Sequence record: OQ411014.1
DNA length: 64,000 nt
DNA from: Escherichia phage EJP2
Reading direction: 5' to 3' (one strand)
Notes under the pieces: generated by a model
Database searches by the model: none
What the model saw: only the letters and a program-made list of their open reading frames with translations
What the model was told of the DNA's origin: nothing
Made by a program: the position numbers and the translations under genes
In this document: positions 1 to 64,000 of the stretch, one piece after another
Numbering within the stretch: the stretch's first letter is position 1
Layout: each line of letters begins with the position of its first letter

Positions 1-57
1 GCACAGTACTGAAAAAGGCGTATAATGTTTTACATCGAGAGGGGGAATACTTCTCCC
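1..57 (+). promoter_or_regulatory. early promoter (5'-truncated by window; -10 TATAAT 21-26) plus leader hairpin 41-57
   Basis: Same cassette as 13 later copies; stem GGGGGAA/TTCTCCC with one G-U pair. Confidence 0.5.
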
Positions 58-78
58 TGGTACATTAAGGAATAAAAA

Positions 79-225
79 ATGAAAGCATCAAAAAAACGTA
101 ATACCAAGAAATCATCTTCAACGTTCGCAGGTGTATTCCCTTTGCGTTTTGTGGATGAAGTAGTTTCCTACCCGCCGGGTCTTACTCCTGAGATTGTAGA
201 AAGTTTGCGTAAATCTCAAAAATAG
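79..225 (+). CDS. small basic early protein (48 aa)
   Basis: ATG 79 after RBS AAGGAA; TAG 223-225; not in ORF track (<60 aa); read directly. Confidence 0.45.
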   Translation: MKASKKRNTKKSSSTFAGVFPLRFVDEVVSYPPGLTPEIVESLRKSQK

Positions 226-228
226 TAC

Positions 229-288
229 TTGCATAGTACTGAAAAAAGCGTATACTGTTTTACATAGGGGGAGAAACAACTTCCCCCA
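229..288 (+). promoter_or_regulatory. early promoter + leader hairpin
   Basis: -35 TTGCAT 229-234, 16-nt spacer, -10 TATACT 251-256; hairpin GGGGGAG..CTTCCCCC ~266-288. Confidence 0.6.
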
Positions 289-309
289 CTAATTAAGAGA
301 GAAATAAAA

Positions 310-603
310 ATGGCTAAGTATTGCAGAGAGTGCGGCGGTTTGTGTGTAGTTGATGTTTTCGGTATTTCTAACCACATTTACGAAAACGGCGAAATCCATT
401 ACGTGTTAGACGGTGATCATGTAGCTATTCCTGAGCATGAAGAAGTGTTGACAAATGAGGAAGTTTATGATTTTTGTTATGATTATTACACTGATCACGG
501 AGAGTACCCTATGGAGTGCGAATTGTCAAACGGTTATGTACTTTCTTTCGATGAAATCATGAAAGAACTAACCGAAGACCAAAAGAAAGAAATCGAAAAA
601 TAG
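310..603 (+). CDS. hypothetical early protein, Cys-containing (97 aa)
   Basis: ORF track; RBS AAGAGAGA upstream; promoter cassette upstream. Confidence 0.65.
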   Translation: MAKYCRECGGLCVVDVFGISNHIYENGEIHYVLDGDHVAIPEHEEVLTNEEVYDFCYDYYTDHGEYPMECELSNGYVLSFDEIMKELTEDQKKEIEK

Positions 604-606
604 TAC

Positions 607-669
607 TTGCATAGTACTGAAAAAAGCGTATACTGTTTTACATAGGGCGGGGGAATAGTTCTCCCGCCT
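607..669 (+). promoter_or_regulatory. early promoter + leader hairpin
   Basis: -35 TTGCAT 607-612, -10 TATACT 629-634; hairpin GGCGGGGGAA..TTCTCCCGCC. Confidence 0.6.
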
Positions 670-689
670 GGTTAAGAGGAAGTAAAAAA

Positions 690-947
690 ATGGAACAACA
701 TACTCAATATCGTTTTAATGAATACGCGTTCTCTTATGTTGAAGATCATAAAGAACTGCCTGTTAATACTCCTACCCGTGGTAAAGTATATCGCGGTTAT
801 TCCTGGAATCATAGCAAAGATGGTTACACTCATCAAGTAACCGCAATGTACATAGGGGATGGCAACTGGATCAATCCTGATAATCCTGAGTCAATCCAGG
901 ACGTGGAAGCAATGCAATGGTGCGATTATATTGAATGCGTACACTAA
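690..947 (+). CDS. hypothetical early protein (85 aa)
   Basis: ORF track; RBS AAGAGGAAG; promoter cassette upstream. Confidence 0.65.
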   Translation: MEQHTQYRFNEYAFSYVEDHKELPVNTPTRGKVYRGYSWNHSKDGYTHQVTAMYIGDGNWINPDNPESIQDVEAMQWCDYIECVH

Positions 948-956
948 AAAATTAGT

Positions 957-1017
957 TTGACAGTACTGAATAATAGCGTATAATGTTTTACATAGAGAGC
1001 GGGAATAGTTCCCGCCT
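957..1017 (+). promoter_or_regulatory. early promoter + leader hairpin
   Basis: -35 TTGACA 957-962, -10 TATAAT 979-984; hairpin GAGCGGGAA..TTCCCGCCTC. Confidence 0.6.
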
Positions 1018-1037
1018 CATATTAAGGAATTAAAAAA

Positions 1038-1295
1038 ATGAAAGTACAAATTAATGCAACCTCCTGGGTATTACGTCGTGATTCCGAACTGGTACAAGAT
1101 ACTCCTACTACCCGCCGCTTTTTCGATGATCATGGTGTTGTGTATGAGCAAAATAAAGATCAATTAGAATATCATGAATCTATGGCAGTGGTTGATATTC
1201 CTTGCGAGACTGTACAGGATATTCAACAGTACTGCAAGAAGTACAACGCAAAAATTGAAATCCAAAATGAAACGGCATTGATTAGTTTTTTCTAA
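1038..1295 (+). CDS. hypothetical early protein (85 aa)
   Basis: ORF track; RBS TAAGGAAT; promoter upstream. Confidence 0.65.
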   Translation: MKVQINATSWVLRRDSELVQDTPTTRRFFDDHGVVYEQNKDQLEYHESMAVVDIPCETVQDIQQYCKKYNAKIEIQNETALISFF

Positions 1296-1305
1296 TAAAA
1301 AGTAC

Positions 1306-1367
1306 TTGCAATTAGTTTCCAATAGCGTATAATGTTTTATATCGAGAGCGGGAATGGTTCCCGCCTC
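1306..1367 (+). promoter_or_regulatory. early promoter + leader hairpin
   Basis: -35 TTGCAA 1306-1311, -10 TATAAT 1328-1333; hairpin GAGCGGGAA..TTCCCGCCTC. Confidence 0.6.
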
Positions 1368-1386
1368 ATATTAAGGAATTAAAATC

Positions 1387-1743
1387 ATGACTATCTCTAT
1401 CGCTCAATCCAACTTTGAAAACGAAATCATCTCTACCGCCCTGCGTATGGATGACGGCATTGCTCGTATCAATTATGGTTTCAATTCAGGCGGTAATGAA
1501 GCGTATCAGTACTTTACAACTGCTGATGGCGGTGTCCTGGGTATCAATACCGTAATCGTTAATATTCAAAACATCAACTTCAATGATCCAGATGATAGCC
1601 AGTACTACATCACTGGCGTAGAAGTGAACTATGAAGATGATTCATTAACTGATGATCACACTGGCGAGACGTTAGAGAGTGCATACGCAGAAGAAGAAGA
1701 CGACGACCGCCAGGACTACTTCCCGAACGGTTTACAAGATTAA
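1387..1743 (+). CDS. hypothetical early protein, acidic C-terminus (118 aa)
   Basis: ORF track; RBS TAAGGAAT; promoter upstream. Confidence 0.65.
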   Translation: MTISIAQSNFENEIISTALRMDDGIARINYGFNSGGNEAYQYFTTADGGVLGINTVIVNIQNINFNDPDDSQYYITGVEVNYEDDSLTDDHTGETLESAYAEEEDDDRQDYFPNGLQD

Positions 1744-1748
1744 CATAG

Positions 1749-1774
1749 TGGGGGCAATAGCTCCCATTTTTTTA
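1749..1774 (+). terminator. rho-independent terminator
   Basis: Hairpin TGGGGGC..GCTCCCA followed by T7 tract. Confidence 0.55.
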
Positions 1775-1918
1775 TTCTCGTAGTACTGAATTATAGATAC
1801 AATCCCGCACCCTATGGGTTAGAGACTTTCTCGTCTTGATGTAGTAATTATACAGTACTGTAATACTATGTCAAGCGTTTAAAGTACATTTATTTTAAAA
1901 AGTATTTGTAGAAAGTAC

Positions 1919-1946
1919 TTGCACAGTACTGATAAAAGCGTATAAT
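1919..1946 (+). promoter_or_regulatory. early promoter
   Basis: -35 TTGCAC 1919-1924, -10 TATAAT 1941-1946; unusually long (~85 nt) leader before ATG 2050. Confidence 0.55.
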
Positions 1947-2049
1947 GTATTACATCAAGACGGGGAAGACAAGTAGACATCCTGTAAGTCGTACGAAAAC
2001 CAGGACACGGATTGATAAACCTAACTACTTTAATATAAGGAATACTATC

Positions 2050-2646
2050 ATGGCTAAAAATATTGTTACTCTGAAATCTGCTTTAGAATCTCATAACATC
2101 GAATCACTCGCGGCAAAACTCGCTGATATGGCTGACCGTGACGGGATCAAAAAGATGGGCTTAACGTTTTCCCTGGCTGTTAAACGTGCTCAAGATATTA
2201 GTAAGGAGCGTGCAGTACTGCAAGCCAAATTGAAAGAAGAAGCAGCAGAACGCCGCCGTCAATCTCTTATCAGTACTGTAGCAGCACGAAACGAAGCTCG
2301 CACCGCTGAGATGGAAAAGGAACTGCAAGCCCGTAAAGAAGAAGCTGAGGCGATGATCCAGAATATGATTGAGACTATGGGCTTTGATCTTGAAGTCGCC
2401 CAGGAGATGGTAAACGTCGCTATGCAGAAGAAATATAATGACAACAGCAAATCATTTACTTTCAACCGTACAGCAGTTCACTTCAACGGCAAAACATATA
2501 ACATGGGCGTAACTGGTAACATGCCGGACGTTCTCAAAGAAGCCGTAGCGAATTCTGGCCTGTCACGTGCAGACTTTATCAGAGAGTACGCCATTGATAA
2601 AGACGATGCGGAGCGTATCATTGCCCTTAAAAATGGTGTGAACTGA
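2050..2646 (+). CDS. hypothetical protein, predicted coiled-coil (198 aa)
   Basis: Internal ATG 2050 with RBS AAGGAAT preferred; listed ORF start 1945 lies inside the -10 box. Confidence 0.6.
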   Translation: MAKNIVTLKSALESHNIESLAAKLADMADRDGIKKMGLTFSLAVKRAQDISKERAVLQAKLKEEAAERRRQSLISTVAARNEARTAEMEKELQARKEEAEAMIQNMIETMGFDLEVAQEMVNVAMQKKYNDNSKSFTFNRTAVHFNGKTYNMGVTGNMPDVLKEAVANSGLSRADFIREYAIDKDDAERIIALKNGVN

Positions 2647-2846
2647 TGCAAGTCCTAAGCTCAATCATCGCCCCAGGTAGTGCAAAGCGTATCACTACCA
2701 ACAAGGGATTGCATACAGTGATTCAAACCGATTGGATAGCTGTAATGATTGATTCTATCAGTACTGAATTGTATATGTATCACAGTACTGAGGGGAATAG
2801 ATTTGTAATACACAAAGGTAAAAATTATTTGGTTGATGTACTATAA
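2646..2846 (+). CDS. hypothetical protein (66 aa)
   Basis: ORF track; ATGA start/stop overlap with upstream gene. Confidence 0.45.
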   Translation: MQVLSSIIAPGSAKRITTNKGLHTVIQTDWIAVMIDSISTELYMYHSTEGNRFVIHKGKNYLVDVL

Positions 2847-2851
2847 ACTAC

Positions 2852-2911
2852 TTGCCAGTACTAAAGAATAGTGTATAATGTTTTACATAGAGCGGGGGAA
2901 CAGTTCTCCCG
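2852..2911 (+). promoter_or_regulatory. early promoter + leader hairpin
   Basis: -35 TTGCCA 2852-2857, -10 TATAAT 2874-2879; hairpin GCGGGGGAA..TTCTCCCGC. Confidence 0.55.
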
Positions 2912-2931
2912 CAGTTTAAAGGAAACAAAAC

Positions 2932-3120
2932 ATGTTACAACTGTCCGAAGTACTGGTTAAAGATCAATGGGGCAATCCTGGTAGTAATATCATTGTACGC
3001 GATAATAAAGCAACGTTTATCACTAATGAAGGGGCGTTGACACGTAGCATAAAGAATAAAGCCGTTACTATCAACAACGTTCGCTATCGTCTCGATTCTC
3101 ACCTTGTAACAGTACTGTAA
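2932..3120 (+). CDS. hypothetical early protein (62 aa)
   Basis: ORF track; RBS AAAGGAAAC. Confidence 0.6.
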   Translation: MLQLSEVLVKDQWGNPGSNIIVRDNKATFITNEGALTRSIKNKAVTINNVRYRLDSHLVTVL

Positions 3121-3131
3121 GGAGTATTACA

Positions 3132-3308
3132 ATGATTCACGTAGAATTAAGCACTATTAAAGAACTATTCTATAAACTCGGTCAGGCGGGGGAGTACCCT
3201 ACTAATGACACCGCCCGTTTGTTTAACTCCTTAGACAACTGGCAAAAAGGCGAACTATCTGAAGCCTGGAGACAAGGAAAGGAAGATCAAAAAGCACTTG
3301 CAAAGTAA
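3132..3308 (+). CDS. hypothetical small protein (58 aa)
   Basis: ATG 3132 after RBS AAGGAG; TAA 3306-3308; not in ORF track; read directly. Confidence 0.4.
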   Translation: MIHVELSTIKELFYKLGQAGEYPTNDTARLFNSLDNWQKGELSEAWRQGKEDQKALAK

Positions 3309-3362
3309 TCTGATTAATGTATAATGTTTTGCATAGGGGGAAACAACTTCCCCCACTAATTA
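3299..3362 (+). promoter_or_regulatory. early promoter + leader hairpin
   Basis: -35 TTGCAA 3299-3304, -10 TATAAT 3320-3325; hairpin GGGGGAAAC..TTCCCCC; overlaps 3' end of upstream small ORF. Confidence 0.55.
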
Positions 3363-3373
3363 AGGAATAAAAA

Positions 3374-3661
3374 ATGAAAGCTCAAGCCAAATACTTTGAA
3401 AACGTTTTTGATGGTCGTGATGCAGAATGTACCCGCCTGATCGCTGGTGGACTGGTTAAAGGTGCGGTAGTACTGGCAACGGACTTAAACAAAGTAAACA
3501 AGAATAATCCATTCCGTGAATTGTGTAAAGAGATGGAAACGATCACAGTACTGGAATCTCCTTTCAACGATAAGCGTACTGGTATTCCGTCAATGGTCGT
3601 GTACCATAAAGAAACTAATCAACAACGTTTGGTTAGTGCCAGGAACTGGATTGCAATGTAA
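3374..3661 (+). CDS. hypothetical early protein (95 aa)
   Basis: ORF track; RBS TAAGGAAT. Confidence 0.65.
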   Translation: MKAQAKYFENVFDGRDAECTRLIAGGLVKGAVVLATDLNKVNKNNPFRELCKEMETITVLESPFNDKRTGIPSMVVYHKETNQQRLVSARNWIAM

Positions 3662-3668
3662 AAAAGTA

Positions 3669-3730
3669 CTTGCATTGTAATCTGATTAATGTATAATGTT
3701 TTGCATAGGGGGAAACATCTTCCCCCACTA
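3669..3730 (+). promoter_or_regulatory. early promoter + leader hairpin
   Basis: -35 TTGCAT 3669-3674, -10 TATAAT 3691-3696; hairpin GGGGGAAAC..TTCCCCC. Confidence 0.6.
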
Positions 3731-3745
3731 ATTAAGGAAAGTAAA

Positions 3746-3904
3746 ATGAATAATTCAGCACAGTATCAACCAACGGAAAACATCGTAATCGGTAACGGCC
3801 TGGGTATGCATCGATTCAGTACTAACCAATCATACACTGAAAGAGCATTACGGGCTATGTGTATCAGTGCAAAACAGATTGCAATGTACTTCAAAAAGAA
3901 ATAA
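3746..3904 (+). CDS. hypothetical small protein (52 aa)
   Basis: Internal ATG 3746 after RBS TAAGGAAAG; listed ORF start 3689 lies inside the promoter. Confidence 0.5.
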   Translation: MNNSAQYQPTENIVIGNGLGMHRFSTNQSYTERALRAMCISAKQIAMYFKKK

Positions 3905-3950
3905 GAAAATAGGGGTTGACTTAGGTTAGCCCCTTTGGTATTATGTATTC

Positions 3951-4045
3951 ATTGAAACAACATAGCCCACAGGGTGCAGAGAAGTAAGTGTTTAATAATT
4001 AATTTCCGTGAGTAACTATCTGTCCAGCCAGGGGTGAACTATTTT
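3951..4045 (+). ncRNA. candidate small RNA, copy 1 of a paralogous pair (promoter -35 TTGACT 3916-3921, -10 TATTAT 3939-3944)
   Basis: No ORF; 33-nt block GAAACAACATAGCCCACAGGGTGCAGAGAAGTA and CGTGAGTAACTATCTG shared with copy at 7482-7590. Confidence 0.35.
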
Positions 4046-4125
4046 ATAATTACTATTGACATAATCAAATCAGTACTGTAATCTATACATATATTAACGC
4101 AATACCTAACCTAAAGGGCAAGACC

Positions 4126-4269
4126 ATGAACAATGAGAACGTATACAACAAAGTGCAATCTAAAATCAATTCTGAGCTAACCATCGCCCAACTTGACTTG
4201 ATTGACGAAATGTTATTCTCAAACCGTTCTTTGAAAGATATCATCAAAGCAGTAAAGGCGGCAGCATGA
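4126..4269 (+). CDS. hypothetical small protein (47 aa)
   Basis: ATG 4126, TGA 4267-4269, ATGA overlap with next gene; read directly. Confidence 0.4.
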   Translation: MNNENVYNKVQSKINSELTIAQLDLIDEMLFSNRSLKDIIKAVKAAA

Positions 4270-4583
4270 AAAAGTTATTACTGTCTTTATTACTGGTTAG
4301 TACTTCCTCGATGGCTGAGAATAACATTACTAAAGCTCTCAAGGAAGATCCCTGGCCTGTTTACAAGTGCACTCTGTTAGTAAATGATAAGGAAGTACTG
4401 ACCACTACTAACAAGGAAGAATATAAATCCTATTCAATGCACCCGCGAAACATGCACGTTTATACTTATCCCATCAGTGAAGCGGCGGCCTTTCGCCTGG
4501 TGGTGTCAGATAATCAAGCCACTGGCATCATGTATCACAACAACGAGATAGTAAGCACATATAGCGGAACGTGCACTAAGTAA
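4266..4583 (+). CDS. putative secreted protein with N-terminal signal peptide (105 aa)
   Basis: N-terminus MKKLLLSLLLVSTSSMA is signal-peptide-like; ORF track. Confidence 0.6.
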   Translation: MKKLLLSLLLVSTSSMAENNITKALKEDPWPVYKCTLLVNDKEVLTTTNKEEYKSYSMHPRNMHVYTYPISEAAAFRLVVSDNQATGIMYHNNEIVSTYSGTCTK

Positions 4584-4588
4584 ATGTA

Positions 4589-4614
4589 AAGCCTCCAATG
4601 TTGGGGGCTTTTTT
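4589..4614 (+). terminator. rho-independent terminator
   Basis: Hairpin AAGCCTCCAA..TTGGGGGCTT followed by TTTTTT. Confidence 0.65.
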
Positions 4615-4666
4615 GTATGTATATCAGTACTATAAAAGTATTTTTAAAATACTTTGCAAAAAGTAC

Positions 4667-4730
4667 TTGCACTGTACTGATAAAAGCGTATAATGTTTTA
4701 CATCGAGAGGGGGAAACGGTTCAACCTCAG
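4667..4730 (+). promoter_or_regulatory. early promoter + leader hairpin
   Basis: -35 TTGCAC 4667-4672, -10 TATAAT 4689-4694; imperfect leader hairpin. Confidence 0.55.
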
Positions 4731-4747
4731 AAATTAAGGAAAACAAC

Positions 4748-4858
4748 ATGAAAGCTCAAGCGACCCTGAATAGTACTATCAAAGCTAACAAAATCAATCG
4801 TCTTTACCTTGGTCTGGCTGTTGTCCTGGTAATCGCATTAAGCCTGAATATCGGTTAA
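4748..4858 (+). CDS. small hydrophobic peptide, predicted single TM helix (36 aa)
   Basis: ATG 4748 after RBS TAAGGAAA; TAA 4856-4858; read directly. Confidence 0.35.
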   Translation: MKAQATLNSTIKANKINRLYLGLAVVLVIALSLNIG

Positions 4859-4879
4859 TAAAAAACTTTCGCAGTACTG

Positions 4880-4907
4880 TTGACAACCTCTCCAGTACTG
4901 CTATAAT
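4880..4907 (+). promoter_or_regulatory. sigma70-like promoter
   Basis: -35 TTGACA 4880-4885, 16-nt spacer, -10 TATAAT 4902-4907. Confidence 0.55.
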
Positions 4908-4943
4908 AAATGTACTTTCAAAACATATTAAGGAATTAAAATC

Positions 4944-5276
4944 ATGACTACTTCTAACATCGAAATCATCAACACCGTAGCAATCGAAACTGTTCTGTCC
5001 TTTGATGTTCAAGCAAAACGCTGGACCGATACTTATGGCAATACTTACTTCTCTGTTGTAGTATCGGCAGAACAAGAAAAAGAATATGTAGAACTTGGTG
5101 CGGTTAGTTTCGCGTACGGTTACGATGAAGCATACGCCTACAAAGCAGTTGAAATCATCAAGGAAACCGTAACAGGTATTACATCAGAAGAGTCATCCCT
5201 GTGGCGTTTAATGGATGACCTTAAGTTATCTTGTAACACTAAAGCGACTAATGTCAAGCGTAAAAAAGATTTGTAA
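4944..5276 (+). CDS. hypothetical protein (110 aa)
   Basis: ORF track; RBS TAAGGAAT. Confidence 0.65.
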   Translation: MTTSNIEIINTVAIETVLSFDVQAKRWTDTYGNTYFSVVVSAEQEKEYVELGAVSFAYGYDEAYAYKAVEIIKETVTGITSEESSLWRLMDDLKLSCNTKATNVKRKKDL

Positions 5277-5357
5277 TTGACTTGATTTATTGTGCTGGTG
5301 GTCCTATACTATCAGCACGCATTAAAACTAATTAAACAAACCGAAGGATATACCCAG

Positions 5358-5654
5358 ATGATCAAATATTTCAATACTCGTACCGAAGCCCGTGCTTTTG
5401 CTGCTGCTAACAACACCAAGGTAATTGATAACACCACCGCAGCGGAAAAGGGTAAACGCTGGGAAGTCCAAGTGATGGACGCGATGGACAAGGTAAACGA
5501 AGTACTAGAAATGGTTCAAGAAGAAGTCCCAGACCTCAAACCATTACCAGTACTGAAAGCTCCTGCGGTCATCGTACGCAACCATAAAGAGTACAAGAAA
5601 GATCGCAAAGGTAACACCGTCACAGTATACAGCAAACGTAAACAAGTACTATAA
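5358..5654 (+). CDS. hypothetical protein (98 aa)
   Basis: Internal ATG 5358 with RBS GAAGGA preferred over listed start 5292. Confidence 0.5.
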   Translation: MIKYFNTRTEARAFAAANNTKVIDNTTAAEKGKRWEVQVMDAMDKVNEVLEMVQEEVPDLKPLPVLKAPAVIVRNHKEYKKDRKGNTVTVYSKRKQVL

Positions 5655-5700
5655 CGAAAACTGGGGGGAGGATATCCCCCACTATTAAAGGAATGTAATC

Positions 5701-5940
5701 ATGGCAGCTAAAAAACCATTAGTGTATCATTCAGTTATTATTAATAACAAACGTTACAAAATGTCCGAAGGTCTAGCACAGGTAACTAATGTTCAATTGA
5801 TCTTGGACAAGTTAACCCCAGAAGAGGCCCAGATGACGGTAATACAAGCTAAGAAGATGCGTCCAGGGTATTCAAATCATCCAGTTATATCCATGCTGTT
5901 AAACCTTATCATAGTTGGAGCAAGTAAGAAGATATGCTAA
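5701..5940 (+). CDS. hypothetical protein (79 aa)
   Basis: ORF track; RBS AAAGGAAT; hairpin GGGGGGAGGATATCCCCCC upstream. Confidence 0.55.
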   Translation: MAAKKPLVYHSVIINNKRYKMSEGLAQVTNVQLILDKLTPEEAQMTVIQAKKMRPGYSNHPVISMLLNLIIVGASKKIC

Positions 5941-6104
5941 ACGTCTACCAGGAAACAGTAAAGACATTAAAGGGGTTGAATGCATCACGTGATGTTATCT
6001 ATTTTGTTTCACAAAACGCCTTTGAGTTGCAATCTATGCACGACACAGGAAAGACATTAGAGGAAATAGTACAGTACTGCGTAGATGAGGCTAACAAGCA
6101 TTAA
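5934..6104 (+). CDS. hypothetical small protein (56 aa)
   Basis: ATG 5934 overlapping upstream stop; TAA 6102-6104; read directly. Confidence 0.35.
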   Translation: MLNVYQETVKTLKGLNASRDVIYFVSQNAFELQSMHDTGKTLEEIVQYCVDEANKH

Positions 6105-6202
6105 AACGCTGCTGGTGGTGTGGTAGTACTATAAAGTGAATAACCTCGTTAGAGAGCGTTACAGGACGTTTTAGAGTACTATAAAAATATATCAAAAAGA
6201 TG

Positions 6203-6265
6203 TAGACATTAGAACTTAATAGCGTATAATGTTTTACATCGAGAGGGGGAATACTTCTTCCTCAG
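6203..6265 (+). promoter_or_regulatory. early promoter + leader hairpin
   Basis: -35 TAGACA 6203-6208, -10 TATAAT 6225-6230; hairpin AGGGGGAATACTTCTTCCTC. Confidence 0.5.
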
Positions 6266-6284
6266 TATTAAAAAGGTTTATAAC

Positions 6285-6512
6285 ATGACTACTCTTAACG
6301 CACTTCAAATCAGTACTGCCGCTAAAACTCTGGGCGAAATCATGCAAGCTCAATATGTTGTTACTCGTTTTAGTACTAAAGAATGCATTATGATGGTTTC
6401 TAAAGATAGCACCGCGAAACTGGTAATCGAGAATGGTATTGCGAAAGTATATTCTACGCGTGACAATACTGTGCAAAATACTGTTCAAGTACTTGTTGAC
6501 ATCGAAGCATAA
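6285..6512 (+). CDS. hypothetical early protein (75 aa)
   Basis: ORF track; promoter cassette upstream. Confidence 0.6.
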   Translation: MTTLNALQISTAAKTLGEIMQAQYVVTRFSTKECIMMVSKDSTAKLVIENGIAKVYSTRDNTVQNTVQVLVDIEA

Positions 6513-6560
6513 CAGTACTATAATCTCTTTTATCAACTACACGGAATAGGAAACATCATC

Positions 6561-7154
6561 ATGCGTTTTTACAATAAATTTTTACGTTCTCTGGATGGCC
6601 TGACTAATGACCAAATGATCCAGGCGTGCAAAGATGCAGGCTTAGAGATGGTAGGGCGTGGTTCTTCGCGTGTAGTGTATGCTATCAATGACAAGCTCGT
6701 TATTAAGATCGCATTAAACAGTGTAGGCATTACTCAGAACAAAAATGAAACAAAGATCCATTTTTGTATTAAAAACGAATTCATCGGCCTGTCAAAGTAC
6801 TTTGCACGTGTTTACCCTAACCTGGCTGACCGCAAAGATATTACATTAGTAATGGAACGAGTAGAAACCAAGTTTAAAGGCCGTATTAAGTATTCTACCG
6901 CGTTAACTGTCGTTCGCTTTTCTCCTGCCAGGGCGAAAGTATGTGATATTCATAAGGCCGCTTTAAAGCACTTACAGGCGGTTAGTACTCTGGACGAGTA
7001 TATGAATACTTGCAACGCTACCGACCTGCACGCAAAGAATATAGGCATTAACGACAAAGGACAAGTAAAGATCCTCGATTATGGTTTTAGTCCTGTACTG
7101 CGTAACAAGTATTTTCACGGTCGCATAAAAAATAAAAAAGAAGTACTTGCATAG
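6561..7154 (+). CDS. putative protein kinase-like protein (197 aa)
   Basis: Gly-rich loop GRGSSRVVY, VIKI lysine strand, catalytic-loop-like DLHAKNIGIN and DFG-like KILDYGF; by eye only. Confidence 0.5.
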   Translation: MRFYNKFLRSLDGLTNDQMIQACKDAGLEMVGRGSSRVVYAINDKLVIKIALNSVGITQNKNETKIHFCIKNEFIGLSKYFARVYPNLADRKDITLVMERVETKFKGRIKYSTALTVVRFSPARAKVCDIHKAALKHLQAVSTLDEYMNTCNATDLHAKNIGINDKGQVKILDYGFSPVLRNKYFHGRIKNKKEVLA

Positions 7155-7210
7155 TACTGAGATTCGCGTATAATGTTTTATATCGAGAGGGGGAATACTT
7201 CTCCCTCAGT
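7147..7210 (+). promoter_or_regulatory. early promoter + leader hairpin
   Basis: -35 TTGCAT 7147-7152, -10 TATAAT 7169-7174; hairpin GAGGGGGAATACTTCTCCCTC. Confidence 0.6.
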
Positions 7211-7226
7211 TAAGGAGTAAAACATT

Positions 7227-7427
7227 ATGTCTATTGCTATCGCACTGGTTGAAGTACTGAAAGAAGCTAAAGCCAACCTTATCGATGTACAGATTAAGGA
7301 ATTGCAAAATGGCTTAATCGGCTGCACTTGTAGTACTGGTTGCGGTTCTGATTATAGAGAATTCGAATCATTAGAATCATTGGTTCGTTATCTTACAATC
7401 ATAGTGGACGATTGGAAACTAATCTAA
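7227..7427 (+). CDS. hypothetical Cys-rich small protein (66 aa)
   Basis: ORF track; RBS TAAGGAGT; motif GCTCSTGCG. Confidence 0.6.
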   Translation: MSIAIALVEVLKEAKANLIDVQIKELQNGLIGCTCSTGCGSDYREFESLESLVRYLTIIVDDWKLI

Positions 7428-7481
7428 AAAAATATTAAAAAAGGAGTTGACTTCGGTTAGCTCCTTTAGTACTATATACGC

Positions 7482-7590
7482 ATCGAAACAATATAGCCCA
7501 CAGGGTGCAGAGAAGTATCTATAAGATAGTTAATAACGGTGAGTAACTATCTGCTGGTGGAAGTACTACCTGTACGCCAGGGAGTGAAAT
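7482..7590 (+). ncRNA. candidate small RNA, copy 2 of paralogous pair (promoter -35 TTGACT 7446-7451, -10 TACTAT 7470-7475)
   Basis: No ORF; shares conserved blocks with 3951-4045 (one mismatch in 33 nt). Confidence 0.35.
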
Positions 7591-7652
7591 ATATTTGCAA
7601 AACAATATCAGTACTGATATACTGCAAGCCTTAACTAATGAGGAATACTATC

Positions 7653-7925
7653 ATGGCTTATAACGATATGATGAAGGCACAACACTACAACTTAAAGCGT
7701 ACAGACAAAGCACCGAAACCACGTTGGACAATGAAAAAGAAAGCTCAGACTATCTTTGAAGAGGAAACAGTACTGCAAGCTATTGAACAAATCAAAGTAA
7801 ACAAAAAGTTAGTTCAAAAAGTATCTAATGTTATTTGTTCTACTCTCTTCAAGGACTACTCCAAGGAGTACCAGGAGAAGATCAAGAGTATTGCACAAGA
7901 AATAAGAATACAAAAACTTTATTAA
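7653..7925 (+). CDS. hypothetical basic protein (90 aa)
   Basis: ATG 7653 with RBS GAGGAA preferred over listed 7638. Confidence 0.6.
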   Translation: MAYNDMMKAQHYNLKRTDKAPKPRWTMKKKAQTIFEEETVLQAIEQIKVNKKLVQKVSNVICSTLFKDYSKEYQEKIKSIAQEIRIQKLY

Positions 7926-7930
7926 AGTAC

Positions 7931-7995
7931 TTGCATAGTACTGAAAAAAGCGTATACTGTTTTACATAGAGCGGGGGAATAGTTCTCCCGCATAG
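7931..7995 (+). promoter_or_regulatory. early promoter + leader hairpin
   Basis: -35 TTGCAT 7931-7936, -10 TATACT 7953-7958; hairpin GCGGGGGAA..TTCTCCCGC. Confidence 0.6.
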
Positions 7996-8011
7996 TTTAA
8001 GGAGTTCCACC

Positions 8012-8344
8012 ATGTCTACATCAATCGCTATCGTTAATGCTTCCATTCGTACCAATCATTCATCTGTATGTATTGGTGGCCTCGACCGTAAAGTGGAATA
8101 CTCTTTCATCATTGCCGAGACTATCAACGGTGCACGCTATATCTTAAATGATAGTGAAGCAAATCATTACTACGTTGCGAAAGATACTGGCTTTAAACGT
8201 ATCCCTGCCGATGTAGTATACGCAAAGATGAATAAGCTGGTAGACCGTATCAACGCGAAAGGTACTATAGATTTACTGTACTGGACTGAAACTACTCCGG
8301 CTTATGGTTCTCATCGTTACCTGAATCCAGGTATTAAAATGTAA
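8012..8344 (+). CDS. hypothetical early protein (110 aa)
   Basis: ORF track; RBS TAAGGAGT. Confidence 0.65.
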   Translation: MSTSIAIVNASIRTNHSSVCIGGLDRKVEYSFIIAETINGARYILNDSEANHYYVAKDTGFKRIPADVVYAKMNKLVDRINAKGTIDLLYWTETTPAYGSHRYLNPGIKM

Positions 8345-8351
8345 AAAGTAC

Positions 8352-8415
8352 TTGCATAGTACTGCGATTCAGGTATAATGTTTTACATAGAGCGGGGGAA
8401 TGGTTCTCCCGCCTA
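8352..8415 (+). promoter_or_regulatory. early promoter + leader hairpin
   Basis: -35 TTGCAT 8352-8357, -10 TATAAT 8374-8379; hairpin GCGGGGGAA..TTCTCCCGCC. Confidence 0.6.
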
Positions 8416-8433
8416 CTTTAAGGAGTACTGATT

Positions 8434-8832
8434 ATGTTCACTATCAATTCTTATGCTGATGTTCTGGTCCTGGCTAAAACTTTCGGCAACGCTGCCCTGG
8501 ATTATGCTTTACAAAATGGTACTATCCAACCGGAACAATGCCGCCTCATTGGTAGCTGTAAACGTTGGGCGGTGTCCAATACTATTGCACTGGAAAACTT
8601 CAACGATGGCAACAATGAATATTCTGTTGATGCAGTATTCGAAGCCGTTGATCTCGGCGGTATCTATAACACTAACCTGAATGATGTGCGTATCGTTCGC
8701 ACTGGGTTCGGTGCTTATGATTTATCTATCCGTGAAGCTATGGACACCGGATACATTAGCAAAGATGTACTGGCTCACATCATGCAGTTGTGTGTGGAAC
8801 GTAACGAAGCACGTACTATCTTAGGGCTGTAA
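8434..8832 (+). CDS. hypothetical early protein (132 aa)
   Basis: ORF track; RBS AAGGAGT. Confidence 0.65.
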   Translation: MFTINSYADVLVLAKTFGNAALDYALQNGTIQPEQCRLIGSCKRWAVSNTIALENFNDGNNEYSVDAVFEAVDLGGIYNTNLNDVRIVRTGFGAYDLSIREAMDTGYISKDVLAHIMQLCVERNEARTILGL

Positions 8833-8856
8833 GCACAACACATCACCAAACATCAT

Positions 8857-8876
8857 AGGCCGCTCTCTAGCGGCCT
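8857..8876 (+). terminator. GC hairpin, possible terminator or processing site
   Basis: AGGCCGCT-CTCT-AGCGGCCT perfect stem; no U-tract. Confidence 0.3.
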
Positions 8877-8895
8877 TAACTATAAGGGTAATACA

Positions 8896-9108
8896 ATGAC
8901 AGCGTATAGAGTAGAGGGTTGCTTAGGCGTGACTGTAGGGCGTGTCAGTACTGTACAGGATGCAACTGATGTAGTACTGAAGCAGATCCCTATTAGTCCT
9001 AAGACAGTAAAGTTATTAGCTGGTAGACTTGAACGGGCCAGGGTAGGGGCTAGGGTACACGTGGACTATGGGGGAACGGGCTGTACAGTTTACGTAGAAG
9101 AGGAATAG
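8896..9108 (+). CDS. hypothetical protein, GC-rich relative to neighbours (70 aa)
   Basis: ORF track; RBS TAAGGGTAA; Gly/Arg/Val-rich. Confidence 0.5.
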   Translation: MTAYRVEGCLGVTVGRVSTVQDATDVVLKQIPISPKTVKLLAGRLERARVGARVHVDYGGTGCTVYVEEE

Positions 9109-9298
9109 TTACGGGTGTAAATTATACCAAGCTCAGATTATAAGTACTGTAATAATAAAATGCAGTACTTTTAATTTGTACAGGTAATCCCTTAACATTT
9201 TCAAATAAAAAAATCAAGACCTATGCAAAATATTTTGTTGCACTAAAGGGTAGTAACCCTTAGCGGCTTTGAATACTCCCTATAAGAAAAAAAGGTAT

Positions 9299-9326
9299 TT
9301 GACTTTTTATCTGAATCGGATATAAT
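9299..9326 (+). promoter_or_regulatory. sigma70-like promoter heading the paralog array
   Basis: -35 TTGACT 9299-9304, 16-nt spacer, -10 TATAAT 9321-9326. Confidence 0.55.
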
Positions 9327-9372
9327 CTGTTCTATATTATATTTCACTTGTATTTTATCTCATGGAGTCCCT

Positions 9373-9858
9373 ATGAATAATGATTTGTCGTATATAGAAA
9401 CCTTAAACTTAGCCAATGACTTACTCTTAATTCTTAGGGCATTTGATGCGGGTAAGCTGGATGGTTATAAGGATATCACTAAGCAGCTTATAGGTGATAC
9501 TACAACGGAATACTTTCTTGCAGGTGAACGTGTATGTTACGTCACTAATAAAGCATCCAATATATGGTCAAACGTAAGTCTCACTTCTGGTCGGATTCGA
9601 TACAATCAATTATATCCTCACTACCCTATAAAGAACAACGGCGAGATTACTAAGTGCGTCCCTGGGGATAAAATCTTTGAAGTGTCCGAAGAACAATTTT
9701 TCTATAACACACTCACACTCGATACTAGCTTACCAACGAGTGCACTTATCTTTGGAGTACTGTCTGGACACAAGTTTGAACACAACGCTGTGGGATTATA
9801 CTTCGACCTAGAGTATGTGGATATACTGGTTCTGTATGCTAAAGAGGTGTTGGCATGA
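9373..9858 (+). CDS. FQ-motif paralog family protein
   Basis: Motif VSEEQFFYNTL; RBS GGAG. Confidence 0.7.
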   Translation: MNNDLSYIETLNLANDLLLILRAFDAGKLDGYKDITKQLIGDTTTEYFLAGERVCYVTNKASNIWSNVSLTSGRIRYNQLYPHYPIKNNGEITKCVPGDKIFEVSEEQFFYNTLTLDTSLPTSALIFGVLSGHKFEHNAVGLYFDLEYVDILVLYAKEVLA

Positions 9859-10358
9859 GACTACGAGTAGAAGATTACTCTTATGATGAAGTTCTAAAGT
9901 TAGCCCACGATATACGTTTGATGATGAGTGCCTTTGATACTGGTCGGCTAGATGGTTATAAAGATATTCGCAGAGAAGACGTTGATGAAAAGACTGTGGA
10001 GTACTATATTGGGAACGATAGGGTCGCACATCTAAACAGATATGAATCAACTCTATGGAGTATGCTTATGCAGAAACATGGAACTATCAAACATAACTCT
10101 TTCGCTGCACACACTATGTTTGTTATCGACGCTGTGGTTCATGAACGTAAGCTAGATGATCCCATGTTTACTGTTTCGGAAGAACAATTCTTTTACAACA
10201 CTTTACAATATCCCAACAACACTGTTCCCGCTAGAGGTATTATTTTTGGTGTACTGAATGAACATACGTTTGATTACAATGAAATTACATTGAAATTCAA
10301 ATTACACCTAGATAAGATGTTAGCTTACTCACAAGAGGTTATGCATAATGCAATGTAA
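9855..10358 (+). CDS. FQ-motif paralog family protein
   Basis: Motif TVSEEQFFYNTL; ATGA overlap with upstream stop. Confidence 0.7.
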   Translation: MRLRVEDYSYDEVLKLAHDIRLMMSAFDTGRLDGYKDIRREDVDEKTVEYYIGNDRVAHLNRYESTLWSMLMQKHGTIKHNSFAAHTMFVIDAVVHERKLDDPMFTVSEEQFFYNTLQYPNNTVPARGIIFGVLNEHTFDYNEITLKFKLHLDKMLAYSQEVMHNAM

Positions 10359-10680
10359 CGTTATTATAAACACGTATTGTGAATCATATACACATCTTGG
10401 TGTTATGCGTTTTTCTGAACCAATGACGAATTATCTTATTCGCTATAACCACCGCAAAAATGAATGGGAACTTCGATACTATAATCCAAAAACATTGGAT
10501 GTGGAACAGATTGATGATACTATTGCTGTACTGTTGGACATGACTGAAGAAGAACTGTTCCAACATTCGTGCATTACTGATTTCGATGTCTACATGGTTC
10601 ACGCTGGTATGCAAGAGTTGAAACATAACACTCCCACAAGCTATAATTCCGTAATAACTAAGAAAACATTGGAGTACTAA
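10348..10680 (+). CDS. FQ-motif paralog family protein (short, divergent)
   Basis: Motif TEEELFQHS; 11-nt overlap ATGCAATGTAA. Confidence 0.55.
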   Translation: MQCNVIINTYCESYTHLGVMRFSEPMTNYLIRYNHRKNEWELRYYNPKTLDVEQIDDTIAVLLDMTEEELFQHSCITDFDVYMVHAGMQELKHNTPTSYNSVITKKTLEY

Positions 10681-11180
10681 TGAACACATTTGAAGAAGAT
10701 TTACAATTTGCTAACAAGGTGTTACGAATCCGAAATGCTATGATTACTGGTGAATTAAAAACTCTTCCAGGAGTGCATGAGCAGACCAATCCATTTCTTA
10801 ATGAACTGGATTTTTTATTCTTTGGAAATGTTGATTTAAGATCAGCACCGCTTGGATGTTTGACTTTTGAAAAAGGCGTTTCACGTTCTATAATTTCTCA
10901 AAGACATATATCATATAACACCAACGATGATAAGATTGCAGTTTTCAATGATGACCTTGAGAAATACGTTGACGTTGATATTGTTGATTACGATGAAAGC
11001 CTTTACTTTCAACACAGCCTGTTGTATACTCCTTGTGACTTACGTTACTTGGTTACTGCTTCTGTACTGAAGGCAAATGAAATTCCAGATAGACCAAACA
11101 TCCATCGATTCAAGTTTCAGTTGGTGCACATTCCAACAATTCATAAACTCTTGAGGTATAGAGACTATGGCATCATTTGA
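10680..11180 (+). CDS. FQ-motif paralog family protein
   Basis: Motif DESLYFQHSLLY; TAATG overlap. Confidence 0.65.
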   Translation: MNTFEEDLQFANKVLRIRNAMITGELKTLPGVHEQTNPFLNELDFLFFGNVDLRSAPLGCLTFEKGVSRSIISQRHISYNTNDDKIAVFNDDLEKYVDVDIVDYDESLYFQHSLLYTPCDLRYLVTASVLKANEIPDRPNIHRFKFQLVHIPTIHKLLRYRDYGII

Positions 11181-11646
11181 AGAAGATTACGCAGAAGCAA
11201 AAGATATCTGTACTGTTATGAAAGCCTTAGACACCAATCTGTTTGACAACCATAAAGAGATTATGACATTTCATAATGAATTCGAAACGATATATCAATG
11301 TTGGAATACAAGGTTCGCAGCAGTAAGTAAACATACTATTGGATATAAAAATAGCATTGACATTACAGGTAAACTGATTGACTATAGACCACATTCAGAT
11401 TCGTTTCAATATTTCAATTATGAAGATATGAAAGGGTATCTACTAAAAAAACACGACGCTGTATTCACCCCGACTGAAGAACAATATTTTCAAAATTCTA
11501 TTCTGTACGATCCAATCAATGTGAGAAGGTTTCTCATTTACGGAATACTAAATCAAGAAACTTTTGAGAACGAATTTATTCACTTGGACTACAACGTACT
11601 GAATCGTCTTGTACATCTTGCTAACGAGGCTAGAAATGCAACGTAA
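11167..11646 (+). CDS. FQ-motif paralog family protein
   Basis: Motif TEEQYFQNSILYD. Confidence 0.7.
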   Translation: MASFEEDYAEAKDICTVMKALDTNLFDNHKEIMTFHNEFETIYQCWNTRFAAVSKHTIGYKNSIDITGKLIDYRPHSDSFQYFNYEDMKGYLLKKHDAVFTPTEEQYFQNSILYDPINVRRFLIYGILNQETFENEFIHLDYNVLNRLVHLANEARNAT

Positions 11647-12223
11647 TGAATACACTGAATATACTGAATATACCGAAGTAGATGATGCTATTGATGTACC
11701 AGAGTACTGTTATAGTGATGATTTAAAGTACTGCTATGATATACTCAAGATAAAACACAACATGGAAATCCAGAGTCTACTCAAATTAGATGCATTTGAA
11801 CTATCAAGAATACAACAAAAGTCTATACAGTACGTTATGAAAACAGCCTTCTATGAAGAGTCAGGTCATAAGATCGGTATTGGCTCAGTACATAAGAATC
11901 TAAGAGTAGAAATGAGTTCACATCTAAGTATAACTTACTGTGTATTCGATAGTAGAAGTACAGTCTTCTCAGTACGTGACTATAAAGGACGTTATCCTAT
12001 ATCAGATACAGTACTATCAGAAGAACAGTACTTTCAACTTAGTCTTATTCATGATCCTTATCTTCTAAGAGCAATGTTACTTTATTCTGTACTTAAAGCT
12101 AATTCTAATCTAGAATCATCATGTGAGTACTCTCAAATCAATTTAGCTTATAATAGTTCAGTACTGAAATATATTGATACCCTAGATACCCTAGATACTC
12201 TTGGGGCAGAAGAAACATTATAA
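11636..12223 (+). CDS. FQ-motif paralog family protein
   Basis: Motif SEEQYFQLSLIHD; ATG 11636 (11-nt overlap) preferred over listed 11609. Confidence 0.6.
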   Translation: MQRNEYTEYTEYTEVDDAIDVPEYCYSDDLKYCYDILKIKHNMEIQSLLKLDAFELSRIQQKSIQYVMKTAFYEESGHKIGIGSVHKNLRVEMSSHLSITYCVFDSRSTVFSVRDYKGRYPISDTVLSEEQYFQLSLIHDPYLLRAMLLYSVLKANSNLESSCEYSQINLAYNSSVLKYIDTLDTLDTLGAEETL

Positions 12224-12247
12224 TAACATTTATAACAATCATATAAC

Positions 12248-12814
12248 ATGGTGAGAAGTATGGTCATATCTACAGTAGATGCAAACAGATACAAGTTGGA
12301 GTCACTATTATTCGATGAAGTGAGTTACTCAAAGCACAAACGATTTTGTACTGCCATGTGTACAGTACTGAAGGTTATTGCTACAGGAGAGATAGAGAAG
12401 TACAAGGGTATTACTAAGACTAGGCATTTAGGAATGGGGTGTACATACTACTATAACGATTTTAACTTCTGTAGTGTTGATATGTTAACACCAGATGAAG
12501 AGGATTATTCTGTTGTGATGTTAGGTTCATGTAGGGTAGTACTGTTCAATGATTACAAGGATTTAATATCTGTAGATAACGATTATAAAGAGATTATCAT
12601 TCCTAGTACATCTAATTTACTGATACCTACAGAAGAGCAGTACTTCCAGAATTCATTACTCTATGACAGAGCGTATCATCTGTGTAAATTCTTATTATAT
12701 GGATCTATCTTGCAATTGAACTTACAGTACTGTAGTATAGACTTCAGATACAACCAAGTGTTTGAGCTTGAGGAACTAATACTCAAAGGTGATTATAGTG
12801 AACAATATCAATGA
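12248..12814 (+). CDS. FQ-motif paralog family protein
   Basis: Motif TEEQYFQNSLLYD. Confidence 0.7.
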   Translation: MVRSMVISTVDANRYKLESLLFDEVSYSKHKRFCTAMCTVLKVIATGEIEKYKGITKTRHLGMGCTYYYNDFNFCSVDMLTPDEEDYSVVMLGSCRVVLFNDYKDLISVDNDYKEIIIPSTSNLLIPTEEQYFQNSLLYDRAYHLCKFLLYGSILQLNLQYCSIDFRYNQVFELEELILKGDYSEQYQ

Positions 12815-13349
12815 TAATGAATCATATACTGAAGCTACACAATTAGTACAAGATGTGTTATTAGTAGTACAGTATCTTATGAATTCAGAGTTCAAGGATA
12901 GTGCATTGAAACACACTATCAATGAAAGGAGTTTCTCATCAAGAATGACATCATTTGTATTTGATGTGAATAGAGGATTGGGTCGTACTGTTTACGAGAA
13001 GACTGTTGCTACGTTAAGGTCAGCAGTAGGGGGGACCAATGAGTTGAGGATTACTGCTAACGCTATTCAGTACTGTACAAGTTCTAATACTGTATGTGTA
13101 TATAAAGATGAAGATTCAAGATATCAAAAGTACAGTCCTATTGATTTTGATGATTATTCAGAAGAGAGATATTTTCAGACCTTATTGATGTACGATGAAG
13201 TTTATGCTAAGAACATGCTTGTAGCTTCTGCGATACAGAAGTACATTCCAGAGATCATGCGTTCACGTAATTATAAGGAGTTAACACTTACTGTGTTCCT
13301 TGATGATTTGCTTGAATTAGCTAATATTATAAAGGAAACACAACAATGA
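12789..13349 (+). CDS. FQ-motif paralog family protein
   Basis: Motif SEERYFQTLLMYD; GTG start, exact start uncertain. Confidence 0.55.
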   Translation: MIIVNNINDNESYTEATQLVQDVLLVVQYLMNSEFKDSALKHTINERSFSSRMTSFVFDVNRGLGRTVYEKTVATLRSAVGGTNELRITANAIQYCTSSNTVCVYKDEDSRYQKYSPIDFDDYSEERYFQTLLMYDEVYAKNMLVASAIQKYIPEIMRSRNYKELTLTVFLDDLLELANIIKETQQ

Positions 13350-13936
13350 CGTATCGCTCATTAGCAGCTAAAGCCGAGCATGAATTATATCTAATGCAAA
13401 AGATGAAGAATCTCTTATACAAGTACGAAAACAACGAAGACATTTCTTCTTATCATTCAGTACAGCTTAGTAAGCATTTTAGTATTTTATATTTCAAGGA
13501 CGATGTTGGTATTTTGTCATTGTGTCACCTTCCTAGTGGTTCATTTAATACGGACACAACAACGCTTATACAAGTTTATTCACATTACAGTGATATAGAA
13601 AATATTAGCTCACCGAGAATCCTTGAGTCCTATTACAATCAATCATCGAGTAATATGGTCAGGAATGTGTATAATGATTTCTTGCGGTTTAGACCTTCAA
13701 TTGATGATGATGAGTTACGGGTTATCATTCCTACAGTACAGCAAATGGATTTGAGTACAGAAGAGGGGGAGTTTCAGTTCATTACGGCGAACGACGATTC
13801 AGTACTTGACGTTATGAAATATTTGCAGTACATTACAAGGAATAAGTTCGATAGAACATTCACAACGAGCTTTAGTGATTTAGTACCTGAAGCGATTGCA
13901 GCATGGGATGAGTATTATGAGCGATTTCAGTCCTGA
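13346..13936 (+). CDS. FQ-motif paralog family protein
   Basis: Motif LSTEEGEFQF; ATGA overlap. Confidence 0.65.
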   Translation: MTYRSLAAKAEHELYLMQKMKNLLYKYENNEDISSYHSVQLSKHFSILYFKDDVGILSLCHLPSGSFNTDTTTLIQVYSHYSDIENISSPRILESYYNQSSSNMVRNVYNDFLRFRPSIDDDELRVIIPTVQQMDLSTEEGEFQFITANDDSVLDVMKYLQYITRNKFDRTFTTSFSDLVPEAIAAWDEYYERFQS

Positions 13937-13968
13937 GATTATTCAAGCAGCTAAGGATATTGAGAGTT

Positions 13969-14535
13969 ATGAGCGACGATTTAGTACAGAAGATTAGTTC
14001 CACAGTTCATGTATTGAAGTTTATGCATAATTTACAAACACAGCTAATACAGGACAATATCATTCCTGGTATTTTTTCATTAGAATTGAATAAAGAATTC
14101 AAGATAACATATGTAGATTATGATAAGTCATGTACATTGAAATTAATGTACGCACCATCAGTGCATTCTGCGTTTGCTAATCAGCAACTTGATGTTGTTG
14201 TGTTAACAATATCGAAATCAGACACATCCCCAGAGTCATCTTATTCACCGCAGCATTACCTCATTTCGAATAAAGATACACAAAGAATCAAGACCACAGC
14301 ATACAAGAATGCACAGGAATGGATACCAATTATTCCTAAGAGCGAGCTTGATTTGAGTACAGAAGAGGCAGATTTTCAGTACAGGATGATTTACGACGAT
14401 GTAGTACTTGATATGTTGAAATTCGTTCAGGCAGTTCAAGATGAAGTGTACGTAGATTTTTGTACATTTTTATCTCCAGTAATATACAGAGCACATGAGG
14501 CAATTGTACGATATGAAAATAAAATTAGAATTTGA
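13969..14535 (+). CDS. FQ-motif paralog family protein
   Basis: Motif LSTEEADFQY; ATG 13969 preferred over TTG 13960. Confidence 0.6.
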   Translation: MSDDLVQKISSTVHVLKFMHNLQTQLIQDNIIPGIFSLELNKEFKITYVDYDKSCTLKLMYAPSVHSAFANQQLDVVVLTISKSDTSPESSYSPQHYLISNKDTQRIKTTAYKNAQEWIPIIPKSELDLSTEEADFQYRMIYDDVVLDMLKFVQAVQDEVYVDFCTFLSPVIYRAHEAIVRYENKIRI

Positions 14536-15139
14536 ATTCCTTCGTGAATTACAGTACAAGATACAGTGCATTGCTAATTTTCTTGACATGTATTCCGAGC
14601 AGAAAAAGAGTGTCCTAGTAGCTGAACGTCATTTTGATGCACAGCTTTTGTATACCATATACGGGATACAGTTAGTTGCTCATAGTCCTATTCGGTATCG
14701 TTTTCCTGCGGATTATCTAAACCTTGAAGCTAGCGTAAAAGGGACCGAAGACGCAACACGTTATTACCCACATTATAATGATTTTAGATTTCATCCAGAC
14801 ACGACCCATTTTGTAGTACTTGGTGAAATGAATGAACAAAAAACATATAGACCCTCCGAGATTGGAGTACAGCATAAGTTGCCAATTCGAAATATAGATT
14901 TAACACAAATACAAGAAGACGAATTTGATGCATATGCTTTCCAGTACAGCACATTTATGTCAGATGAAGAAGTGGCAATGTACATCCTAACGTGCAGTCT
15001 AGGGTGCAAGAACGGGTTATCCAATGGTATATCATTATGTGTATATAATATTGATAATATGTTGGAACATTTGAATACAGCTAAAGCATACACACAAGTA
15101 GAATATGATGCATACAGATACGGCAGTTACGACAGATAA
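14513..15139 (+). CDS. FQ-motif paralog family protein
   Basis: Motif FDAYAFQYSTF; start 14495 or 14513. Confidence 0.55.
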   Translation: MKIKLEFEFLRELQYKIQCIANFLDMYSEQKKSVLVAERHFDAQLLYTIYGIQLVAHSPIRYRFPADYLNLEASVKGTEDATRYYPHYNDFRFHPDTTHFVVLGEMNEQKTYRPSEIGVQHKLPIRNIDLTQIQEDEFDAYAFQYSTFMSDEEVAMYILTCSLGCKNGLSNGISLCVYNIDNMLEHLNTAKAYTQVEYDAYRYGSYDR

Positions 15140-15866
15140 AGCAAAAGTAATCCAGTACAGTCATGTTCACGCAGTGAAGTTGGCATTTGTATTGGCTGTT
15201 ACGGAGTACATATATCAGTACGGGGATTTTTCGTCAGATAGTGCATATAATGTTACGAAATATGATTATCCAGGAGCCAAAGGTGATGCATTACGATTCA
15301 GGGATGCATTTATCACATACGATTCATTGAATAATAAATCCGTATATGGTTTCAAGGCATTCATTGGAAATGACCTAAATGTCAAGAACAAGATGATAAT
15401 GTTCAAGGCGTACGTTCACAGTCCTGAAGATCCAAATGTACCAATGCGTAGTACAGCATTCAATGCACATCCAGATTGCGATTCAGTCCTGTACACACAG
15501 GATTCGATAGTATACAATTCATTATGTAATGAAATGCAAGTCCAGGGTGAAGAAATCAGTGTTCCAGTACGATTCAGTACGAAAGTTCTTGACGAGGCGA
15601 AATATTTCCAGTACAGTACATGTATGACGGATACACAAATTTACAGTGCATACATCAAGTCCTATCTTGATAAGTACGATTTGTGTAGTTTCACATGCAG
15701 ACACGAAGTACAGGATAAGTTATTTGATGTATATTTCGAGGACAATTTTGAGTTCGAGGATTACCCGTCGAAGGATGCCAGTACTGAGCAGATTGAAATG
15801 TACAATAAAGTCCTAGTGCTTTTAGATGAAGTTATTGCTTTAGGAGTTGACATACACAGGATGTGA
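15105..15866 (+). CDS. FQ-motif paralog family protein
   Basis: Motif EAKYFQYSTCM. Confidence 0.6.
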   Translation: MMHTDTAVTTDKAKVIQYSHVHAVKLAFVLAVTEYIYQYGDFSSDSAYNVTKYDYPGAKGDALRFRDAFITYDSLNNKSVYGFKAFIGNDLNVKNKMIMFKAYVHSPEDPNVPMRSTAFNAHPDCDSVLYTQDSIVYNSLCNEMQVQGEEISVPVRFSTKVLDEAKYFQYSTCMTDTQIYSAYIKSYLDKYDLCSFTCRHEVQDKLFDVYFEDNFEFEDYPSKDASTEQIEMYNKVLVLLDEVIALGVDIHRM

Positions 15867-15913
15867 TGTTATAATGCAAAAATATACCCCACGATATAAA
15901 GAGAGAATATATA

Positions 15914-16654
15914 ATGCTAAACATGCGTTCACGTAAGATTCAAAAGCACGTTCAGGTATTGATTCAGGCCCAGAACATTGCTAACATTTCAGATTTCATG
16001 CACAATACAGTACAGAAGGATGGACCAGAGGCGTTGGCTTCATATTTCGATCACAACCGAAATCAAGATCCAAGTTCATATGTACACACGAACAATGAGT
16101 CCTATTTGGATTGTACCTTTGCGTACAACCCGAATCCATCAGACACGTCAGAAGAGATCAAAGCTGATGGTGTAGAGGACGCAGTACCACAAGGTGTAGT
16201 ACCGATGGGATACACACGAGTAACCATTTTCCGCACACCAGAAGATGCGAAGTACATGCGTGATACGAATTACATTTGCATGGGTGGTAAGTTCAGTAAT
16301 CTTGTATTCAATCCGTACAATACGCAATATGAGTTCATAAATTTTCCGAAGAGCGGTAAGACACAGCAGATTCAAATGAAAGTACCGGATTTTGTTCAGT
16401 ACAGTACAGAGAAGCATTTGAACGAGCAGAGTTGGTTATTCCGTTCAATGAAAATTGATGTGCAGTTGATGATTTCGTATTTGAAGGTAGTGCAATGCAA
16501 GGGTATTGACATTGACCCGAATGATGTACAGTATTTCTTGGATTTATTTGGATTAGAATCTTGTACAGAAGAAGAAGTCCTAGCTAAAGTACAGAAGATT
16601 CGAGACGAATATGTCCCACCATCAGTACCAAAAGATTCCTCGGAATTGCCATAA
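15914..16654 (+). CDS. FQ-motif paralog family protein (divergent)
   Basis: Motif VPDFVQYSTE; RBS AAGAGAG. Confidence 0.6.
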   Translation: MLNMRSRKIQKHVQVLIQAQNIANISDFMHNTVQKDGPEALASYFDHNRNQDPSSYVHTNNESYLDCTFAYNPNPSDTSEEIKADGVEDAVPQGVVPMGYTRVTIFRTPEDAKYMRDTNYICMGGKFSNLVFNPYNTQYEFINFPKSGKTQQIQMKVPDFVQYSTEKHLNEQSWLFRSMKIDVQLMISYLKVVQCKGIDIDPNDVQYFLDLFGLESCTEEEVLAKVQKIRDEYVPPSVPKDSSELP

Positions 16655-16810
16655 TGTAATGTTATAATATAACATATATTGGCTTTTATTATGTAGTCCT
16701 GAGATCGGGGGATAGGGGTCAAAAAATTTTCCGCTCCGCAAAGTATATTAATAAGGTATAATACGCGGGGCGGCGGTGGCGGCGGCGAGATTGCGATTAG
16801 GGTGGATTTT

Positions 16811-17179
16811 ATGTTAGATCATGATTTTCGGTTGCACACACATATAGTCCAGGGTGTATATCATTTTTATTGTAACGTACATAAAGGTGATACCAGTCAT
16901 AGAAGGCACGTATATATTTCTTATCTTAATGGTGCGTTTTCGTTCATTAGTTATGAGAATTATAAGTACGGTTCTCGGACAGATCATCCTATGCAGGATT
17001 ATACAGTACTGGATGAGGGTGGGAGATTTCAGGCAGAATTAGTGCTTGATGCAAATTCTGTTCTTACATTAGATGAGATTATTTTCATTCAGAATCTAAT
17101 GAAAGAGTTCTCGGTGCGTGCACAAAATTCTGAAGAATTTGAACACGATTACTATTTCAATATAGGAATTCCATCATGA
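16811..17179 (+). CDS. FQ-motif paralog, 120-aa subfamily copy 1
   Basis: Motif EGGRFQAELV; ATG 16811 preferred over GTG 16802; GC-rich leader upstream. Confidence 0.6.
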   Translation: MLDHDFRLHTHIVQGVYHFYCNVHKGDTSHRRHVYISYLNGAFSFISYENYKYGSRTDHPMQDYTVLDEGGRFQAELVLDANSVLTLDEIIFIQNLMKEFSVRAQNSEEFEHDYYFNIGIPS

Positions 17180-17535
17180 CATATGATTTTTTCTTACATG
17201 CTTACAAAGGAAAAGGTATCTATCAGTACTATTGCAATGTCAATAAAAATGACATAAAATATAATCTGAACGAATTCATCTTTTACGTACAAGGTGTGTT
17301 TAAGTTTGTGGACTACAGTAAGGATATTCAACATGATAGAAGTGATATGTTAGATTATTCAGTACTGAATGAAGCTGAACTCTTCCAAGCAGAAGTAGCT
17401 TATAATTTGGAGTACATTCTTCCATTGCACGAAATTGCTGCTATCCAGAGAACAATAAAAGAGTTTGCCAGTACTGTAAATGTATCAGATGACACTAAAA
17501 AAGAGTACTATTTCAATATAGGAATTCCATCATGA
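17176..17535 (+). CDS. FQ-motif paralog, 120-aa subfamily copy 2
   Basis: Motif EAELFQAEVAYN; N-terminus MTYDFFLHA; ATGA overlap. Confidence 0.7.
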   Translation: MTYDFFLHAYKGKGIYQYYCNVNKNDIKYNLNEFIFYVQGVFKFVDYSKDIQHDRSDMLDYSVLNEAELFQAEVAYNLEYILPLHEIAAIQRTIKEFASTVNVSDDTKKEYYFNIGIPS

Positions 17536-17888
17536 CATATGATTTTTTCTTACACGCTCATAAACACAAAGGTTTTTATCAGTACTATTGTAATGTTCAT
17601 AAAAATGATACCATGCACAGTATGGACCATTATATCAATTACTCAGAAGGGAAGTTTCAATTTCTGGACTACGGTATTGTATCTAAACCATATCGTGATA
17701 TGATAGATTATTCAGTACTGACAGAGGCTGAACTATTCCAAGCAGAAGTAGCTTATAACAGTGAGTACATTCTTACGTTGGATGAAGTTGTTGCTATCCA
17801 GACTATAATGAAAGAATATGTCCAGAATGTACCTGATCCAGCGGAAACAAATGATCAGTACTTTTTCAATATAGGGAATCCAGAATGA
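17532..17888 (+). CDS. FQ-motif paralog, 120-aa subfamily copy 3
   Basis: Motif EAELFQAEVAYN; junction DNA identical to previous copy. Confidence 0.7.
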   Translation: MTYDFFLHAHKHKGFYQYYCNVHKNDTMHSMDHYINYSEGKFQFLDYGIVSKPYRDMIDYSVLTEAELFQAEVAYNSEYILTLDEVVAIQTIMKEYVQNVPDPAETNDQYFFNIGNPE

Positions 17889-18253
17889 CAGAGAATAGTT
17901 TTGATTTTTCATTGTTCGTATCAGTGTATGAAGAAATATATTGCAATCTCATCAAAGGTGATATTGAGCATAACAAGTCAACATTCATCAAGTACAAAAA
18001 ATCTACATCTACATCTGCATTTACATTTAGATTTGTAGATTACGATAATAATCAAAGAATGCAACCTATACAGGATTATACAGTACTGAATGAGGCTGAA
18101 AGATTTCAGGCAGCGTTGGTATATGAAGAAAAGTATCTCGTTACTATGGATGAAATGATTGCTATCCAACAAGAAATAAAAAATCACGTAAAAGAGTACG
18201 GTATGAGTTCAGTACTGGGTAAGAGATTACATTTCAATATAGATAAGGAATAA
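17885..18253 (+). CDS. FQ-motif paralog, 120-aa subfamily copy 4
   Basis: Motif EAERFQAALVY. Confidence 0.7.
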   Translation: MTENSFDFSLFVSVYEEIYCNLIKGDIEHNKSTFIKYKKSTSTSAFTFRFVDYDNNQRMQPIQDYTVLNEAERFQAALVYEEKYLVTMDEMIAIQQEIKNHVKEYGMSSVLGKRLHFNIDKE

Positions 18254-18256
18254 TAT

Positions 18257-18904
18257 ATGAAACAATTCAGTGCAGAAGAAGTAGGAGAAAGTGTAGCGTT
18301 CTTACTTTATGTTTTGCGTAATTTTGGGTTTCATAAGTTATTTGAATTTATTCCTGATGTTGTTGAACATGTTACATCTAAAATTCGAATTGTATATGAT
18401 TTTTCAGATACCTCTTGTATTGCAGTTAAATCAGCAGATTATAATTCTATCTTGGATGTGAATCGGATTGCATTACAAAATGGTGTAGTAGTACAGAGTG
18501 GTGATTATGTGAATGTATACTCAAGTTTTGGATACTTGTATAACATTTCTGGTGCAGGGCAGGATACGAATTGCAGAGTTAACGAACGTCAAGCTGCAAG
18601 ATATGCTCGGAATTTTGATTTGGATATTTCTTCCGAAGAAGATATGTTCCATTTAACTGTTGGCAATAGTAGCAATGAAACTATTAGGGGTGTAGAGATT
18701 TATCGCACCATAATGAACTCAAAGTTCAGTACTGATATGATTCGTGCTATGAGTGCTGATGATGTTAGTCGTATGCCTAAATCCAAAGAGTTAGCTGGTT
18801 CGTACTTCAGATTATATCATAGGAATTTCGAGACGTTTCTTAGTACTGATAACCATTACAACCTTATACTAAAGGGGATGACTTCAGATGAATTCAAAAT
18901 TTGA
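18257..18904 (+). CDS. FQ-motif paralog family protein (divergent)
   Basis: Motif SEEDMFHLTV. Confidence 0.6.
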   Translation: MKQFSAEEVGESVAFLLYVLRNFGFHKLFEFIPDVVEHVTSKIRIVYDFSDTSCIAVKSADYNSILDVNRIALQNGVVVQSGDYVNVYSSFGYLYNISGAGQDTNCRVNERQAARYARNFDLDISSEEDMFHLTVGNSSNETIRGVEIYRTIMNSKFSTDMIRAMSADDVSRMPKSKELAGSYFRLYHRNFETFLSTDNHYNLILKGMTSDEFKI

Positions 18905-19487
18905 TTCTTTCGGAGAAACTATAATTGATGCATTAGATACTGCTAGTCTTATTAATGCGTTATTCATTGATAAAGATGCAGTATCTGAAATTATAAAAAG
19001 TAATCCCAATTATAAAGTTTGCTGGAATAGTTCAATCCTGAATGAAGACAAAAGTGAAGGGGATACTATTTCATTGCGTCATTCTATGCGTCATTCAGAA
19101 TCCTTTGTGAGTGGGCGTGATTTATACCTCAATCCTTTTTATGATACGTTGATTGATTACTCTGGATTTGGTCAAGTAGGTGAATTTCCCATCCCTGAAG
19201 TACATACACTTACACCTGAACTATTCTTCCAGTACAGTACAATTTATACAGATATAAACATCAAAGCATTGACATATGCTTCAGTACTGCGAGAGATTGC
19301 AGCAGTGGACGTACCTGAAAGATATTGGTTACAAGGGGTATTGAACTGTACCGTAAGATTTGATAAACTACATAACTTATTGGTGTATCTTCGTAATGAG
19401 AAGCACAGAGAAGTCAGACATATGAGAGGATTATTGTTATGCCCAGAGACAATACAGAAGATTGTATCTATAGCTCATTTAAACTAA
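18888..19487 (+). CDS. FQ-motif paralog family protein
   Basis: Motif TPELFFQYSTIY. Confidence 0.65.
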   Translation: MNSKFDSFGETIIDALDTASLINALFIDKDAVSEIIKSNPNYKVCWNSSILNEDKSEGDTISLRHSMRHSESFVSGRDLYLNPFYDTLIDYSGFGQVGEFPIPEVHTLTPELFFQYSTIYTDINIKALTYASVLREIAAVDVPERYWLQGVLNCTVRFDKLHNLLVYLRNEKHREVRHMRGLLLCPETIQKIVSIAHLN

Positions 19488-20032
19488 ATGAGAACGACAA
19501 GTACACTTTTGTACAGTATAGTACTGCTCTAATCAATGCAGTACTGAAGAATCGCAAACAAGAGTACTATCTAGATCCTTTGTGTTTGATTGAAGGTCGT
19601 GGGCCTAGACATGATAACTTAGGTTTCATGAACGCTGATAGTAATTATATTATCTACTTCGGTGATGAAGAAGAGTCCAGTACTTGCAATCACATTTCGG
19701 AGGAAAGAATCTTCAACATTTCGTACGACTTCTATGATGATGAGTACGAGTACAGTTCGAACATGGGTCGTGATAATCCAGAAGAACTTGCGTCATTGCA
19801 GTGTTACACATTTGACCGTACGAATTGTAGTGATGAATATATTTTTCAACAAAGTACTTTACATTGTACTCCGTTTATTGATACAATGCGTATTATGCGT
19901 GATTATGTTCCTACGGACATTATCAATAACAAATACGGGTGTGCTAGGATTTACATGAAGAACTTCGATAAGTTCGTGCATGAACATATACAGCACATGG
20001 ATGAATTAGTACAGAAACAGTACAAGGTGTAA
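19439..20032 (+). CDS. FQ-motif paralog family protein
   Basis: Motif SDEYIFQQSTL; start uncertain (49-nt overlap). Confidence 0.55.
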   Translation: MPRDNTEDCIYSSFKLNENDKYTFVQYSTALINAVLKNRKQEYYLDPLCLIEGRGPRHDNLGFMNADSNYIIYFGDEEESSTCNHISEERIFNISYDFYDDEYEYSSNMGRDNPEELASLQCYTFDRTNCSDEYIFQQSTLHCTPFIDTMRIMRDYVPTDIINNKYGCARIYMKNFDKFVHEHIQHMDELVQKQYKV

Positions 20033-20033
20033 T

Positions 20034-21248
20034 ATGAGTGAATCAACAGCTAATGAAAATATTCAGGAATTATTGAGTAATATCCCTCGACTAAAAGAAG
20101 AGATTCAACTCATTAAGGACTGTATTGTTCTTTATTCGACCGTGCTTACAGAGCATGAAAACTTGCTGTGCTTACCATTTGATACTCCTTACATTACTCT
20201 AAATGAGTACATTCTGGAATTAGGGTTTAGTAATTCATTCTTACGTATAAAGGAATGTGACTTCTCCCCGACTAATGCTGCGTATTGCAGTTCTGAAATG
20301 GGTAAAGGTGAAGAAACATACATTATGTTGTGTGACGAAAGTGCATGTACTGAAAAAGTACTCTACACTACTCACCAATCAAGTTCACTCACAGCTACAC
20401 ATGAATTATCTCGATACGATTTCAGTACTGAAGCATCTCTAGAACACGCTGTATTCGATTCTATGCTACGTTTTGAATCACCCATAACAGTGTATACTAA
20501 CTTAGTTTATGCTGCTGTACGTGACGTTCTGGAGCATTCTAACCTATTTGCAGTGATTACTTCGGACGTTGGTTCGTTGTTCAGTACTGATAACTTACCG
20601 GAAATGCAGTTAGTCCAGGGTGAGATTGAAAAGATATCCAGACAAGTCAAAGCAGAGAATGTAACGTTCACAAGGGCGTGCAAGAATCGTGAAAAGTTAT
20701 ATCCGTTGATTGATAAAATTAGTCATCTCTATCATAATGAAGACGAAGAGACTGAACTCGAAACTATCAGAACTGAGTTGTACTTGGGTCATAAATTGCA
20801 TACACATTTCAAAGTAAAAGATAATCTTCTTACCTTGAATATTTCTGTTGATGATACTGAAGTACTGAAATATGTACTAGAAGAGCGACCTTCTCTTACT
20901 ACTAATGGTAGTACTAACAAATTGATTTGTACTGATGGTGAGAATTTTAGTGTTCACTCGGAACGTTCTATGAGTAGGAATGTATTTGATTTTTCTTATA
21001 CACACGATGATAAAACGTTCAGTACTAAAAAGTACAATTTAGAACATTTCGATGAAGAGCATTACAGTACTTTAGAAGATGTACCAGAAATGGATCAGGT
21101 ATTGCGTGTTCAGAATGAGTTCAGTAAGAGACTCTTCATGAAGCGTGGATACATTATGGACTTGTGTTTCTATGAAGTTCCTGCTGATATTGGTCAGAAT
21201 ACATTCCGAGAGATTTGTATGCGACTACGAGATTCTTTGACAATTTAG
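20034..21248 (+). CDS. hypothetical protein, enlarged possible family member (404 aa)
   Basis: ORF track; divergent HAVFDSMLRF...LVYAAV segment. Confidence 0.6.
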   Translation: MSESTANENIQELLSNIPRLKEEIQLIKDCIVLYSTVLTEHENLLCLPFDTPYITLNEYILELGFSNSFLRIKECDFSPTNAAYCSSEMGKGEETYIMLCDESACTEKVLYTTHQSSSLTATHELSRYDFSTEASLEHAVFDSMLRFESPITVYTNLVYAAVRDVLEHSNLFAVITSDVGSLFSTDNLPEMQLVQGEIEKISRQVKAENVTFTRACKNREKLYPLIDKISHLYHNEDEETELETIRTELYLGHKLHTHFKVKDNLLTLNISVDDTEVLKYVLEERPSLTTNGSTNKLICTDGENFSVHSERSMSRNVFDFSYTHDDKTFSTKKYNLEHFDEEHYSTLEDVPEMDQVLRVQNEFSKRLFMKRGYIMDLCFYEVPADIGQNTFREICMRLRDSLTI

Positions 21249-21258
21249 TAAAATACTA

Positions 21259-21287
21259 TTGACGGGTGTTGTGCTTTCGGGTACAAT
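21259..21287 (+). promoter_or_regulatory. sigma70-like promoter with palindromic spacer (operator-like)
   Basis: -35 TTGACG, 17 nt, -10 TACAAT; inverted repeat CGGGTGTTGT..ACAATACCCG spans -35 to -10. Confidence 0.5.
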
Positions 21288-21320
21288 ACCCGTTATTCGT
21301 TTATAGAGAGGAATAAAATC

Positions 21321-21944
21321 GTGAGCAATAAAAACATCAAGGCGTTATTGAATCTGTTACACTTCGCTAAGAAATTAAACACACAAGGTAATGAAGGTGA
21401 TGTAGTAAAAGTTGATACTGATGGTTTAGTTTTGACGTTCCGTAATTCCAATGTTGGTCATGTTACACTATCACTGTTTAGTATTGGGCGGGATATTTCG
21501 TTTTCTAGTACTGTATTCAAGATGTCAGTACTGCAAGGTGCTATGATATATCGTTCCGATGCTATGTTTTCTGATACGGTTGCGTGGGTCACAATCGCTG
21601 ATGACCCTGTAACTAAAATCGGTCTAGATAATCACATTGCATCAGTTCCGGTTCCTACTATCCGTGATATCAATTCAGAAGATGATTTGGAAGTACTGAA
21701 GTTCAATCTGGACTTGACTAATGATAATGCCATTGACCCGGACTTGGTAGCACTCGTTGCTGCGATGAATTCGAATGAAAACTTCTATTCAGTTGGGTAT
21801 ACACTGTATTATCCTTTCAGTGAAAATATGAAGTACGAACAGTACTGGGATTGTGTAGTCAAACACGTCCAACAATACAGCGATGATTCATTAGCTAAAC
21901 GTATTCTAAATGAAGTACTAGGGAGTTATCCAAATGTTATGTAA
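21321..21944 (+). CDS. hypothetical protein (207 aa)
   Basis: GTG start after RBS AGAGGAAT; ORF track. Confidence 0.6.
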   Translation: MSNKNIKALLNLLHFAKKLNTQGNEGDVVKVDTDGLVLTFRNSNVGHVTLSLFSIGRDISFSSTVFKMSVLQGAMIYRSDAMFSDTVAWVTIADDPVTKIGLDNHIASVPVPTIRDINSEDDLEVLKFNLDLTNDNAIDPDLVALVAAMNSNENFYSVGYTLYYPFSENMKYEQYWDCVVKHVQQYSDDSLAKRILNEVLGSYPNVM

Positions 21945-22521
21945 TAAGTTAGGGGTATTGATTGATATCCTACATCGTTCAATACTGAAGTCTAAGGGGT
22001 ATATAATCTTAGGACACTCTAAAGTACTGGATAAACGAATTGCTTTTCGTTATAGTAAAGTTCTAAATGACATAACTGTAGTGGCTGAAGATGTTGATCC
22101 AGATGATAGTTCTCTGGTACTGTCTAGGATTAAACTCATTGGTATTCCTATTGACAACAACACTGCTAGTTATCGTGGGATATATGCAACCGACCGCTTC
22201 ATCTCGTGGAGATCTCAAGAACAAAGTTGTGATGAATTCTACCACAGGAGTACTGATGAGTTCATGACTATGTATCCCAAGAGTGAAGTACTGAAGATTA
22301 TGACTGACACAGATTATGCGGAGTGTCATAAGTTCAGTGCTTTGTTGCAGATGGATGAACTCCTTTATATACAGCGTGTAGTACTGTCATGGTTAGGGTC
22401 TAAAGATAGAAACGAAGGATACGTCATCGCTGACAATTCCATTCTCAACGAAGATGTAGTTCAAGAGATAATTGGTCTATTTGATAAAGAACTGGAGAAG
22501 TACGATGAATATAACAAATGA
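21934..22521 (+). CDS. hypothetical protein (195 aa)
   Basis: ORF track; 11-nt overlap ATGTTATGTAA. Confidence 0.6.
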   Translation: MLCNKLGVLIDILHRSILKSKGYIILGHSKVLDKRIAFRYSKVLNDITVVAEDVDPDDSSLVLSRIKLIGIPIDNNTASYRGIYATDRFISWRSQEQSCDEFYHRSTDEFMTMYPKSEVLKIMTDTDYAECHKFSALLQMDELLYIQRVVLSWLGSKDRNEGYVIADNSILNEDVVQEIIGLFDKELEKYDEYNK

Positions 22522-23059
22522 AATCAAAGTACTGAAATTATTGGAGAAAGTACTGAAAAGTTCCAAGAGTACTGAAATTGAGTTCTGTACTTTTTCCAGG
22601 TCTTTTGTATGTCATGAACTCCCTGGTATGGAACTCCTGGTTACTAAAGGTTTAGTTCGTGTAGTACAAGATAAGATTACTGCGGTAGCTTGTATTGTGG
22701 AGAGTTCTTATTCCCCTCCTAGTACGATTGGTGATAACGGTACTTTTATTATTAGTTCAGCATACGAGAATGTACGAGATAATTCATTGAAGGATGTAGT
22801 TCTTCCCGCTTCTCTTGAAAATTTAGATTTCAATGCCGAAGAAGAACTACAAGGCGTATTCTTTCAGTACTGTACAGTAGTAGATGAAGTTACGGCACTG
22901 GGTGTTGTTGTACATAATTACTTCAAGCAGTATCATGTGTACAATCCTGATGAGTGTAATTGCTGTACTTATTCACGTTGGGTCACAAGAAATGATGGCT
23001 TTAGTGATGAGTTTGTGTTAGCATTACAGAAAATACAGGAGGAATTCTATGTTTGTTAG
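22505..23059 (+). CDS. FQ-motif paralog family protein
   Basis: Motif GVFFQYCTVVD; ATG 22505 preferred over 22472. Confidence 0.55.
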   Translation: MNITNEIKVLKLLEKVLKSSKSTEIEFCTFSRSFVCHELPGMELLVTKGLVRVVQDKITAVACIVESSYSPPSTIGDNGTFIISSAYENVRDNSLKDVVLPASLENLDFNAEEELQGVFFQYCTVVDEVTALGVVVHNYFKQYHVYNPDECNCCTYSRWVTRNDGFSDEFVLALQKIQEEFYVC

Positions 23060-23663
23060 AGATAATAGTCACAACATAGAAGAGGTTGAATTGCTGGATT
23101 TATTCGTAATGCTGGAAGCACTCTTCCAGTTCTGTGTAGATACATTACCATATAAACAGTCTTTGTCTCGACCAGTGATTTTTCCTTTAGGGCATTCTTA
23201 TAGTACTGAACTTGTGGTACAGGAGGAATTACTACGTCTTAGAGTAAGTGCTGGTTATGATGAAAGTGCTCTTACTATTATCATTACTCCTGATTACAGT
23301 GATAATGAAAGTCGTTGTGAGTTCGATTTCAATACTTCCAGATTTCGAATTCAGATGAGTGACAAGCACAGAACAGATTTGGCAGTACTAAGTATTGTTG
23401 ACCACACAGGAACTCGAAAAATTAGTAGGAATGTTGGTCTAACATGGGGTGAAGAAGAGTACTTTCAGAATATGCTTACACATGATTTCTTACATCCTCT
23501 TGATGTGATACAAGAAACCAATGCAGTATATAAGAACTTCAGTTCGCTTCCAAAAGGTCAGTCCTGTAAGGTTACTTTCATTGCTGGGGAACTATTTTCG
23601 AATCCTAAACTCTACAATGAACTACTTCGCAAACTACGTATCAGTATTGAACTATTCAAATAA
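23049..23663 (+). CDS. FQ-motif paralog family protein
   Basis: Motif GEEEYFQNMLTHD. Confidence 0.65.
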   Translation: MFVRDNSHNIEEVELLDLFVMLEALFQFCVDTLPYKQSLSRPVIFPLGHSYSTELVVQEELLRLRVSAGYDESALTIIITPDYSDNESRCEFDFNTSRFRIQMSDKHRTDLAVLSIVDHTGTRKISRNVGLTWGEEEYFQNMLTHDFLHPLDVIQETNAVYKNFSSLPKGQSCKVTFIAGELFSNPKLYNELLRKLRISIELFK

Positions 23664-23672
23664 GGGTATATA

Positions 23673-24299
23673 ATGTCTTATAGTAAGAATGTAGTATTTC
23701 AACGTTATGATATCATTAAAGAGATTTGTGATATCGCAGTGTACGTTCATGAGACGTACGTAAAGAGTTCTACTGTTTGTGGGTTGACACATATTCGTTT
23801 ACCATTGAATTCAATGAAAATTTTGTTCAGTGGTGGTCAAGGAAATGAAGATTACACCTTCCACATGGAGATTATCAGTACTGACAGTAATGAAAGTGTA
23901 AATCTTTCATTTGACAATATTGATTTGAGGGATGATAATACTCTTCCTATGTTTATGGAAATAGACACGACGAGTAACTCATTTAGTTTAGACTGTCGTG
24001 GTACTGCACAGATTATTCGTGTTCCAGTGCTGAAAGGTAATGACGATTATGATGTGATTGATATCCCTTATGCGATGGATGATATCAATACACTGGAGAG
24101 TGTTTTATTCCAGTACAGTACTTTGTATTCTAATGTCCCAGAAAGTACTGATTTCCTTCGGGCGTACACTTGTATGAAAGATATGGTACTCCAGAATAAC
24201 ATGCAATTTGGTAATATAACTAATACTACGAATGACAATAAGTATTTCAACGTAGAAAAACTGAAGAGTGCATATGAAGAACTACGAGCTATCCGCTAA
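23673..24299 (+). CDS. FQ-motif paralog family protein
   Basis: Motif LESVLFQYSTLY. Confidence 0.65.
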   Translation: MSYSKNVVFQRYDIIKEICDIAVYVHETYVKSSTVCGLTHIRLPLNSMKILFSGGQGNEDYTFHMEIISTDSNESVNLSFDNIDLRDDNTLPMFMEIDTTSNSFSLDCRGTAQIIRVPVLKGNDDYDVIDIPYAMDDINTLESVLFQYSTLYSNVPESTDFLRAYTCMKDMVLQNNMQFGNITNTTNDNKYFNVEKLKSAYEELRAIR

Positions 24300-24738
24300 G
24301 AAGTTTGCGAAGAAACTGTACGACATTTATGAAAGTACTAAGAACGTGCGAGAAGTAAAGTACGTACGTTCGTATTGTTTCCGGTATTACAAGGACGGTA
24401 CTATACTTGTGTATCGTAAAAATAGAAATGAAGTGTACGATCCAGTACTGCATTTTGTTCTTAGTGATCATACTAAGTACTTTCATTACTTCAAAAAGAA
24501 TGATGTAGTATATACTTTTGACAATCGTTTGGAGTTGGATTGTGACTTCTTTGATAATTTCACAGAAGAGAAGAAGTTTCAAATGTCTCTAATGTATACT
24601 GAACATGAAATGTTTTTGAAGTTCTTGGCTTATGAAATTCAAAATATCTTCAAAGATGCAGTAAAAGTTGTACGTATAAACTCAAGTGATATTAGATGTT
24701 ACACTCCAGTACTGAAAGCTGCTAAGGATATAAAATGA
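24268..24738 (+). CDS. FQ-motif paralog family protein
   Basis: Motif TEEKKFQMSLMY; start 24268 or 24274. Confidence 0.55.
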   Translation: MHMKNYELSAKKFAKKLYDIYESTKNVREVKYVRSYCFRYYKDGTILVYRKNRNEVYDPVLHFVLSDHTKYFHYFKKNDVVYTFDNRLELDCDFFDNFTEEKKFQMSLMYTEHEMFLKFLAYEIQNIFKDAVKVVRINSSDIRCYTPVLKAAKDIK

Positions 24739-25307
24739 AACGCTCAGGGTTATTCGAATTCATTCTAGATACTAAAAAGTACTTATCACTGTACAATCTA
24801 ATGGAGAGGATGAACAGGTACAATCTTGAATACACGTCATCACTCTTTGGTGAAATGCACGACACAGTACATAACATAAACTTCAGTACTAATGCTGTTT
24901 CTTTTACACTAGAAGAGTACGATACTAAGTTCATGTCTTATACACTAGATCGTACCAGTACTAAAGAATATCCATTTACTGGTAGGATTCATCCTTCGTA
25001 TATTAGTATGTACAAGTACATGAATTTCATTGACTGTACTCCGTGCTGGAACAACCCAGAAACGACTGAAGAAAAGAAAGCCCTTGACGAAGCATTCATC
25101 CAATTACCTGGTTTTAACTACGGTGATATCAGTGCTGAACTATTTCAGATAGCTATGCAACATGAAATTCTTTCTGAAAAAGAGTTGCAAGAGGTAGTGA
25201 ATCGTGTGTATAATCTACCTTATATGGGTAATACGATTTTGCACTTAACGAATAACATAAGTCAAATCGAACACACTGATTTAGACAAATTCCTACGAGG
25301 CTACTAA
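24735..25307 (+). CDS. FQ-motif paralog family protein
   Basis: Motif SAELFQIAMQHE; ATGA overlap. Confidence 0.65.
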   Translation: MKRSGLFEFILDTKKYLSLYNLMERMNRYNLEYTSSLFGEMHDTVHNINFSTNAVSFTLEEYDTKFMSYTLDRTSTKEYPFTGRIHPSYISMYKYMNFIDCTPCWNNPETTEEKKALDEAFIQLPGFNYGDISAELFQIAMQHEILSEKELQEVVNRVYNLPYMGNTILHLTNNISQIEHTDLDKFLRGY

Positions 25308-25958
25308 ATGTCATCTAAAGAAACAGTACCAGCTAAACTAAAAGACTTCTATGCAGTACTGAAGGCTATTCAGGATTACAGTACTGCAATGAATAAGTTC
25401 ATTGATAAAAACAAATCCAAATTCGAAATCTGTTTACCCAAGACTAAGGGTAAAATTTTGTTCGATTGTAATAATATCATGTTCAGGAATAAAGATAACT
25501 TCATGATCTTTCGTGTTTCTGATATGGTTGAGTTGGCTGGTGCATGGGGGACTTTGCAATTCGATTTGACTGGTGATTTCGAAGCATGTAGAGCTTGGGA
25601 TGAATACGTGATTTATCTCGACGAAGAGTGTTCTGTTGTTACTGACTACGATAGCAGTACTAAACTCTTACAGCTAAGTGCGTCCAACTCATATGGTGAT
25701 TCTCCTGACATTTCTTTGGAATGTGTAATCGAGTCCATTGAGGATGTTGAGAAATTCATCTTCCAACTGGAATTAGTATACGATGGTGAATTGTTACCAG
25801 TGCAGGACGTATATGCCGCCATCAAGGACGTACATGATTTCAAGAAATCAAAACTACCTAAGAATAGTGTATTACAGATTTATTCACAGTTAGATATGTC
25901 TTACATTCATGAAGCTATTGAGGTCTTAGAATGCATAAAACCAAACACCAAGCGGTAG
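25308..25958 (+). CDS. FQ-motif paralog family protein
   Basis: Motif VEKFIFQLELVYD. Confidence 0.65.
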   Translation: MSSKETVPAKLKDFYAVLKAIQDYSTAMNKFIDKNKSKFEICLPKTKGKILFDCNNIMFRNKDNFMIFRVSDMVELAGAWGTLQFDLTGDFEACRAWDEYVIYLDEECSVVTDYDSSTKLLQLSASNSYGDSPDISLECVIESIEDVEKFIFQLELVYDGELLPVQDVYAAIKDVHDFKKSKLPKNSVLQIYSQLDMSYIHEAIEVLECIKPNTKR

Positions 25959-26527
25959 ATTATACTCAAGTACTGAAAGAATACATCCCTAAGATGGTAG
26001 TACTGTATGAGCGTTTTGGTGCTAAGTATCCTCAAGGTACAAGCCTTGAAACACCCACTTCCGTTCACAATCCAAATGGTGAAAGAGTACGTTTACGTAT
26101 TCATACTGATGGTGTTAGTCTTATTACTGAATGTGATTCATACGGTATTATGTTGAAGGTTGGGGACAAGAAAGTACTGGATTATGATTATAATTCCAGA
26201 ATCTCCAAGAAGTTTATGTTCATTACTCCTATGAGTGAAACATGTGTACTCGACATTTGTGATTGGTCTTCTATTGGTTTTGTCATGGCTGGTGAGGGTT
26301 ACTACACACCAGAACGTCAGTACAGTGATTTTGATAGTTGTTACTTTCAAGAATCTTTATTGCACGACTGTTATGATTATGATACAGTACTGAAACAAGT
26401 TCAAACAGTGAAAGAATTGCACGCTGTGGTTGTGGGTACACAATATGAAATTGATGTTAGTTCGACTAATCTCAGTACTGAAAAATTACTCAAAGCCATG
26501 AAGATGGTTGATAAACTATTGGAGTGA
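25931..26527 (+). CDS. FQ-motif paralog family protein
   Basis: Motif DSCYFQESLLHD. Confidence 0.6.
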   Translation: MHKTKHQAVDYTQVLKEYIPKMVVLYERFGAKYPQGTSLETPTSVHNPNGERVRLRIHTDGVSLITECDSYGIMLKVGDKKVLDYDYNSRISKKFMFITPMSETCVLDICDWSSIGFVMAGEGYYTPERQYSDFDSCYFQESLLHDCYDYDTVLKQVQTVKELHAVVVGTQYEIDVSSTNLSTEKLLKAMKMVDKLLE

Positions 26528-26531
26528 AAGA

Positions 26532-27062
26532 ATGATTACCAAAGATACAGCATGGATGATTCGTGACATTTATCGTTACGCTAAACATATATTACAGACA
26601 CAAAATACCCCAAGCTGTTGTGATGGTATTGGAATTGATGGTGAATATCATAATGTATTTCGTTTACTCACATCCAAACATTTAGTTGATACGTATGAAA
26701 TAGCTATTCATGTTGGGTCTGTAAACCATTCTGGATTTATGGAGTTCGTTGATTATCGTACAACAACAAGACCAGATATGGTATTATGTAGTTATAATGA
26801 TGATTGGAAGAACATTCAGAAGCTATCTAACCCTCTAAAGGATTTGGATTTCTGTGCAGATTGGGAAGCGGCGAGTTTCCAGGCTGAATGTGTATGTGCT
26901 GATATGAACGAAACAGTACTGGACGCATTGATTATACATAGTTTTATCAAAGATTTATCAGAAGAGACTTATCGCTTTATTCTGGACACGACCGCTCTCT
27001 GTACTGACGGACGATTGGATGAAGCAAAAGTGAAGATAGTTCATTCATCTTTCTTTGATTAG
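26532..27062 (+). CDS. FQ-motif paralog family protein
   Basis: Motif EAASFQAECVC; ATG 26532 with RBS GGAG preferred over TTG 26508. Confidence 0.6.
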   Translation: MITKDTAWMIRDIYRYAKHILQTQNTPSCCDGIGIDGEYHNVFRLLTSKHLVDTYEIAIHVGSVNHSGFMEFVDYRTTTRPDMVLCSYNDDWKNIQKLSNPLKDLDFCADWEAASFQAECVCADMNETVLDALIIHSFIKDLSEETYRFILDTTALCTDGRLDEAKVKIVHSSFFD

Positions 27063-27065
27063 TAA

Positions 27066-27094
27066 TTGACAAGCATTGTATCTTCGGGTACAAT
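27066..27094 (+). promoter_or_regulatory. sigma70-like promoter with palindromic spacer (operator-like)
   Basis: -35 TTGACA, 17 nt, -10 TACAAT; perfect inverted repeat AAGCATTGTA..TACAATGCTT. Confidence 0.55.
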
Positions 27095-27117
27095 GCTTTT
27101 TTTATAGGAGAAATACT

Positions 27118-27756
27118 ATGATTTCGTATGAGTTTTTTGTAGGTGTTTCGAAGATTACTACTGAACTTCTAAATGTATATCGATACATGTTCGATAATAA
27201 TGATACGTTATTGTTTCAGGATTTTGACGCTGAGGATCATGATTCAGGATTTGTATTGGAGTTCTATCCACGACGCATATGCTTCTCGGATATTGTTGAA
27301 AGTTATAATACCTTACTGTCTATAACTCCATCAGAAAGTGCCCACGCGATATACAAAGGAACTATGTCCGATGAAAGGTCCATAATTACAGTTTCTGATG
27401 CAAGGTCGTGTGATTTTATACATTTATCCCACTACAGTGCTCTTACAAAAATCAATAAGAATACGCCTATTCCTTCTTTCAGTACTCCAAGTACAGCAGA
27501 AGAATTTGAGCAGACAGCGTTTCAGTTGATGATGTTATACGAAGAAGATGTAGTTGATTTATTTTTACTGAACAGTTATGTTGGGCCATTACTTGAAGGT
27601 ACTTCTATGAAATTCTTCAGTGCTACTAAGTTGTACTACCTTAGTCCAGTGGACTTGAATAACATGCTAGTGTTACTCCAAGAGCAATTCAAGAAAATAC
27701 TCCAATATAAAGAGGCGAAGAATGATTACTTACGACAAGTGCAAAGCTATCAGTGA
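27118..27756 (+). CDS. FQ-motif paralog, MISYEKC subfamily copy 1
   Basis: Motif EQTAFQLMMLYEED; ATG 27118 preferred over TTG 27076 which lies in the promoter. Confidence 0.65.
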   Translation: MISYEFFVGVSKITTELLNVYRYMFDNNDTLLFQDFDAEDHDSGFVLEFYPRRICFSDIVESYNTLLSITPSESAHAIYKGTMSDERSIITVSDARSCDFIHLSHYSALTKINKNTPIPSFSTPSTAEEFEQTAFQLMMLYEEDVVDLFLLNSYVGPLLEGTSMKFFSATKLYYLSPVDLNNMLVLLQEQFKKILQYKEAKNDYLRQVQSYQ

Positions 27757-28330
27757 ATTGTTTACAGTACTACTGGATGTGAAGAAGTACTTATTACAAA
27801 ATAACATATACATACTTCGGTCTAAGTATGATATTGAACATAAAGATTTCAGGATTGAATTCTTTTCATCTGGAAACTGTGAACTATTTCGAACATACCC
27901 AGTGTATACTAGACTTTGTACTATTGGAATGTGCACATCACTGCGGAGTGTTTTTAAAGAACCCAAAGAAAAAGAAGGGTATTTGTGTACATTTTCCGAT
28001 CATAGTGTGTTTATGCACAAAGATGAATTCGTTACAAGAACAGGTTATGATAATGTTTTTCAACCTTTATGGGTAAATGATTGCAAACACAATCAAGATG
28101 AAGTAGAGAGTGCTTTGTTCCAGATCAGTACTGTGTACAATGAAGAAGATGCGGATTTAGTAATATTGTATAACTTCATTCGCAATGCATTAGAAGGTTC
28201 TCGTTTGCGTTTATCGTTTACAGATCTTTTACTTGAGTGTACGATTTGTGAGGTTCATGTGTTGACTGAACTAACTAAAAGTCGATTTCAGAAAATCCAA
28301 GAAGATTATCCAGTAGGTGAATGTAAATGA
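27722..28330 (+). CDS. FQ-motif paralog, MISYEKC subfamily copy 2
   Basis: N-terminus MITYDKCKAIS; motif ESALFQISTVYNEED. Confidence 0.65.
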   Translation: MITYDKCKAISELFTVLLDVKKYLLQNNIYILRSKYDIEHKDFRIEFFSSGNCELFRTYPVYTRLCTIGMCTSLRSVFKEPKEKEGYLCTFSDHSVFMHKDEFVTRTGYDNVFQPLWVNDCKHNQDEVESALFQISTVYNEEDADLVILYNFIRNALEGSRLRLSFTDLLLECTICEVHVLTELTKSRFQKIQEDYPVGECK

Positions 28331-28926
28331 TTTCATATGAAAAATGTCAAGCTATTTCGAATTTAGTAGTTGAACTTGTAGCTACTAAGGATGCAATAAT
28401 GAATCGTAAATTTACAACTTCTCGTTACAGAGCATCTTTTGAGATTTTCAATGATGATATTAGAATTGAATTTTCTATAGCGGGGAATTGCGATATATAT
28501 CAAACATCCCAATCAACAGATCGATTGTGTTCAATAATGTCAGATCAATGCATGTTTAGTTTGTTCGAGAGAGAGTCCGTGTTAGTAGGTTCGAATACTT
28601 ATCAATTTTATGATCATAAAAATGCAGTGCATGACTATTACTGTAAATCATTCTCACTCAATCACATCAAACATCCAATATGGATAGGTGAGTGCACTGC
28701 TGATAATTATGATAGTGTTGTTTTTCAATTGAGTACTGTGTATAATGAAGATATGGCTGGTCTTATGTTATTGAATAATTTCATTCGACCAATTCTTGAG
28801 GGTACTGGTTTTAAATTTACCGCACATAGTTTGTTATTGCAGTTACCTGTTGAAACCATCGAGTGTGCTACTTTGTTATTACAGAAACAACATCAAAAAA
28901 TCTCCAGACAAGGTGAATGTAAATGA
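28327..28926 (+). CDS. FQ-motif paralog, MISYEKC subfamily copy 3
   Basis: N-terminus MISYEKCQAIS; motif DSVVFQLSTVYNED; ATGA overlap. Confidence 0.7.
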   Translation: MISYEKCQAISNLVVELVATKDAIMNRKFTTSRYRASFEIFNDDIRIEFSIAGNCDIYQTSQSTDRLCSIMSDQCMFSLFERESVLVGSNTYQFYDHKNAVHDYYCKSFSLNHIKHPIWIGECTADNYDSVVFQLSTVYNEDMAGLMLLNNFIRPILEGTGFKFTAHSLLLQLPVETIECATLLLQKQHQKISRQGECK

Positions 28927-29528
28927 TTTCATATGAGAAATGTTTAGTACTGAAAGAGTTAGCAACTACACTAATTGAGACATACCATTACATAGCCAAT
29001 AACCCACGTATCTCAGTTGGAATACTGGACGGCGAATACGACACTATGCGTAATGGATACATGGCGGTATTTTATCCGAAAGGAAACTGTTATATATATG
29101 ACAGTACTGATATATATCAGAAACCACTAATGAGTGTTCGTAAATGGCAATTGGGTATGTACACTCTATGTAAGACATTACATGACGGTTACATTACGTG
29201 TAATTTCTCAGATAATTTACTCGCTGAAGTTGATAATTATTTTACAAACACTCACGGTGCAAAAGTTACACACAATTTACCATCGATTTTGAAGTACTGT
29301 AACGCTAGTGAAGACGCTTTCAATAGTACTGTTTTTCAATTGAGTACTCTTTACGACGATGAAGACATTGAAACACTTTTGATATACTCTTTCTTGCGAG
29401 ACATGTTAGAAGGTTCTGGTATGTCCATCACAATATCATCTACAACACTAGAAGATTCAGTAGAGAAAATTATTGATGGCCTTGAATTGTTGAAATGTCA
29501 ATTAGAAAAAATGAAAAAATCAATTTGA
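28923..29528 (+). CDS. FQ-motif paralog, MISYEKC subfamily copy 4
   Basis: N-terminus MISYEKCLVLK; motif NSTVFQLSTLYDDED. Confidence 0.7.
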   Translation: MISYEKCLVLKELATTLIETYHYIANNPRISVGILDGEYDTMRNGYMAVFYPKGNCYIYDSTDIYQKPLMSVRKWQLGMYTLCKTLHDGYITCNFSDNLLAEVDNYFTNTHGAKVTHNLPSILKYCNASEDAFNSTVFQLSTLYDDEDIETLLIYSFLRDMLEGSGMSITISSTTLEDSVEKIIDGLELLKCQLEKMKKSI

Positions 29529-29529
29529 T

Positions 29530-29558
29530 TTGACAAGTGTTGTATCTTAGGGTACAAT
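29530..29558 (+). promoter_or_regulatory. sigma70-like promoter with palindromic spacer (operator-like)
   Basis: -35 TTGACA, 17 nt, -10 TACAAT; near-identical to 27066 promoter. Confidence 0.55.
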
Positions 29559-29592
29559 GCTTTTAATTAATAATTAACGAGGATTTCTTATA

Positions 29593-29985
29593 ATGATTTT
29601 GTATCATGCCAGTACTGTTAGGATTGAAAAGTTCTATATCCCATTTGGTGGCTTACACTTAGGTGGTCTGTACTCGTCCTTAGAAGCAGCCTTACGCAAG
29701 CTCAGGAGCGATTCTAACACTAATAACGATGAAACTGTGTACTTGCATAGGTGTGAAGTTGACCTCGGTAGAATCGTTTCTATGGATGATTTGGGTAGTG
29801 ATGACGAATGGCGAGCGGTTTTCAGTACTGACTATGATTCAGTTAAGTACGTAAATAAGTTCGAGCCGGATGTGCAAGCATCTTATATGCTATGGGATGC
29901 ATCTAGAGTACAAATTATTGATGTTGATCCTATTCATATGGATGACGCAGAGGATATGATAAATGAGTTTTTGGAAGAGCAATGA
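29593..29985 (+). CDS. hypothetical protein (130 aa)
   Basis: ORF track; RBS GAGGA. Confidence 0.6.
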   Translation: MILYHASTVRIEKFYIPFGGLHLGGLYSSLEAALRKLRSDSNTNNDETVYLHRCEVDLGRIVSMDDLGSDDEWRAVFSTDYDSVKYVNKFEPDVQASYMLWDASRVQIIDVDPIHMDDAEDMINEFLEEQ

Positions 29986-30535
29986 GCAACGACTTGAAGT
30001 AGTTAATACTTTCATTGATATTCTGCCAGTACTACACAAGTTCGTGGCTCGCGGGTGTGGTGAGAATAGCGTGTATAAATCTAATGTCGATGAGATATTT
30101 CTCCAAATCAATGCATATCAATCACACGTGATGTATTGTACATCAGAAAAAGTACTGAACTTGATTACCTTTGATCATGACCAAGAATATAAGTCCAATG
30201 GGGCGTTCTTTGATAGTGCAAGTTTCATTTCTGATCATTACTTGAACGCAATGAATATTCATCAGCGTAGAGATTACGTTGATGGCTTACGTGAAAGTAT
30301 TGATGCTATGAACAACACTTTCAGTACTGGGTATCTTTCAGAAGAAGAGCATTTCCAGTACAGTACTTTATTCGAAATGCCAGCATATGAAGATTTAAGT
30401 TCAATCCATGAAACTATGAATCGGTGTATTGGTGATTTTTGTTTTCAGATTCGGTTCACTAAGTTTGAAGACGTACTTATGCCACCAGAACAATTTATGG
30501 CAAAGCTAAAAGAAGGAACAGAGAAATTATGTTAG
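29963..30535 (+). CDS. FQ-motif paralog family protein
   Basis: Motif SEEEHFQYSTLFE. Confidence 0.65.
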   Translation: MSFWKSNEQRLEVVNTFIDILPVLHKFVARGCGENSVYKSNVDEIFLQINAYQSHVMYCTSEKVLNLITFDHDQEYKSNGAFFDSASFISDHYLNAMNIHQRRDYVDGLRESIDAMNNTFSTGYLSEEEHFQYSTLFEMPAYEDLSSIHETMNRCIGDFCFQIRFTKFEDVLMPPEQFMAKLKEGTEKLC

Positions 30536-30990
30536 ACGTATTAGGTAACATTGATGTAGTAAATGATATCGTTCAGGAAGGCATTCAGGGCGTTCTAGGA
30601 CGTTCTATTAGTGTAAGGAGTGGTTTGTACCAGGGTGATGGATATGCTGTTGACAGTACTAGTAAGGGGTCTGCTAGTATGACTTTTCGTGTACGCACGC
30701 AGAACTTACAGACTTTATGTACAATTTCATTGAGTCGTAAAGATATCATCATTCGTTACAATCATAAGTTCTGGTTCAAGGTGAATTTAAAAGATGGCTT
30801 AGTCAGTACTTCATTGTTCGATGAGCCGTTTATGCTACAGGAAATCAAGACAGCATTTGAGATTCAAAGCAACATTGGTTTGGGTTTACCATTGAAAGTT
30901 GAATTCGATTGTGATAAGCTGATTCAAACTATTCTTTTATGTGGGAGTTTACATGGTTCCTTTATATCGTATATTTCGATGCTTGAATAA
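30529..30990 (+). CDS. hypothetical protein (153 aa)
   Basis: ORF track; 7-nt overlap. Confidence 0.55.
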   Translation: MLDVLGNIDVVNDIVQEGIQGVLGRSISVRSGLYQGDGYAVDSTSKGSASMTFRVRTQNLQTLCTISLSRKDIIIRYNHKFWFKVNLKDGLVSTSLFDEPFMLQEIKTAFEIQSNIGLGLPLKVEFDCDKLIQTILLCGSLHGSFISYISMLE

Positions 30991-31486
30991 GAAAAAGAAA
31001 ACTACACTCAACGATGTACTACGTATCATTAGTTGTTCTAAAATGCTCAGTTCTGTGTGCTTATACAGTGGTCCAACTGTTTCACGTGCAGAACATAAAG
31101 ACGGTACTATCTATCGAATCGATGAGTCATACAAGACTGGTATTTCTTACAAGAACTTCAGAATACAGTTCGAAGAAACTCGTAGCCATTCTGGGTTTAC
31201 TATCAAGACTGCGAATTTATCTGAAGCAGCTAACAATCCGAACTTAGTGTATAACTTCCGAATCTCTAAGGATTTGAATACACTAGAAGTACTGAACATT
31301 GACAGAGGTCAACAGACTGACTTACCTGCATTTGATATCAGTAAAGAAATTACTGAAGATGTTGTATTTCAGTTCGAGTTAGTGTATCCTGAATTAGCTG
31401 TCAGTACTGATGTGCTGTTTGCATTCGTAAAGAAATTCCAACTACAAAACAAAGGTATATCAGAAGATGAGCATTTCCAGTATTGA
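30953..31486 (+). CDS. FQ-motif paralog family protein
   Basis: Motif TEDVVFQFELVYPE; second motif EDEHFQY at the stop; ATG 30953 with RBS GGGAG. Confidence 0.55.
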   Translation: MVPLYRIFRCLNKKKKTTLNDVLRIISCSKMLSSVCLYSGPTVSRAEHKDGTIYRIDESYKTGISYKNFRIQFEETRSHSGFTIKTANLSEAANNPNLVYNFRISKDLNTLEVLNIDRGQQTDLPAFDISKEITEDVVFQFELVYPELAVSTDVLFAFVKKFQLQNKGISEDEHFQY

Positions 31487-31928
31487 TGGAATATTTGATG
31501 ATTTGATGCTAGTAATCGCAGAGGAAGGTATCAACAGGACTGTAAATGAAAGGGGTTACTTCCTTCATAACACAGAAGACGGTATGATTTTTCTTCGGGA
31601 TAATTTATCTATATTAGTAGCAACTCATAACGCATCGAATTTGCAGTTAGTATTCAGTACGAAGCCCGATGACGTGTACGTTCGTGTAATGCGTTATGGC
31701 AACAAAGAAGTTCAGCAGGACTATCGTTATGAAGGTATGTTTATTTCACAGTTTGATGTATTCCAGACTATGACAGCTAATGACATTGATTTGGGATTTG
31801 TCGAAGATTGTGCACGTAAATATCTGAAACTACTATGTATTATTCAGGACAAGTGCGATGATAGTTTACGTTATGAGAATACTATCAGTACTGTTCAGAA
31901 GTACGTACAAATGTACAATACACAATAA
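31467..31928 (+). CDS. hypothetical protein (153 aa)
   Basis: ORF track; 20-nt overlap with upstream ORF. Confidence 0.5.
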   Translation: MSISSIDGIFDDLMLVIAEEGINRTVNERGYFLHNTEDGMIFLRDNLSILVATHNASNLQLVFSTKPDDVYVRVMRYGNKEVQQDYRYEGMFISQFDVFQTMTANDIDLGFVEDCARKYLKLLCIIQDKCDDSLRYENTISTVQKYVQMYNTQ

Positions 31929-31970
31929 AAAACAACACATGGATGTGTTATCAGTTCAAGGAGTGATACT

Positions 31971-32447
31971 ATGAACGTAATTACAACTGAAAGCGGAGAC
32001 GTACAGGATGTACTAACTCGTGACGCTTTCAAAATTCACAATATGATGTTCAATATAAAAGAAGTCGTACAGTGCTTATTTTATTGTTCAAAGACTATGC
32101 ATGACTTCTTTCATTCGGACATGTGTGATATGTTTGTGTGCACTGTAAATCGGGATGAGTCCTTTATTATGGGTATGCCAATGTCCGTGAATGCAGAGTA
32201 CAATGAGTGCGTACTTCGTAATAACCCAGGTTCCTCACCACAACGCGATTTGCACGTGAAGAAGAATACGTACTGCATCAAGGGTGATGATATCGTTATA
32301 ATGTTCTTGACAAAAGGTTTCATTCTTGATAACTTTACTGTCAAAGAGAGTTATCATGATTTCAGAGTTCAAGAAGATAATCCAACCGTTATGATCTATG
32401 CATCTGATATAGAGAGTTTAGCGATGGATAATCCAGGAGTGATGTAG
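31971..32447 (+). CDS. hypothetical protein (158 aa)
   Basis: ORF track; RBS AAGGAGTG. Confidence 0.65.
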   Translation: MNVITTESGDVQDVLTRDAFKIHNMMFNIKEVVQCLFYCSKTMHDFFHSDMCDMFVCTVNRDESFIMGMPMSVNAEYNECVLRNNPGSSPQRDLHVKKNTYCIKGDDIVIMFLTKGFILDNFTVKESYHDFRVQEDNPTVMIYASDIESLAMDNPGVM

Positions 32448-32593
32448 TGAAAAAGAAAAGCCAAACTAATGTACCGGATGTTCGTAACTTCGTACACAAA
32501 CATATGGAAACATTCAGTAAAGCACAGACATTCGTTGACCGTAAAAAAGACCAACGCAATGGCAAAAGAAAACATAAAGGGCAAGACTGGTAA
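32447..32593 (+). CDS. possible small basic protein (48 aa)
   Basis: GTG start overlapping upstream stop; Lys/Arg-rich; stop sits in terminator-like hairpin; speculative. Confidence 0.25.
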   Translation: MKKKSQTNVPDVRNFVHKHMETFSKAQTFVDRKKDQRNGKRKHKGQDW

Positions 32594-32608
32594 GTCTGCC
32601 CTCTTTAA
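32578..32608 (+). terminator. putative terminator hairpin
   Basis: AGGGCAAGACT-GGTA-AGTCTGCCCT with weak U-tract. Confidence 0.4.
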
Positions 32609-32627
32609 TTAACAACGTGAGGTTATC

Positions 32628-33524
32628 ATGTTTCTGAATTTCAAAGAGTACAGCCTTAAAGAATACATTGAAATGTTCAGGGCGTTCTTTAAAGACCAAA
32701 GTACAGTACTGCCCTTTGAATACTCAATTGATCGGGATTATGCCAGGACTCTTGGGTATATTATCATGCACGTAGGTGGCATGACGTTCTTGACTATTAA
32801 AGATAATGGTCAGTTCTACGTTACTGAAGATGATAATATAACTTATAGTTACAATCCGAGTAAAAATTCTGAAAAAATCGTTACTCCACGTATAGACGTC
32901 AATAAGTTCATTTGTCCTAAGACTCTAAAATCAGAAATCACTCACAAAGTTATAGTACTGAAGAATCGTACGCACGCTAATACCGGAAACTCTATAACTG
33001 TAATGGTCAAAGACAAATACGATTATACACGTTCAGCATATAAAAATAGTCCAATAAGTAATAAGTACAGTAGTGGAGTACATAAAACATTATGTATTGC
33101 ATCTAGAATGACTATTTCTGAATACTACGATGAAAGCGAAAGTACATGCATCCAAAGTTCTATTAATATTTGGAGTGATACTCTAGCGAATTGTTATAGT
33201 ATAACATTACATGAAAATCAAGGAAAATCTGTTGGTAAGATCGGTATGAGTACTTTGCATCCAAAAAACACCAGTCGCTTTACTATTGCAGATGATATTG
33301 TACAGTCTTTGCCTGATTTATCTTTGAGTCATCTCTTTAGTAATGAAGAAATTTATTTCAAATTACTATTGACACTAGAGCCTGAAGCGTGTAGACTATT
33401 CGAATTGATTCATACTGAAAGTATTGCACTTCTGAATGAAACAATAAATGACTGTACTCCATCGGAACGGAGTCCAGTACTGAGAGATGTAATAAGAAAC
33501 TTATCTATCAAGGAAGAGGGATAA
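32628..33524 (+). CDS. hypothetical protein (298 aa)
   Basis: ORF track; RBS GTGAGGT. Confidence 0.65.
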   Translation: MFLNFKEYSLKEYIEMFRAFFKDQSTVLPFEYSIDRDYARTLGYIIMHVGGMTFLTIKDNGQFYVTEDDNITYSYNPSKNSEKIVTPRIDVNKFICPKTLKSEITHKVIVLKNRTHANTGNSITVMVKDKYDYTRSAYKNSPISNKYSSGVHKTLCIASRMTISEYYDESESTCIQSSINIWSDTLANCYSITLHENQGKSVGKIGMSTLHPKNTSRFTIADDIVQSLPDLSLSHLFSNEEIYFKLLLTLEPEACRLFELIHTESIALLNETINDCTPSERSPVLRDVIRNLSIKEEG

Positions 33525-33525
33525 T

Positions 33526-33828
33526 ATGTATAAACTTGCGTTCAAGGATGGAATTGCAAAATACGCAACAATGGGCAATCGTCGAGTTCCAAGGAATGCT
33601 GAAACGATAACTCACCCAGATGGGACTACTATCTACATTGTTACTGCTACTAATGAACGAATGGCTACTGAACAGATAGTACTCCAAAGTAAGTTCGACC
33701 AGTCCAAAGTAAGTGCTCCGTACTTGCATTATGCGTACACACAGGAGATACTGGATATGGAGAACCCTGATATGTTCATGTTAGTACTGTTTGAATATGA
33801 CGAATGGCATAAACAAATTTTGTATTAA
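33526..33828 (+). CDS. hypothetical protein (100 aa)
   Basis: ORF track. Confidence 0.55.
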   Translation: MYKLAFKDGIAKYATMGNRRVPRNAETITHPDGTTIYIVTATNERMATEQIVLQSKFDQSKVSAPYLHYAYTQEILDMENPDMFMLVLFEYDEWHKQILY

Positions 33829-33845
33829 CAATCCAAAAGATTTAC

Positions 33846-33874
33846 TTGACATTGTATCTGCACTTTGATATAAT
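33846..33874 (+). promoter_or_regulatory. sigma70-like promoter
   Basis: -35 TTGACA 33846-33851, 17 nt, -10 TATAAT 33869-33874. Confidence 0.55.
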
Positions 33875-33905
33875 AGATGCACTTTACTAATAAGAGGTTT
33901 TATAA

Positions 33906-34286
33906 ATGAGTACACCTTCCGCTATTCTAAAATCAATCACTGGCGTTCTACTAATTGAGAAGAACGGTGAAGACAAGTTAGTGTGTATTGAGGACTTACG
34001 TTCTTCCAAGCACTTCAGCATCGGTCAACTATTCAATGCCATTCGCGTACTAAACAACAAGACTGTTCAACAGTACGGTGCAAAGTGGCCTCGTTCTGAT
34101 GTAGGTACTGAATGTAGTAATGATTGGCTCGCACTGAAAGCAGCGTACAAGAATTCCAATTCAGATTATGAGTTCTTGATTGAAGTATGTAATCAACTAC
34201 AAGAAACAGTACCTGAAGTTGTTGAACGTGAAAAAGTACTGAAACAATTAGAGAAGTTTCGTCACGGTACTCTAGTACTAGAATAA
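33906..34286 (+). CDS. hypothetical protein (126 aa)
   Basis: ORF track; RBS AAGAGG. Confidence 0.65.
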   Translation: MSTPSAILKSITGVLLIEKNGEDKLVCIEDLRSSKHFSIGQLFNAIRVLNNKTVQQYGAKWPRSDVGTECSNDWLALKAAYKNSNSDYEFLIEVCNQLQETVPEVVEREKVLKQLEKFRHGTLVLE

Positions 34287-34356
34287 TATAAAATCTTTTG
34301 TTATAAACTAATCAATTCAAATCAAAAAAAATTATACGGATATAAGGAATACTAAA

Positions 34357-34683
34357 ATGGAAAATACTAAATTTGATATGTTTGCATCCCTAGAAGAACG
34401 CGAATTCGAAGTAGAAGAAGTACAAACTCTAGATGAGTCTGATATTGAACTACTAACCGCATCTGAAGATGAAGCAGAAGAAGTTGAAAAGAAACGTCCT
34501 GGTATGAACCGCATTTCTCGCAGTACTGAAGAGTACAATGAAATGATTGAAAGTTCACACTACGAAACTCTAACTCATCCTGTAAGTGGTGTTGAGTACT
34601 CTGTGAAAGTAACTGTCTTCAAACCTGAAGTGAACCCACAAGAGAATATGCGTCCTGCATACGCTTACAGTACTAACCACTAA
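34357..34683 (+). CDS. hypothetical acidic protein (108 aa)
   Basis: ORF track; RBS AAGGAAT; Glu/Asp-rich. Confidence 0.65.
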   Translation: MENTKFDMFASLEEREFEVEEVQTLDESDIELLTASEDEAEEVEKKRPGMNRISRSTEEYNEMIESSHYETLTHPVSGVEYSVKVTVFKPEVNPQENMRPAYAYSTNH

Positions 34684-34692
34684 GGGTATAAA

Positions 34693-35010
34693 ATGATTTA
34701 TGAAAGTGAAATAATTTATTTCGGAATTGGGATTCTTATTGCAGTAGTAGTGTACATTATGGTTATAGTTGCAGTGTTTCGATATGCATTTGCATTGAGT
34801 ACACGCAATAATGTTGATATCGATAACTATAATGTTGCACCTGGGCTACCGTTACTAGGGTCAGAAGACTTTCCGTGGATACTGACAGCGTTACTAAGTT
34901 TAGGTGGGTATTTTTTAGGACTTCAGTTAGTCATTATCGCATGGCCTCTAATGATATTCGTAATAATTCAGGTAATTATTTCATATTCTAGAAAGAAAAA
35001 CTTTTCATAA
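34693..35010 (+). CDS. predicted integral membrane protein (105 aa)
   Basis: Hydrophobic segments ILIAVVVYIMVIVAVF and LVIIAWPLMIFVIIQVII. Confidence 0.6.
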   Translation: MIYESEIIYFGIGILIAVVVYIMVIVAVFRYAFALSTRNNVDIDNYNVAPGLPLLGSEDFPWILTALLSLGGYFLGLQLVIIAWPLMIFVIIQVIISYSRKKNFS

Positions 35011-35016
35011 TCAAAT

Positions 35017-35048
35017 TAGCACGGTACAATGTATCGTGCTATTTTTTT
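35017..35048 (+). terminator. rho-independent terminator
   Basis: Stem TAGCACG..CGTGCTA followed by T7 tract. Confidence 0.6.
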
Positions 35049-35068
35049 AACTAAACGAAGGAGAAGCA

Positions 35069-35866
35069 ATGAGAATCAAAGATATCAAAGATTACTCTCA
35101 TGCGACGAGAGCAGAAATCATCAGTATAGCCAAAAGCATACATCCACAATTACTGAACATCATCCAGTACCGAAGCCTTCAGGACGAATCCCTGTGTGAT
35201 AATCGTCTTACTGATATGTTCAATGAACAATTGCGTTCTAAAATCGATGCATATAAAATGCAGATGAAAGCAATGCGTACTCAGTACTTAGTAGAGTTCT
35301 TCGAGGATTATCTTCTTCTCGATGAAGGTTCTCCGTACGAGCACGACATGTACTATGGAATCGATTTGAACACAGGTAAGAAGCTCTCTAAGGCTTCGGA
35401 CTTCACTAACCCTACGTACGATGTGATTTATGTTCCAGAGGTTCAGAACGTCGTTGAGTGCGTTAATGCTATGCATACGTCTCATACTGACATTCGTCCG
35501 TTCTGGAATAAGAATTCATACACGATGTACAGTACTACAGAGCAGCATCACATCTATCCGTGCAAGAACGCAGAAGAGTTCATCAAGAGTGCACGTAAAC
35601 AATTCAGTACTTTACCTCATGAAAATGCTATCATGGATTTAGTTAGTACTGCTGCTAAGGTTCGGGACTTTGATTACCCACTACACTTCGCTGCGTTATC
35701 GTCTGGTGATGAGCGTTCGGTATATAGCAGTACTGTAATGAAATCCATTCAACGTCATCAAATCTTACGTGACTTCTTAGAAAGTGTTTACAGTCCTGAT
35801 GAAGTGTACTATACTAGTTCAGTTACAGAAGATGGGACATACAAGTTCTTTCCAAGCAATTACTAA
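35069..35866 (+). CDS. hypothetical protein (265 aa)
   Basis: ORF track; RBS AAGGAGAAG. Confidence 0.65.
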   Translation: MRIKDIKDYSHATRAEIISIAKSIHPQLLNIIQYRSLQDESLCDNRLTDMFNEQLRSKIDAYKMQMKAMRTQYLVEFFEDYLLLDEGSPYEHDMYYGIDLNTGKKLSKASDFTNPTYDVIYVPEVQNVVECVNAMHTSHTDIRPFWNKNSYTMYSTTEQHHIYPCKNAEEFIKSARKQFSTLPHENAIMDLVSTAAKVRDFDYPLHFAALSSGDERSVYSSTVMKSIQRHQILRDFLESVYSPDEVYYTSSVTEDGTYKFFPSNY

Positions 35867-35878
35867 CGAGGATATATA

Positions 35879-36736
35879 ATGCGTTTGAGATTGGTTATTT
35901 CCAGTGCAGATGATCAGTTGTGGGTTAGGCCAGCGGACAGTACTAGACGTGTTCGTCTACCATCAGTTCATGGTCATACCTTTATTGTTGAGAACAAACA
36001 ATCAACATTAGAAGAAGCCTTTCGTCTATTCATTGGTGATTATGAATGTAAGCCATTCAATGACTATCATTGCACTTATGAAGTTGTTGATATTCCTGAT
36101 GAGTACATGTTCCAGTTGGCACTATTAGGCGTTCATGAGATGGACTTCCTTGTGTACAATAACGTCACTAAGAAAATGGCAATTTGTTCAGCAGTACATT
36201 TGGCTGTTGAATATACAATGGCAACTAATTCCAAGGTAGGTTATAACCAATCTTCTTATCGTAATAGTACTGCTACTACTAACGATGTTGTATTCCAGTG
36301 GGAGTACAAAAGTGACGAGTGGAAGACTAAGAACGATGATGTTACTGTTCATACAGTACTGGATAGTACTTATGATAATATCTATCAGTACATTGAGCCT
36401 AACCTAATGGAATGGGCTTGTAGGATGTACAGTAACATTGCTGATACTTTACGTCCTAGAGTTTATGGGTTCAAGAACTGGAAAAGTAAGATTGATACAT
36501 CTGATGAACCAGTAGCGTATGAAAAGTCCTACCCGTACTATAACTTCAGTGATTTATATTTCCTGTTCAATCAGTACTGCAACGATGAAGCGATGTTTTT
36601 GTACGCACAGGATGTAATCTCCGATTCAGCAATTGAGATATTGCGTGAACTGTACTGTCATTGTCAGTTTATCAGTACTAACATTCAGGTCGGCAAGGAT
36701 TACATAAAATTCTGTGATGAAAGAAGATCACGATAA
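35879..36736 (+). CDS. FQ-motif-like hypothetical protein (285 aa)
   Basis: Motif DEYMFQLALLGVHE; RBS GAGGAT. Confidence 0.6.
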   Translation: MRLRLVISSADDQLWVRPADSTRRVRLPSVHGHTFIVENKQSTLEEAFRLFIGDYECKPFNDYHCTYEVVDIPDEYMFQLALLGVHEMDFLVYNNVTKKMAICSAVHLAVEYTMATNSKVGYNQSSYRNSTATTNDVVFQWEYKSDEWKTKNDDVTVHTVLDSTYDNIYQYIEPNLMEWACRMYSNIADTLRPRVYGFKNWKSKIDTSDEPVAYEKSYPYYNFSDLYFLFNQYCNDEAMFLYAQDVISDSAIEILRELYCHCQFISTNIQVGKDYIKFCDERRSR

Positions 36737-37476
36737 TTTGAGCATTCATAAAAAAATGTGATATAATTAGTACTACGGATGGTTAGCTATCCGTATTTTA
36801 AATTTGAATGACCAGTACTACATACTGGTACGTTTTAACCCTGATTCACTCGAAAATGTAGAGGACAGTTGAGTACGCATTCAAGTACGTTCAGCAGAAG
36901 AAACCCGTTAGGTGTAGGCATAGTTTGTACCTCCCACGGCAATGTGGCTGATTAAACCATGAAGAGTAATACGATGACTCATGGCTTGCTTATGGCATGA
37001 TAGACATATAAGGATCGCTCCTTACCAAAATGTATAAGGGAATCTTATAAATTTTTGTAGGACTGATTAGAGGCTTACCCTTGATCCGTCCAAAATTTGA
37101 AGATACAGTACAGTACTGTTTATGTGGTAATGTATTGATGCGTGCTAAGACCACGACCGTTGCATAGAAACGCGATAGGAAGAAACAGGGCAACCCGCTT
37201 CCGTTCTTAATAGAAATTCGTAACATAAAATGATGACACATACCAGCGTCAAACTTTGTTCTTCCCTCCCTGTGGGGGGATGAAAATGAATCTACAAAAC
37301 CTCGTCAAATAATAATAAGAAAGTACTAAATCAATTAGAACGAACGCTAGTGAGTGATAATTGATTTAGTAACAGTAACGCTTCGCTAGAAGTGTTACTC
37401 GTTGTTTAAGAATAAAATAACTTAGTGAGTTTTGGTTCTTTTGTTGTTCACTAAGTCCCTATAGAGAGAATATTAG

Positions 37477-37998
37477 ATGCCAGTGAAATATAAATCCCTT
37501 GATGGTGTTGTGAAGTACAAAGATCAAATGACTGAACAGGAATTACAAGAGTTCAGTGGGTACAAAATCGAGGGCAGTGCGGCACGTATTTCATACATTG
37601 AAGAGTACAAAGACGGAGATTTACTAGGGAAAATTATCCTTAGAATGACAAAAGCCCCAATCATATTTCGGGTAGTATACAAGGGATATAATGAAATTCG
37701 GTACAATACTGGAAGTGTTTCATCTAGATATTGCAGTAATGGTGATGTTTTTTGTGGTGAAATGCTGAGATATGATATGAATGGGAAGCTACAGGTTCGG
37801 GACTTTTTGAATCTAGGCAAGAACGTAACTGATGATATTGTTACTGAATTTGGTATCTCTGATATACTACAGCATGAATTTACAGAAGAAGAGTTATTCC
37901 GACTCTATATGAAATACGATTCAGGATTTAGATTCGTATCGGAATATAATAGAACTCCTGAACACTTCGATTCAGTACTGAAGGCGTGTTTGGAATAA
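37477..37998 (+). CDS. FQ-motif-like hypothetical protein (173 aa)
   Basis: Motif TEEELFRLYMKYD; RBS AGAGAGAAT. Confidence 0.6.
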   Translation: MPVKYKSLDGVVKYKDQMTEQELQEFSGYKIEGSAARISYIEEYKDGDLLGKIILRMTKAPIIFRVVYKGYNEIRYNTGSVSSRYCSNGDVFCGEMLRYDMNGKLQVRDFLNLGKNVTDDIVTEFGISDILQHEFTEEELFRLYMKYDSGFRFVSEYNRTPEHFDSVLKACLE

Positions 37999-38013
37999 TA
38001 GGATATACAATTC

Positions 38014-38532
38014 ATGGATGATAAAAAATCAAAGATGGATATACACTTTTCATCTAAAGCTCAAACTTGGAATACTCCAAGAGATTTATGGAATAAAATA
38101 AATGCAGTATGGAAGTTCACTCTAGATGCTGCGTGTTTAGAAAATAGTGCCTTGTGCGAAAAGTACTTCACTCCTGAAGACGATTCATTAGAACAGGACT
38201 GGGGTGATAACATAGTATGGCTTAACCCACCCTATAACGACCTCAAGACTTGGCTATCGAAGGCAGTACAGGAATATAAGAAAGGCTCTACAGTTGTCAT
38301 TCTGGTCCCTTCTAGGACGGATACAAAGGCATTCCAGGACTATGCTTCTAAAGAATGTTCGTGTATTTGTTTTATTAAGGGAAGACTCAAGTTCTTTGAT
38401 CCAGCTAGACCACCTGATGCGAGGGCAGACCCAGCACCATTCCCTAGCTGTTTGATAGTACTGGATGATGATCTTACACAAGAGAAAATCGATTTTCTAA
38501 AAACTCTAGGTCAGGTAATGAAGAATGTCTAA
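38014..38532 (+). CDS. dam: DNA N6-adenine methyltransferase, small phage Dam family
   Basis: Catalytic NPPY in WLNPPYNDL; N-terminal HFSS..WNTP and C-terminal PFPS motifs typical of the ~170-aa phage Dam family. Confidence 0.8.
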   Translation: MDDKKSKMDIHFSSKAQTWNTPRDLWNKINAVWKFTLDAACLENSALCEKYFTPEDDSLEQDWGDNIVWLNPPYNDLKTWLSKAVQEYKKGSTVVILVPSRTDTKAFQDYASKECSCICFIKGRLKFFDPARPPDARADPAPFPSCLIVLDDDLTQEKIDFLKTLGQVMKNV

Positions 38533-39064
38533 ACGCTGTGTCTTTATGTTCGGCAGAATGAACCCGTGCCACCTCGGACACGGGAAAGTATTTGAAAAAG
38601 CACTACAACTAAAGGATAATGAAACTGATGTGAAGTTGTTCCTTAGTGCTTCGTTTGATCCTAAAAAGAATCCACTACCAAGAGAAGTTCGTCAGTACTA
38701 CATATCTGAGTTCTTCCCTGAAATAAAAGATTCTATACAAGATACAAACATAAACAATTTATTTGATATAATGAAATCACTTGATACTTATTATAGTGAT
38801 GTAATATTCGTAGGTGGTTCAGACAGGGCGAGTTCCTTCCAAGAACTACTACTGAAGTACAATAACAAACAGTACTCATTCGATTCTATCAGTACTGTAC
38901 TAGCTGGAACATCAAGAGAAGAATCTATGTTCAGTTCTACTCTAATGCGTAATGCAGTACAGAAGGACGATTTCAGTACTTTCAAGATATGTCTCCCTGG
39001 GGATAATGAATACTTGAAGTACGATATGTTCGCTGGTGTAAAGAAGTACATGAAAAATATTTGA
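38525..39064 (+). CDS. nucleotidyltransferase with HxGH motif (cytidylyltransferase-like superfamily)
   Basis: N-terminal FGRMNPCHLGHGKVF (HxGH signature); substrate not assignable. Confidence 0.55.
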   Translation: MSKRCVFMFGRMNPCHLGHGKVFEKALQLKDNETDVKLFLSASFDPKKNPLPREVRQYYISEFFPEIKDSIQDTNINNLFDIMKSLDTYYSDVIFVGGSDRASSFQELLLKYNNKQYSFDSISTVLAGTSREESMFSSTLMRNAVQKDDFSTFKICLPGDNEYLKYDMFAGVKKYMKNI

Positions 39065-39123
39065 CACCTATCTATAGCCATGATACTATATGTACATGGC
39101 TATTTCTATATGAAGGTACTATA

Positions 39124-39678
39124 ATGAAAGCAAAAGATCTGTTTGATATGGTTCACTCCAATCGTAAGCACCAATTGAATATTAATAGATCATTCAAGTT
39201 TGGTCACATGGATGTTACATATATAAAGTCATTTGGTTCTGATTTATTCTTGGTTGAGCTTGCTCAAGCTGGTAAATCTAAACGAGTATGTGAAATAATC
39301 TATTGTCCTCTCGAAGAAGAAAATGATACTTATGTTCCAGTTAAAGTATTTGATACTAAAGTCAAATTATCCAAGACTGAAATTGAGTTTGGTTTTCCGG
39401 TGGATGAAAAATTGAAGGATACAATTCGGTTTGTTCCGACTGATTTCAAAACTCCAGCATTTGATATAGACTTCAGTACTGAAGAATCGGCTTCACAAGC
39501 TATGTTCATTCATGATTTCGACCCCAAGAACTGTGAGTACCTAATGGCGGCTACACGTGCATTACAAGAAGTGTACCACCAGCCTGGATATGGGTACATG
39601 ATTATTTCGAGTACTTCTCCGGCATTACTGTGTGATGTACTAGGGATTGAAGTCCAAGTAGGAGTATACAATGCGTGA
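39124..39678 (+). CDS. FQ-motif paralog, VHDFD subfamily
   Basis: Motif SASQAMFIHDFD; ATG 39124 preferred over TTG 39061. Confidence 0.55.
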   Translation: MKAKDLFDMVHSNRKHQLNINRSFKFGHMDVTYIKSFGSDLFLVELAQAGKSKRVCEIIYCPLEEENDTYVPVKVFDTKVKLSKTEIEFGFPVDEKLKDTIRFVPTDFKTPAFDIDFSTEESASQAMFIHDFDPKNCEYLMAATRALQEVYHQPGYGYMIISSTSPALLCDVLGIEVQVGVYNA

Positions 39679-40222
39679 TAAAGTTCAACACATATTGAAT
39701 TGTATGCAGAAGAAAGTTCACGTTCAGAATGATGTACTTGATATGCAAGTATATACAATTCTATCTTCAGAAGATGGCGTGTTTAGTTCAACTATTCGAT
39801 GCCGCAATAAAAATAGCGGTTCCTTTACTATTATGCTAAGGAAGAAGACTGAAATGATTACTGCTCCTAGTTCAGTACTGGGACAAAACGACACATACAA
39901 TACAGTTTACACTTCTCTTGCAATGAAGATGGCAATCTTCTGTACGCATGGTAATCCCCTACACATTGTTCGTGGGGATAGTACAATAGGTGATGATGTC
40001 GTTCAGGATTTGAGTGACGAAGGTTTCTTTCGCTTGTTATTGGCAGTTGACCCGAAGTATAATATCGATATAGATGGGTACAAGCAGGTTCTTGAAATGA
40101 TTTATGCATTCGAAGAAGTAGTACCTGAAGATTGGACTATTGTTATTAGCTCACCATTAGATAATTTACATTCAATAGATGTTGATTCTATCTATTCAGT
40201 ACTGAAGGATGTCGTAGTATGA
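39671..40222 (+). CDS. FQ-motif paralog, VHDFD subfamily
   Basis: Motif DEGFFRLLLAVD. Confidence 0.6.
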   Translation: MRDKVQHILNCMQKKVHVQNDVLDMQVYTILSSEDGVFSSTIRCRNKNSGSFTIMLRKKTEMITAPSSVLGQNDTYNTVYTSLAMKMAIFCTHGNPLHIVRGDSTIGDDVVQDLSDEGFFRLLLAVDPKYNIDIDGYKQVLEMIYAFEEVVPEDWTIVISSPLDNLHSIDVDSIYSVLKDVVV

Positions 40223-40788
40223 ATGCCGCAGAGTTTGTTAGAGCACTTGTTGGTTTAGCTAAAGTGAAAACTTATAGAGGAAATATCACTAAATCAAATT
40301 CGCATTTTGTTCCACGTAATGGTCGTGAACATCTATTCGTTGATTCATTACTCATCAAGGGTATCGATGCATATGAAGAAATATACATTTCTATAGATAT
40401 GTGTGATGGATTCTTGAATTCCATTGCAGTTCATACAAGAAATAGATATACTCATTTCTCTATGTACAGAAAAACGGCATACACAGAGTATGATAAGTAC
40501 GCAATGGAAGAAACCTCCCCAGGGCGTTTCCTTATGCTTTTTCACAATGAAATTACCGAGCGTGATTTAATCATGAATCACAAGGGTGAATTTATTGTGC
40601 ACATGGACAATGAAAGTGAAGTGTTCAGTACTTTATTAGTACATAACTTCGATATAGAAAAGTACAGAGAAATTCATGAAACCTATAAGTGCATTGATGA
40701 ACTTAAAACTGACCTCTCATTCAGTACATATGATACTAATTGTGGTCTGAATTTCGCAGCACTATATCAAATTATATGGAAGGCATAA
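40219..40788 (+). CDS. FQ-motif paralog, VHDFD subfamily
   Basis: Motif ESEVFSTLLVHNFD; ATGA overlap. Confidence 0.65.
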   Translation: MNAAEFVRALVGLAKVKTYRGNITKSNSHFVPRNGREHLFVDSLLIKGIDAYEEIYISIDMCDGFLNSIAVHTRNRYTHFSMYRKTAYTEYDKYAMEETSPGRFLMLFHNEITERDLIMNHKGEFIVHMDNESEVFSTLLVHNFDIEKYREIHETYKCIDELKTDLSFSTYDTNCGLNFAALYQIIWKA

Positions 40789-41309
40789 TGACTGCACTAA
40801 ATGATTTCATGACTCTCAGTACTGAAATAGTATCTTCTACAAAGGGAGAAATCACAATCCCCCGTGATGATGTATATATTATACTAACACCAGGAATAGC
40901 AGAGTCCATAAAAGTATACGAAAATAATGATTCTTTACAAGTACTGTACATGCCACAAGATTATCTTTTTGTAAATTCTGATTTTACTTTACATCAATTT
41001 CCTACGTATAGTAATTTTCAACAACGTTTCCCAAGTGATAAAACAAAAGAAATAAAATACGTACAGTACGATAATAGTTTTAAAAGTCGTACTCATTTTA
41101 TCGCTTTAGAAACTGAAGAAGATATATTCAATGCTATGATAGTACATTCATTTGATATAAACGCAGCACTAGAATTGATGAGTGTATTGACTGAAGTACC
41201 GGAAGATGTAACAGGTATTATTACTATAAGAACTAAGTACAATGAAGAATTGTTACTAAAGTGCAACAGTATGATGCGAGATTATATTAGTAATAAGGAA
41301 AACACATGA
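40788..41309 (+). CDS. FQ-motif paralog, VHDFD subfamily
   Basis: Motif EEDIFNAMIVHSFD; ATG 40788 (TAATG overlap) preferred over TTG 40740. Confidence 0.6.
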   Translation: MTALNDFMTLSTEIVSSTKGEITIPRDDVYIILTPGIAESIKVYENNDSLQVLYMPQDYLFVNSDFTLHQFPTYSNFQQRFPSDKTKEIKYVQYDNSFKSRTHFIALETEEDIFNAMIVHSFDINAALELMSVLTEVPEDVTGIITIRTKYNEELLLKCNSMMRDYISNKENT

Positions 41310-41836
41310 CAGTACTGAATGATTTTCTTAGAGATAGTAAGTACATTATTGATAATATTGCTGAAGAAATATCTATACCATCAATGGATGAGTTGATGAT
41401 GATATCAATGGACCCTGATGGTGGGTTGGTAAAAGTATATTACGATTTTGAACTGCACGTAATGTTCATGAAAAATCATTATGAACACGCTTCTGATATG
41501 TTGACACTTTATGATTTTGGGACGCATAAAAATTACCAACAACGTTTACCAGCAAACAAATCAAAGGATATGAAACTAAGTGTTTACAATTCTGCTGGTG
41601 TTACTATTCCGACTAAGATTTCTCTTGGTTCTGAAGAGGGAATCTTTTCTGCGGAATTAGTACATGATTCCAGTACTGAAGAAGCACTTGAAGTTATGCA
41701 AGTAATTTCTGAAGTACCTGACAGTACCAAAGGAATACTTACTATAAGAAATAAGTACAACGAACGATTACTTATAAAATGTAATGTGTTATTAGAACAA
41801 TATATACATGGAGTACTGAATGCAAATATGGTATAA
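41306..41836 (+). CDS. FQ-motif paralog, VHDFD subfamily
   Basis: Motif EEGIFSAELVHDS; ATGA overlap. Confidence 0.65.
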   Translation: MTVLNDFLRDSKYIIDNIAEEISIPSMDELMMISMDPDGGLVKVYYDFELHVMFMKNHYEHASDMLTLYDFGTHKNYQQRLPANKSKDMKLSVYNSAGVTIPTKISLGSEEGIFSAELVHDSSTEEALEVMQVISEVPDSTKGILTIRNKYNERLLIKCNVLLEQYIHGVLNANMV

Positions 41837-42113
41837 TGTAGTACAGAAGGATTGGGATGATAATGAAAAGACAGGGATGCGTTTCATTTCTGTTATCATT
41901 TCGAATGAAACTCGTTATGTTCTACGAGCGGATAAGAATGATGGCGTATGGGAATCATCTTTGTATCCAATGGGTTACAAATATTCTTTAGATGATGTTG
42001 CAAGTCTAGCTGATTCTATGATAGACTCAGTAAAGATTATGAAGTTCCTTGAACGTCCAGAGCTAACAACGGCTGATGATGTACAGGAATTTTTGGCGAC
42101 TTTACAAGGGTAA
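41820..42113 (+). CDS. hypothetical protein (97 aa)
   Basis: ORF track; 17-nt overlap. Confidence 0.5.
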   Translation: MQIWYNVVQKDWDDNEKTGMRFISVIISNETRYVLRADKNDGVWESSLYPMGYKYSLDDVASLADSMIDSVKIMKFLERPELTTADDVQEFLATLQG

Positions 42114-42115
42114 TT

Positions 42116-42634
42116 ATGAAACTTTCTGACTTCATTGCACGCAAAGATTCGTTCAAAAATGGCGTTTTTCATCAAGTAGAAGGTACTGACTTTACATATA
42201 TCAGTACTAGTATTGGATTGGGAGAAGCATCGAGTATCGTATCTTTTTATACAAAAGAAACACTTGCTATATGTGATTTTGTATTTTCAACTAAACATTA
42301 TAATACCACAGACAATGCAATTATGTTCGATGCAAACTCAGTGAATGATGCTTGGTGTGTATATTTTTCTTATCCAAATACAAATGAAAATATAGTATTA
42401 TTCTTGGATGATTCAGAAGATAACGAGCCACCAGTACTGGTAGATATCTCATCAGAAGCGGATATCTTCACTAAAGCAGTAGCATTCGATATAAATTGTG
42501 ATGGTATTGAAGAGTACATTTCGATTTCCAAAGCAATCGAAAAAATTGCCAAGGATTTGGGATTACCGGAATTTACTCTAGAACTTCGTCACAATAAACT
42601 GAAGGAATTTCTTGAGATATTTGAACTATGCTAA
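42116..42634 (+). CDS. FQ-motif paralog family protein
   Basis: Motif EADIFTKAVAFD. Confidence 0.6.
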   Translation: MKLSDFIARKDSFKNGVFHQVEGTDFTYISTSIGLGEASSIVSFYTKETLAICDFVFSTKHYNTTDNAIMFDANSVNDAWCVYFSYPNTNENIVLFLDDSEDNEPPVLVDISSEADIFTKAVAFDINCDGIEEYISISKAIEKIAKDLGLPEFTLELRHNKLKEFLEIFELC

Positions 42635-42873
42635 TAATTGACAATTTAGACATACCTGGTGAATTCGAAGTACTCGAAGGGATTAGTATGAGTACGTTCG
42701 TAATAAAAAGTACTGAAGCGTGGGTGAAAAAACACTTGACTGAATTAGGGTTATCCGATACACTACACTTCTTTAGTTACAGTACTGGAGATTTAGTTTT
42801 AGAATCGACAAGAGCGAGGATTACGAGTTTAAGTTCTAAGCGATTTTATGTTGAATTTATGGAAGGAGAATGA
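42628..42873 (+). CDS. hypothetical protein (81 aa)
   Basis: ORF track; 7-nt overlap. Confidence 0.5.
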   Translation: MLIIDNLDIPGEFEVLEGISMSTFVIKSTEAWVKKHLTELGLSDTLHFFSYSTGDLVLESTRARITSLSSKRFYVEFMEGE

Positions 42874-43442
42874 CAATGATCAATAGTAATACTTATATGC
42901 GTTACCTACGTATGGGCGTTTCTTTAGTTCCAGTTCGTGGAAAAGATTCAGTAGACCAAGAGTTCGCATATGCGATGCCTATTGATGGTGTACAGTACGT
43001 ACTGAACGATGGTGGTATGTACGAAGATACAAATGAGTCCGAAGACATGTCTGATATGCTTCAGAACTTATTAGCAGTAGTCAATAGTGACCGTCATGAT
43101 AAAGTAAAACGCGTTACTACGTTCCTGGAAAAGAATCTACACAAAACTGTTTGGTGTGAGATTGCTTCTGGACCACAACTGGGTTTGCTATTCGGGAACG
43201 CAGATGGTACAATTTGTCAATTAGCGATGGATTTCCGTTCTCCAGAGCAGTTCCAAGAGTACCGTGCATCTATCATCGAACACTTTGCAGCACTCGGTCT
43301 TGACGAATCTAAGATTCCAGAAATTAGTCCAATGGATACATTTGTACTGATTCCTGAGAGTCCAGCATTCGAAGCACTATTCAGTACTTTCCAGTGCTTA
43401 GGGATTGAAGTAAGTCCAGCAGATGTAGATGATGAAGAATAA
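42870..43442 (+). CDS. hypothetical protein (190 aa)
   Basis: ORF track; ATGA overlap. Confidence 0.6.
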   Translation: MTMINSNTYMRYLRMGVSLVPVRGKDSVDQEFAYAMPIDGVQYVLNDGGMYEDTNESEDMSDMLQNLLAVVNSDRHDKVKRVTTFLEKNLHKTVWCEIASGPQLGLLFGNADGTICQLAMDFRSPEQFQEYRASIIEHFAALGLDESKIPEISPMDTFVLIPESPAFEALFSTFQCLGIEVSPADVDDEE

Positions 43443-43520
43443 TTAGTACTGTATATGTATACACCTTTACGATAAAGTCTTAAATATCTGAAGGTGTATA
43501 TTGTCATAGGAGGAAAAGTT

Positions 43521-43724
43521 ATGAAATATTCATTGATTCGTTTAGGATTATTTGTTACAGTAGTCTTAATGGTTGTGATTGGTTCAGTACTGACACAGTT
43601 ATACCCTGCGTTTATTTTACTCGCTGGGATTTTTGGTTCAGTACTGATTGGGCTGGTGGGTTGGGCTTTGCAGCTTACCATCGATGCGGAATTAGAAAAG
43701 AGGATTAAAGATAAAGATGAATGA
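43521..43724 (+). CDS. small membrane protein, two predicted TM helices (67 aa)
   Basis: ATG 43521 after RBS AGGAGGAAAAG; listed ORF begins at GTG 43494. Confidence 0.55.
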   Translation: MKYSLIRLGLFVTVVLMVVIGSVLTQLYPAFILLAGIFGSVLIGLVGWALQLTIDAELEKRIKDKDE

Positions 43725-43890
43725 TAAAGGTGAAGAGGAAGTCTTCTGTACTGCGTGCAATCTGTACGTACAACCTGAATACAGTTCGTACTCATGTATT
43801 TCACAGTACGGTTCATCAGTGTTCTGTAAAGAACTCTGTCCTATTTGTTATAAACAATTTCGGGAATTTTTAGTCGATGCAGACATTTGA
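43717..43890 (+). CDS. small Cys-rich zinc-ribbon-like protein (57 aa)
   Basis: ATG 43717 overlapping upstream stop; CxxC...CxxC (CTAC, CPIC); read directly. Confidence 0.4.
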   Translation: MNDKGEEEVFCTACNLYVQPEYSSYSCISQYGSSVFCKELCPICYKQFREFLVDADI

Positions 43891-44566
43891 TAATTCAATC
43901 AACATCAGTACTGAACTATTAAAAGTACTAAAAGTGATTTATAGTTTCAGTACTGAAGAGTTGTTGAAAGTACTACCAGAGAGTGTATCTAAACGAGAAA
44001 ACGAATATAAGTGCGTTTTTGATATACAACAAGATGTACAATTTCAAGTTCAAATTAACTACAAAGACGATTTGAATTATCGCAGTACTAATATTTCCAT
44101 TCTTGATGTGCGTCGCGGCGTAACAATGAATGGGACAATTCCATGTATCTTAGCTTTAGGTACATACGCAGCGAATAAATCAGAACCATCTATCATTTGT
44201 AACTACTCCCAAAGTAAAGAATTTATGGTTCGATATCATTCATTGACCGAAAATCCTGCTTATACAAATGTCAGTACTGATGGCAATTCACTTAGAATGA
44301 ATCGAATCAAGTACTACGAGATTGATGATATTTTTGATGAAGGTGCAGTATTCCAACATTCAATTATGCATGAGTTCGACCCTAATAGTATTCTGTTATT
44401 ACAGAAGATGGTCACTGTTGGGGATTACATCAGTACTAAATGTAATTCCAATAAAATCCTTGTCTCGGCTGATGAAGATAAGTTAGATGGTCTGTTGGAT
44501 TCACTTCTAAAGATTGATGTTGTTAGTAAATTCATTTCCTTATATGAAGGTACAGAATGGTCATAG
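43877..44566 (+). CDS. FQ-motif paralog family protein
   Basis: Motif DEGAVFQHSIMHEFD. Confidence 0.65.
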   Translation: MQTFDNSINISTELLKVLKVIYSFSTEELLKVLPESVSKRENEYKCVFDIQQDVQFQVQINYKDDLNYRSTNISILDVRRGVTMNGTIPCILALGTYAANKSEPSIICNYSQSKEFMVRYHSLTENPAYTNVSTDGNSLRMNRIKYYEIDDIFDEGAVFQHSIMHEFDPNSILLLQKMVTVGDYISTKCNSNKILVSADEDKLDGLLDSLLKIDVVSKFISLYEGTEWS

Positions 44567-45180
44567 CCAATAAAGGTTTAGAAATCATTGAAATTGCACC
44601 GGATGAAGTTCAAATGGAAGTTGAAGTAATGTATCCGTGCAACATTGAACAGTACTGCAAACAGGGATTACAGTACTTAGAAGAAATGCAAGTACTACTT
44701 GATTCTCCTGATTGTATCGATAATTATACCAAATACACAACTGTAACCAGAACTACACCAGAATTGGAATTGATTGGTATTCGATATTGCAACACACGTC
44801 TCCCATCAATTATTACTACAGTTAAATTTACTGAAGTAATGTTGCTGGAAACATTTAGATGGCCTAAAACGTTACAAAGTCATTTCAATTCAATACGTTT
44901 TGGTGAAGATGAATACATTATCATGTGTGAAGATCCTAAGTCCTACAAATATGTAGTGATGGTCGAGCAAGATGAAGTATGCACAATTGAAGATATCAGA
45001 GACGAAAGTTCTTTATTTCAGGCTTCATTAGTTTCTGAATTAGATCCGTGTATACAGGAGTATCTCATCAAACATCACGAACTGTACTTGCGTGCAATTA
45101 GTAATGAGAACAAAGAGATTACTACTCTATGTACTACTCTGGCAGGTGGTGATTACTACGCAGAGAGGCAGTACTTATGA
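44557..45180 (+). CDS. FQ-motif paralog family protein
   Basis: Motif DESSLFQASLVSELD. Confidence 0.65.
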   Translation: MVIANKGLEIIEIAPDEVQMEVEVMYPCNIEQYCKQGLQYLEEMQVLLDSPDCIDNYTKYTTVTRTTPELELIGIRYCNTRLPSIITTVKFTEVMLLETFRWPKTLQSHFNSIRFGEDEYIIMCEDPKSYKYVVMVEQDEVCTIEDIRDESSLFQASLVSELDPCIQEYLIKHHELYLRAISNENKEITTLCTTLAGGDYYAERQYL

Positions 45181-45716
45181 ATGCCTTAGAACATATTGTA
45201 AAATACTTCAGTACTGCACAACCTAATGGGTATGCGTTGTTTCATGCAATGTTTCATTATGAACGAGAACCACTAGCAATTGAGCGTTATTATCAAAACG
45301 AGAAAACGCACTTCTTGATTCATGTTCGGGTCGGTTCAAAGATTGAAACTCTAAAAATGTACTATAATCACAAAGAATATCCGAAGAAAATTATAATGAT
45401 TCAATCGTCACCTACAAATAGTTTTATACATTTGATGAGTAATTATAAGACACAATTTTTAGATGATGCCAATAGTAATGTGTGTATTATGGGCGTTGAG
45501 GGAAAGGAATATAACTTCAATGCATTTGATGAATGTGCATTATTCCAGGCCAGTACTGTATGTGATATTGATGTGGATTTCATTTCAAAATCTATGTTGA
45601 CATTACAGAATATTTCGGATAGTATTAGTAGTGTTGTTACCTTACAAGGAACCAAAGGTGTAATCGATGAACTTTGTAATCTCAGGATTGATTCGATTAT
45701 GCGATTAGCTTCATAG
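45177..45716 (+). CDS. FQ-motif paralog family protein
   Basis: Motif DECALFQASTVCDID; ATGA overlap. Confidence 0.65.
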   Translation: MNALEHIVKYFSTAQPNGYALFHAMFHYEREPLAIERYYQNEKTHFLIHVRVGSKIETLKMYYNHKEYPKKIIMIQSSPTNSFIHLMSNYKTQFLDDANSNVCIMGVEGKEYNFNAFDECALFQASTVCDIDVDFISKSMLTLQNISDSISSVVTLQGTKGVIDELCNLRIDSIMRLAS

Positions 45717-45771
45717 TAATAGATTCAAAAAAATTTATAAAAGTGCAAATAATCACAAGGAGTGTGAATAT

Positions 45772-46506
45772 ATGTTAGATCGTATAAAATTTGCCCAGGA
45801 GATGGCGAATGAGCTAAACAAATCAAATTTCCAAACTGTATCACCTATTATGGCTGAGTATGCTACTGCATATGCAACAGATGGAGTTCAGTGTGGACAG
45901 GCGAATATGTTAGCGGACGTGTACAGTACTGTGCAGAGTAAGCAATTCTCTGTTAAGACGTACAAAGATAAATTCGTATCTTCATTCATGAAGGGTGAGA
46001 TTGCAGAAGATCGTGAGTTCACAGATCCTATCATTGAGCGTAGGATTTCTGGGGTGGCGAATCCGAATGCTGATCCATCGTTAGTCTTTGAGGAAGTACT
46101 GAATGATATTCGAGACAATGAACGCAGAAGTCTAAACCACTACGGTATTAATTCCACTGGAACAGTACTGTTAGGATTCAGCGAAGATGATGATTATTTT
46201 TACTTTCGTCTAACTGAATATGATTATGTGTATGATGCTCCCGCTTCAGTACAAGAGAAGACCTTCACAGAACGTAGTAAAAACTACCTAAAACATACAG
46301 GAAATCGTTGCGGAATCGAATGCTACAACACTGAAGGTGTTATGGTGTACGAATGGGTTCACCCGAACAATCAGGCTTATACACGCTGTCTGAAGAAGCG
46401 GTACGACCTACGTGATGCTGATTCTATGTATTTCAAAATCAAGAAGCAGAAGTACACCAGACCTGATGATAATGCATTGTTGGATATGGTTAGTATTCAC
46501 TTCTAA
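45772..46506 (+). CDS. hypothetical protein (244 aa)
   Basis: ORF track; RBS AAGGAGTG. Confidence 0.65.
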   Translation: MLDRIKFAQEMANELNKSNFQTVSPIMAEYATAYATDGVQCGQANMLADVYSTVQSKQFSVKTYKDKFVSSFMKGEIAEDREFTDPIIERRISGVANPNADPSLVFEEVLNDIRDNERRSLNHYGINSTGTVLLGFSEDDDYFYFRLTEYDYVYDAPASVQEKTFTERSKNYLKHTGNRCGIECYNTEGVMVYEWVHPNNQAYTRCLKKRYDLRDADSMYFKIKKQKYTRPDDNALLDMVSIHF

Positions 46507-46515
46507 ATCAATTAT

Positions 46516-46545
46516 GCAGTACTGCGATTGTAGTACTGCTTTTTT
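46516..46545 (+). terminator. rho-independent terminator
   Basis: Stem GCAGTACT..AGTACTGC followed by TTTTTT; stem built from the AGTACT palindrome. Confidence 0.6.
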
Positions 46546-46556
46546 CTGGAGATGCT

Positions 46557-47111
46557 ATGAATAATCTTGAGTTCGTTAAACACTTGGCTAATAAAGTTGA
46601 TACAATCGCACAGAAACATATTGACACTCAAAGTTCAATACCTATAAAATTAGCGATTCCTCATGATAATATGGAACTGTTCGATAGATTCTTTTCTGTT
46701 CGAGGCCGCCACGATAAAGATAGATATCTTTTACTCGACACTGACCGGAATGCTTTTCAGTACTCAACACCTACGTTTCCTGGAATTTTCATGAAAGTGT
46801 CTGATGGATTGTACCTTACGTACTCACCACCAGATATATCACAGACTATGATTGGATTGGATTCTAGGGTATTACTATTTCAGCCACGCAATCCAAGTGA
46901 TGTATATGATCCGTATGAATTCTTGACTGAAGAAATGCACTTCCAGGCATCTACAGTACTGGATATTCCGAGCATAGAAACTCTAAGAGAAATGCTTGAT
47001 ATTGTTGAGTTTTTGATTGAAAGTGAATTCAAATTTAGATGTTCAATGGACTACGATGATTACCAGAGTATTCAGATTGGTCGTTTTTATAATTACGCAA
47101 TGCAGGAATAA
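46557..47111 (+). CDS. FQ-motif paralog family protein
   Basis: Motif TEEMHFQASTVLD; RBS GGAGATG. Confidence 0.65.
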   Translation: MNNLEFVKHLANKVDTIAQKHIDTQSSIPIKLAIPHDNMELFDRFFSVRGRHDKDRYLLLDTDRNAFQYSTPTFPGIFMKVSDGLYLTYSPPDISQTMIGLDSRVLLFQPRNPSDVYDPYEFLTEEMHFQASTVLDIPSIETLREMLDIVEFLIESEFKFRCSMDYDDYQSIQIGRFYNYAMQE

Positions 47112-47115
47112 CCAA

Positions 47116-47727
47116 ATGAAGAATCTAGATAAATTTGAAGACCTTATCAGTACTGCAAAAGCGTTCGGGTATTATAATTTCATCCAACGCTTTGGCCTCA
47201 AAGAAGAAAGTAACCGTTTCTGTAAAGTATATCGTGGTATCTGTACTGAAGATTCGGAGTATCAGTTCTTGATTGGAACTATGCGTTCTAGTGGTGGGAT
47301 TACATACATCGTTGAAGATAATAAAACAGGTGAGTACTTGAACATGTTCGCTCTTCGGGCAGAAGGTGAATCTGAACTTACTGCGATGTTTAAAGACTGG
47401 ACACGACTATCATACAAATACGATAAGTTCAACATCTACAACTACGAAACCAAGAAGATGGAAGTTGTACCGAACATTGACATGTCTGAAGATGAACATT
47501 TTCAGTTCATGCTATTGCATGATATTCCAGATTATGATACAGTACAGTCAGTACTGAAATATCATAAAGAAGTTTCACCAATGCTCAAAGAACATAAGCT
47601 ATTCAATATCATCACGTACACGATGCCTGATTTTGATTTCACAAAGATGAAAATCAAACCTGAAGTAATTGACACGTGTATGGATTTGATACCTGAATCA
47701 TCTTTATACAAACACAAGGATATATAA
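47116..47727 (+). CDS. FQ-motif paralog family protein
   Basis: Motif SEDEHFQFMLLHD; ATG 47116 with RBS AGGAAT preferred over listed 47017. Confidence 0.6.
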   Translation: MKNLDKFEDLISTAKAFGYYNFIQRFGLKEESNRFCKVYRGICTEDSEYQFLIGTMRSSGGITYIVEDNKTGEYLNMFALRAEGESELTAMFKDWTRLSYKYDKFNIYNYETKKMEVVPNIDMSEDEHFQFMLLHDIPDYDTVQSVLKYHKEVSPMLKEHKLFNIITYTMPDFDFTKMKIKPEVIDTCMDLIPESSLYKHKDI

Positions 47728-48866
47728 TGACTACAATGCGTGAACTATATGACGATTTGAATGCATTAGTATCTGATGCTTTCTATCACAAAGATTTCGT
47801 TAGTAAAGGCTCTGGTACGTACCGGATTTTCTCGTACCGTCTAGCGAGTGCTGCTGACTTCGAAGAACGTAATGCCCTTGAGTCACGTGGTATTATGTTC
47901 GAGATTGATGCAGATACTAAAGAGCCAATTCGTATTGCTTCTCGGACTATGAAGAAGTTTTTCAATGCAGGGGAAACCCAAGAATTACAGTTCAAGAAGG
48001 ACGTACCATTCAGTACTATCAAGTGCGTAATGCCTAAGTTGGATGGTTCTGTTATTGCAACCTTCATGGACAATGATGGAATTATTCGTACTAAATCAAA
48101 CTCTTCGTTGGAGTCTGAGCACGCGTATTACAGTACTGAAATGATTCACGCCAATGATAAGTTACACGATGCAATCATTTGTGCTGAAGCTGCTGGTTAT
48201 ACTGTAATTATGGAATTTACTTCACCTGAGTACCGGATTATTCTTCCTTACCAGAAAGATGAACTAACTGTATTGCGTATCATTCATCGTGAAAGTGGTG
48301 AAAGCATTATGGGTTCTGACTTGAAGGAGAAGTTCCCAGTACTGTATGAGTTTTCGGTATTTGGTGATAAAGACATTCATGAATCATTCCCTGTTCGCAG
48401 TACTTTAGTACAGAGTATTGCTGCTGTTCGTGAAATGGAAGAGATTGAGGGATATGTTGTAGTACTACAAGATGGCACTACATTCAAGCTCAAGACGGAT
48501 TGGTATTGCAATTTACATTTTACCAAAGATAGTATTATCATTGATTCTCGACTATTCAAGGCAGTACTGGATGGTAGTTCAGATGATTTACGTCAATTGT
48601 TTGAAAATGATGAATATGCACTAAAAAAAGTCGAAAAAATGGAAAATTTGATTTTTTTGTGCTATAATAAGTTAGAAGAGGATGTGACTACTTTTTACGA
48701 AAAGTACAAGCACCTTGATCAAAAAACGTATGCTATGAAGGTGTTGGGTGAATTATCGAAAGATATGAACCGACAAGGACTTGCATTCAACTTGTACAAT
48801 GGTAAACCTGTTGATTACAAAGAAGTACTACTAAAGTACATGAAGAACGTGTTAGAAGGATTCTGA
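47727..48866 (+). CDS. rnlA: RNA ligase 1 (T4 RnlA-like)
   Basis: Nucleotidyltransferase motif I KxDG in MPKLDGS; N-terminal YRIFSY, RGIMFE, RIASRTMKKFFN recalled as matching T4 Rnl1; 379 aa. Confidence 0.85.
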   Translation: MTTMRELYDDLNALVSDAFYHKDFVSKGSGTYRIFSYRLASAADFEERNALESRGIMFEIDADTKEPIRIASRTMKKFFNAGETQELQFKKDVPFSTIKCVMPKLDGSVIATFMDNDGIIRTKSNSSLESEHAYYSTEMIHANDKLHDAIICAEAAGYTVIMEFTSPEYRIILPYQKDELTVLRIIHRESGESIMGSDLKEKFPVLYEFSVFGDKDIHESFPVRSTLVQSIAAVREMEEIEGYVVVLQDGTTFKLKTDWYCNLHFTKDSIIIDSRLFKAVLDGSSDDLRQLFENDEYALKKVEKMENLIFLCYNKLEEDVTTFYEKYKHLDQKTYAMKVLGELSKDMNRQGLAFNLYNGKPVDYKEVLLKYMKNVLEGF

Positions 48867-48895
48867 CATAGTAATAGCTGAACAGGGAGTAGTTC

Positions 48896-49135
48896 ATGGC
48901 TAACAAACCGAAGTACCAATTGAAGAAGGGTGAAGTACGTACACCGGAAGAGCAGAGAAGGATTTTAGAAGAAATCGATTCTTTACAGCATGAACGCTCC
49001 CGCAAAGGAGTTAAGAAAAGTGCTAAGAGGATTGCAAACACATTTGGAGTCTCAAGTACTGCATATAAAAAGGAACGTAAGCCCAAAAAGAAAAGAGACA
49101 GAATATACGATATAGGAAGATATGCTCGTGAATGA
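48896..49135 (+). CDS. hypothetical basic protein (79 aa)
   Basis: ORF track; RBS CAGGGAG; Lys/Arg-rich. Confidence 0.6.
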   Translation: MANKPKYQLKKGEVRTPEEQRRILEEIDSLQHERSRKGVKKSAKRIANTFGVSSTAYKKERKPKKKRDRIYDIGRYARE

Positions 49136-49343
49136 TACAGTTATTCTTGAAACAGTAATGTATAAAGATAAAACTTATTATGCGGTGACTAACATATCCA
49201 GTGCTCAACGCACTAAGTACGTTCAACAACTAAAGGCAGTAGGTGATACTGTCTTTGTTATTGACAATTTGTTATTCATTGATGAAATGGGTTTATTCAA
49301 TATTAGTTTATTCGACACAGAAACAGCATTTTCAATTCGCTAA
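49122..49343 (+). CDS. hypothetical protein (73 aa)
   Basis: ORF track. Confidence 0.5.
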   Translation: MLVNDTVILETVMYKDKTYYAVTNISSAQRTKYVQQLKAVGDTVFVIDNLLFIDEMGLFNISLFDTETAFSIR

Positions 49344-49360
49344 CAACTAGGAGATATATC

Positions 49361-49582
49361 ATGAAAGTTCAAATTATGCATAGTGTTGTCCAGGACATGT
49401 CTGTGGTGAAGTTTAGTACTCTAAGTGATTATTTCCGTTGTATCGAATTTATGGATACTAACGGTATACTGTGGGAACCAGTGAAGTACAGTTCCAGAAA
49501 CGATACCGCTAGTATTCGCGTTGATGAGGTAGCGTTGAATAAAATTTGTAAACGATATGGAGTTCAGAAATGCCTAAACTAG
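49361..49582 (+). CDS. hypothetical protein (73 aa)
   Basis: ORF track; RBS AGGAGAT. Confidence 0.6.
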   Translation: MKVQIMHSVVQDMSVVKFSTLSDYFRCIEFMDTNGILWEPVKYSSRNDTASIRVDEVALNKICKRYGVQKCLN

Positions 49583-50499
49583 TACTGACAGTTGGATTGC
49601 CTGGGTGCGGGAAAAGTACTTGGGCTACAGAAGAAGTAAAGAAATCCAAACGCAAAACTGTCATTCTAAATCGTGATGATATTCGTGAAACGATGTTCGG
49701 TGGTAACTGGGAATATCGTTATAGTAACGAGAACGAAAAATACGTCCAGAATACTCTCGCTTTTCAAGCCCAAGAAGCAGTGAAAAATGGCTGGGATATT
49801 ATCGTTGCAAATACTAATCTCAACCCAAAAGAACAAAACATGTGGAGTACTTTTGCAAAGGAGAATTCATATACCTTAGTACATCAGGACTTCTTCAAGG
49901 AGTTCAAGAAAGGTAAATCCTTTGTGCATGATTACTTCGCAATCAATGCTTTCGTGAAACATTGTAAAGAACGTAACCTAAAACGTTTGAAGTCTGTTCA
50001 AGAAAGTGTAATTGACCAAATGGCAACTTCGTACTATTACAGTACTGTTACGCCTCCACCAGTGATTGAAGGTGATGGTCTAAAATATTACATCGTAGAT
50101 ATTGACGGAACTCTAGCACATATGTTAGATTATCGTTCACCCTATGATGAAACAAAAGTTCATCTTGATGTACCTGATGAGTTCGTAATTTCAGTACTGC
50201 ACGCTCTTGTAAAAGACCCGTCAGTACGTATTATCCTCATGAGTGGTCGTCACGTCACCTGTAAAGAGCTAACACAAGAATGGTTAGCGAAGCATTCAGT
50301 ACCGTATCATGAGCTTCATATGCGTGCTGCGGACGATGTACGAGGGGACGATGTGGTGAAATATGAGTTGTATATGCAAGAAGTATACAACAAAAACAAA
50401 CGAGTCCAAGTTGTGTTCGATGACCGTCAAAAAGTTGTGAACACATGGCGTGAGTTGCTTGGCCTCAAAACCTTCCAGGTACAGCCTGGAAATTTCTAG
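49570..50499 (+). CDS. pseT: polynucleotide 5'-kinase/3'-phosphatase (T4 Pnk-like)
   Basis: Walker A GLPGCGKST at N-terminus; HAD phosphatase motif DIDGT; length and C-terminus like T4 Pnk. Confidence 0.9.
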   Translation: MPKLVLTVGLPGCGKSTWATEEVKKSKRKTVILNRDDIRETMFGGNWEYRYSNENEKYVQNTLAFQAQEAVKNGWDIIVANTNLNPKEQNMWSTFAKENSYTLVHQDFFKEFKKGKSFVHDYFAINAFVKHCKERNLKRLKSVQESVIDQMATSYYYSTVTPPPVIEGDGLKYYIVDIDGTLAHMLDYRSPYDETKVHLDVPDEFVISVLHALVKDPSVRIILMSGRHVTCKELTQEWLAKHSVPYHELHMRAADDVRGDDVVKYELYMQEVYNKNKRVQVVFDDRQKVVNTWRELLGLKTFQVQPGNF

Positions 50500-50508
50500 G
50501 AGTGATAT

Positions 50509-50895
50509 ATGCTCGTAATTCGAATCGGCAACGAAGAACGTGAAATCCGACTTGTGGAAACAATTGATAGTACTCAATATTTCGTACTCAAGAATGAAGT
50601 TAGTTCTGTTTCTCTAGTTGAAGCAGTTGACGACCTTTGCATTTCTCTGTATAGTGGTGGTATTGACACACTTGAAGAAGCAATCTGGATTGAAGCTGCA
50701 TACCTATCAGAAACATATGGCGTGTGGACATTTGATGAAGTTGATACAACTAAAGAAGCTACACGCTTGACGGAGTTCATGAACGATCTGATTGATGGTG
50801 TAGAGGAAGATGATCCTTTATATCAGCACGCACATTATACGGTTCAAGAAATCCAAGAAATAATCTCAACAAATCTAAAATATAAGGAAGAATAA
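50509..50895 (+). CDS. hypothetical acidic protein (128 aa)
   Basis: ORF track; RBS AGGAGTG. Confidence 0.65.
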   Translation: MLVIRIGNEEREIRLVETIDSTQYFVLKNEVSSVSLVEAVDDLCISLYSGGIDTLEEAIWIEAAYLSETYGVWTFDEVDTTKEATRLTEFMNDLIDGVEEDDPLYQHAHYTVQEIQEIISTNLKYKEE

Positions 50896-50896
50896 T

Positions 50897-51253
50897 ATGA
50901 GCATTACAGTACTATTTGGTCTAGACAACGTTGACATTTTCGATGCAGTTGCAAAAGCACAAGACGTTGATGTTGCTGGGATGGTGGTTTCTTATGGTAA
51001 CGTCCAAGGTGAAACTATCGAGATTTATGGTGAACAAACAGTACTGAAAGTTGCTAGATTAGCAGAATTCAACGGTACTGCATTGACTGTCTATACTGAC
51101 GGTACTAAAGAGTTCATCGATGTTGCTAAGTTCATTCCTGTGTGTGAGCCTGTTGCAGCAGATAAGATTGGTGAACTAGTATTTGATCAAACTGAACTAC
51201 CATTTGCTGTAGCATTAGTTCGTGGTGTTCATCGTTTAGTTCACGTAATCTAA
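50897..51253 (+). CDS. hypothetical protein (118 aa)
   Basis: ORF track; RBS AAGGAAG. Confidence 0.65.
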   Translation: MSITVLFGLDNVDIFDAVAKAQDVDVAGMVVSYGNVQGETIEIYGEQTVLKVARLAEFNGTALTVYTDGTKEFIDVAKFIPVCEPVAADKIGELVFDQTELPFAVALVRGVHRLVHVI

Positions 51254-51263
51254 TTTCAAATAC

Positions 51264-51293
51264 AGTACTGCTATTGTGGCAGTACTTTTTTTG
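51264..51293 (+). terminator. rho-independent terminator
   Basis: Stem AGTACTGC..GCAGTACT followed by T7 tract. Confidence 0.65.
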
Positions 51294-51301
51294 AGGTATA
51301 T

Positions 51302-51544
51302 ATGAGTAGTATTCAAAAGTTCCAAATGCTTGAAGGTACTCTAAAGAGCTTCACTGAAGTTGCTAATGATATGCGTACTGCATTACTCGGAACTAAAATT
51401 CAGTTACACGATGATACTCGTGTATATGAAGTACAAAGTATTTCATGGGATTATTCTGGTTCATTGACTATTGCAATTGAAGAATTACCGCGTGCATATT
51501 CAGTGAAGCGTGTTAGTCTAAATGAAATCTCTCGTGTTCTATAA
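51302..51544 (+). CDS. hypothetical protein (80 aa)
   Basis: ORF track; RBS GAGGTAT. Confidence 0.6.
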   Translation: MSSIQKFQMLEGTLKSFTEVANDMRTALLGTKIQLHDDTRVYEVQSISWDYSGSLTIAIEELPRAYSVKRVSLNEISRVL

Positions 51545-51555
51545 AGGATAATCAA

Positions 51556-51723
51556 ATGTTTACAGCAATTCTAGGTTTTGTATTCTGGTTGGCAATGGTT
51601 GGTGCAGTAGTGTTTCAGGCACAAACACAAAATCGTAAAATCGCATTTTGGGTAGTGTGTGCACTAATTGTAACTCCAGTAATCCCAGCGAGTATACTCT
51701 ACTTCTTAGGTCGAAGGAAGTGA
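51556..51723 (+). CDS. small membrane protein (55 aa)
   Basis: ATG 51556 after RBS AAGGAT; two hydrophobic helices; not in ORF track; read directly. Confidence 0.45.
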   Translation: MFTAILGFVFWLAMVGAVVFQAQTQNRKIAFWVVCALIVTPVIPASILYFLGRRK

Positions 51724-51737
51724 CACTACTATTACTG

Positions 51738-51917
51738 ATGTATATATGTGGATTCACTTCATCAGTACTAATATCTGAGTTTGAATATCATTTATACAAT
51801 GTTGAATGTACCAGAGTGGATTATTGTTATATAATAGTGTATTCACTCCTTGGTTGGTACGTTATGATACCTTGGATTGTCATTGACAATCTTTGGAAAT
51901 ATAAAAGAAAGGGTTAA
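51738..51917 (+). CDS. small hydrophobic protein (59 aa)
   Basis: Internal ATG of listed ORF 51648-51917. Confidence 0.35.
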   Translation: MYICGFTSSVLISEFEYHLYNVECTRVDYCYIIVYSLLGWYVMIPWIVIDNLWKYKRKG

Positions 51918-51947
51918 TACCCTTTATTAATTACATAAGGAATTATC

Positions 51948-52298
51948 ATGAACAATGCACAAGCCCAGTCTGCATTAGGTAGTATTGAGACGTTCATAGA
52001 GTCATTGGTTCAAATAAAACAACGTGAACTTGACCGCATAACTGAGAAAGTATCTAACTTGGAAGTACAAGTAACTCCAGAAATTATGTTAGAACTTGCG
52101 TGTGTCTTTTATCACAAAGACTATGATCTTACTGATTGTAAAGTTACTAGTGTTAAAGTACATCAAGTCTTGTACACTGAAGAAGAATGTATTGGTTTTA
52201 TCTTAGTAGTACTGGTAGAAATGCCGGACGAAACTATTGACAAATATTATTTGTGTCCAGATGATATTCATAAATTGAAGTTTATTGATGAGGAATAA
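51948..52298 (+). CDS. hypothetical protein (116 aa)
   Basis: ORF track; RBS AAGGAAT. Confidence 0.65.
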   Translation: MNNAQAQSALGSIETFIESLVQIKQRELDRITEKVSNLEVQVTPEIMLELACVFYHKDYDLTDCKVTSVKVHQVLYTEEECIGFILVVLVEMPDETIDKYYLCPDDIHKLKFIDEE

Positions 52299-52300
52299 AA

Positions 52301-52729
52301 ATGAAGCTATATTGCTTAGTGAACGTAAAATGTTGTGCAATACAAGCAGGTATTCAGGCATTACACAGTACTGCAAGAATGATGCACAAGTATCACATGA
52401 ATGGTCAAGCATGGGCTAATCTTATGATTGACACTTGGATGACTCACAACGAAACTGTAGTACTCTTACAGGGTGGTGTGCACAAAACTCTACGTGATAA
52501 AGTCAATCTCCTAAATGGACAAGAAGTTATGCCATTTGATTTCTTCACTGAAGAAGATATCAATGATGCATATACTAGTATCTCCATCCTTTGCAGTACT
52601 GAAATGGTTGAGGATATGAAACGTCTTCGTGAAGAAGAAGTTACTAAAGAAGACTTAGCACAAAAATACAGTTCGTGGTCTGCTGCTGAGATTTTGGAAT
52701 TTATGGCATTTGCGAGGACAATCTCCTAA
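52301..52729 (+). CDS. hypothetical protein (142 aa)
   Basis: ORF track; RBS GAGGAAT. Confidence 0.65.
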   Translation: MKLYCLVNVKCCAIQAGIQALHSTARMMHKYHMNGQAWANLMIDTWMTHNETVVLLQGGVHKTLRDKVNLLNGQEVMPFDFFTEEDINDAYTSISILCSTEMVEDMKRLREEEVTKEDLAQKYSSWSAAEILEFMAFARTIS

Positions 52730-53955
52730 TGAAATTACCTACAGAGTGGTATGTTGCTCGAAGCATGAACAGTACTGAAGAGATTTTAGGCTTTTTGGTT
52801 GATGCATCGAGTAAAACATCAAAAACGTTTGAAAGTAAGAAAGAAAAGGCTGATTACTGGGCGAGAAACCGTACTAGTAATGGTAAGCTAGAAGGGATTT
52901 ATGTTAGTAATGAACCCCAAGAAGGTTTTCAGATTGTAACCAACGTTGGTCGTTATCGTACCAAGAACGTTCTATGGCGTGTATGGCATCCAGAAGGTTT
53001 TGAGTTCGAAATCACTTCTGACAACTTCTGTGATTTACTCCAGACTAACACTATCATTGATGGTGAAATTCAGGGTAAATTATTCTTGACTTCAGATAAG
53101 AAGTTAGTGAATGAGAAAACCAAACTCTTTGCAGATCGTATTGCTAAAGAAGAAAAAGCCAATAATATCAATGCTTCAGTAAAAGAATTGAAAATTGGTC
53201 AAGGCATTCGTATTGAAACTGTATCCAAAAGTACATCACCTGATTTTATCTATATGGGTAAAGTGCACTGTATCAGTACTCATGCTAATTACAAATACCG
53301 TATCAAAGATAAGAGTTCCTTAGTACACGTACTGAAACGTGTAATTGATGGTGCGTACTTCTTGACTGCAAAGATTACTCACGACTTTATTCGTGTTGAT
53401 CAGTACGATGTAAAAATCACACCAGCAGAAGTGTGCAAAGAAGTGAATGCATATTTCAAAGATGTATTTGACTATAACAATGCAGCTATGACACATCTAT
53501 GTCCGGTGTATACCTATGTTACTCCGTTGTGTGTGAGTCCAAAGCCATTCAAGAAAGATGACATGCACATTGAATTCACACAAGTTCCTGGTAATAGTAT
53601 TACCCGTTTCGATGGTTCTACACAGATTCGTTATGAACAAGACGGTGAACAGTACTGGGTATTTGGATATCTACGTCCATCCAAAAACACTTCATACGAT
53701 TCACACGTTTATAATATTGTGTTGACAACTAGTACTGGTGCAACTAAAATCTTCATGCGTAAATGCACAGTGAACGAACATGGTGTACTCAACCCCAATG
53801 CTGAATTGGGTAACATGTATAACTTCACGTACTGCACCGAATTTTATTCACCATGCAGTCGGCATATGCCAACATCTGAACTCGATGGCAAGAAGTGTTT
53901 AGTTCGGATTGATATTCCAGAATTTCTTGAAGTTGGACATTACACACTAAAATAA
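52729..53955 (+). CDS. hypothetical protein (408 aa)
   Basis: ORF track; TAATG overlap; no motif recognised. Confidence 0.65.
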   Translation: MKLPTEWYVARSMNSTEEILGFLVDASSKTSKTFESKKEKADYWARNRTSNGKLEGIYVSNEPQEGFQIVTNVGRYRTKNVLWRVWHPEGFEFEITSDNFCDLLQTNTIIDGEIQGKLFLTSDKKLVNEKTKLFADRIAKEEKANNINASVKELKIGQGIRIETVSKSTSPDFIYMGKVHCISTHANYKYRIKDKSSLVHVLKRVIDGAYFLTAKITHDFIRVDQYDVKITPAEVCKEVNAYFKDVFDYNNAAMTHLCPVYTYVTPLCVSPKPFKKDDMHIEFTQVPGNSITRFDGSTQIRYEQDGEQYWVFGYLRPSKNTSYDSHVYNIVLTTSTGATKIFMRKCTVNEHGVLNPNAELGNMYNFTYCTEFYSPCSRHMPTSELDGKKCLVRIDIPEFLEVGHYTLK

Positions 53956-53965
53956 GGATATTACT

Positions 53966-55381
53966 ATGAGCGTACTTTCTATTTTGACTGAACTAAAAGA
54001 CAATGCATCTATTCTGGTCAAAAAAGACATTCTCAATAAAAACAAGGACGATGCAGTACTGCAACGTGTTCTCAAACTAGCTTTAGACCCAGGAATTGTA
54101 AGTGGTTATAAGAAGCTACCGAATCCCTTCGTTAGTGAAACTAAGTACACACTCAACGAAGCACTAAATCAGCTTGATGATATCTACACTCGTAAGTACA
54201 CTGGTCATGCTGGACGTGACCACATTGCACAAATCCTAGGTTCAGTCACTGAAGATGACCGTGAAGTTATCCGTCGAGTACTGACTAAGGACTTAGAGTG
54301 TGGTGCTAGTGATAAGATTGTGAACGATGTATTTGGTAAAGGTTTTGTCAAAGATGAACCGTATATGCGTTGTTCATTGATTGATCATAAAACTGCAAAA
54401 AACATCAACTTCGATGGTTATGGTTATGCTGTCTCTGAAGTAAAAATGGACGGCACTTACCTGAACCACGTAGTCATCAACAATGCACTAACATCCTCAT
54501 CCAGAAATGGTAAACTATATGATTTTCTTGGTTGTCGTGACTTAGAAATGAGTGGGGTTGCTGGAATCATTCAGAAAAATGATCCACGTTTCAGTTCTGG
54601 TGTAGTTTTCATGGGAGAAGGTTTAGTACTAGACACTGATGGCACTATTCTTCCACGAACAACTGGTAATGGGATCATCCAAAAAGCGGGTAAAGATTCC
54701 ATAACATCGTTCGAAGCTATGCGGGTAGTCTTTGTATTATGGGACGTTGTTCCATATGATGCATTCTGTAATGGTTTTTGGGATGTGAAACGCAAAGAGC
54801 GTCGTGAAATACTTGAAAGTGCAATCAACGAATTCGATAGTGAATTTGTACGTATGGTTGAGTACCGTAAAGTAAAAAATCTAAAAGAAGCATTTGATTA
54901 TAACACTGAACTCATGAACAAGGGTGAAGAAGGTTCAGTACTGAAATGTGAAGATGGTGTTTGGAAATCACACACTTCTCCTAAGCAATTGAAAATGAAA
55001 CTGAAAATGCAAATTGATTTACGCATTGTAGGATTCAATGAAGGGGATAAGAAACGTAAAGGCTGTTTGGGTTCTTTACAACTTGAAAGTGATTGTGGTA
55101 CATTGAAAGTGAATGTAGGTACTGGTATCAAAGAGAAAGATGCCGAATGGACATTCAAAAGTATCTGGGAAAAACGTTTTGAACTATTGAATAAGATTGT
55201 CACTGTTGAGGCAAATGAAATCGTAGTTGATAAACGTACTGGAGAACCATCACTATTTTTGCCAGTGTTTGTTGAATTTAGATTTGACAAGGACACATGT
55301 GACACGTATACTCGTATCTTAGAAATTCGAGAAAGTGCTGTTGAGGTATTTGCAAACAGTATTGTTAGTTCTTTATTGTAA
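53966..55381 (+). CDS. ATP-dependent DNA ligase (T4 gp30-like)
   Basis: Adenylation motif KxDG in SEVKMDGTY; LTKDLECGAS and C-terminal LKVNVGTGIKEKD / LFLPVFVEFRFDKD recalled as matching T4 DNA ligase; 471 aa. Confidence 0.9.
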   Translation: MSVLSILTELKDNASILVKKDILNKNKDDAVLQRVLKLALDPGIVSGYKKLPNPFVSETKYTLNEALNQLDDIYTRKYTGHAGRDHIAQILGSVTEDDREVIRRVLTKDLECGASDKIVNDVFGKGFVKDEPYMRCSLIDHKTAKNINFDGYGYAVSEVKMDGTYLNHVVINNALTSSSRNGKLYDFLGCRDLEMSGVAGIIQKNDPRFSSGVVFMGEGLVLDTDGTILPRTTGNGIIQKAGKDSITSFEAMRVVFVLWDVVPYDAFCNGFWDVKRKERREILESAINEFDSEFVRMVEYRKVKNLKEAFDYNTELMNKGEEGSVLKCEDGVWKSHTSPKQLKMKLKMQIDLRIVGFNEGDKKRKGCLGSLQLESDCGTLKVNVGTGIKEKDAEWTFKSIWEKRFELLNKIVTVEANEIVVDKRTGEPSLFLPVFVEFRFDKDTCDTYTRILEIRESAVEVFANSIVSSLL

Positions 55382-55451
55382 GATAACATTCGTTCCAGTA
55401 CTGAATACGTTATAAAATTTCTAAAATGTTTACCTAATATTAGAAGGGCAA

Positions 55452-55856
55452 ATGAAACCAATATCTAAGGCGACGTTGATGATGTACAAGGATGTACTGT
55501 ACATCACAGCCAAATCAACAAGCATTCAATCTCCAGGGATGGGTCTGTTCTCGGTGCAACGAAGATCAATTTTGTATTATGATTTTTTTGCAGAATTTGA
55601 TTTTGTTGATGCGTCGCTGACGATACATAAAACACGACACGGTTCAGTAAACGATACATTTGATAATTGTCTTGACAACTGCCAGATTGATGGTGTAAAG
55701 TATGTCCTATCAAACGGACTAAGAGCACCATCTCTTGCAGATTTCAGATGTTCTCAAGTTTTCTATGCAGAAGTGCTTGACGAGAACAATAAGTTGAATT
55801 ACAATACTCTTCTTGGTGCACTTCTGGTTGAACAGAATCGCTGGAAAGATATCTAA
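55452..55856 (+). CDS. hypothetical protein (134 aa)
   Basis: ORF track; RBS AGAAGGG. Confidence 0.6.
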   Translation: MKPISKATLMMYKDVLYITAKSTSIQSPGMGLFSVQRRSILYYDFFAEFDFVDASLTIHKTRHGSVNDTFDNCLDNCQIDGVKYVLSNGLRAPSLADFRCSQVFYAEVLDENNKLNYNTLLGALLVEQNRWKDI

Positions 55857-55863
55857 AAAATGC

Positions 55864-55891
55864 TTGACAATCTAGAATAATGTGGTATAAT
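55864..55891 (+). promoter_or_regulatory. sigma70-like promoter
   Basis: -35 TTGACA 55864-55869, 16 nt, -10 TATAAT 55886-55891. Confidence 0.55.
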
Positions 55892-55941
55892 AGTTGCACT
55901 TAGTACGAAATTCTAATTGATAATCGAAAAGGAAATAAAAT

Positions 55942-56634
55942 ATGTTTCATAACTCTATCAAAGCCAATGCATACGAAGAACCAACCAACATGACTATTCC
56001 AATCGTTGTTGAACAGACTCATAATGGTGAGCGTTCTTATGATTTACCATCTCGTTTGATGAACTCTCGTATCATCATGGTTGATACTGATTTCAACGAC
56101 CAGATGGCATATGTAATCAAAATGCAGTTGCTGTGGCTTGATAGTCAAAGTGCAGACCCAATCACTATGTACATCAACTCCCCTGGTGGTTCAGTACATG
56201 CTGGTTTAGGTATTGCTGATGTAGTTGCGAACCTTCGCTCTCCAGTACGCACTATCGTTATGGGTATGGCTGCATCGATGGGTTGTTACATGCAAAGTAC
56301 TATGGGTACTCCTGGTCTGCGTCTAGCAGGTAAACGTGCACAAATCATGGCACACCAAGTATCTTCTGGTACACAAGGTCTGATTCTAGACCAAGAGATT
56401 TCTCTGAATCATAGTAAGCGTTTGAACAAACTCTTGACTGAAGAGATTGCTGAAGCAGTAGGTATGCCGATTGAACAATTCCTTATTGACTGTAACCGCG
56501 ATTTGTGGTTAAATGCTGAAGAAGCATTGAACTACGGCACTAAAGGTTTCATCGATGGTATCTATCTGGGTAAACAAAACGAACAAGGCCAACTACTTGT
56601 CCAACGTCGTGGTGGTGTTGAGGAATGGGTGTAA
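55942..56634 (+). CDS. clpP: ClpP-like serine protease
   Basis: ClpP signatures INSPGGSVHAGLGI and active-site Ser context GMAASMG; His in MAHQ. Confidence 0.8.
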   Translation: MFHNSIKANAYEEPTNMTIPIVVEQTHNGERSYDLPSRLMNSRIIMVDTDFNDQMAYVIKMQLLWLDSQSADPITMYINSPGGSVHAGLGIADVVANLRSPVRTIVMGMAASMGCYMQSTMGTPGLRLAGKRAQIMAHQVSSGTQGLILDQEISLNHSKRLNKLLTEEIAEAVGMPIEQFLIDCNRDLWLNAEEALNYGTKGFIDGIYLGKQNEQGQLLVQRRGGVEEWV

Positions 56635-56921
56635 TGAGTAAAGTTCTAGTAAGGGGTGGCAACGCCCCTGATAATGCAGAAGTGCTGGATGATGCAGAAT
56701 TCATTCGTCTATGTTACAGTACTATCAAAGATAAGACTGTAGAGCTAGAGAACAGTACTGAAAGTTCTCAAGTCCTAGATGCATTATCAGATATTCTCGA
56801 ATTGAGTATGTCTATCATTCAAAAAGAAAACATTACTGCACAGAATTTATTTGCACACGCAATGAATCGTCGTAATGTTGAAGGTAGTTTTCTGGATAAA
56901 AAAGCAATCACTAAGGAGTAA
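56625..56921 (+). CDS. hypothetical protein (98 aa)
   Basis: ORF track; overlaps upstream stop. Confidence 0.55.
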   Translation: MGVMSKVLVRGGNAPDNAEVLDDAEFIRLCYSTIKDKTVELENSTESSQVLDALSDILELSMSIIQKENITAQNLFAHAMNRRNVEGSFLDKKAITKE

Positions 56922-56927
56922 TTTACT

Positions 56928-57371
56928 ATGAACGAACAACAACAGCGACAACAAGGTTACGATTTCTACTTCACCAACCAGTCCCTAACTGTAGAACAAC
57001 TAAAGCAACAGAGTACGTTCTTCCGTTTAGGTTATCGTGCAGCACAAGCTGATGTAGCGAAGAAAGCTAACAAAGCATTCCCAACTACCCTATATGATGT
57101 TCCACAGCGTGCAGAGCGTTTCAACGCTACATGGAACGACATTCTAGCAGCTACACGTAAACCACGTATGCGTAAGCTCCACGCTGACCATATGGCTCCA
57201 GTACTGTATACTCTAATCAAACACGTAGAGCTACAGAAAGATGAAATCTATCGCTATGCTGATGTTGTACGTCTAGTCGAAGAAGGTTTCGATAAGATTC
57301 TTCAAATCGGTGTTGATGAAGGTATCTTGACAGCACACGATTGTAAGCAGTATAATTACGTTCCTAAGTGA
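56928..57371 (+). CDS. hypothetical protein (147 aa)
   Basis: ORF track; RBS AAGGAGTAA. Confidence 0.65.
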   Translation: MNEQQQRQQGYDFYFTNQSLTVEQLKQQSTFFRLGYRAAQADVAKKANKAFPTTLYDVPQRAERFNATWNDILAATRKPRMRKLHADHMAPVLYTLIKHVELQKDEIYRYADVVRLVEEGFDKILQIGVDEGILTAHDCKQYNYVPK

Positions 57372-57378
57372 ATACCAC

Positions 57379-57403
57379 AGGCCACTTAATTGTGGCCTTT
57401 TTA
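57379..57403 (+). terminator. rho-independent terminator
   Basis: Stem AGGCCAC..GTGGCCT followed by TTTTT. Confidence 0.65.
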
Positions 57404-57420
57404 ATATAAGGAGAATCAAT

Positions 57421-58212
57421 ATGAAATTTATGATTATGTCCGACACACACGGTTCCAACGATTTCATTCCAGAGGGTGATTACAGCGATGTAGTACTGAT
57501 TATTCCTGGTGACTTCGATGAAGCTAAACGACCACGTTTCCGTACTAAGATTGAATCTCTGTGTAAGCAGTTTAAGGAAGTAGTACTGGTTCCTGGCAAT
57601 CATGAGTACTACGGTTCTAATATTCACAAAGTACATAAGATTTTGAAAGAAATGAATTTTGAGATTCCCAATTTCTCATTCCTGCAAAACGACTACATTT
57701 ACATTGGTGATGTATTGATTGTCGGTGCTACACTGTGGACTGATTACGACAGAAGTAATGCCCTAGTGAAGTTCGATGCAAAGATGAAGATGAATGATTA
57801 CAAACACATTCGTCATGGTACTGAAGCTGAACCGTGGAAGACTAAACTCACAGTAGAAGATGTAGAGTACATGCATCACATTTCGAAGAAATATATCAAG
57901 ATGCTGATTGACACAGAGCGTGAACTCGTACATAATGATATCAAGGTTGTGGTAGTAACACATCACGCACCAAGTTATCAGAGTGTTTCTCCACGTTACA
58001 AGAATGATTCACTGAATGGTTGTTACTGTTCTGATATGGATCAGTACGTAGCTGATACAAAAGCGGACTTCTGGATTCATGGACACGTACATGATAACTT
58101 CGATTATTATATCGATAAGACTCGTGTTCTGTGCAACCCAAGAGGCTATGCGTCATCTATTGGAGTTCATGAAAATAAAAACTTCAATGCAAACTATATT
58201 TTTGAGGTATAA
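57421..58212 (+). CDS. calcineurin-like metallophosphoesterase
   Basis: Motifs MIMSDTHGS, PGDFDE, GNHEYY, HHAP and GHVH typical of the metallophosphatase fold. Confidence 0.75.
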   Translation: MKFMIMSDTHGSNDFIPEGDYSDVVLIIPGDFDEAKRPRFRTKIESLCKQFKEVVLVPGNHEYYGSNIHKVHKILKEMNFEIPNFSFLQNDYIYIGDVLIVGATLWTDYDRSNALVKFDAKMKMNDYKHIRHGTEAEPWKTKLTVEDVEYMHHISKKYIKMLIDTERELVHNDIKVVVVTHHAPSYQSVSPRYKNDSLNGCYCSDMDQYVADTKADFWIHGHVHDNFDYYIDKTRVLCNPRGYASSIGVHENKNFNANYIFEV

Positions 58213-58214
58213 TA

Positions 58215-58808
58215 ATGAAGATTCGTGAGTTCACAGAACAAGAACAAGCTGCAATGCGTTTTGTGTTGCAGGATCGAGTACTGATCTGTAAAGGCATCTT
58301 TGATAAGATGGAAGAACGTCTACGTGAAGCATATGCTAACTACGTTCGTGATTTCAAATATTCATTCTGGAATCCATTCACTTTCAAACCAGTGAAAGAA
58401 TATAATTTCAGGCGAATGCTGATGGGTGATCTGTACTACAAATGGGCTAACCATCGTTATAGTATAGAGGATACTCTTATGGAGTACTTCCCGAAAGGTA
58501 CAGTACTGAATATTATGTACACTGATTCGTTTACACCGCCACATAATTTTGTACTGGATGTAGATAATCGTCTACGTAAAGTTGTGGAATGGGCTTACTG
58601 GTATGTAATTCGTTCTCCAGAAGATTTGGACTTCGGGCGTTTAGTACTGTCCTATGCGAAAGAGCCGTATGAGTTCTCACCAGAAGATGTACTGCGTTAT
58701 CGCAATCTGGAACGTTCGTACAAAGCTATCAGTAAAGAATGGGAAGAAATTCAGGGCATTTACGAGGGTTTCAAAGATGCAGTACACACTGTCGATTCAG
58801 AAAAGTAA
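58215..58808 (+). CDS. hypothetical protein (197 aa)
   Basis: ORF track; RBS GAGGTAT. Confidence 0.65.
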   Translation: MKIREFTEQEQAAMRFVLQDRVLICKGIFDKMEERLREAYANYVRDFKYSFWNPFTFKPVKEYNFRRMLMGDLYYKWANHRYSIEDTLMEYFPKGTVLNIMYTDSFTPPHNFVLDVDNRLRKVVEWAYWYVIRSPEDLDFGRLVLSYAKEPYEFSPEDVLRYRNLERSYKAISKEWEEIQGIYEGFKDAVHTVDSEK

Positions 58809-59310
58809 AGAAGTACTTTATGATTTCCAGAACTTTATGATTCTGGCTGCTAAAGTACATACTCTTGCTATTCGCCGTTTGGATGATATGTACAACAAGT
58901 ACTTGAAGAGTGGGTACAATCATTGGTTCCGTGACAAGTACACATATGAAGAGTTCTTGAATGCGATTACGTTCAATACTACAATTGAAGTATTTGAACA
59001 CACAATGCATAATTTACCATTCAAACATATCAAACCAAAGAATTGGTCGTACTTTCTAAAAACCAGAACTATCAAGAAACTCACAAAGATGAGTGATGAG
59101 TCAATCGTGGAAGGTGTTTATGTAGTGACTAATGCGTGTGCAATCATGCAATACATGACACTAATCACTGACGTTACTGGTTTCTTGCGTAGGATTGAGT
59201 TGTATTCTAATTCAATGCCATATACAATTGACGACAACGATGTTCGACTGTACAATAAAGTTGTTGCAATGAACTGCAAGATGGCTACTGTTGTGGGGAA
59301 ATATAAATGA
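58777..59310 (+). CDS. hypothetical protein (177 aa)
   Basis: Internal ATG 58777 preferred; listed ORF 58654 overlaps upstream gene by 155 nt. Confidence 0.5.
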   Translation: MQYTLSIQKSKEVLYDFQNFMILAAKVHTLAIRRLDDMYNKYLKSGYNHWFRDKYTYEEFLNAITFNTTIEVFEHTMHNLPFKHIKPKNWSYFLKTRTIKKLTKMSDESIVEGVYVVTNACAIMQYMTLITDVTGFLRRIELYSNSMPYTIDDNDVRLYNKVVAMNCKMATVVGKYK

Positions 59311-59819
59311 AACTAAAAGAACTCGACGTTGCCAGTACTCTAATTTGGATTTCAAATTTAGATAAGGTAGCTAAGGTATATAACTTAGCACTTGCTTATC
59401 ATAAAGAAATCACAGATAAAGCTGAACGTGAATTCGAAGAACATTATAGTAGTAAGTGGTTTTATCGTACCTTCACCAATGCGAATGATTATAAGAACGC
59501 ATGGTATGAAGATGATGGTAAGCACTATACTTTTGGGTGGATATTGGGTATCTTTGAATTGAGCAAGATGACAGTACTACCAGATGAGTTTCCAGAGTTA
59601 GCTAATCAATTGGCTGCTGATTGGGCTACTGGTTATCCAACTAAGTTGGAGCGTACAATCACTGCTTGGTCTAAATATGCAAAGCGACCCTTTGAAATTA
59701 CTACAGAAGATTTGACTTTGTATTTTGAATTCAAAGCGTGGCACTCTCTACTAAAAGAACTAACTACAGCTTTGGGGATTTATGATGAAGCACTCGACTT
59801 GGATGAAGATTGCATGTGA
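59307..59819 (+). CDS. hypothetical protein (170 aa)
   Basis: ORF track; ATGA overlap. Confidence 0.6.
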   Translation: MKLKELDVASTLIWISNLDKVAKVYNLALAYHKEITDKAEREFEEHYSSKWFYRTFTNANDYKNAWYEDDGKHYTFGWILGIFELSKMTVLPDEFPELANQLAADWATGYPTKLERTITAWSKYAKRPFEITTEDLTLYFEFKAWHSLLKELTTALGIYDEALDLDEDCM

Positions 59820-60258
59820 CGTAGCAGATGAGAGTAAGTGTATCTCTCATCACGTTGGTGCAGTTATAGTAAACAATGACAGGATTGTCAGTACTGGATA
59901 CAATGGCACACCACCTAAGCAGCCTAATTGCTGTGATGTGAATGCTCATCTGGTACACGACAAGACCTTACAACAATGGGTATCTGATGATGCTAAGGTA
60001 GAGCATCATCACTGGAGTCAATTACATGAGATTCATGCTGAGATGAATGCGTTATTGTATTCTTCTCCGAAGGATCGTATTGGGGCAACTCTTTACAGTA
60101 CTCTACAGCCGTGCTATACTTGCTCTTTATTGATTGCTGCTAGTGGTATCACTAAAGTGATTTATGAGAAGGGATATCCACGAACTCCACCTGAAGCTAC
60201 TTCAGTACTGGAACAGGCGGGTATTGAAATTATCAAGTTTTCTGACTTAGGGGAATAA
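59782..60258 (+). CDS. cd: dCMP deaminase (T4 Cd-like)
   Basis: Zinc-binding HAEMNA and PCYTCS motifs; N-terminus MKHSTWMKIA..ESKC recalled as matching T4 Cd; start 59782/59785/59803 uncertain. Confidence 0.85.
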   Translation: MMKHSTWMKIACDVADESKCISHHVGAVIVNNDRIVSTGYNGTPPKQPNCCDVNAHLVHDKTLQQWVSDDAKVEHHHWSQLHEIHAEMNALLYSSPKDRIGATLYSTLQPCYTCSLLIAASGITKVIYEKGYPRTPPEATSVLEQAGIEIIKFSDLGE

Positions 60259-60260
60259 GT

Positions 60261-60527
60261 ATGATTTACATTATCCTTGGTGTCATCACTATGGCTATCA
60301 CAATTCTTCTTCTTATTGTTGGTGATAAGGTTGGTGTAGTAGAAGAGCCTCCTGGATTGGTTCGGAATTATGAAGTGCGATTTGAACCATCCAATAACAA
60401 GTACTATCTTGTGAATGTACTACCTAAGAAAGAAGTACCTGTAACGAATTGGTACGGGAAGAGAATCATGTATAAGGATATGATCCTAGCGGATTATGTT
60501 CGTGAAAAAATGAATTCTGTGAAATGA
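60261..60527 (+). CDS. small membrane protein with N-terminal TM helix (88 aa)
   Basis: N-terminus MIYIILGVITMAITILLLIV; RBS GGGGAAT. Confidence 0.6.
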   Translation: MIYIILGVITMAITILLLIVGDKVGVVEEPPGLVRNYEVRFEPSNNKYYLVNVLPKKEVPVTNWYGKRIMYKDMILADYVREKMNSVK

Positions 60528-60530
60528 AAA

Positions 60531-60557
60531 AAGGAGCCATATGGCTCCTTTTCTTTT
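60531..60557 (+). terminator. rho-independent terminator
   Basis: Perfect palindrome AAGGAGCCAT/ATGGCTCCTT followed by T-rich tract. Confidence 0.65.
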
Positions 60558-60661
60558 AGAAAACAATTTAATATCTGGATAATCATTTCAGTCCTTTAAC
60601 ATAATCCCACTGCGGCGGGATATTGGTTTGACATATCAAATTATCCCTAAATGTATTAATT

Positions 60662-61081
60662 TTATTCGTCATCTTTGTTGACAAAATCCAAATCTAGTAC
60701 ACTAGGTGGTGGTACATTACAAAAATATAAATCCCACGGTTTGTAGATTGATTCACCTGAACTTAACTTAATTTTGTGCGTTTGAAATGAAGTAACAAAT
60801 GCTTGATCTATTCGCATAAAAAATGTATTCTTACCAAGCAATGTAGACAGTACTGAATCAGATGCACTTGTGTCCAAGTACTGACCATCTTTATCAGTAT
60901 ATGTCAATCTGATAAAGCTGAAAATATTACCATCAGTGTCAACTAAATCAAAGGTGTTATCAGAGCGTTGTCTGAAAATATTGATGTTGTTTTTGATTAC
61001 ACCATTAATGTTTGCAACTGGGACACAGAATCCACCAATACTAAAAGGTAGTTCACCTCTACCTGCAATCACTTTTGCCAT
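60662..61081 (-). CDS. hypothetical protein, paralog of N-terminal domain of 61920-62576 (139 aa)
   Basis: Minus-strand ORF with RBS AAGGAT; shared N-terminal pattern RG-LPF-I-G...QRS..FDL. Confidence 0.6.
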   Translation of the reverse strand: MAKVIAGRGELPFSIGGFCVPVANINGVIKNNINIFRQRSDNTFDLVDTDGNIFSFIRLTYTDKDGQYLDTSASDSVLSTLLGKNTFFMRIDQAFVTSFQTHKIKLSSGESIYKPWDLYFCNVPPPSVLDLDFVNKDDE

Positions 61082-61238
61082 ACTATATCCTTTTATAAAA
61101 AACTGGTCATAAAATGACCTACATAATATTTATGTTACTTGTTCATTTTTTGTACAGCTAATGCTAAATAAATTTATATTGACACTGATAAGCAAACATG
61201 CTAGAGTAATCATCTTACACATTCATTGTAGAGGGTAT

Positions 61239-61853
61239 ATGAAAAAAATTCCATTAGAATTGTTACAGATATTTCTTATCTGGTTGCTATGTACTGTTCC
61301 CAGTTCAGCAGAAAGTTTGTCCAGTACTATCTTTAGAGATAAAGAGAATATTGTTCATTTTGGTGCTCCAGTTTCATTCGAGGCATATAGCAAATTACTG
61401 AAAATGTATAAGATAAAACCATTTTCTGAAATTAGACTCACCAGTAATGGTGGAGAATATGATGCTGGTATGAAGATTGCTCACTTAGTTTACACCAATG
61501 ACATATCAGTCTTTGTTCCAAAGTACTGTGCAAGTGCATGTACATTTATATTTTTTGGAGCTAGGGTTGAGCACCGTGACATTGCACCAACGGCAATGTT
61601 GGGATTACATAATGTGTCGTTTGGTATGAACAACTCAACGGGTGAAGACGCGAATAACTCGTCGATAACAGTCAAGGAGGCACTTGATTTTGCACAAGAA
61701 GCAGTTGTAAGATCAGGAATGATGATTTCATTCTATTCTGCGAATGGGATACCAAGTGATGTACTACTTCAAGTATCACAAACATATGGTCAAGGTATCA
61801 TAAATGTGCAACGGGCTGACTTAGTTCGTTGGGGTGCAATACAAGCGAAATAA
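61239..61853 (+). CDS. putative secreted ClpP/S49-like peptidase-fold protein
   Basis: Signal-peptide-like N-terminus MKKIPLELLQIFLIWLLCTVPSSAES; TSNGGEYDAGMKIA and CASACTF loosely resemble ClpP motifs; ATG 61239 with RBS GAGGGT. Confidence 0.45.
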   Translation: MKKIPLELLQIFLIWLLCTVPSSAESLSSTIFRDKENIVHFGAPVSFEAYSKLLKMYKIKPFSEIRLTSNGGEYDAGMKIAHLVYTNDISVFVPKYCASACTFIFFGARVEHRDIAPTAMLGLHNVSFGMNNSTGEDANNSSITVKEALDFAQEAVVRSGMMISFYSANGIPSDVLLQVSQTYGQGIINVQRADLVRWGAIQAK

Positions 61854-61879
61854 AAAAGGAGCCTAAAGGCTCCTTTTTG
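61853..61879. terminator. bidirectional terminator between convergent genes
   Basis: Stem GGAGCC..GGCTCC flanked by A-tract and T-tract. Confidence 0.6.
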
Positions 61880-61919
61880 AATGTTTAATATCAAACCACA
61901 ATAAAAAAGTGGTTAACTT

Positions 61920-62576
61920 TTACGCCCCCAAAATAGTAACATTACATTGTGCAGTAAAATTACCATCAACACTAGTTGCTGTTATAATAGCATTCCCAGC
62001 CAACAAACCAGTGACCAGACCAGAATCAGAAACTGAAGCTACTGTTGGTTCGGAAGATTCCCACAGTACTGATTGGTTTGTAGCATCCTCTGGTGTGAAA
62101 ATTGGCGTGAGTTGGTCAGTTTCACCTGTCTGAATAGAAGATGTTACTTTATTCAATGCAAGACCAGTAACATACACTGAACGATCACGTTGACTTGCAT
62201 AAGAATTAAGATAAAATGATGAACCATCGCCTAGGATGATTTTATTTAAGAATAGTTTTATTGCAAAACCGACCAGTTCATCTTTTTCTGGATCATATAC
62301 CTTAATACAAAATTTACCAGGGTCAAGTTTAGCAGCAAGTTCTTCATCGGTATCACTTAGCAATAACGGTTGTTTGTTCTTATCCAAAGCTGTTATTTGA
62401 AGAAATTCATATAGTGAATCACCAGTTTTGGATTGCAAGTCAAACATGATAGTACTTCTCTGTTTTGATATATTAATAGTAGTTAGTTCTGTACCATCTT
62501 TCAATACGGCAGCGTTGACATTTATACCCGAAATATCGAACGGAAATTGGTCGCGGCGAGCAATTGGTTTACCCAT
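61920..62576 (-). CDS. hypothetical protein with C-terminal bacterial Ig-like (Big_2-like) domain (218 aa)
   Basis: Strong RBS AAGGAGG; C-terminal TGLALN...VLWESSEP..ATSVDGNF pattern typical of Ig-like group 2 domains. Confidence 0.65.
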   Translation of the reverse strand: MGKPIARRDQFPFDISGINVNAAVLKDGTELTTINISKQRSTIMFDLQSKTGDSLYEFLQITALDKNKQPLLLSDTDEELAAKLDPGKFCIKVYDPEKDELVGFAIKLFLNKIILGDGSSFYLNSYASQRDRSVYVTGLALNKVTSSIQTGETDQLTPIFTPEDATNQSVLWESSEPTVASVSDSGLVTGLLAGNAIITATSVDGNFTAQCNVTILGA

Positions 62577-62633
62577 TGTAACCTCCTTATAGTTTACAAT
62601 TTTAAATATTTATCCATAATGTGCTAAAAAAAC

Positions 62634-62663
62634 TTGCACATTCCAAGATAATACTGATATAAT
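62634..62663 (+). promoter_or_regulatory. sigma70-like promoter
   Basis: -35 TTGCAC 62634-62639, 18 nt, -10 TATAAT 62658-62663. Confidence 0.45.
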
Positions 62664-62716
62664 AGACTCATCCAACGCGAAGTTGGTGTAAACAAACTAC
62701 TAAGAGGACTTAGACA

Positions 62717-63790
62717 ATGAAAAACGAAAACGTATATGTATACATCGGACGCTTCCAGCCAGCACATAAAGGCCACGAAGCAGTACTTGAAAATGCAATC
62801 AAAAAAGCTGACCGTGTTGTTATTCTAGTGGGTAGTGCTGAACAAGCTCGTTCCCCTAAGAACCCGTTCACCTTTGAAGAACGCCAAAAAGTACTGGACG
62901 GTATCACAACTCGTCTTGCACAAGATGAATGGGCGAAAGGTCGCCGTGTGATGATCGACATCCTACCTGTACATGACTTCGTATACAACAACCAGAAATG
63001 GCTCATGGAAGTTCAAGAACAAGTTCGTTCCTGCACTAAAAGTGAAAACATTACTCTAACTGGTTGTCGTAAACATGGCGATGATAGTACTTTCTATCTT
63101 GAGTTCTTCCCTCAGTGGAATCAAGATTTCATTACAGAAACTACACAAGAAGATGTTGGTATCAATGCCACTCAACTACGTAACCAATTCTTCAGTACTA
63201 AACAAGTACCTGAACAAAATGTACTTACTCCTGAAACTGTAGAGTTCCTTGAGAAGTTCAGCGTAGAAAAGAAAGATGTACTAGATTACCTAGTGAAAGA
63301 ACATGCTTTTACTACAAAATATAAAGCAGACATGAAGAAACAACTACCATTTGACACAATCCCATTCCTGACTGGTGATAGTCTGATTGTCTGTGCAGGT
63401 CATGTTCTTGTAGGTATTCGTCGCTCTGAACCAGGCAAAGGTCAGTACTGTCTACCTGGTGGGTTCTTCGATGCATGGAAAGATAAAGATCAAGTTGATA
63501 CTGCTTTACGTGAACTCAAAGAAGAAACCAAAATTGATGTACCAATGAATAAACTACGCGGTTCTATTGAACGTGTAGAAGAGTTTGGTGACTTTGACCG
63601 TGACCCACGCTGGCGTGTAATCACTAAGTGCATCTACATCAAACTTGACGGTACTAAACTACCTAAAGTAAAAGGCTCAGATGATCTCAAAGGTTGCTTC
63701 TGGATGCCTATGACTGAAATTGCTAAAAATCGTGCTAACTTCTTTGTTGATCACGTTTCCATCATTGACACGTTCTTAGGAATCCTGTAA
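62717..63790 (+). CDS. natV: bifunctional NMN adenylyltransferase / Nudix hydrolase (NadM-Nudix type)
   Basis: N-terminal HxGH motif in IGRFQPAHKGHEAV; C-terminal Nudix-box-like GGFFDAW..ALRELKEETKI; 357 aa; symbol by analogy with vibriophage KVP40 NatV. Confidence 0.8.
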   Translation: MKNENVYVYIGRFQPAHKGHEAVLENAIKKADRVVILVGSAEQARSPKNPFTFEERQKVLDGITTRLAQDEWAKGRRVMIDILPVHDFVYNNQKWLMEVQEQVRSCTKSENITLTGCRKHGDDSTFYLEFFPQWNQDFITETTQEDVGINATQLRNQFFSTKQVPEQNVLTPETVEFLEKFSVEKKDVLDYLVKEHAFTTKYKADMKKQLPFDTIPFLTGDSLIVCAGHVLVGIRRSEPGKGQYCLPGGFFDAWKDKDQVDTALRELKEETKIDVPMNKLRGSIERVEEFGDFDRDPRWRVITKCIYIKLDGTKLPKVKGSDDLKGCFWMPMTEIAKNRANFFVDHVSIIDTFLGIL

Positions 63791-63791
63791 T

Positions 63792-64000
63792 ATGAATGTA
63801 ATTTCTCTGACTCCAGGTTTGAAAGCAGACTTGGATGCAGTAAAGGAAAGTAAGTACAATAAGATAACTAGCTGTACTGAACTAATCTTGAGTACTGATG
63901 GTTATTCTGAATGTAATCAATTGTTCGTTGATGCACTTCAACACATTGATAAAAAACTGTATCTAACCGATTTTCTTTATCTTATTCAGAGAACGTGGAT
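63792..64000 (+). CDS. hypothetical protein, 3'-truncated by window end
   Basis: ATG 63792 immediately after upstream stop; open to end of window. Confidence 0.45.
   Translation, partial: MNVISLTPGLKADLDAVKESKYNKITSCTELILSTDGYSECNQLFVDALQHIDKKLYLTDFLYLIQRTW

Follow-up and report, generated by a model that had tools for sequence, protein, structure and literature searches.

Four consecutive genes of about 200 codons in Escherichia phage EJP2 resemble one another, share boundary sequences and lie between two nearly identical promoters, which raises the question of how such a cluster arose and how it changes. The window analysed here is a 64,000-nt stretch of EJP2 DNA (OQ411014.1), EJP2-like and of the Rak2-type jumbo coliphages; its DNA ligase has 76% identity to that of 121Q/PBECO4. 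Copies 2-4 of the cluster fall in clusters with EJP02_058 to 060 of phage EJP2, in whose annotation the copies are hypothetical proteins only. Our reading, to which as a whole explanation we assign a probability of about 0.7, is that the locus is an operon whose four genes are old, fast-evolving paralogs and which lies in the hyperplastic early part of a jumbo phage genome. In a collection of 50,697 phage records, EJP2 not among them, the region had no megablast match. In IMG/VR, no relative was found with copy 3 as query and the junction pattern had no match, while a pattern scan of metagenomes returned two matches, both unrelated and due to chance.

The four genes and their junctions

All four genes are on the + strand. 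Copy 1 (27118-27756, 212 aa), the most divergent member, starts with MISYEFF and ends in VQSYQ, and is likewise called as 212 aa in related contigs. Copy 2 (27722-28330, 202 aa) starts with MITYDKC and ends in VGECK; copy 3 (28327-28926, 199 aa), present or absent among relatives, runs from MISYEKCQ to QGECK; and copy 4 (28923-29528, 201 aa), the last gene of the operon, runs from MISYEKCL to MKKSI. Mutual BLASTP matches (E 1e-9 to 1e-32) confirm the four consecutive paralogs of ∼200 aa recognized in the sequence-only reading, and the copies have no other BLASTP match below 1e-3 within the window. They are of similar length, can be aligned end to end, and all (4/4) match over their full length a profile with an M-I-x-Y N-terminus, an FQ motif and an LEG motif (E 1e-87 to 1e-97). 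The termini had been described too uniformly: MI[S/T]YEKC strictly applies to copies 3 and 4 only, and GECK to copies 2 and 3; LEG[ST] is found in 4/4 copies, ∼45 residues before the C-terminus. The MISYEKC-type family, which is uncurated, forms only 8 clusters at 50% identity among 1.84e9 proteins.

Copies 1 and 2 overlap by 35 nt, and the codons of this junction differ from those of the others. At the two following junctions, a 33-nt repeat was found on the + strand, at 28315-28347 (AGGTGAATGTAAATGATTTCATATGAAAAATGT) and 28911-28943, the right copy being identical to the left one at 32/33 positions; the recurrence noted earlier at about 28315 and 28911 is therefore real. This string occurs exactly twice, and no occurrence is expected in shuffles. 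In the left repeat, the end of copy 2 (last four codons and stop codon) and the beginning of copy 3 (first seven codons) meet at the ATGA overlap, and an SD-like AGGTGA is also included. Around the ATG, identity covers 12 nt on the upstream and 21 nt on the downstream side. It thus exceeds the 4-nt ATGA start/stop overlap, which removes the objection named with the sequence-only reading, and drops to 14/48 and 17/39 (29-44%) in the flanks. A second family in the window (16802-18253) also displays a repeated junction of the same kind.

Comparison of the window with a related 105,947-nt contig (L007) by blastn produced two HSPs that overlap by exactly 33 nt, the window being longer by 596 nt. 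The additional 596 nt correspond to gene 3 plus one copy of the repeat, and the start-to-start spacing of the repeats is also 596 nt. Copy 3 is absent in L004, L007 and L010-L017. In these alignments, the 33-nt repeats are the limits of a naturally polymorphic segment of 596 nt, whose presence or absence changes the gene content by gene 3 and nothing else. The change is seamless: the ATGA coupling and the reading frames of both neighbours stay intact. The indel is consistent with homologous recombination between the repeats, and both loss and gain fit.

It may be asked whether convergence or purifying selection alone produced the junction identity, the copy-3 indel ending there by coincidence. 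Selection would have to act on the C-terminal residues, the SD of the next gene, the ATGA overlap, the MISYEKC N-terminus and the use of preferred codons, and part of this is visible: AGGTGA precedes the ATG by 6 nt, MI[ST]Y[ED] is kept at the protein level in every family member, other genera included, all identical codons in the repeat are preferred ones, and the junction RNA is unstructured, as expected of an initiation region. However, the boundaries of the indel match the repeat to the nucleotide, and the probability that at least 9/10 codons are identical, given identical amino acids, is 0.0076. Moreover, phages with three genes have copy-2 tails of their own (GGGGGATATAAA and GGCGATTGTGAA; PVGGYK and PEGDCE), with 3/12 nt changed, and copies 1 and 2 use different codons for the same N-terminal motif. 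The variant tails and the different codons at the starts of copies 1 and 2 argue against a strict constraint at the nucleotide level, and we consider selection with a coincidental indel an unlikely explanation. The repeat could nevertheless owe part of its maintenance to selection on SD, start region and N-terminal motif, and it could also be the footprint of a single past event.

Age of the paralogs and the elements that bound them

According to the sequence-only reading, the genes were recently duplicated. A recent tandem duplication would leave genes that are in tandem, alike in length and alignable throughout, as these are, and the repeated junctions (32/33 identical) and flanking promoters (32/35 identical) could then be remnants of the duplicated unit. 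The gene bodies speak against such an origin. In all six pairs of paralogs, amino-acid identity is 25-36% and nucleotide identity 43-50%; pS is 0.70-0.76, i.e. saturated, with dN at 0.69-0.94, and the dS values contradict a recent event. The copies are mutually as distant as from homologues in other genera, the distance between copies being about that to the single homologue in Erwinia phage Hallingskeid. A recent duplication is hence very improbable, also because the same promoter type occurs elsewhere (see below) and a second four-gene block was not found within the window. Judged by these distances, the four genes are ancient true paralogs and not recent copies. Copy number does vary among related genomes: EJP2-like loci have 4 or 3 copies, Hallingskeid, L018 and L020 a single one, and a 14.4-kb 121Q region (L008) none.

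The cluster is preceded by a composite element of PeSL (promoter-early stem-loop) type (27060-27117, + strand), in which a promoter is combined with a terminator-like hairpin. The stop codon of the preceding ORF (27060-27062) is followed by a -35 box, TTGACA (27066-27071), and a -10 box, TACAAT (27089-27094). The hairpin (27071-27098, + strand) has a 12-bp stem and a UUCG loop, the -10 box being inside its 3' arm, and a T-run (27097-27103) and an SD, AGGAG (27106-27110), complete the element. Its RNA fold has a free energy of -15.4 kcal/mol (z -5.1). The element is conserved across genera and precedes the family member in L001, L018 and L020; a compensatory change has turned an A-T pair of the stem into G-C. 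Downstream of copy 4, a second element (29530-29592, + strand) consists of a -35 box (29530-29535), a hairpin (29535-29562), a -10 box (29553-29558) and an SD, GAGGA (29579-29583); its fold is at -14.0 kcal/mol. It is present in all EJP2-like loci and is predicted to drive a conserved 130-aa ORF at 29593.

The promoter-like sites at 27066 and 29530 share the arrangement TTGACA-N17-TACAAT and are identical at 32/35 positions, each with a 12-bp stem hairpin. A palindromic promoter before copy 1 and a near-identical one after copy 4, as claimed previously, are thus both present, but they are not specific to the cluster: a third hairpin-promoter (21259-21295, + strand; TTGACG-N17-TACAAT; -23.8 kcal/mol) opens the preceding ten-gene unit, and the same type is found 5' of single-copy homologues in other genera. 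The stems of the three elements are 12- to 16-bp long (z -4 to -6.3), and the window contains 11 consensus promoter matches compared to 1.26 expected. Depending on the phage, 4, 3 or 13 ORFs lie between the conserved genes on either side. Both elements are kept in every EJP2-like locus examined, where no indel bounded by promoter elements was seen; the sole indel among these loci has the coding junction repeats as its boundaries. There is thus no indication that the four-gene block as such is mobile. From their distribution, the elements evidently bound an operon and not the duplicated cassette that had been proposed.

Variation among related phages

At least 21 related contigs from metagenomes, assembled by Logan, SPAdes or MEGAHIT, have the layout with three genes (206, 202 and 201 aa). 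Absence of copy 3 could in principle be an assembly artefact, the 33-nt repeat having been collapsed by the assemblers. Logan assembly uses k=31, and in one sample (ERR11507041) contigs are interrupted at a perfect 33-mer, once past its first 30 nt and once ahead of its last 30 nt, which is the pattern that such a repeat should give in a k=31 graph. A collapse is, however, extremely improbable: the three-gene junction is spanned in contigs of up to 105,947 nt, it was recovered by three assemblers in many samples, and it carries allele-specific copy-2 tails that were not found in four-gene genomes and thus cannot stem from collapse. Only one 90% cluster of copy 3 was found among 5.8e9 proteins, and this low diversity also fits a recent gain. 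The flanks of the indel are mosaic, which obscures its polarity.

Copy 2 is highly polymorphic among phages that are otherwise nearly identical, with alleles at 99, 74 and 68% amino-acid identity. In L002, copy 2 is replaced within ∼5 kb of otherwise nearly identical sequence, and mismatch density is mosaic. dS is 0.29-0.38 for copy 2 vs. 0.016 for copy 4. On this pattern, local recombination is evidently frequent at the locus. dN/dS of the copy-2 alleles is 0.43-0.66 and not >1, so that positive selection is not evident. Targeted hypermutation by a diversity-generating retroelement in place of recombination, which the concentration of copy-2 allele differences in residues 21-120 might bring to mind, was rejected on the substitution spectrum and receives practically no credence from us, since substitutions are not confined to adenine (A 31, T 33, C 18, G 17) but affect all codon positions and follow base composition, an elevated dS in the variable part likewise points to a divergent donor, a template repeat was not found, and Pfam scans of ten larger ORFs revealed no reverse transcriptase.

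Proposed mechanism and known systems

The four proteins are acidic (pI 4.6-5.7). Searches with the copies against Pfam, PHROGs, NCBIfam, PADLOC and PDB sequences gave no match above threshold, and no solved fold was matched in structure databases. An AF2 model (pLDDT 83.9, pTM 0.85) matched only uncharacterised ∼200-aa proteins of Rak2-like phages in a Foldseek search of BFVD. The predicted fold combines a helix at the N-terminus, a sheet of seven strands and a bundle of helices at the C-terminus. An iterative HMM recruits ∼40 of the 96 ORFs in the window, compared to 2/192 decoys, and hhalign between subfamilies gives probabilities of 66-73% (E 3-5e-5). The AF2 model of a distant member (ORF 23673) is of low confidence (pLDDT 48). 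The copies appear to belong to a loose, uncurated Rak2-like superfamily with an E..FQxS[T] motif and ∼40 ORFs in the window. Genomic context suggests early accessory or host-takeover functions, the weakest step of our reading: the products may be small, acidic, cytoplasmic early proteins that act on host or defence targets, and such action would explain both allele turnover and copy-number variation.

In the mechanism we propose, host sigma-70 polymerase would start at the consensus promoter, whose spacer and -10 box form the hairpin, and the same hairpin would act as a terminator for transcripts from upstream. Genes 2 to 4 would be translated by coupling, through the start/stop overlaps and the SD-like sequences in the last codons of the preceding gene. 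The two direct repeats would be recombined by the phage's own recombination machinery, by deletion or unequal crossover or, equally, through a one-gene circle that is excised and integrated again, a route proposed for PeSL cassettes. A length of 33 nt is short for efficient homologous recombination, which counts against a mechanism mediated by the repeats. For recombination of T4 type, <50 bp of homology is needed (Singer et al. 1982, as cited in PMC2839356).

Rak2-group jumbo phages contain tens of kilobases of unannotated arrays of ∼200-aa genes, and our data suggest that these arrays represent an old superfamily with rapid turnover. Conserved short sequences at gene boundaries, either PeSL-like promoter hairpins or, at this locus, a coding stop/start junction, coincide with gain and loss of whole genes in natural strains. 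The junction might even function as a module for recombination, the coding equivalent of a PeSL, by which individual genes are gained, lost and exchanged seamlessly in a coupled operon; we regard this as rather doubtful. If true, it would allow Rak2-type jumbo phages to reshuffle their many early effector paralogs, whose fold would be one not seen before. The locus offers a testable handle on the shuffling of accessory early genes, and it supplies a defined set of candidates for host interaction in EJP2, which has been proposed as a therapeutic phage.

Several known systems invite comparison. The early regions of Rak2-like phages of the vB_PcaM_CBB type (PMC5259590) similarly consist of long co-directional arrays of short hypothetical ORFs with RpoD-like promoters, which in CBB are concentrated among such ORFs; the arrays are read as early host-takeover genes, and some ORFs are known paralogs. 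The MISYEKC family, the ∼40-member superfamily and the junction repeats were not found described in the CBB (PMC5259590) or EJP2 papers. PeSL cassettes of T4-type phages have been described with the same promoter-plus-stem-loop architecture (Arbiol et al. 2010, PMC2839356; also Comeau et al. 2014, PMC4122927). Like PeSLs, the elements at 27066, 29530 and 21259 open at the upstream stop codon, contain a sigma-70 consensus promoter, run up to the next gene's SD and start codon, and are repeated within an ORFan region; a one-gene indel between short direct repeats also follows the same logic as PeSL-mediated excision and insertion. Compared to PeSLs, the elements here reside in a Rak2-type jumbo phage and not in a Tevenvirinae-type genome, their stems are AT-rich with a UUCG or UUAG loop and not polyG/polyC, and their promoter, terminator and mini-circle roles are predictions from sequence. 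Moreover, the observed indel is bounded by coding junctions inside the operon and not by promoter elements. In this respect it resembles repeat-mediated deletion or unequal crossover in tandem arrays, where short direct repeats flank a variable segment and the product keeps one copy. It differs from these in that conservation is far higher in the repeat than in the adjoining genes, and in that the repeat lies exactly on a translationally coupled stop/start junction, which makes loss or gain seamless for both neighbours.

An old paralog operon

Four consecutive plus-strand genes (copies 1 to 4; 27118-27756, 27722-28330, 28327-28926 and 28923-29528) encode proteins of 212, 202, 199 and 201 aa that form a closed cluster by BLASTP and can be aligned end to end, with invariant positions including M1, I2, Y4, F133-Q134, Y139 and L157-E158-G159. 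The sequence-only reading had given all four a MI[S/T]YEKC start and a GECK end; MISYEKC is found in copies 3 and 4 and not in copies 1 and 2, the end in copies 2 and 3 and not in copies 1 and 4. Paralog pairs share 25-36% amino-acid and 43-50% nucleotide identity, use the same codon at about half of the identical residues, and have saturated Nei-Gojobori pS (0.70-0.76) and dN of 0.69-0.94. Copy-to-copy scores are 47-108 bits, versus 30-85 bits to the single homologue in Erwinia phage Hallingskeid, the nearest isolate in a collection of 50,697 phage records that does not include EJP2, and to homologues in two uncultivated lineages; distances within the set are about equal to those separating it from these homologues. 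Among 1.84 billion proteins the family makes up just 8 clusters at 50% identity, a very small number, and Hallingskeid was the sole match of copy 3 in a tblastn search of the phage records. Copy number varies among related genomes, with four or three clear members in EJP2-like contigs, one in Hallingskeid and two further loci (L018 and L020), and none in the 14.4 kb examined of the 121Q region (L008). Paralog divergence, the distance to homologues in other lineages, family size and copy number therefore leave the proposed recent duplication unsupported: the earlier observation is real in its essentials, and its recent-duplication reading is wrong. Copies 1 to 4 are an old paralog operon between putative promoter/terminator hairpins of the promoter-early stem-loop (PeSL) type.

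A second four-gene family (16802-18253; 118-125 aa), probably the 'first' subfamily of the sequence-only reading, has 39-nt identical stop/start junctions (caatataggaattccatcATGACATATGATTTTTTCTTA; 17158-17196 and 17514-17552). Its gene bodies share 60-76% nucleotide identity, and these are therefore genuinely younger duplicates.

Presence and absence of copy 3

A 33-nt repeat recurs at the copy 2/copy 3 (28315-28347) and copy 3/copy 4 (28911-28943) junctions, as had been noticed from the sequence, with 32/33 positions identical and no further occurrence in the window. In the same register, only 14/48 positions are identical over the 48 nt upstream and 17/39 over the 39 nt downstream; the identity is therefore not limited to the start/stop overlap but extends well beyond the ATGA, yet it forms a sharply bounded island.

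In a related contig of 1,025 nt (L004), copy 2 joins the N-terminus of copy 4 directly. Another contig (L007; 105,947 nt) carries three genes of 206, 202 and 201 aa, with the same flanking elements on either side. By blastn, L007 1-6626 corresponds to 21722-28347 of the window and L007 6594-12609 to 28911-34927; the two alignments share exactly the 33-nt repeat, and the window is thus longer by 596 nt, that is, copy 3 plus one repeat. This three-gene layout was seen in 21 contigs that carry protein P0036 (eight of these places were examined), assembled with Logan, SPAdes or MEGAHIT from different samples. A collapsed-repeat assembly artefact is ruled out by the allele-specific copy-2 tails that the three-gene junctions carry (...GGGGGATATAAATGA, encoding PVGGYK, and ...GGCGATTGTGAATGA, encoding PEGDCE). 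In ERR11507041, one contig stops at the first 30 nt of a perfect 33-mer and another starts with its last 30 nt, as expected when a k=31 graph meets a repeat of at least 31 nt. The copy 3 indel keeps the ATGA overlap and the reading frames of both neighbours. Within the operon, the two copies of the junction repeat enclose a single gene whose presence or absence is a natural and seamless polymorphism.

Copies 1 and 2 overlap, in different frames, where the former ends and the latter begins (27722-27756, versus L007 6001-6017). In three-gene phages a GAC to GAT change, synonymous in copy 2, introduces a TAA when read in frame with copy 1, whose product is shortened from 212 to 206 aa.

Constraint and recombination

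Some selection on the junction repeat is likely, since it contains a Shine-Dalgarno (SD)-like AGGTGA 6 nt 5' of the ATG and the conserved N-terminal motif of the family. The copy-2 tails of three-gene phages show that variation is tolerated in the 12 nt before the ATG, copies 1 and 2 use other codons for MI[ST]Y[ED], and the probability of at least 9/10 identical codons given identical residues is 0.0076 under the codon usage of the window. Recombination, and not constraint alone, is the best reading of the shared island; it may have acted through gene conversion, or in the insertion or deletion of copy 3.

Mismatch density is patchy when the window is compared with relatives of 98-99% identity. 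In the related contig L002, copy 2 is the only part exchanged, for a 74% allele, in a stretch of ∼5 kb that is otherwise almost identical. Copy-2 alleles have dS of 0.29-0.38, versus 0.016 for copy 4 (window versus L007). Their differences lie mostly in residues 21-120, and omega is 0.58-0.66, at which positive selection on copy 2 is not demonstrated. This pattern indicates that constraint is weak and that divergent donors have contributed by recombination. A diversity-generating retroelement is rejected on the substitutions, which track base composition and are not adenine-specific.

Two neighbouring paralogs (13346-13936 and 13960-14535; family D10) carry a 73-nt patch of 77% identity over the FQ-motif region (13748-13820 versus 14350-14422). 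The palindromic octamer CAGTACTG is the top 8-mer of the window (107 occurrences versus 1.04 expected), at a median spacing of 472 nt within genes of all kinds, for example copy 2 (28126), copy 4 (29102), RNA ligase (48131, 48337 and 48562) and DNA ligase (54054 and 54936). Its density is 1.57/kb in Hallingskeid and 1.7/kb in EJP2-like contigs, and lower in 121Q (0.63/kb). Ser-Thr dipeptides of long plus-strand ORFs in the window are written AGTACT in 92/150 cases (61%, versus 17% expected from codon usage); the motif core is therefore enriched at the DNA level within coding sequence. Nothing relevant to the octamer turned up in the literature; it may serve for binding, modification or recombination.

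Genomic setting and flanking elements

The window holds about 90 co-directional ORFs at 35-40% GC, including a DNA ligase with 76% identity to that of coliphages 121Q and PBECO4, a T4-type RNA ligase 1, a polynucleotide kinase/phosphatase and a NUDIX/cytidylyltransferase protein. The two ligases, the DNA ligase being ATP-dependent, and the kinase/phosphatase cluster 3' of the paralog arrays (47727-50499 and 53966-55381), in what looks like a tRNA/RNA repair set. Copies 2 to 4 share 90% clusters with EJP02_058, 059 and 060 of EJP2 (OQ411014, 349 kb), which has been assigned to the Rak2-like group and has 471 of its own 540 ORFs annotated as hypothetical (PMC10213699).

The proteins of copies 1 to 4 are acidic (pI 4.6-5.7) and hydrophilic, and matched nothing in Pfam, PHROGs, NCBIfam, PADLOC or PDB sequences. 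An iterative profile search recruited ∼40/96 long plus-strand ORFs between 10.3 and 47.7 kb, versus 2/192 decoys, and hhalign gave 66-73% probability for links between subfamilies at an E..FQxS motif. This makes a loose superfamily likely, although the structure model of a second member was of too low quality to confirm that the fold is shared. The slot between conserved neighbours holds 13 ORFs in Hallingskeid versus 4 or 3 in EJP2-like loci, which marks it as a hyperplastic region. The ORF at 29593-29985 (130 aa, MILYHASTV..., phrog_11632) is a conserved single-copy anchor that helps to delimit this slot, present in 69 phage records, nearly all from enterobacterial hosts, with 40-80% identity among Rak2-like records.

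Palindromic promoters had been proposed before copy 1 and after copy 4, and both sites (27066 and 29530) do carry TTGACA-N17-TACAAT and a 12-bp stem with the -10 box in its 3' arm. Each element runs from the preceding gene's stop codon to the SD and start codon of the gene that follows; a T-run follows the stem of the upstream one, and a third copy lies at 21259. In Hallingskeid, L018 and L020, the upstream element is retained ahead of the lone family member, and its stem shows a compensatory A-T to G-C change. At this locus, the elements would delimit one transcription unit. Their further interpretation as a duplicated cassette is unsupported, since no indel in any relative compared is bounded by them and a second copy of the four-gene block is absent. 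Another 11-12 copies of a ∼75-82-nt intergenic repeat (families D1 and D2) lie at 1-8430, each before a short ORF and with a promoter-like TTGCA...TATAAT, a G/C-rich stem-loop (GAGCGGGGGAAT..TTCTCCCGC) and an SD; they form a putative second, polyG/polyC class of PeSL-like element.

Comparable arrays with RpoD-like promoters in the related phage CBB have been read as early host-takeover genes (PMC5259590), a role that genomic context, and context only, would suggest for copies 1 to 4. In PeSLs of T4-type phages, whose described architecture the flanking elements match, the stem-loop is most often found over the -10 box or in the spacer between the two boxes; such PeSLs have been shown to have promoter and terminator activity and to mediate the shuffling of cassettes (PMC2839356; PMC4122927). 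The locus is a variant of the known modular shuffling in large phages.

Follow-up and report, generated by a model that had tools for sequence, protein, structure and literature searches.

The window analysed here comprises 64,000 nucleotides of Escherichia phage EJP2 (OQ411014.1), in which 78 of the 82 ORFs of at least 120 aa lie on the + strand. ORFs at 35879-36736 (upstream) and 37477-37998 (downstream) bound a 740-bp gap, 36737-37476, that had been described from the sequence as the longest ORF-free interval of the window. This description holds for the + strand, whether ORFs of at least 40 or of at least 60 aa are counted. The minus-strand ORF inside the gap (36990-37241), which had been regarded as spurious, is already broken in the closest relative. 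The three hairpins quoted at the same time are indeed present, at 36774-36795, 37374-37399 and 37421-37456, and the Dam/nucleotidyltransferase genes placed downstream correspond to Dam (38014-38532) and a cytidylyltransferase-like gene (38525-39064). Three features of the locus are absent from this sequence-only reading: the promoter at 36738-36767, the ~520-nt conserved core, and the homologues elsewhere.

Rak2/121Q/GAP32-like jumbo myophages are the only matches to the gap region, with Erwinia phage Hallingskeid as the nearest. Its position is identical in every related genus examined, and the flanking genes are conserved in order: two hypothetical proteins of ~260-285 aa, the gap, a 173-aa protein, Dam and the cytidylyltransferase-like gene. 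With the segment 35879-38532 as a query, the relatives align over ~36750/36840-37355 at 71-82% identity and in a second block, Dam, at 68-73%, with zero DNA-level alignment of the two hypothetical genes flanking the gap. At the level of DNA alignment, the gap is thus conserved better than the genes adjoining it. The conserved core makes up most of the gap and shares 70-88% DNA identity with Rak2-like jumbo phages of all genera, and an alignment of ten genomes displays invariant runs of 10-25 bases between indel-rich segments. Comparison with relatives, one of the checks proposed earlier, accordingly yields a core that aligns across the Rak2-like genera at a syntenic locus. Because the same gap with the same neighbours is found in all relatives examined, a recent recombination scar is ruled out, and the suggestion that the gap is a recombination junction marking the acquisition of a module is not supported.

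The homologues carry no sign of protein coding. The variable columns are distributed over the three phases as 73/80/81 (p = 0.80), i.e., without three-base periodicity, and the indels are not multiples of three. A protein gene in an alternative start or frame, named beforehand as the finding that would overturn a non-coding interpretation, did not emerge: no frame is open in all homologues, and the longest open frames differ between them. Small CDSs are annotated over this region in Hallingskeid, Yen9-04, GAP32, SD-1_S14 and RaK2. A small peptide after GGGGGGAUG was considered and rejected, as neither its frame, which a 1-nt indel changes, nor its second start codon is conserved. Likewise, the AUG that follows the G run opens no conserved peptide, since the conserved block downstream (37281-37307) falls into different frames in different copies through the 1-nt indel.

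At its upstream end the gap contains a sigma-70-type promoter composed of TTGAGC, 18 nt, TATAAT and the TG of an extended -10 element (Table 1). The sequence TGnTATA(A/C)T is present in 37 of 37 homologues and invariant in one of the alignments (A1), and all 37 copies carry a TG(A/G)(A/G)AC box ~17 nt upstream of the -10 element. By its sequence, the promoter of these copies is a member of the 'TGAAACG' -35 class described for CBB and GAP32 promoters (PMC5259590). The predicted RNA spans ~36774-37408 on the + strand (~630 nt, with the core of ~520 nt). The hairpin at 36774-36799 occurs only in copies at the locus represented in the window (locus A). Its stem varies in sequence among relatives with the pairing maintained, and the annotations of Munch and GAP32 list its equivalent as the upstream genes' terminator; it probably has a double role, ending transcription of the upstream operon and serving as the RNA's own 5' hairpin. 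At the other end, the hairpin and U-rich tail at 37374-37408 are, to judge from the sequence, likely an intrinsic terminator and the 3' end of the RNA. Relatives carry an equivalent hairpin (GGAACAUC..GAUGUUCC UUGUAU), and terminator-like hairpins are enriched, with 4 observed versus 0.6 +/- 0.9 in shuffles. The terminators are weak, with short U tracts, and in many paralogues an internal hairpin followed by U6 is located upstream of the conserved 3' elements, so that the 3' end, or ends, can be placed only tentatively. The segment 37421-37476 probably lies outside the RNA; in relatives, a hairpin of other sequence takes the place of the one at 37421-37456. On the minus strand, the promoter scan returned a single promoter-like site, 37514-37487, outside the RNA, and no RNA I-like antisense promoter.

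Table 1 Elements of the predicted RNA and its gene, in window coordinates. Numbers such as 136:149 are alignment columns.
Element	Position	Strand	Basis or remark
-35-like hexamer TTGAGC	36738-36743	+	Promoter scan
Extended -10 TGaTATAAT	36759-36767	+	10/12 consensus matches, with TG; promoter scan
Perfect 9-bp hairpin TACGGATGG..CCATCCGTA (36774-36795) and U run	36774-36799	+	At or just after predicted start site
Variable 5' hairpin ACCAGUA/UACUGGU, after conserved AAnyCUG box	36811-36829	+	Hairpin here in all copies, sequences differ; constrained folding
Helices 36841-36843/36866-36868 and 36849-36851/36861-36863, closing conserved GAAAAUGUA loop	36841-36868	+	5/6 pairs change on both sides
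UGA, tentative long-range closing helix with UCA 37305-37307	36870-36872	+	RNAalifold
Hairpin GUA/UAC	36873-36888	+	Pair 136:149 (alignment A3) UA 20, CG 9, AU 8
Domain closed by UCAGC/GCUGA (36891-36895/36947-36951)	36891-36951	+	100% pairing; 154:250 GC 21, CG 14, UA 2
Inside this domain: CCGU/ACGG, variable arm, invariant GAAACCCGU and CGGCAAUGYGGC strands	36905-36908/36936-36939 (CCGU/ACGG)		
Variable-sequence hairpin CCAUGA/UUAUGG	36957-36995	+	6/6 pairs covary, up to four pair types per position
Invariant block GAUAGACAUAUAAGG..CCUUACC..UAAGGGA; helices 37009-37012/37021-37024 and 37025-37026/37038-37039	36998-37041	+	
Long variable arm with conserved CCGUCCAAAAUUUGA strand at its end	37042-37105	+	Alignment, constrained folding
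Hairpin with loop 37120-37125 (UUAUGU), the 5' strand of PK1	37106-37137	+	9/10 stem pairs covary
Hairpin CGUG/CACG	37141-37155	+	3/4 pairs covary
PK2, H-type: GUUGC 37159-37163 x GCAAC 37190-37194	37159-37202	+	Covariation
PK2 host hairpin GGAAG/CUUCC, loop contains GCAAC 37190-37194	37178-37182/37198-37202		
Helix CGCGA/UCGUA around both PK2 hairpin and helix UCU/AGA (37205-37207/37212-37214)	37171-37222	+	
ACAUAA, PK1 3' strand, pairs with 37120-37125	37223-37228	+	Covariation
Pyrimidine-run/G6-run hairpin CUCCC..GGGGG	37262-37281	+	99.5% paired; changes only G-C to G-U; G run invariant
Conserved 3' block GAUGAAA..CAAAnCnCGUCA	37281-37307	+	1-nt indel between copies
3' hairpin with conserved apical loop GAACGAACGCUAGUGAG	37326-37369	+	Downstream of core
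11-bp hairpin AGTAAC..GTTACT (37374-37399) and U-rich tail	37374-37408	+	Terminator-like
Hairpin CTTAGTGA..TCACTAAG (CUUAGUGA..UCACUAAG), 37421-37456, and ribosome-binding region of downstream gene	37421-37476	+	

For analysis of the fold, homologues were collected by a conserved-pattern scan of IMG/VR followed by a profile search. Each of the 37 distinct full-length copies obtained in this way lies on a jumbo-phage contig. The first pattern scan comprised 54 loci; ~16 of these, plus one locus from a later scan (L150), had no profile match and were dropped as chance occurrences. More than 80 distinct sequences of the RNA have been collected overall with exact patterns and nhmmer, and more distant members may exist. 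RNAalifold predicted 69 base pairs, compensatory double changes being seen in 39, and a covariation scan on top of this prediction added two pseudoknots, PK1 and PK2, for a final model of 76 base pairs in 17 helices, the pseudoknots included. In the 37 homologues, 97.3% of the modelled pairs are standard, compared with 39-43% when the partner is slid by 1-3 columns. Changes on both sides affect 46 of the 76 pairs (11-18 in the slid controls), the covariation score is 0.489 (0.06-0.10 when slid), and none of 500 shuffles reached the observed values. A held-out set of 25 sequences found later, each less than 85% identical to any training sequence, keeps 96.1% of the pairs, versus 38-41% for slid partners. 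The excess of G-U/U-G pairs (186) over A-C/C-A combinations (17) shows that it is the + strand that folds. The RNA of the window itself has an MFE z-score of -4.66.

Both pseudoknots vary in sequence with the pairing preserved. All six pairs of PK1 covary and are 100% Watson-Crick, with at least nine sequence versions that include CUUGAAU:AUUCAAG of RaK2, and the closing pair of PK2 (496:525) is CG in 62, UA in 16 and AU in 3 of 81 sequences. The helix enclosing the PK2 hairpin behaves in the same way (506:594, CG 20, UA 11, AU 4; 508:592, CG 18, UA 15, AU 4). Long unpaired stretches are invariant among the homologues, and sequence conservation in the family peaks within the PK2 region, at GACCGUUG..GAAAC..CAACCCGCUU. 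The loop motif ACGAACG(N)UAGUGAG of the hairpin at 37326-37369 is found in jumbo-phage and bacterial copies with stems that differ. The variable arms were modelled by constrained folding only, and in some paralogues a second copy of the module at 37042-37105 is inserted elsewhere. The long-range UGA:UCA closing helix is tentative because both strands are invariant in 81 sequences, and covariation therefore cannot test it; an alternative closing register, GAUGAG:CUCGUC, is contradicted by uncompensated variation. With a promoter, a terminator, covariation in more than half of the modelled pairs, two pseudoknots and no coding signal, the gap is almost certainly the gene for a large structured non-coding RNA, which had been one of the candidates listed in the sequence-only reading.

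The RNA matches no catalogued family. A covariance-model scan, which had been recommended as a check, was performed with Rfam 15, a collection that took in GOLLD, ROOL, OLE, HEARO, RNase P, tmRNA, group I and II introns, 6S RNA, riboswitches and small ribozymes. There were 0 matches at the gathering score in the whole 64-kb window, and at E <= 10 only chance snoRNA and sRNA matches far below threshold. The same models gave no match inside the core of 11 diverse members of the family and, for nine bacterial loci, only unrelated TPP and STnc450 matches outside the RNA. ARAGORN found 0 tRNA or tmRNA genes in the window. Several leads suggested by short strings were also followed and rejected. The string GAUGAG..CGAA pointed to a hammerhead ribozyme; the window has GUUGAG..CGUU, as opposed to the required CUGAUGA and GAAA core strands, and the 'GAA' positions covary as part of the helix 153-157:247-251. 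The string ACAG..AACCCGCUU, a lead towards RNase P, has no support from covariance models. A riboswitch or cis-regulatory leader is disfavoured by the lack of a common downstream gene in at least six jumbo-phage contexts and a bacterial one. Searches of the open-access literature by topic, phage name and conserved sequence strings retrieved no description of this RNA. From these comparisons of sequence and structure, the RNA appears to constitute a new family, outside Rfam 15 and undescribed in the open-access literature searched.

The window holds a single copy of the RNA, and neither blastn nor the nhmmer profile detected a second one. Related jumbo genomes contain four to five diverged copies at orthologous loci, each with its own promoter; the hosts of these phages are E. 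coli, Salmonella, Klebsiella, Erwinia, Serratia, Yersinia, Cronobacter and Pectobacterium. Paralogues are ~65-75% identical to each other, and some orthologues are much closer, with 94% identity between GAP32 and CBB at one locus. The orthologous loci are all retained across genera. The neighbouring genes differ from locus to locus, and in several cases the gene that follows is read towards the RNA: one copy adjoins a gp46-like recombination endonuclease and is convergent with a T4-baseplate-family gene, another is located upstream of an ADP-ribosylglycohydrolase, and in RaK2 a copy follows a sigma-factor gene. The copies lie at 35, 99, 177, 261 and 341 kb in the 359-kb genome of GAP32 (gaps of 64/79/84/79/53 kb), at 41, 108, 188, 269 and 332 kb in a Hallingskeid-like contig of 366 kb (gaps of 66/80/81/63/75 kb), and at 30, 93, 174, 259 and 335 kb in BF (357 kb). 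The five GAP32 and BF copies with strand determined are all on the + strand. The probability of a smallest gap this large is 0.005 for GAP32 and 0.0004 for the Hallingskeid-like genome, and the near-even spacing represents in effect one ancestral arrangement because the five-copy genomes are syntenic. Phage 121Q (Asteriusvirus) has four copies that are less evenly spaced.

The RNA is also present in bacterial genomes. When one genome per species was scanned with a pattern, full-length homologues appeared in nine records (E 1e-83 to 1e-97), namely isolate genomes and MAGs of Enterobacterales together with a short Clostridium-binned contig that is probably mis-binned. Among complete E. coli genomes, 2 of 5,426 carry the RNA, unannotated, and the E. 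coli copy lies in a 1.4-kb 'empty' stretch of an island adjoining ffs; strain LR-29-1 is a carrier of this island. In most bacterial loci and ~10 metagenome loci, the usual order is an integrase of the large serine or tyrosine type, the RNA, a convergent cI-like S24 repressor, a Ner-like HTH protein, a 286-aa membrane protein and an LprI-like protein. The E. coli island and three loci from isolates (L071-L073) have no called repressor ORF beside the RNA. The cargo of the elements is variable and includes a gene for Kiwa KwaB, and no replication genes were recognised in the elements examined. The bacterial copies retain the promoter, TGAAA(C/T)-17-TATACT. The 286-aa protein is the most constant bacterial neighbour and the one neighbour family tested, and a search of 50,697 phage records gave no homologue of it; the RNA thus passes between mobile elements of unrelated kinds with no evident protein partner.

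As for the role of the RNA, we lean towards a molecule that acts in trans, free-standing and dependent on its fold. Fold-dependent large bacterial RNAs show invariant unpaired blocks and pseudoknots, and the presence of both features here suggests an RNA of this kind, as do its own promoter and terminator, the unrelated or convergent downstream genes and the lack of a recognised co-travelling partner. Under this reading, host RNA polymerase would make a discrete RNA, with the timing set by the phage TGAAAC-box promoter class, and the RNA would work through its three-dimensional fold together with host factors, possibly as a ribozyme, as a scaffold or decoy for a host factor, or as an RNA-only assembly like GOLLD and ROOL. 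A protein partner encoded by the element would not be required, given that the RNA travels alone between virulent jumbo phages and small integrative elements. Five orthologous, co-oriented and near-evenly spaced paralogues are not predicted for a purely trans-acting RNA of the dosage type and hint at a position-dependent role. The main rival to the free-standing reading, which we consider rather unlikely, builds on this arrangement. In this alternative, each copy would mark a replication origin, host RNA polymerase would synthesise the structured transcript, and the fold together with the G6 run would promote a persistent RNA-DNA hybrid that primes the leading strand, functioning like ColE1 RNA II or the R-loops of T4 oriF and oriG; small integrative elements equipped with this module could then replicate with host factors alone. 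The idea that a class of pseudoknotted RNAs of ~550-650 nt, in five even, co-oriented copies, defines the origins of Rak2-like phages as a pre-primer or origin-organiser RNA is similarly doubtful. A replication origin had also been among the candidates listed in the sequence-only reading. It gains from the spacing of the copies and the retention of every orthologous locus across genera, from the movement of the RNA without a protein partner into elements in which replication genes were not recognised, from the precedent of T4, with at least five origins that fire early and promoter-driven R-loops at oriF and oriG (PMC3016281), and from the location of the TGAAAC-box promoters of CBB, mostly before DNA-synthesis genes (PMC5259590). 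It loses on composition and structure. The GC-skew signal proposed as a check is absent: cumulative GC and AT skew rise monotonically through 37 kb, with no inflection. In T4, strand composition or the direction of transcription shifts at oriE, oriF and oriG; oriA and oriC show no such shift. T4 origins need no specific sequence, whereas unpaired nucleotides and pseudoknots are strongly conserved in this elaborate fold. The terminator after the RNA, the lack of an RNA I-type antisense promoter in the scan, the reduction of the spacing statistic to one ancestral arrangement and the four, less even copies of Asteriusvirus also argue against origins.

The other explanations fare worse. A cis-acting transcriptional element that remains with or signals to its own polymerase and controls read-through into the DNA downstream, either as a processive antiterminator resembling HK022 put or as a very large leader of the riboswitch type, would fit the promoter directly upstream, the terminator-like hairpins within and after the RNA (including the hairpin and U6 of many paralogues), the co-oriented downstream genes at locus A and the regular spacing on a genome transcribed almost wholly one way. 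We nevertheless find such an element improbable: the downstream genes are unrelated between loci, several copies face a convergent gene (a baseplate gene in jumbo phages, cI in bacterial elements), known antiterminator RNAs are far shorter (~70-120 nt), and no riboswitch family matches. Folded single-stranded DNA, for example a priming or packaging signal, would also yield covariation and G-T wobble if the + strand folded as DNA, but it is very improbable: every copy has a terminator and a promoter whose distance is fixed, and the pseudoknots and the invariant nucleotides at junctions are characteristic of tertiary folding in RNA. Hardly any weight can be given to missed protein-coding genes or to decaying junk at a recombination junction. 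The small CDSs annotated in five relatives would speak for such genes; against them, and against junk, stand the missing periodicity, the absence of a conserved ORF, the indel lengths, conservation above that of the neighbours and synteny across genera.

Structured RNAs longer than ~400 nt with several pseudoknots are rare, and most of those with known function are ribozymes or cores of ribonucleoprotein machines. If the RNA described here acts in trans, it would be a new large RNA that unrelated mobile elements exchange without any accompanying protein; should it instead act in cis at origins, the start of replication in the 350-kb phage genomes would be explained. Its occurrence in E. coli phages and enterobacterial elements opens it to study in the best genetic system available. 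The annotation of several deposited genomes, which carry 'hypothetical protein' CDSs over this RNA, is corrected as well.

Among well-characterized systems, ColE1 RNA II is a structured host-RNA-polymerase transcript of ~550 nt, with a strong promoter, a G-rich segment and no element-encoded protein. The RNA described here is likewise a predicted structured transcript of host RNA polymerase, similar in size, driven by a strong promoter and with a G-rich segment and no recognised element-encoded partner, but it differs from RNA II in the lack of an antisense RNA I-type promoter and of sequence similarity; its pseudoknotted core with invariant loops exceeds, to our knowledge, anything described for RNA II. 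T4 oriF and oriG each consist of a promoter and a downstream unwinding element that act through an R-loop; ~100 bp suffices for a T4 origin, the origins share no common motif, and R-loops form without a specific sequence (PMC3016281). The present loci resemble oriF and oriG in belonging to T4-superfamily phages, in their several dispersed sites per genome, and in a sigma-70-type -10 element with a phage-specific upstream box. The DNA downstream is AT-rich as well, but its GC of 0.32-0.36 at 37200-37500 is ordinary for intergenic DNA here. Unlike T4 origins, they specify a 520-nt RNA fold that is conserved across genera and also found in temperate elements.

RNase P RNA, group I introns and tmRNA are of a similar size class and share pseudoknots and conserved unpaired nucleotides with the new RNA, which differs from them in giving no covariance-model or ARAGORN match and in having no tRNA-like end that we could see; its own promoter and intergenic position show that it is not an intron. 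ORF-free regions are also found in PA5oct, a distantly related Pseudomonas jumbo phage, where four transcribed regions of 236-619 nt (ncRNA001-004), two of them very abundant, are supported by RNA-seq (PMC7318152). A profile search detected no homology to these four RNAs, and published descriptions give no structure for them. The large 'ornate' RNAs GOLLD and ROOL are found in Lactobacillales, rumen bacteria and their phages, and together with OLE they form RNA-only homo-oligomers (PMC12286853). The new RNA has no sequence or structure homology to GOLLD and ROOL, whose Rfam models are silent even at E <= 10, and it differs from them in its Enterobacterales hosts, in the lack of adjoining tRNA genes (none in the 64-kb window) and in its four to five diverged copies per genome. 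Like GOLLD and ROOL, it is longer than 500 nt, contains many helices and pseudoknots, is borne by phages and prophages, and is accompanied by no obligatory neighbouring protein gene.

Paralogous copies of the RNA gene recur within single jumbo phage genomes in an ordered arrangement. In GAP32, BF and a 366-kb Hallingskeid-like contig, five copies are separated by near-even intervals of about 53–84 kb, and all five of the copies whose strand was seen in GAP32 and BF lie on the plus strand. For five points placed at random, the probability of a smallest gap this large is P = 0.005 in GAP32 and P = 0.0004 in the 366-kb contig, although these two genomes and BF are syntenic and the spacing observations are therefore not independent.

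The paralogues also differ in internal structure. In some of them (e.g. loci L051, L065 and L035), the internal module AGUACAAU..GUUGUAUCUAAAAUUC occurs a second time, inserted within another helix, and many carry a terminator-like hairpin followed by U6, located 5' of two conserved elements, the C-run/G-run hairpin and the 3' block. The duplicated module and the internal hairpin, which occupy columns 549–583 and 630–662 of the homologue alignment A3, are absent from the window copy. Together, these features suggest modular growth of the RNA and, possibly, the existence of two RNA isoforms.

The small deposited 'hypothetical protein' CDSs that overlie the RNA gene in five homologue loci fall on either strand, show no conservation between genomes and are probably spurious. 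Elsewhere in the window, the two plus-strand stretches that rank next in length among those lacking an ORF of at least 60 aa may simply hold minus-strand genes. Downstream of the RNA gene, the 173-aa gene has a hairpin directly 5' of its ribosome-binding site; in relatives this position is taken by a hairpin with another sequence, and a TTGTATAAT-like -10 element overlaps the terminator of the RNA. Judged from these sequence features, the 173-aa gene may thus be transcribed from a promoter of its own and carry a structured 5' UTR.

Coordinates of the RNA gene copies and associated features
Feature	Source	Position
Promoter of RNA copy	window	36738-36767
Hairpin 5' of 173-aa gene RBS	window	37421-37476
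Plus-strand stretches without ORF >=60 aa	window	60528-61160; 62134-62716
RNA gene copies	GAP32 JN882285	about 35/99/177/261/341 kb
RNA gene copies	BF	about 30/93/174/259/335 kb
RNA gene copies	IMGVR_UViG_3300012988_000001 (366 kb)	about 41/108/188/269/332 kb
Overlying CDS	Hallingskeid (L001)	2430-3164
Overlying CDSs g047/g048	Yen9-04 (L009)	630-1111
Overlying CDS GAP32_503A	L005	2789-2902
Overlying CDS	SD-1_S14 (L011)	505-1192
Overlying CDS ORF245	RaK2 (L149)	1533-1739
Carrier island	E. coli LR-29-1, NZ_AP027515 (L076)	about 3.473-3.484 Mb
Contig labelled Clostridium sp. MAG, 2.8 kb	DPOH01000171.1 (L074)	

In bacteria, the RNA is carried by small integrative elements whose integrases are interchangeable and whose cargo varies: one element (L085) contains Kiwa KwaB, and the E. 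coli island, which adjoins ffs and has an integrase disrupted by IS3, contains DUF4326, DUF488 and a dual-OB protein. The short contig labelled Clostridium is probably mis-binned, since its RNA copy hardly differs from that of the enterobacterial prophage type.

All RNA copies, including those on bacterial chromosomes, have an extended -10 element and, about 17 nt upstream of it, an unusual shared box, TG(A/G)(A/G)AC. The -10 region of the bacterial copies reads TGnCTATACT, which may resemble sigma-S-type -10 elements.

Follow-up and report, generated by a model that had tools for sequence, protein, structure and literature searches.

Within the window, the 64,000-nucleotide stretch of Escherichia phage EJP2 (OQ411014.1) that was analysed, three open reading frames follow each other in the same direction on the plus strand: a gene for a protein of 173 aa (p173; 37477-37998), a gene for a methylase of 172 aa (38014-38532) and a gene for a nucleotidyltransferase of 179 aa (38525-39064). 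The ATG of the nucleotidyltransferase gene at 38525 precedes the TAA of the methylase gene at 38530-38532, creating the previously noted overlap of 8 nt on the plus strand (38525-38532, ATGTCTAA). Such an overlap would represent compact, translationally coupled phage gene packing, which does not prove a joint pathway. The first gene of the trio had not been mentioned in the initial annotation, although it lies within the range covered. Upstream, likewise on the plus strand, a large structured non-coding RNA with a conserved core of approximately 470 nt (36838-37307) is the syntenic neighbour of the trio. It is preceded by a predicted sigma-70-type promoter with an extended -10 element (36738-36767; TTGAGC-18-TGATATAAT), of which TGnTATAAT is likewise conserved in front of this RNA in other phages and the Serratia copy, and is followed by a terminator-like hairpin (37374-37399). 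The methylase and nucleotidyltransferase genes had been thought to interrupt an array of paralogs. BLASTP and phmmer comparisons across the window detected no paralog array around the pair; such arrays are located elsewhere, at 9373-13349, 13346-14535, 16802-18253, 27076-29528 and 40219-41836, and the genes directly upstream (35069-36736) are unrelated.

The trio occurs in identical order in every Rak2-like jumbo phage sampled, and the succession of RNA gene, p173, methylase and nucleotidyltransferase was recovered in 20 loci, which cover 121Q/PBECO4-like, Munch-like, Hallingskeid, GAP32, CBB and RaK2-like genomes in addition to IMG/VR contigs. Orthologs of p173, a protein assigned to phrog_16210 (E 7e-36), show 30-41% identity and are always encoded immediately ahead of the methylase; searches against Pfam and NCBIfam gave no family for p173, and a faint MORN-like repeat is present in only one of 15 members. 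Between the two downstream genes, Munch and Hallingskeid share the 8-nt overlap and 121Q and RCIP0023 have one of 4 nt, whereas GAP32 and CBB have gaps of 3 and 21 nt, respectively. The pair is already known: in dozens of jumbo-phage genomes, including all Rak2-like jumbo phages examined, its members carry the annotations "DNA N-6-adenine-methyltransferase" and "cytitidyltransferase"; the EJP2 genome paper mentions neither gene. Being vertically conserved, the pair does not constitute the unusual island it had been taken for. On balance, we favour an ordinary lineage-conserved cassette of Rak2-like (group 2.2) jumbo phages over a recently acquired island, a preference which stands slightly above even and applies to the explanation as a whole, that is, a cassette with a GATC methylase and a nucleotidyltransferase that does not use NMN.

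The methylase, 100% identical to the "DNA modification methyltransferase [Escherichia phage EJP2]", matches the Pfam Dam family PF05869 with 100.1 bits (cutoff 28.1; E 1.4e-28), in agreement with the initial assignment to a small Dam-family enzyme with an NPPY motif. In this motif (residues 71-74), P72 is nearly invariant among 30 homologs and the other three residues, N71, P73 and Y74, are fully so, as are F35 and D38 of the F-x-L-D motif of the S-adenosylmethionine site. The sequence thus shows that the SAM/NPPY catalytic core is intact and that the protein is a methyltransferase of the PF05869 "phage Dam" type in minimal form. With the Dam protein of phage T1, a member of the same Pfam family (E 1.7e-70), it shares 32% identity over 109 aa across the catalytic half (E 3e-17), and with T1 Dam and the HP1/VT2 Dam group (PF05869, TIGR01712) the motif order W-x-T-P, F-x-L-D, NPPY. 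Like T1 Dam, it is a small orphan phage enzyme without a separate target-recognition domain; unlike T1 Dam, it is 65 aa shorter and divergent in the C-terminal half (FIKGRLKF ... SAPFPS). Its score with TIGR01712 (phage_N6A_met), the HP1/T1-type Dam equivalog, is 84.8 bits and remains below the cutoff of 97.05. The AF2 model (pLDDT 85.4) contains neither an extra domain nor a target-recognition domain, and in Foldseek searches the best matches are all PCIF1/CAPAM (TMq 0.69, E 7e-6), while E. coli Dam ranks only 27th.

T1 Dam is a small DNA GATC methylase. Since it is a homolog of the EJP2 enzyme, GATC is the target which fits best, and by this comparison the methylase probably marks GATC, methylating adenine N6 on phage DNA. 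With such an activity, phage DNA would remain fully methylated despite rapid replication, and full GATC methylation would provide resistance to GATC-cutting restriction enzymes blocked by Dam methylation; the anti-restriction function initially attributed to such orphan phage Dam-family methyltransferases is plausible. In the Nanopore methylome of Erwinia phage Hallingskeid, obtained by comparison of native with amplified DNA, only GATC (6mA) and CCWGG (5mC) were found to be modified (PMC11780129). Hallingskeid, the closest relative, has two predicted methylases, one of which, CDS_0623 (PMC11780129), is the syntenic ortholog of the EJP2 methylase with 72% identity. Support of GATC from this source is indirect: according to the authors, host methylases could explain both GATC and CCWGG modification (PMC11780129). 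In jumbo phages of this group, a set of one N6A methylase and one C5 methylase is typical (PMC7247149). Against GATC as the target count the 2-fold depletion of GATC in the EJP2 window, which is not expected if this site is fully protected, the subthreshold TIGR01712 score, PCIF1 as best fold match and the proposal by Iyer et al. (2021), discussed below, of an RNA methylase.

The palindrome AGTACT (CAGTACTG), which had been put forward as a possible target of the methylase, is indeed over-represented approximately 13-fold in the window, with 301 sites compared to 23.6 expected, a number reached by none of 100 shuffles. It contains adenines, and in four relatives, each with the methylase, the 8.5-kb loci are likewise enriched in it 9- to 16-fold. 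As every member of the clade possesses both, the co-occurrence of methylase and AGTACT enrichment has no discriminating power and their co-variation is uninformative. That the methylase modifies AGTACT is very improbable, because Hallingskeid carries the syntenic ortholog and equally enriched AGTACT (approximately 16-fold, 44 sites in 8.5 kb), yet is modified at GATC and CCWGG only, although the same method in the same study detected the novel motif TGCAT in phage Kaldavass (PMC11780129). The initial annotation itself had held that methylation confined to an unrelated motif such as GATC would speak against AGTACT, and by proxy this is what the Hallingskeid methylome displays. Furthermore, judging from its structure model, a 172-aa enzyme without a target-recognition domain would be unlikely to read a palindrome of 6-8 bp. 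An origin of the enrichment from codon or dipeptide usage was rejected, as AGTACT is found in each of the three phases and at higher density between genes. A literature search found no description of AGTACT in phages.

The 179-aa protein matches PF01467 (CTP_transf_like; 26.7 bits, cutoff 21, E 7e-6) and phrog_3041 "cytidyltransferase" (E 4e-48) and possesses, besides the HxGH signature reported before (H16-L-G-H19), the second superfamily motif SSTxxR (S-S-T-L-M-R, 136-142), with H16, G18, H19, S137 and R142 invariant in the family alignment. Its AF2 model (pLDDT 89.7) retrieves the NMNAT domain of NadM (E 1.8e-6), PPAT (8.5e-6) and archaeal NMNAT (TM 0.65-0.69) as best Foldseek matches, at TM 0.56-0.69 overall. 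The protein can thus be shown to be a HIGH-signature nucleotidyltransferase with both catalytic motifs, and the Rossmann fold predicted for it with confidence is NMNAT/PPAT-like. With NadM, archaeal NMNAT and bacterial PPAT (CoaD) it shares the Rossmann-like HIGH-nucleotidyltransferase fold and the HxGH and ISSTxxR-type motifs, but only 14-18% identity, and its scores lie far below all curated cutoffs. A cytidylyltransferase proper of the TagD or CCT type, as the GenBank annotation implies, was rejected, as the protein is closer to NMNAT and PPAT than to the CTP-using members; cytidylyltransferases (CCT) appear in Foldseek only near E 1e-2 with TMq of approximately 0.45-0.48, behind NMNAT and PPAT. 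The phage "cytitidyltransferase" family to which it belongs (phrog_3041/395) comprises approximately 2000 protein clusters and approximately 560 phage records, is restricted to phages and is best known from cyanophages, whose proteins are clear homologs with 33-36% identity and all catalytic motifs invariant, but with 290-385 aa carry N- and C-terminal extensions, both of which are absent from the 179-aa protein. A literature search found no description of "cytitidyltransferase", and a profile search of 5.8 billion proteins gave no informative domain fusion. In the one cyanophage locus examined, that of S-RIM12, the homolog is not located next to a methylase and the neighbourhood gave no pointer to a substrate, while one cyanophage homolog was found in the virion proteome, which is odd for a metabolic enzyme.

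With ATP as donor, the nucleotidyltransferase presumably adds AMP to a small phosphorylated metabolite, which would yield a cofactor of the dinucleotide type. NMN is an improbable substrate, given that the phage encodes a NadM enzyme of its own, a NadM-type bifunctional NMN adenylyltransferase/Nudix protein encoded on the plus strand at 62717-63790 (NCBIfam NF003786, E 3.8e-79). To this protein the 179-aa enzyme has marginal similarity only (phmmer E 4e-4) and is thus not a plain NMNAT duplicate, an outcome that the initial annotation had considered. NMNAT and NAMPT genes have also been reported for CBB (PMC5259590). That the 179-aa enzyme nevertheless acts as a second NMN/NaMN adenylyltransferase, which enhances NAD+ resynthesis in the infected cell, for instance to counter defences that deplete NAD, is suggested by NadM and archaeal NMNAT domains as top matches of the structure model and by a weak match of phrog_3462 NMNAT (E 0.003). 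Its motif form GRMNPxHxGH also resembles that of archaeal and NadM NMNATs. We consider this role unlikely, as a full NadM NMNAT/Nudix protein is already encoded elsewhere in the window and the NMNAT equivalog models (NadM/NadR/archaeal) score tiny (16.9, 15.5, 14.5 and 12.9 bits versus cutoffs of 397, 341, 127 and 181). Every NCBIfam equivalog cutoff is in fact missed, including that of CoaD (TIGR01510; 19.2 versus 103.3 bits), as is the cutoff of TIGR00125 (26.6 versus 27.7). By sequence, the nearest solved protein is a PPAT (E 0.002), PPAT matches being marginal in PDB searches with the single protein as well as with the family profile, and no NAD-salvage gene adjoins the homolog in the S-RIM12 locus.

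The RNA core (36838-37307) is the only stretch between 36500 and 40500 conserved at the DNA level. Its proposed structure comprises 67 pairs in 16 helices, with 97.7% of cells paired compared to 36-45% in slid controls, and 38 pairs with double changes; the observed values were reached by none of 500 shuffles. By blastn, members of the family occupy 4-5 places per jumbo-phage genome and occur also in enterobacterial prophage-like integrated elements. tRNA and Rfam scans were carried out over the window, the phage loci and the bacterial loci; the tRNA scan gave nothing for the upstream RNA, and Rfam 15 gave no match at the gathering threshold and only noise at E up to 10 or up to 1. Resemblance by eye to RNase P RNA or to a group I intron (R/S elements) was rejected, as the segments are not collinear and Infernal gave no match at E 10. 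Also rejected was a leader or riboswitch of the trio, as the prophage copies of the RNA gene stand alone and are oriented convergently to the neighbouring genes. Like GOLLD- and ROOL-type RNAs, it is a large (approximately 470-560 nt) stand-alone RNA of many helices, carried by phages or prophages and strongly covarying; unlike these, it matches no Rfam model, those families included, resides in Enterobacterales hosts and occurs at 4-5 places per jumbo-phage genome. With no description of large non-coding RNAs of jumbo phages found in a literature search, the comparative data suggest what is apparently an undescribed, multi-copy structured RNA family.

The vicinity of this RNA gene, present directly upstream of the trio in every genome, invites the alternative that methylase and nucleotidyltransferase form an RNA-modification module, in which the former acts as an RNA (cap-adjacent or internal) adenine-N6 methyltransferase and the latter supplies or attaches a dinucleotide-type 5' group, with phage transcripts or the large structured RNA directly upstream as proposed substrates. 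NAD, FAD and dephospho-CoA are all made by the HIGH-nucleotidyltransferase superfamily, which is why such a 5' group comes into question. PCIF1/CAPAM, a cap-specific RNA m6Am methyltransferase, is the closest fold match to the catalytic domain of the modelled methylase, with an NPPF/NPPY-type catalytic loop, and is placed far ahead of DNA methylases; moreover, all modified DNA motifs in the Hallingskeid methylome could stem from the host. In addition, Iyer et al. (2021) noted the PCIF1 relationship and singled out the CBB protein AMM43637.1 (CBB_72), which is the methylase ortholog, as a possible RNA methylase. However, T1 Dam is a clear homolog in the same Pfam family, and the PCIF1 match may describe PF05869 as a whole, because no structure of this family is among the PDB matches; a PDB sequence search with the methylase gave nothing. 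Identity to PCIF1 amounts to 12-14% only, and the cap-binding helical and WW domains are missing (172 aa versus approximately 490 aa crystallised). Moreover, the RNA family occurs without methylase or nucleotidyltransferase at 3-4 other loci per jumbo-phage genome and in prophages, the upstream RNA is a stand-alone gene and not a leader, and in S-RIM12 the nucleotidyltransferase is found with neither methylase nor RNA. A joint RNA-modification module of the two enzymes is therefore distinctly improbable. More doubtful still is that the entire block of RNA, p173, PCIF1-like methylase and NMNAT/PPAT-like nucleotidyltransferase is a phage RNA-modification unit. In such a unit, the 5' ends of phage transcripts or the neighbouring RNA would receive m6A from the methylase, and a 5' group of the dinucleotide type would be made or attached by the nucleotidyltransferase. 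If true, bacterial viruses would possess an analogue of cap-adjacent m6Am.

In the favoured reading of a lineage-conserved cassette with a GATC methylase, the gene pair as such matters little, as the methylase most likely duplicates the specificity of the host Dam. Of some value are the proposal of RNA methylation, which was made for this small Dam clade, and the substrate of the "cytitidyltransferase" family, which is near-universal in T4-like cyanophages. Two leads emerge beyond the pair. One is the clade-wide 13-fold enrichment of the AGTACT palindrome, which published methylome data suggest not to be a methylation site. The other, more surprising than the gene pair, is an apparently undescribed large structured RNA family which is common to lytic jumbo phages and temperate enterobacterial prophages.

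In this jumbo phage of the Rak2-like group (2.2), the stretch 37477-39064 contains three open reading frames, all on the + strand. Upstream lies p173 (37477-37998; 173 amino acids), whose sole match is phrog_16210 of unknown function, followed by a 172-amino-acid methylase (38014-38532) of the Pfam Dam family PF05869 (100.1 bits, E 1.4e-28), 100% identical to the record 'DNA modification methyltransferase [Escherichia phage EJP2]', and a 179-amino-acid nucleotidyltransferase (38525-39064) which matches PF01467 and phrog_3041 'cytidyltransferase' (E 4e-48). The NPPY motif (methylase residues 71-74), the HxGH signature (HLGH, nucleotidyltransferase residues 16-19) and the 8-nt overlap of the two genes (ATG at 38525, TAA at 38530-38532), all noted in the initial annotation, were confirmed, while a second superfamily motif of the nucleotidyltransferase, SSTLMR at 136-142, had escaped it; all three motifs are conserved in the family alignments. 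Neither gene is discussed in the publication on the EJP2 genome.

The pair had been described as an island interrupting a paralog array, a view which comparison with related genomes does not bear out. Methylase and nucleotidyltransferase are adjacent by tblastn in Munch, 7t3, SE_PL, PHA46, fENko-Kae01 and Hallingskeid as well as in approximately 30 PBECO4/121Q-like coliphages, where they are annotated as methylase and 'cytitidyltransferase' or 'nucleotidyltransferase'. In Munch, Hallingskeid, 121Q, GAP32, RCIP0023 (RaK2-like) and CBB an unannotated gap of about 600-740 nt is followed by the p173 ortholog, the methylase and the nucleotidyltransferase, and the gene order is invariant in 20 of 20 fetched loci, with a stop/start overlap of 8 or 4 nt in most genomes and a small gap in GAP32 and CBB. 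The cassette is vertically inherited rather than an island. Nor does it interrupt an array, as the five tandem arrays of small paralogous genes detectable in the window (9373-13349 with seven members, 13346-14535 with two, 16802-18253 and 27076-29528 with four each, and 40219-41836 with three) lie elsewhere, none encloses the methylase and only the downstream 40219-41836 shows paralogy. The methylase/nucleotidyltransferase pair is real, conserved and already annotated, and on the best reading its mechanism is ordinary.

What the methylase modifies can be approached through its family and its relatives. T1 Dam, a small GATC-specific DNA methylase, is a member of PF05869 (E 1.7e-70), and its catalytic half aligns with the methylase at 32% identity (E 3e-17). 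We slightly favour the reading that the methylase is a GATC Dam and the nucleotidyltransferase an independent metabolic enzyme. An RNA substrate, the main competing explanation, appears unlikely, although the AlphaFold2 model (pLDDT 85.4), which comprises the catalytic domain alone, finds its best PDB matches without exception in the RNA cap m6Am methylase PCIF1/CAPAM (E 7e-6, TMq 0.69), with EcoDam only at rank 27. As no PF05869 structure was found among the PDB matches, the resemblance may be common to all PF05869 and does not require an RNA substrate. The exemplar given for a set of small Dam-like proteins which 'might be RNA adenine methylases' (Iyer et al., 2021) is AMM43637.1, and this accession proved to be CBB_72, the ortholog of the methylase.

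That the methylase targets AGTACT, as the initial annotation had considered, is most improbable, despite the strong enrichment of this motif in the window (301 sites versus 23.6 expected; 107 occurrences of CAGTACTG versus 0.7 expected) and, equally, in the relatives Munch, Hallingskeid, 121Q and GAP32. In Hallingskeid, the closest relative, the syntenic ortholog of the methylase is CDS_0623 (72% identity), and Nanopore sequencing of native versus amplified DNA of this phage, with two methylases predicted, reported GATC (6mA) and CCWGG (5mC) only, while the same method detected a novel TGCAT motif in the related Kaldavass (PMC11780129). Typically, phages of the Rak2-like group encode one N6A and one C5 methylase (PMC7247149). 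The authors of the Hallingskeid study remark that host Dam and Dcm could make the GATC and CCWGG marks (PMC11780129), a caveat that accommodates a non-DNA substrate but not AGTACT. Methylation confined to an unrelated motif such as GATC was what the initial annotation had named as refuting its proposal, and Hallingskeid supplies this by proxy. Since the Hallingskeid methylome shows no modification at AGTACT, the motif probably serves as a DNA-level signal, for protein binding or otherwise. It is present in all three codon phases, at 7.4/kb in intergenic regions versus 4.4/kb, with sites for example at 224-240, 602-618, 4873-4899 and 37112-37117. The repeated motif AAAAAGTACTTGCATAGTACTGAAAAAAGCGTA (224, 602, 1914, 7142, 7926 and 8347) contains AGTACT twice at a spacing of exactly 11 nt, and AGTACT brackets sigma-70-like promoters at 4873-4910 and 6488-6530; these arrangements are possibly phage-specific promoters or operators.

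Palindrome avoidance in the whole window is extreme and selective: GCGC is absent (75 expected), as is AAGCTT (21.6 expected), CTTAAG occurs once (21.6 expected), GATC and TTAA stand at 0.49 and 0.27 of expectation and 26 of the 64 palindromic hexamers are missing, while GTAC, TGCA, GAATTC and CCWGG are not depleted.

The confident AlphaFold2 model of the nucleotidyltransferase (pLDDT 89.7) is by Foldseek nearest to the NMNAT domain of NadM (E 1.8e-6), followed by PPAT (E 8.5e-6), with TM 0.65-0.69 to archaeal NMNAT, whereas true cytidylyltransferases match far more weakly (near E 1e-2). By sequence, PPAT is the best solved relative (E 0.002), and scores against all NCBIfam equivalogs fall far under the cutoffs. 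A bifunctional NMN adenylyltransferase/Nudix protein of the NadM type encoded at 62717-63790 on the + strand (E 3.8e-79), only marginally similar to the 179-amino-acid protein (E 4e-4), shows that a predicted NAD-salvage NMNAT distinct from this enzyme is part of the phage's own gene set; NMNAT, NAMPT and PnuC genes have been reported in CBB (PMC5259590). The nucleotidyltransferase neither looks inactive nor is a plain NMNAT duplicate, and it would be an adenylyltransferase acting on some other small phosphorylated acceptor. Its family is found only in phages (approximately 560 phage records, mainly T4-like cyanophages; approximately 2000 clusters, the majority without Pfam match), with cyanophage members longer (290-385 amino acids) and no methylase beside the homolog at the S-RIM12 locus, the single cyanophage locus examined. 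The literature terms the function of the family unclear, with one member found in a virion proteome.

When 36500-40500 was compared with phages by megablast, conservation at DNA level (77-88% identity) was confined to the gap upstream of p173, except for 53 nt matching XaC1. This gap holds a non-coding RNA gene on the + strand (36738-37405, core 36838-37307; approximately 470-560 nt) with its own strong extended -10 promoter (36738-36767) and a terminator-like hairpin (37374-37399), where the longest + strand open reading frame has at most 35 codons for amino acids and no tRNA was found. RNAalifold on 31 distinct sequences predicted 67 pairs in 16 helices, long-range ones included, with 97.7% of cells paired versus 36-45% with slid partners and compensatory double changes at 38 pairs versus 14-18 in slid controls; 0 of 500 shuffles reached the observed values in any measure. 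Frequent G-U pairs assign the structure to the + strand.

Although the window carries a single copy, blastn located this RNA at 266 places in 70 jumbo-phage records, with 4-5 copies per genome, and a pattern scan of IMG/VR recovered 39 loci, most on contigs of approximately 350 kb. Homologs of the RNA are present at loci L001-L045, L047 and L049-L056. The other copies reside in different contexts, each separately conserved. As read from IMG/VR jumbo-phage contigs, one paralog has a conserved, putatively NADAR-like upstream neighbour of about 165 amino acids (L015, L024) and a conserved, putatively ADP-ribosylglycohydrolase-like downstream neighbour of about 310-350 amino acids (L015, L024, L032, L038, L045), and another follows a putatively Rad50/gp46-like ATPase gene at a distance of about 560-620 nt. 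Because the RNA also occurs without methylase and nucleotidyltransferase, its position next to the three genes is best read as conserved synteny.

The core pattern also matches eight bacterial contigs, and the Serratia fonticola chromosome carries the RNA in full length together with a TGGTATAAT promoter of its own. Bacterial copies belong to integrated elements in Serratia, Enterobacter and Buttiauxella: at all four loci examined (S. fonticola, Enterobacter chinensis, Buttiauxella and Enterobacteriaceae RIT714) a serine or tyrosine recombinase is next to the RNA, and in two of the four so is a CI-like repressor gene. The RNA is a gene standing alone there, and in both loci where the orientation was readable it converges with the adjacent gene. 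As neither the phage window nor the bacterial loci gave an Rfam 15 match and no published description was found in the literature, the RNA is a candidate new family of large structured RNAs of enterobacterial phages.
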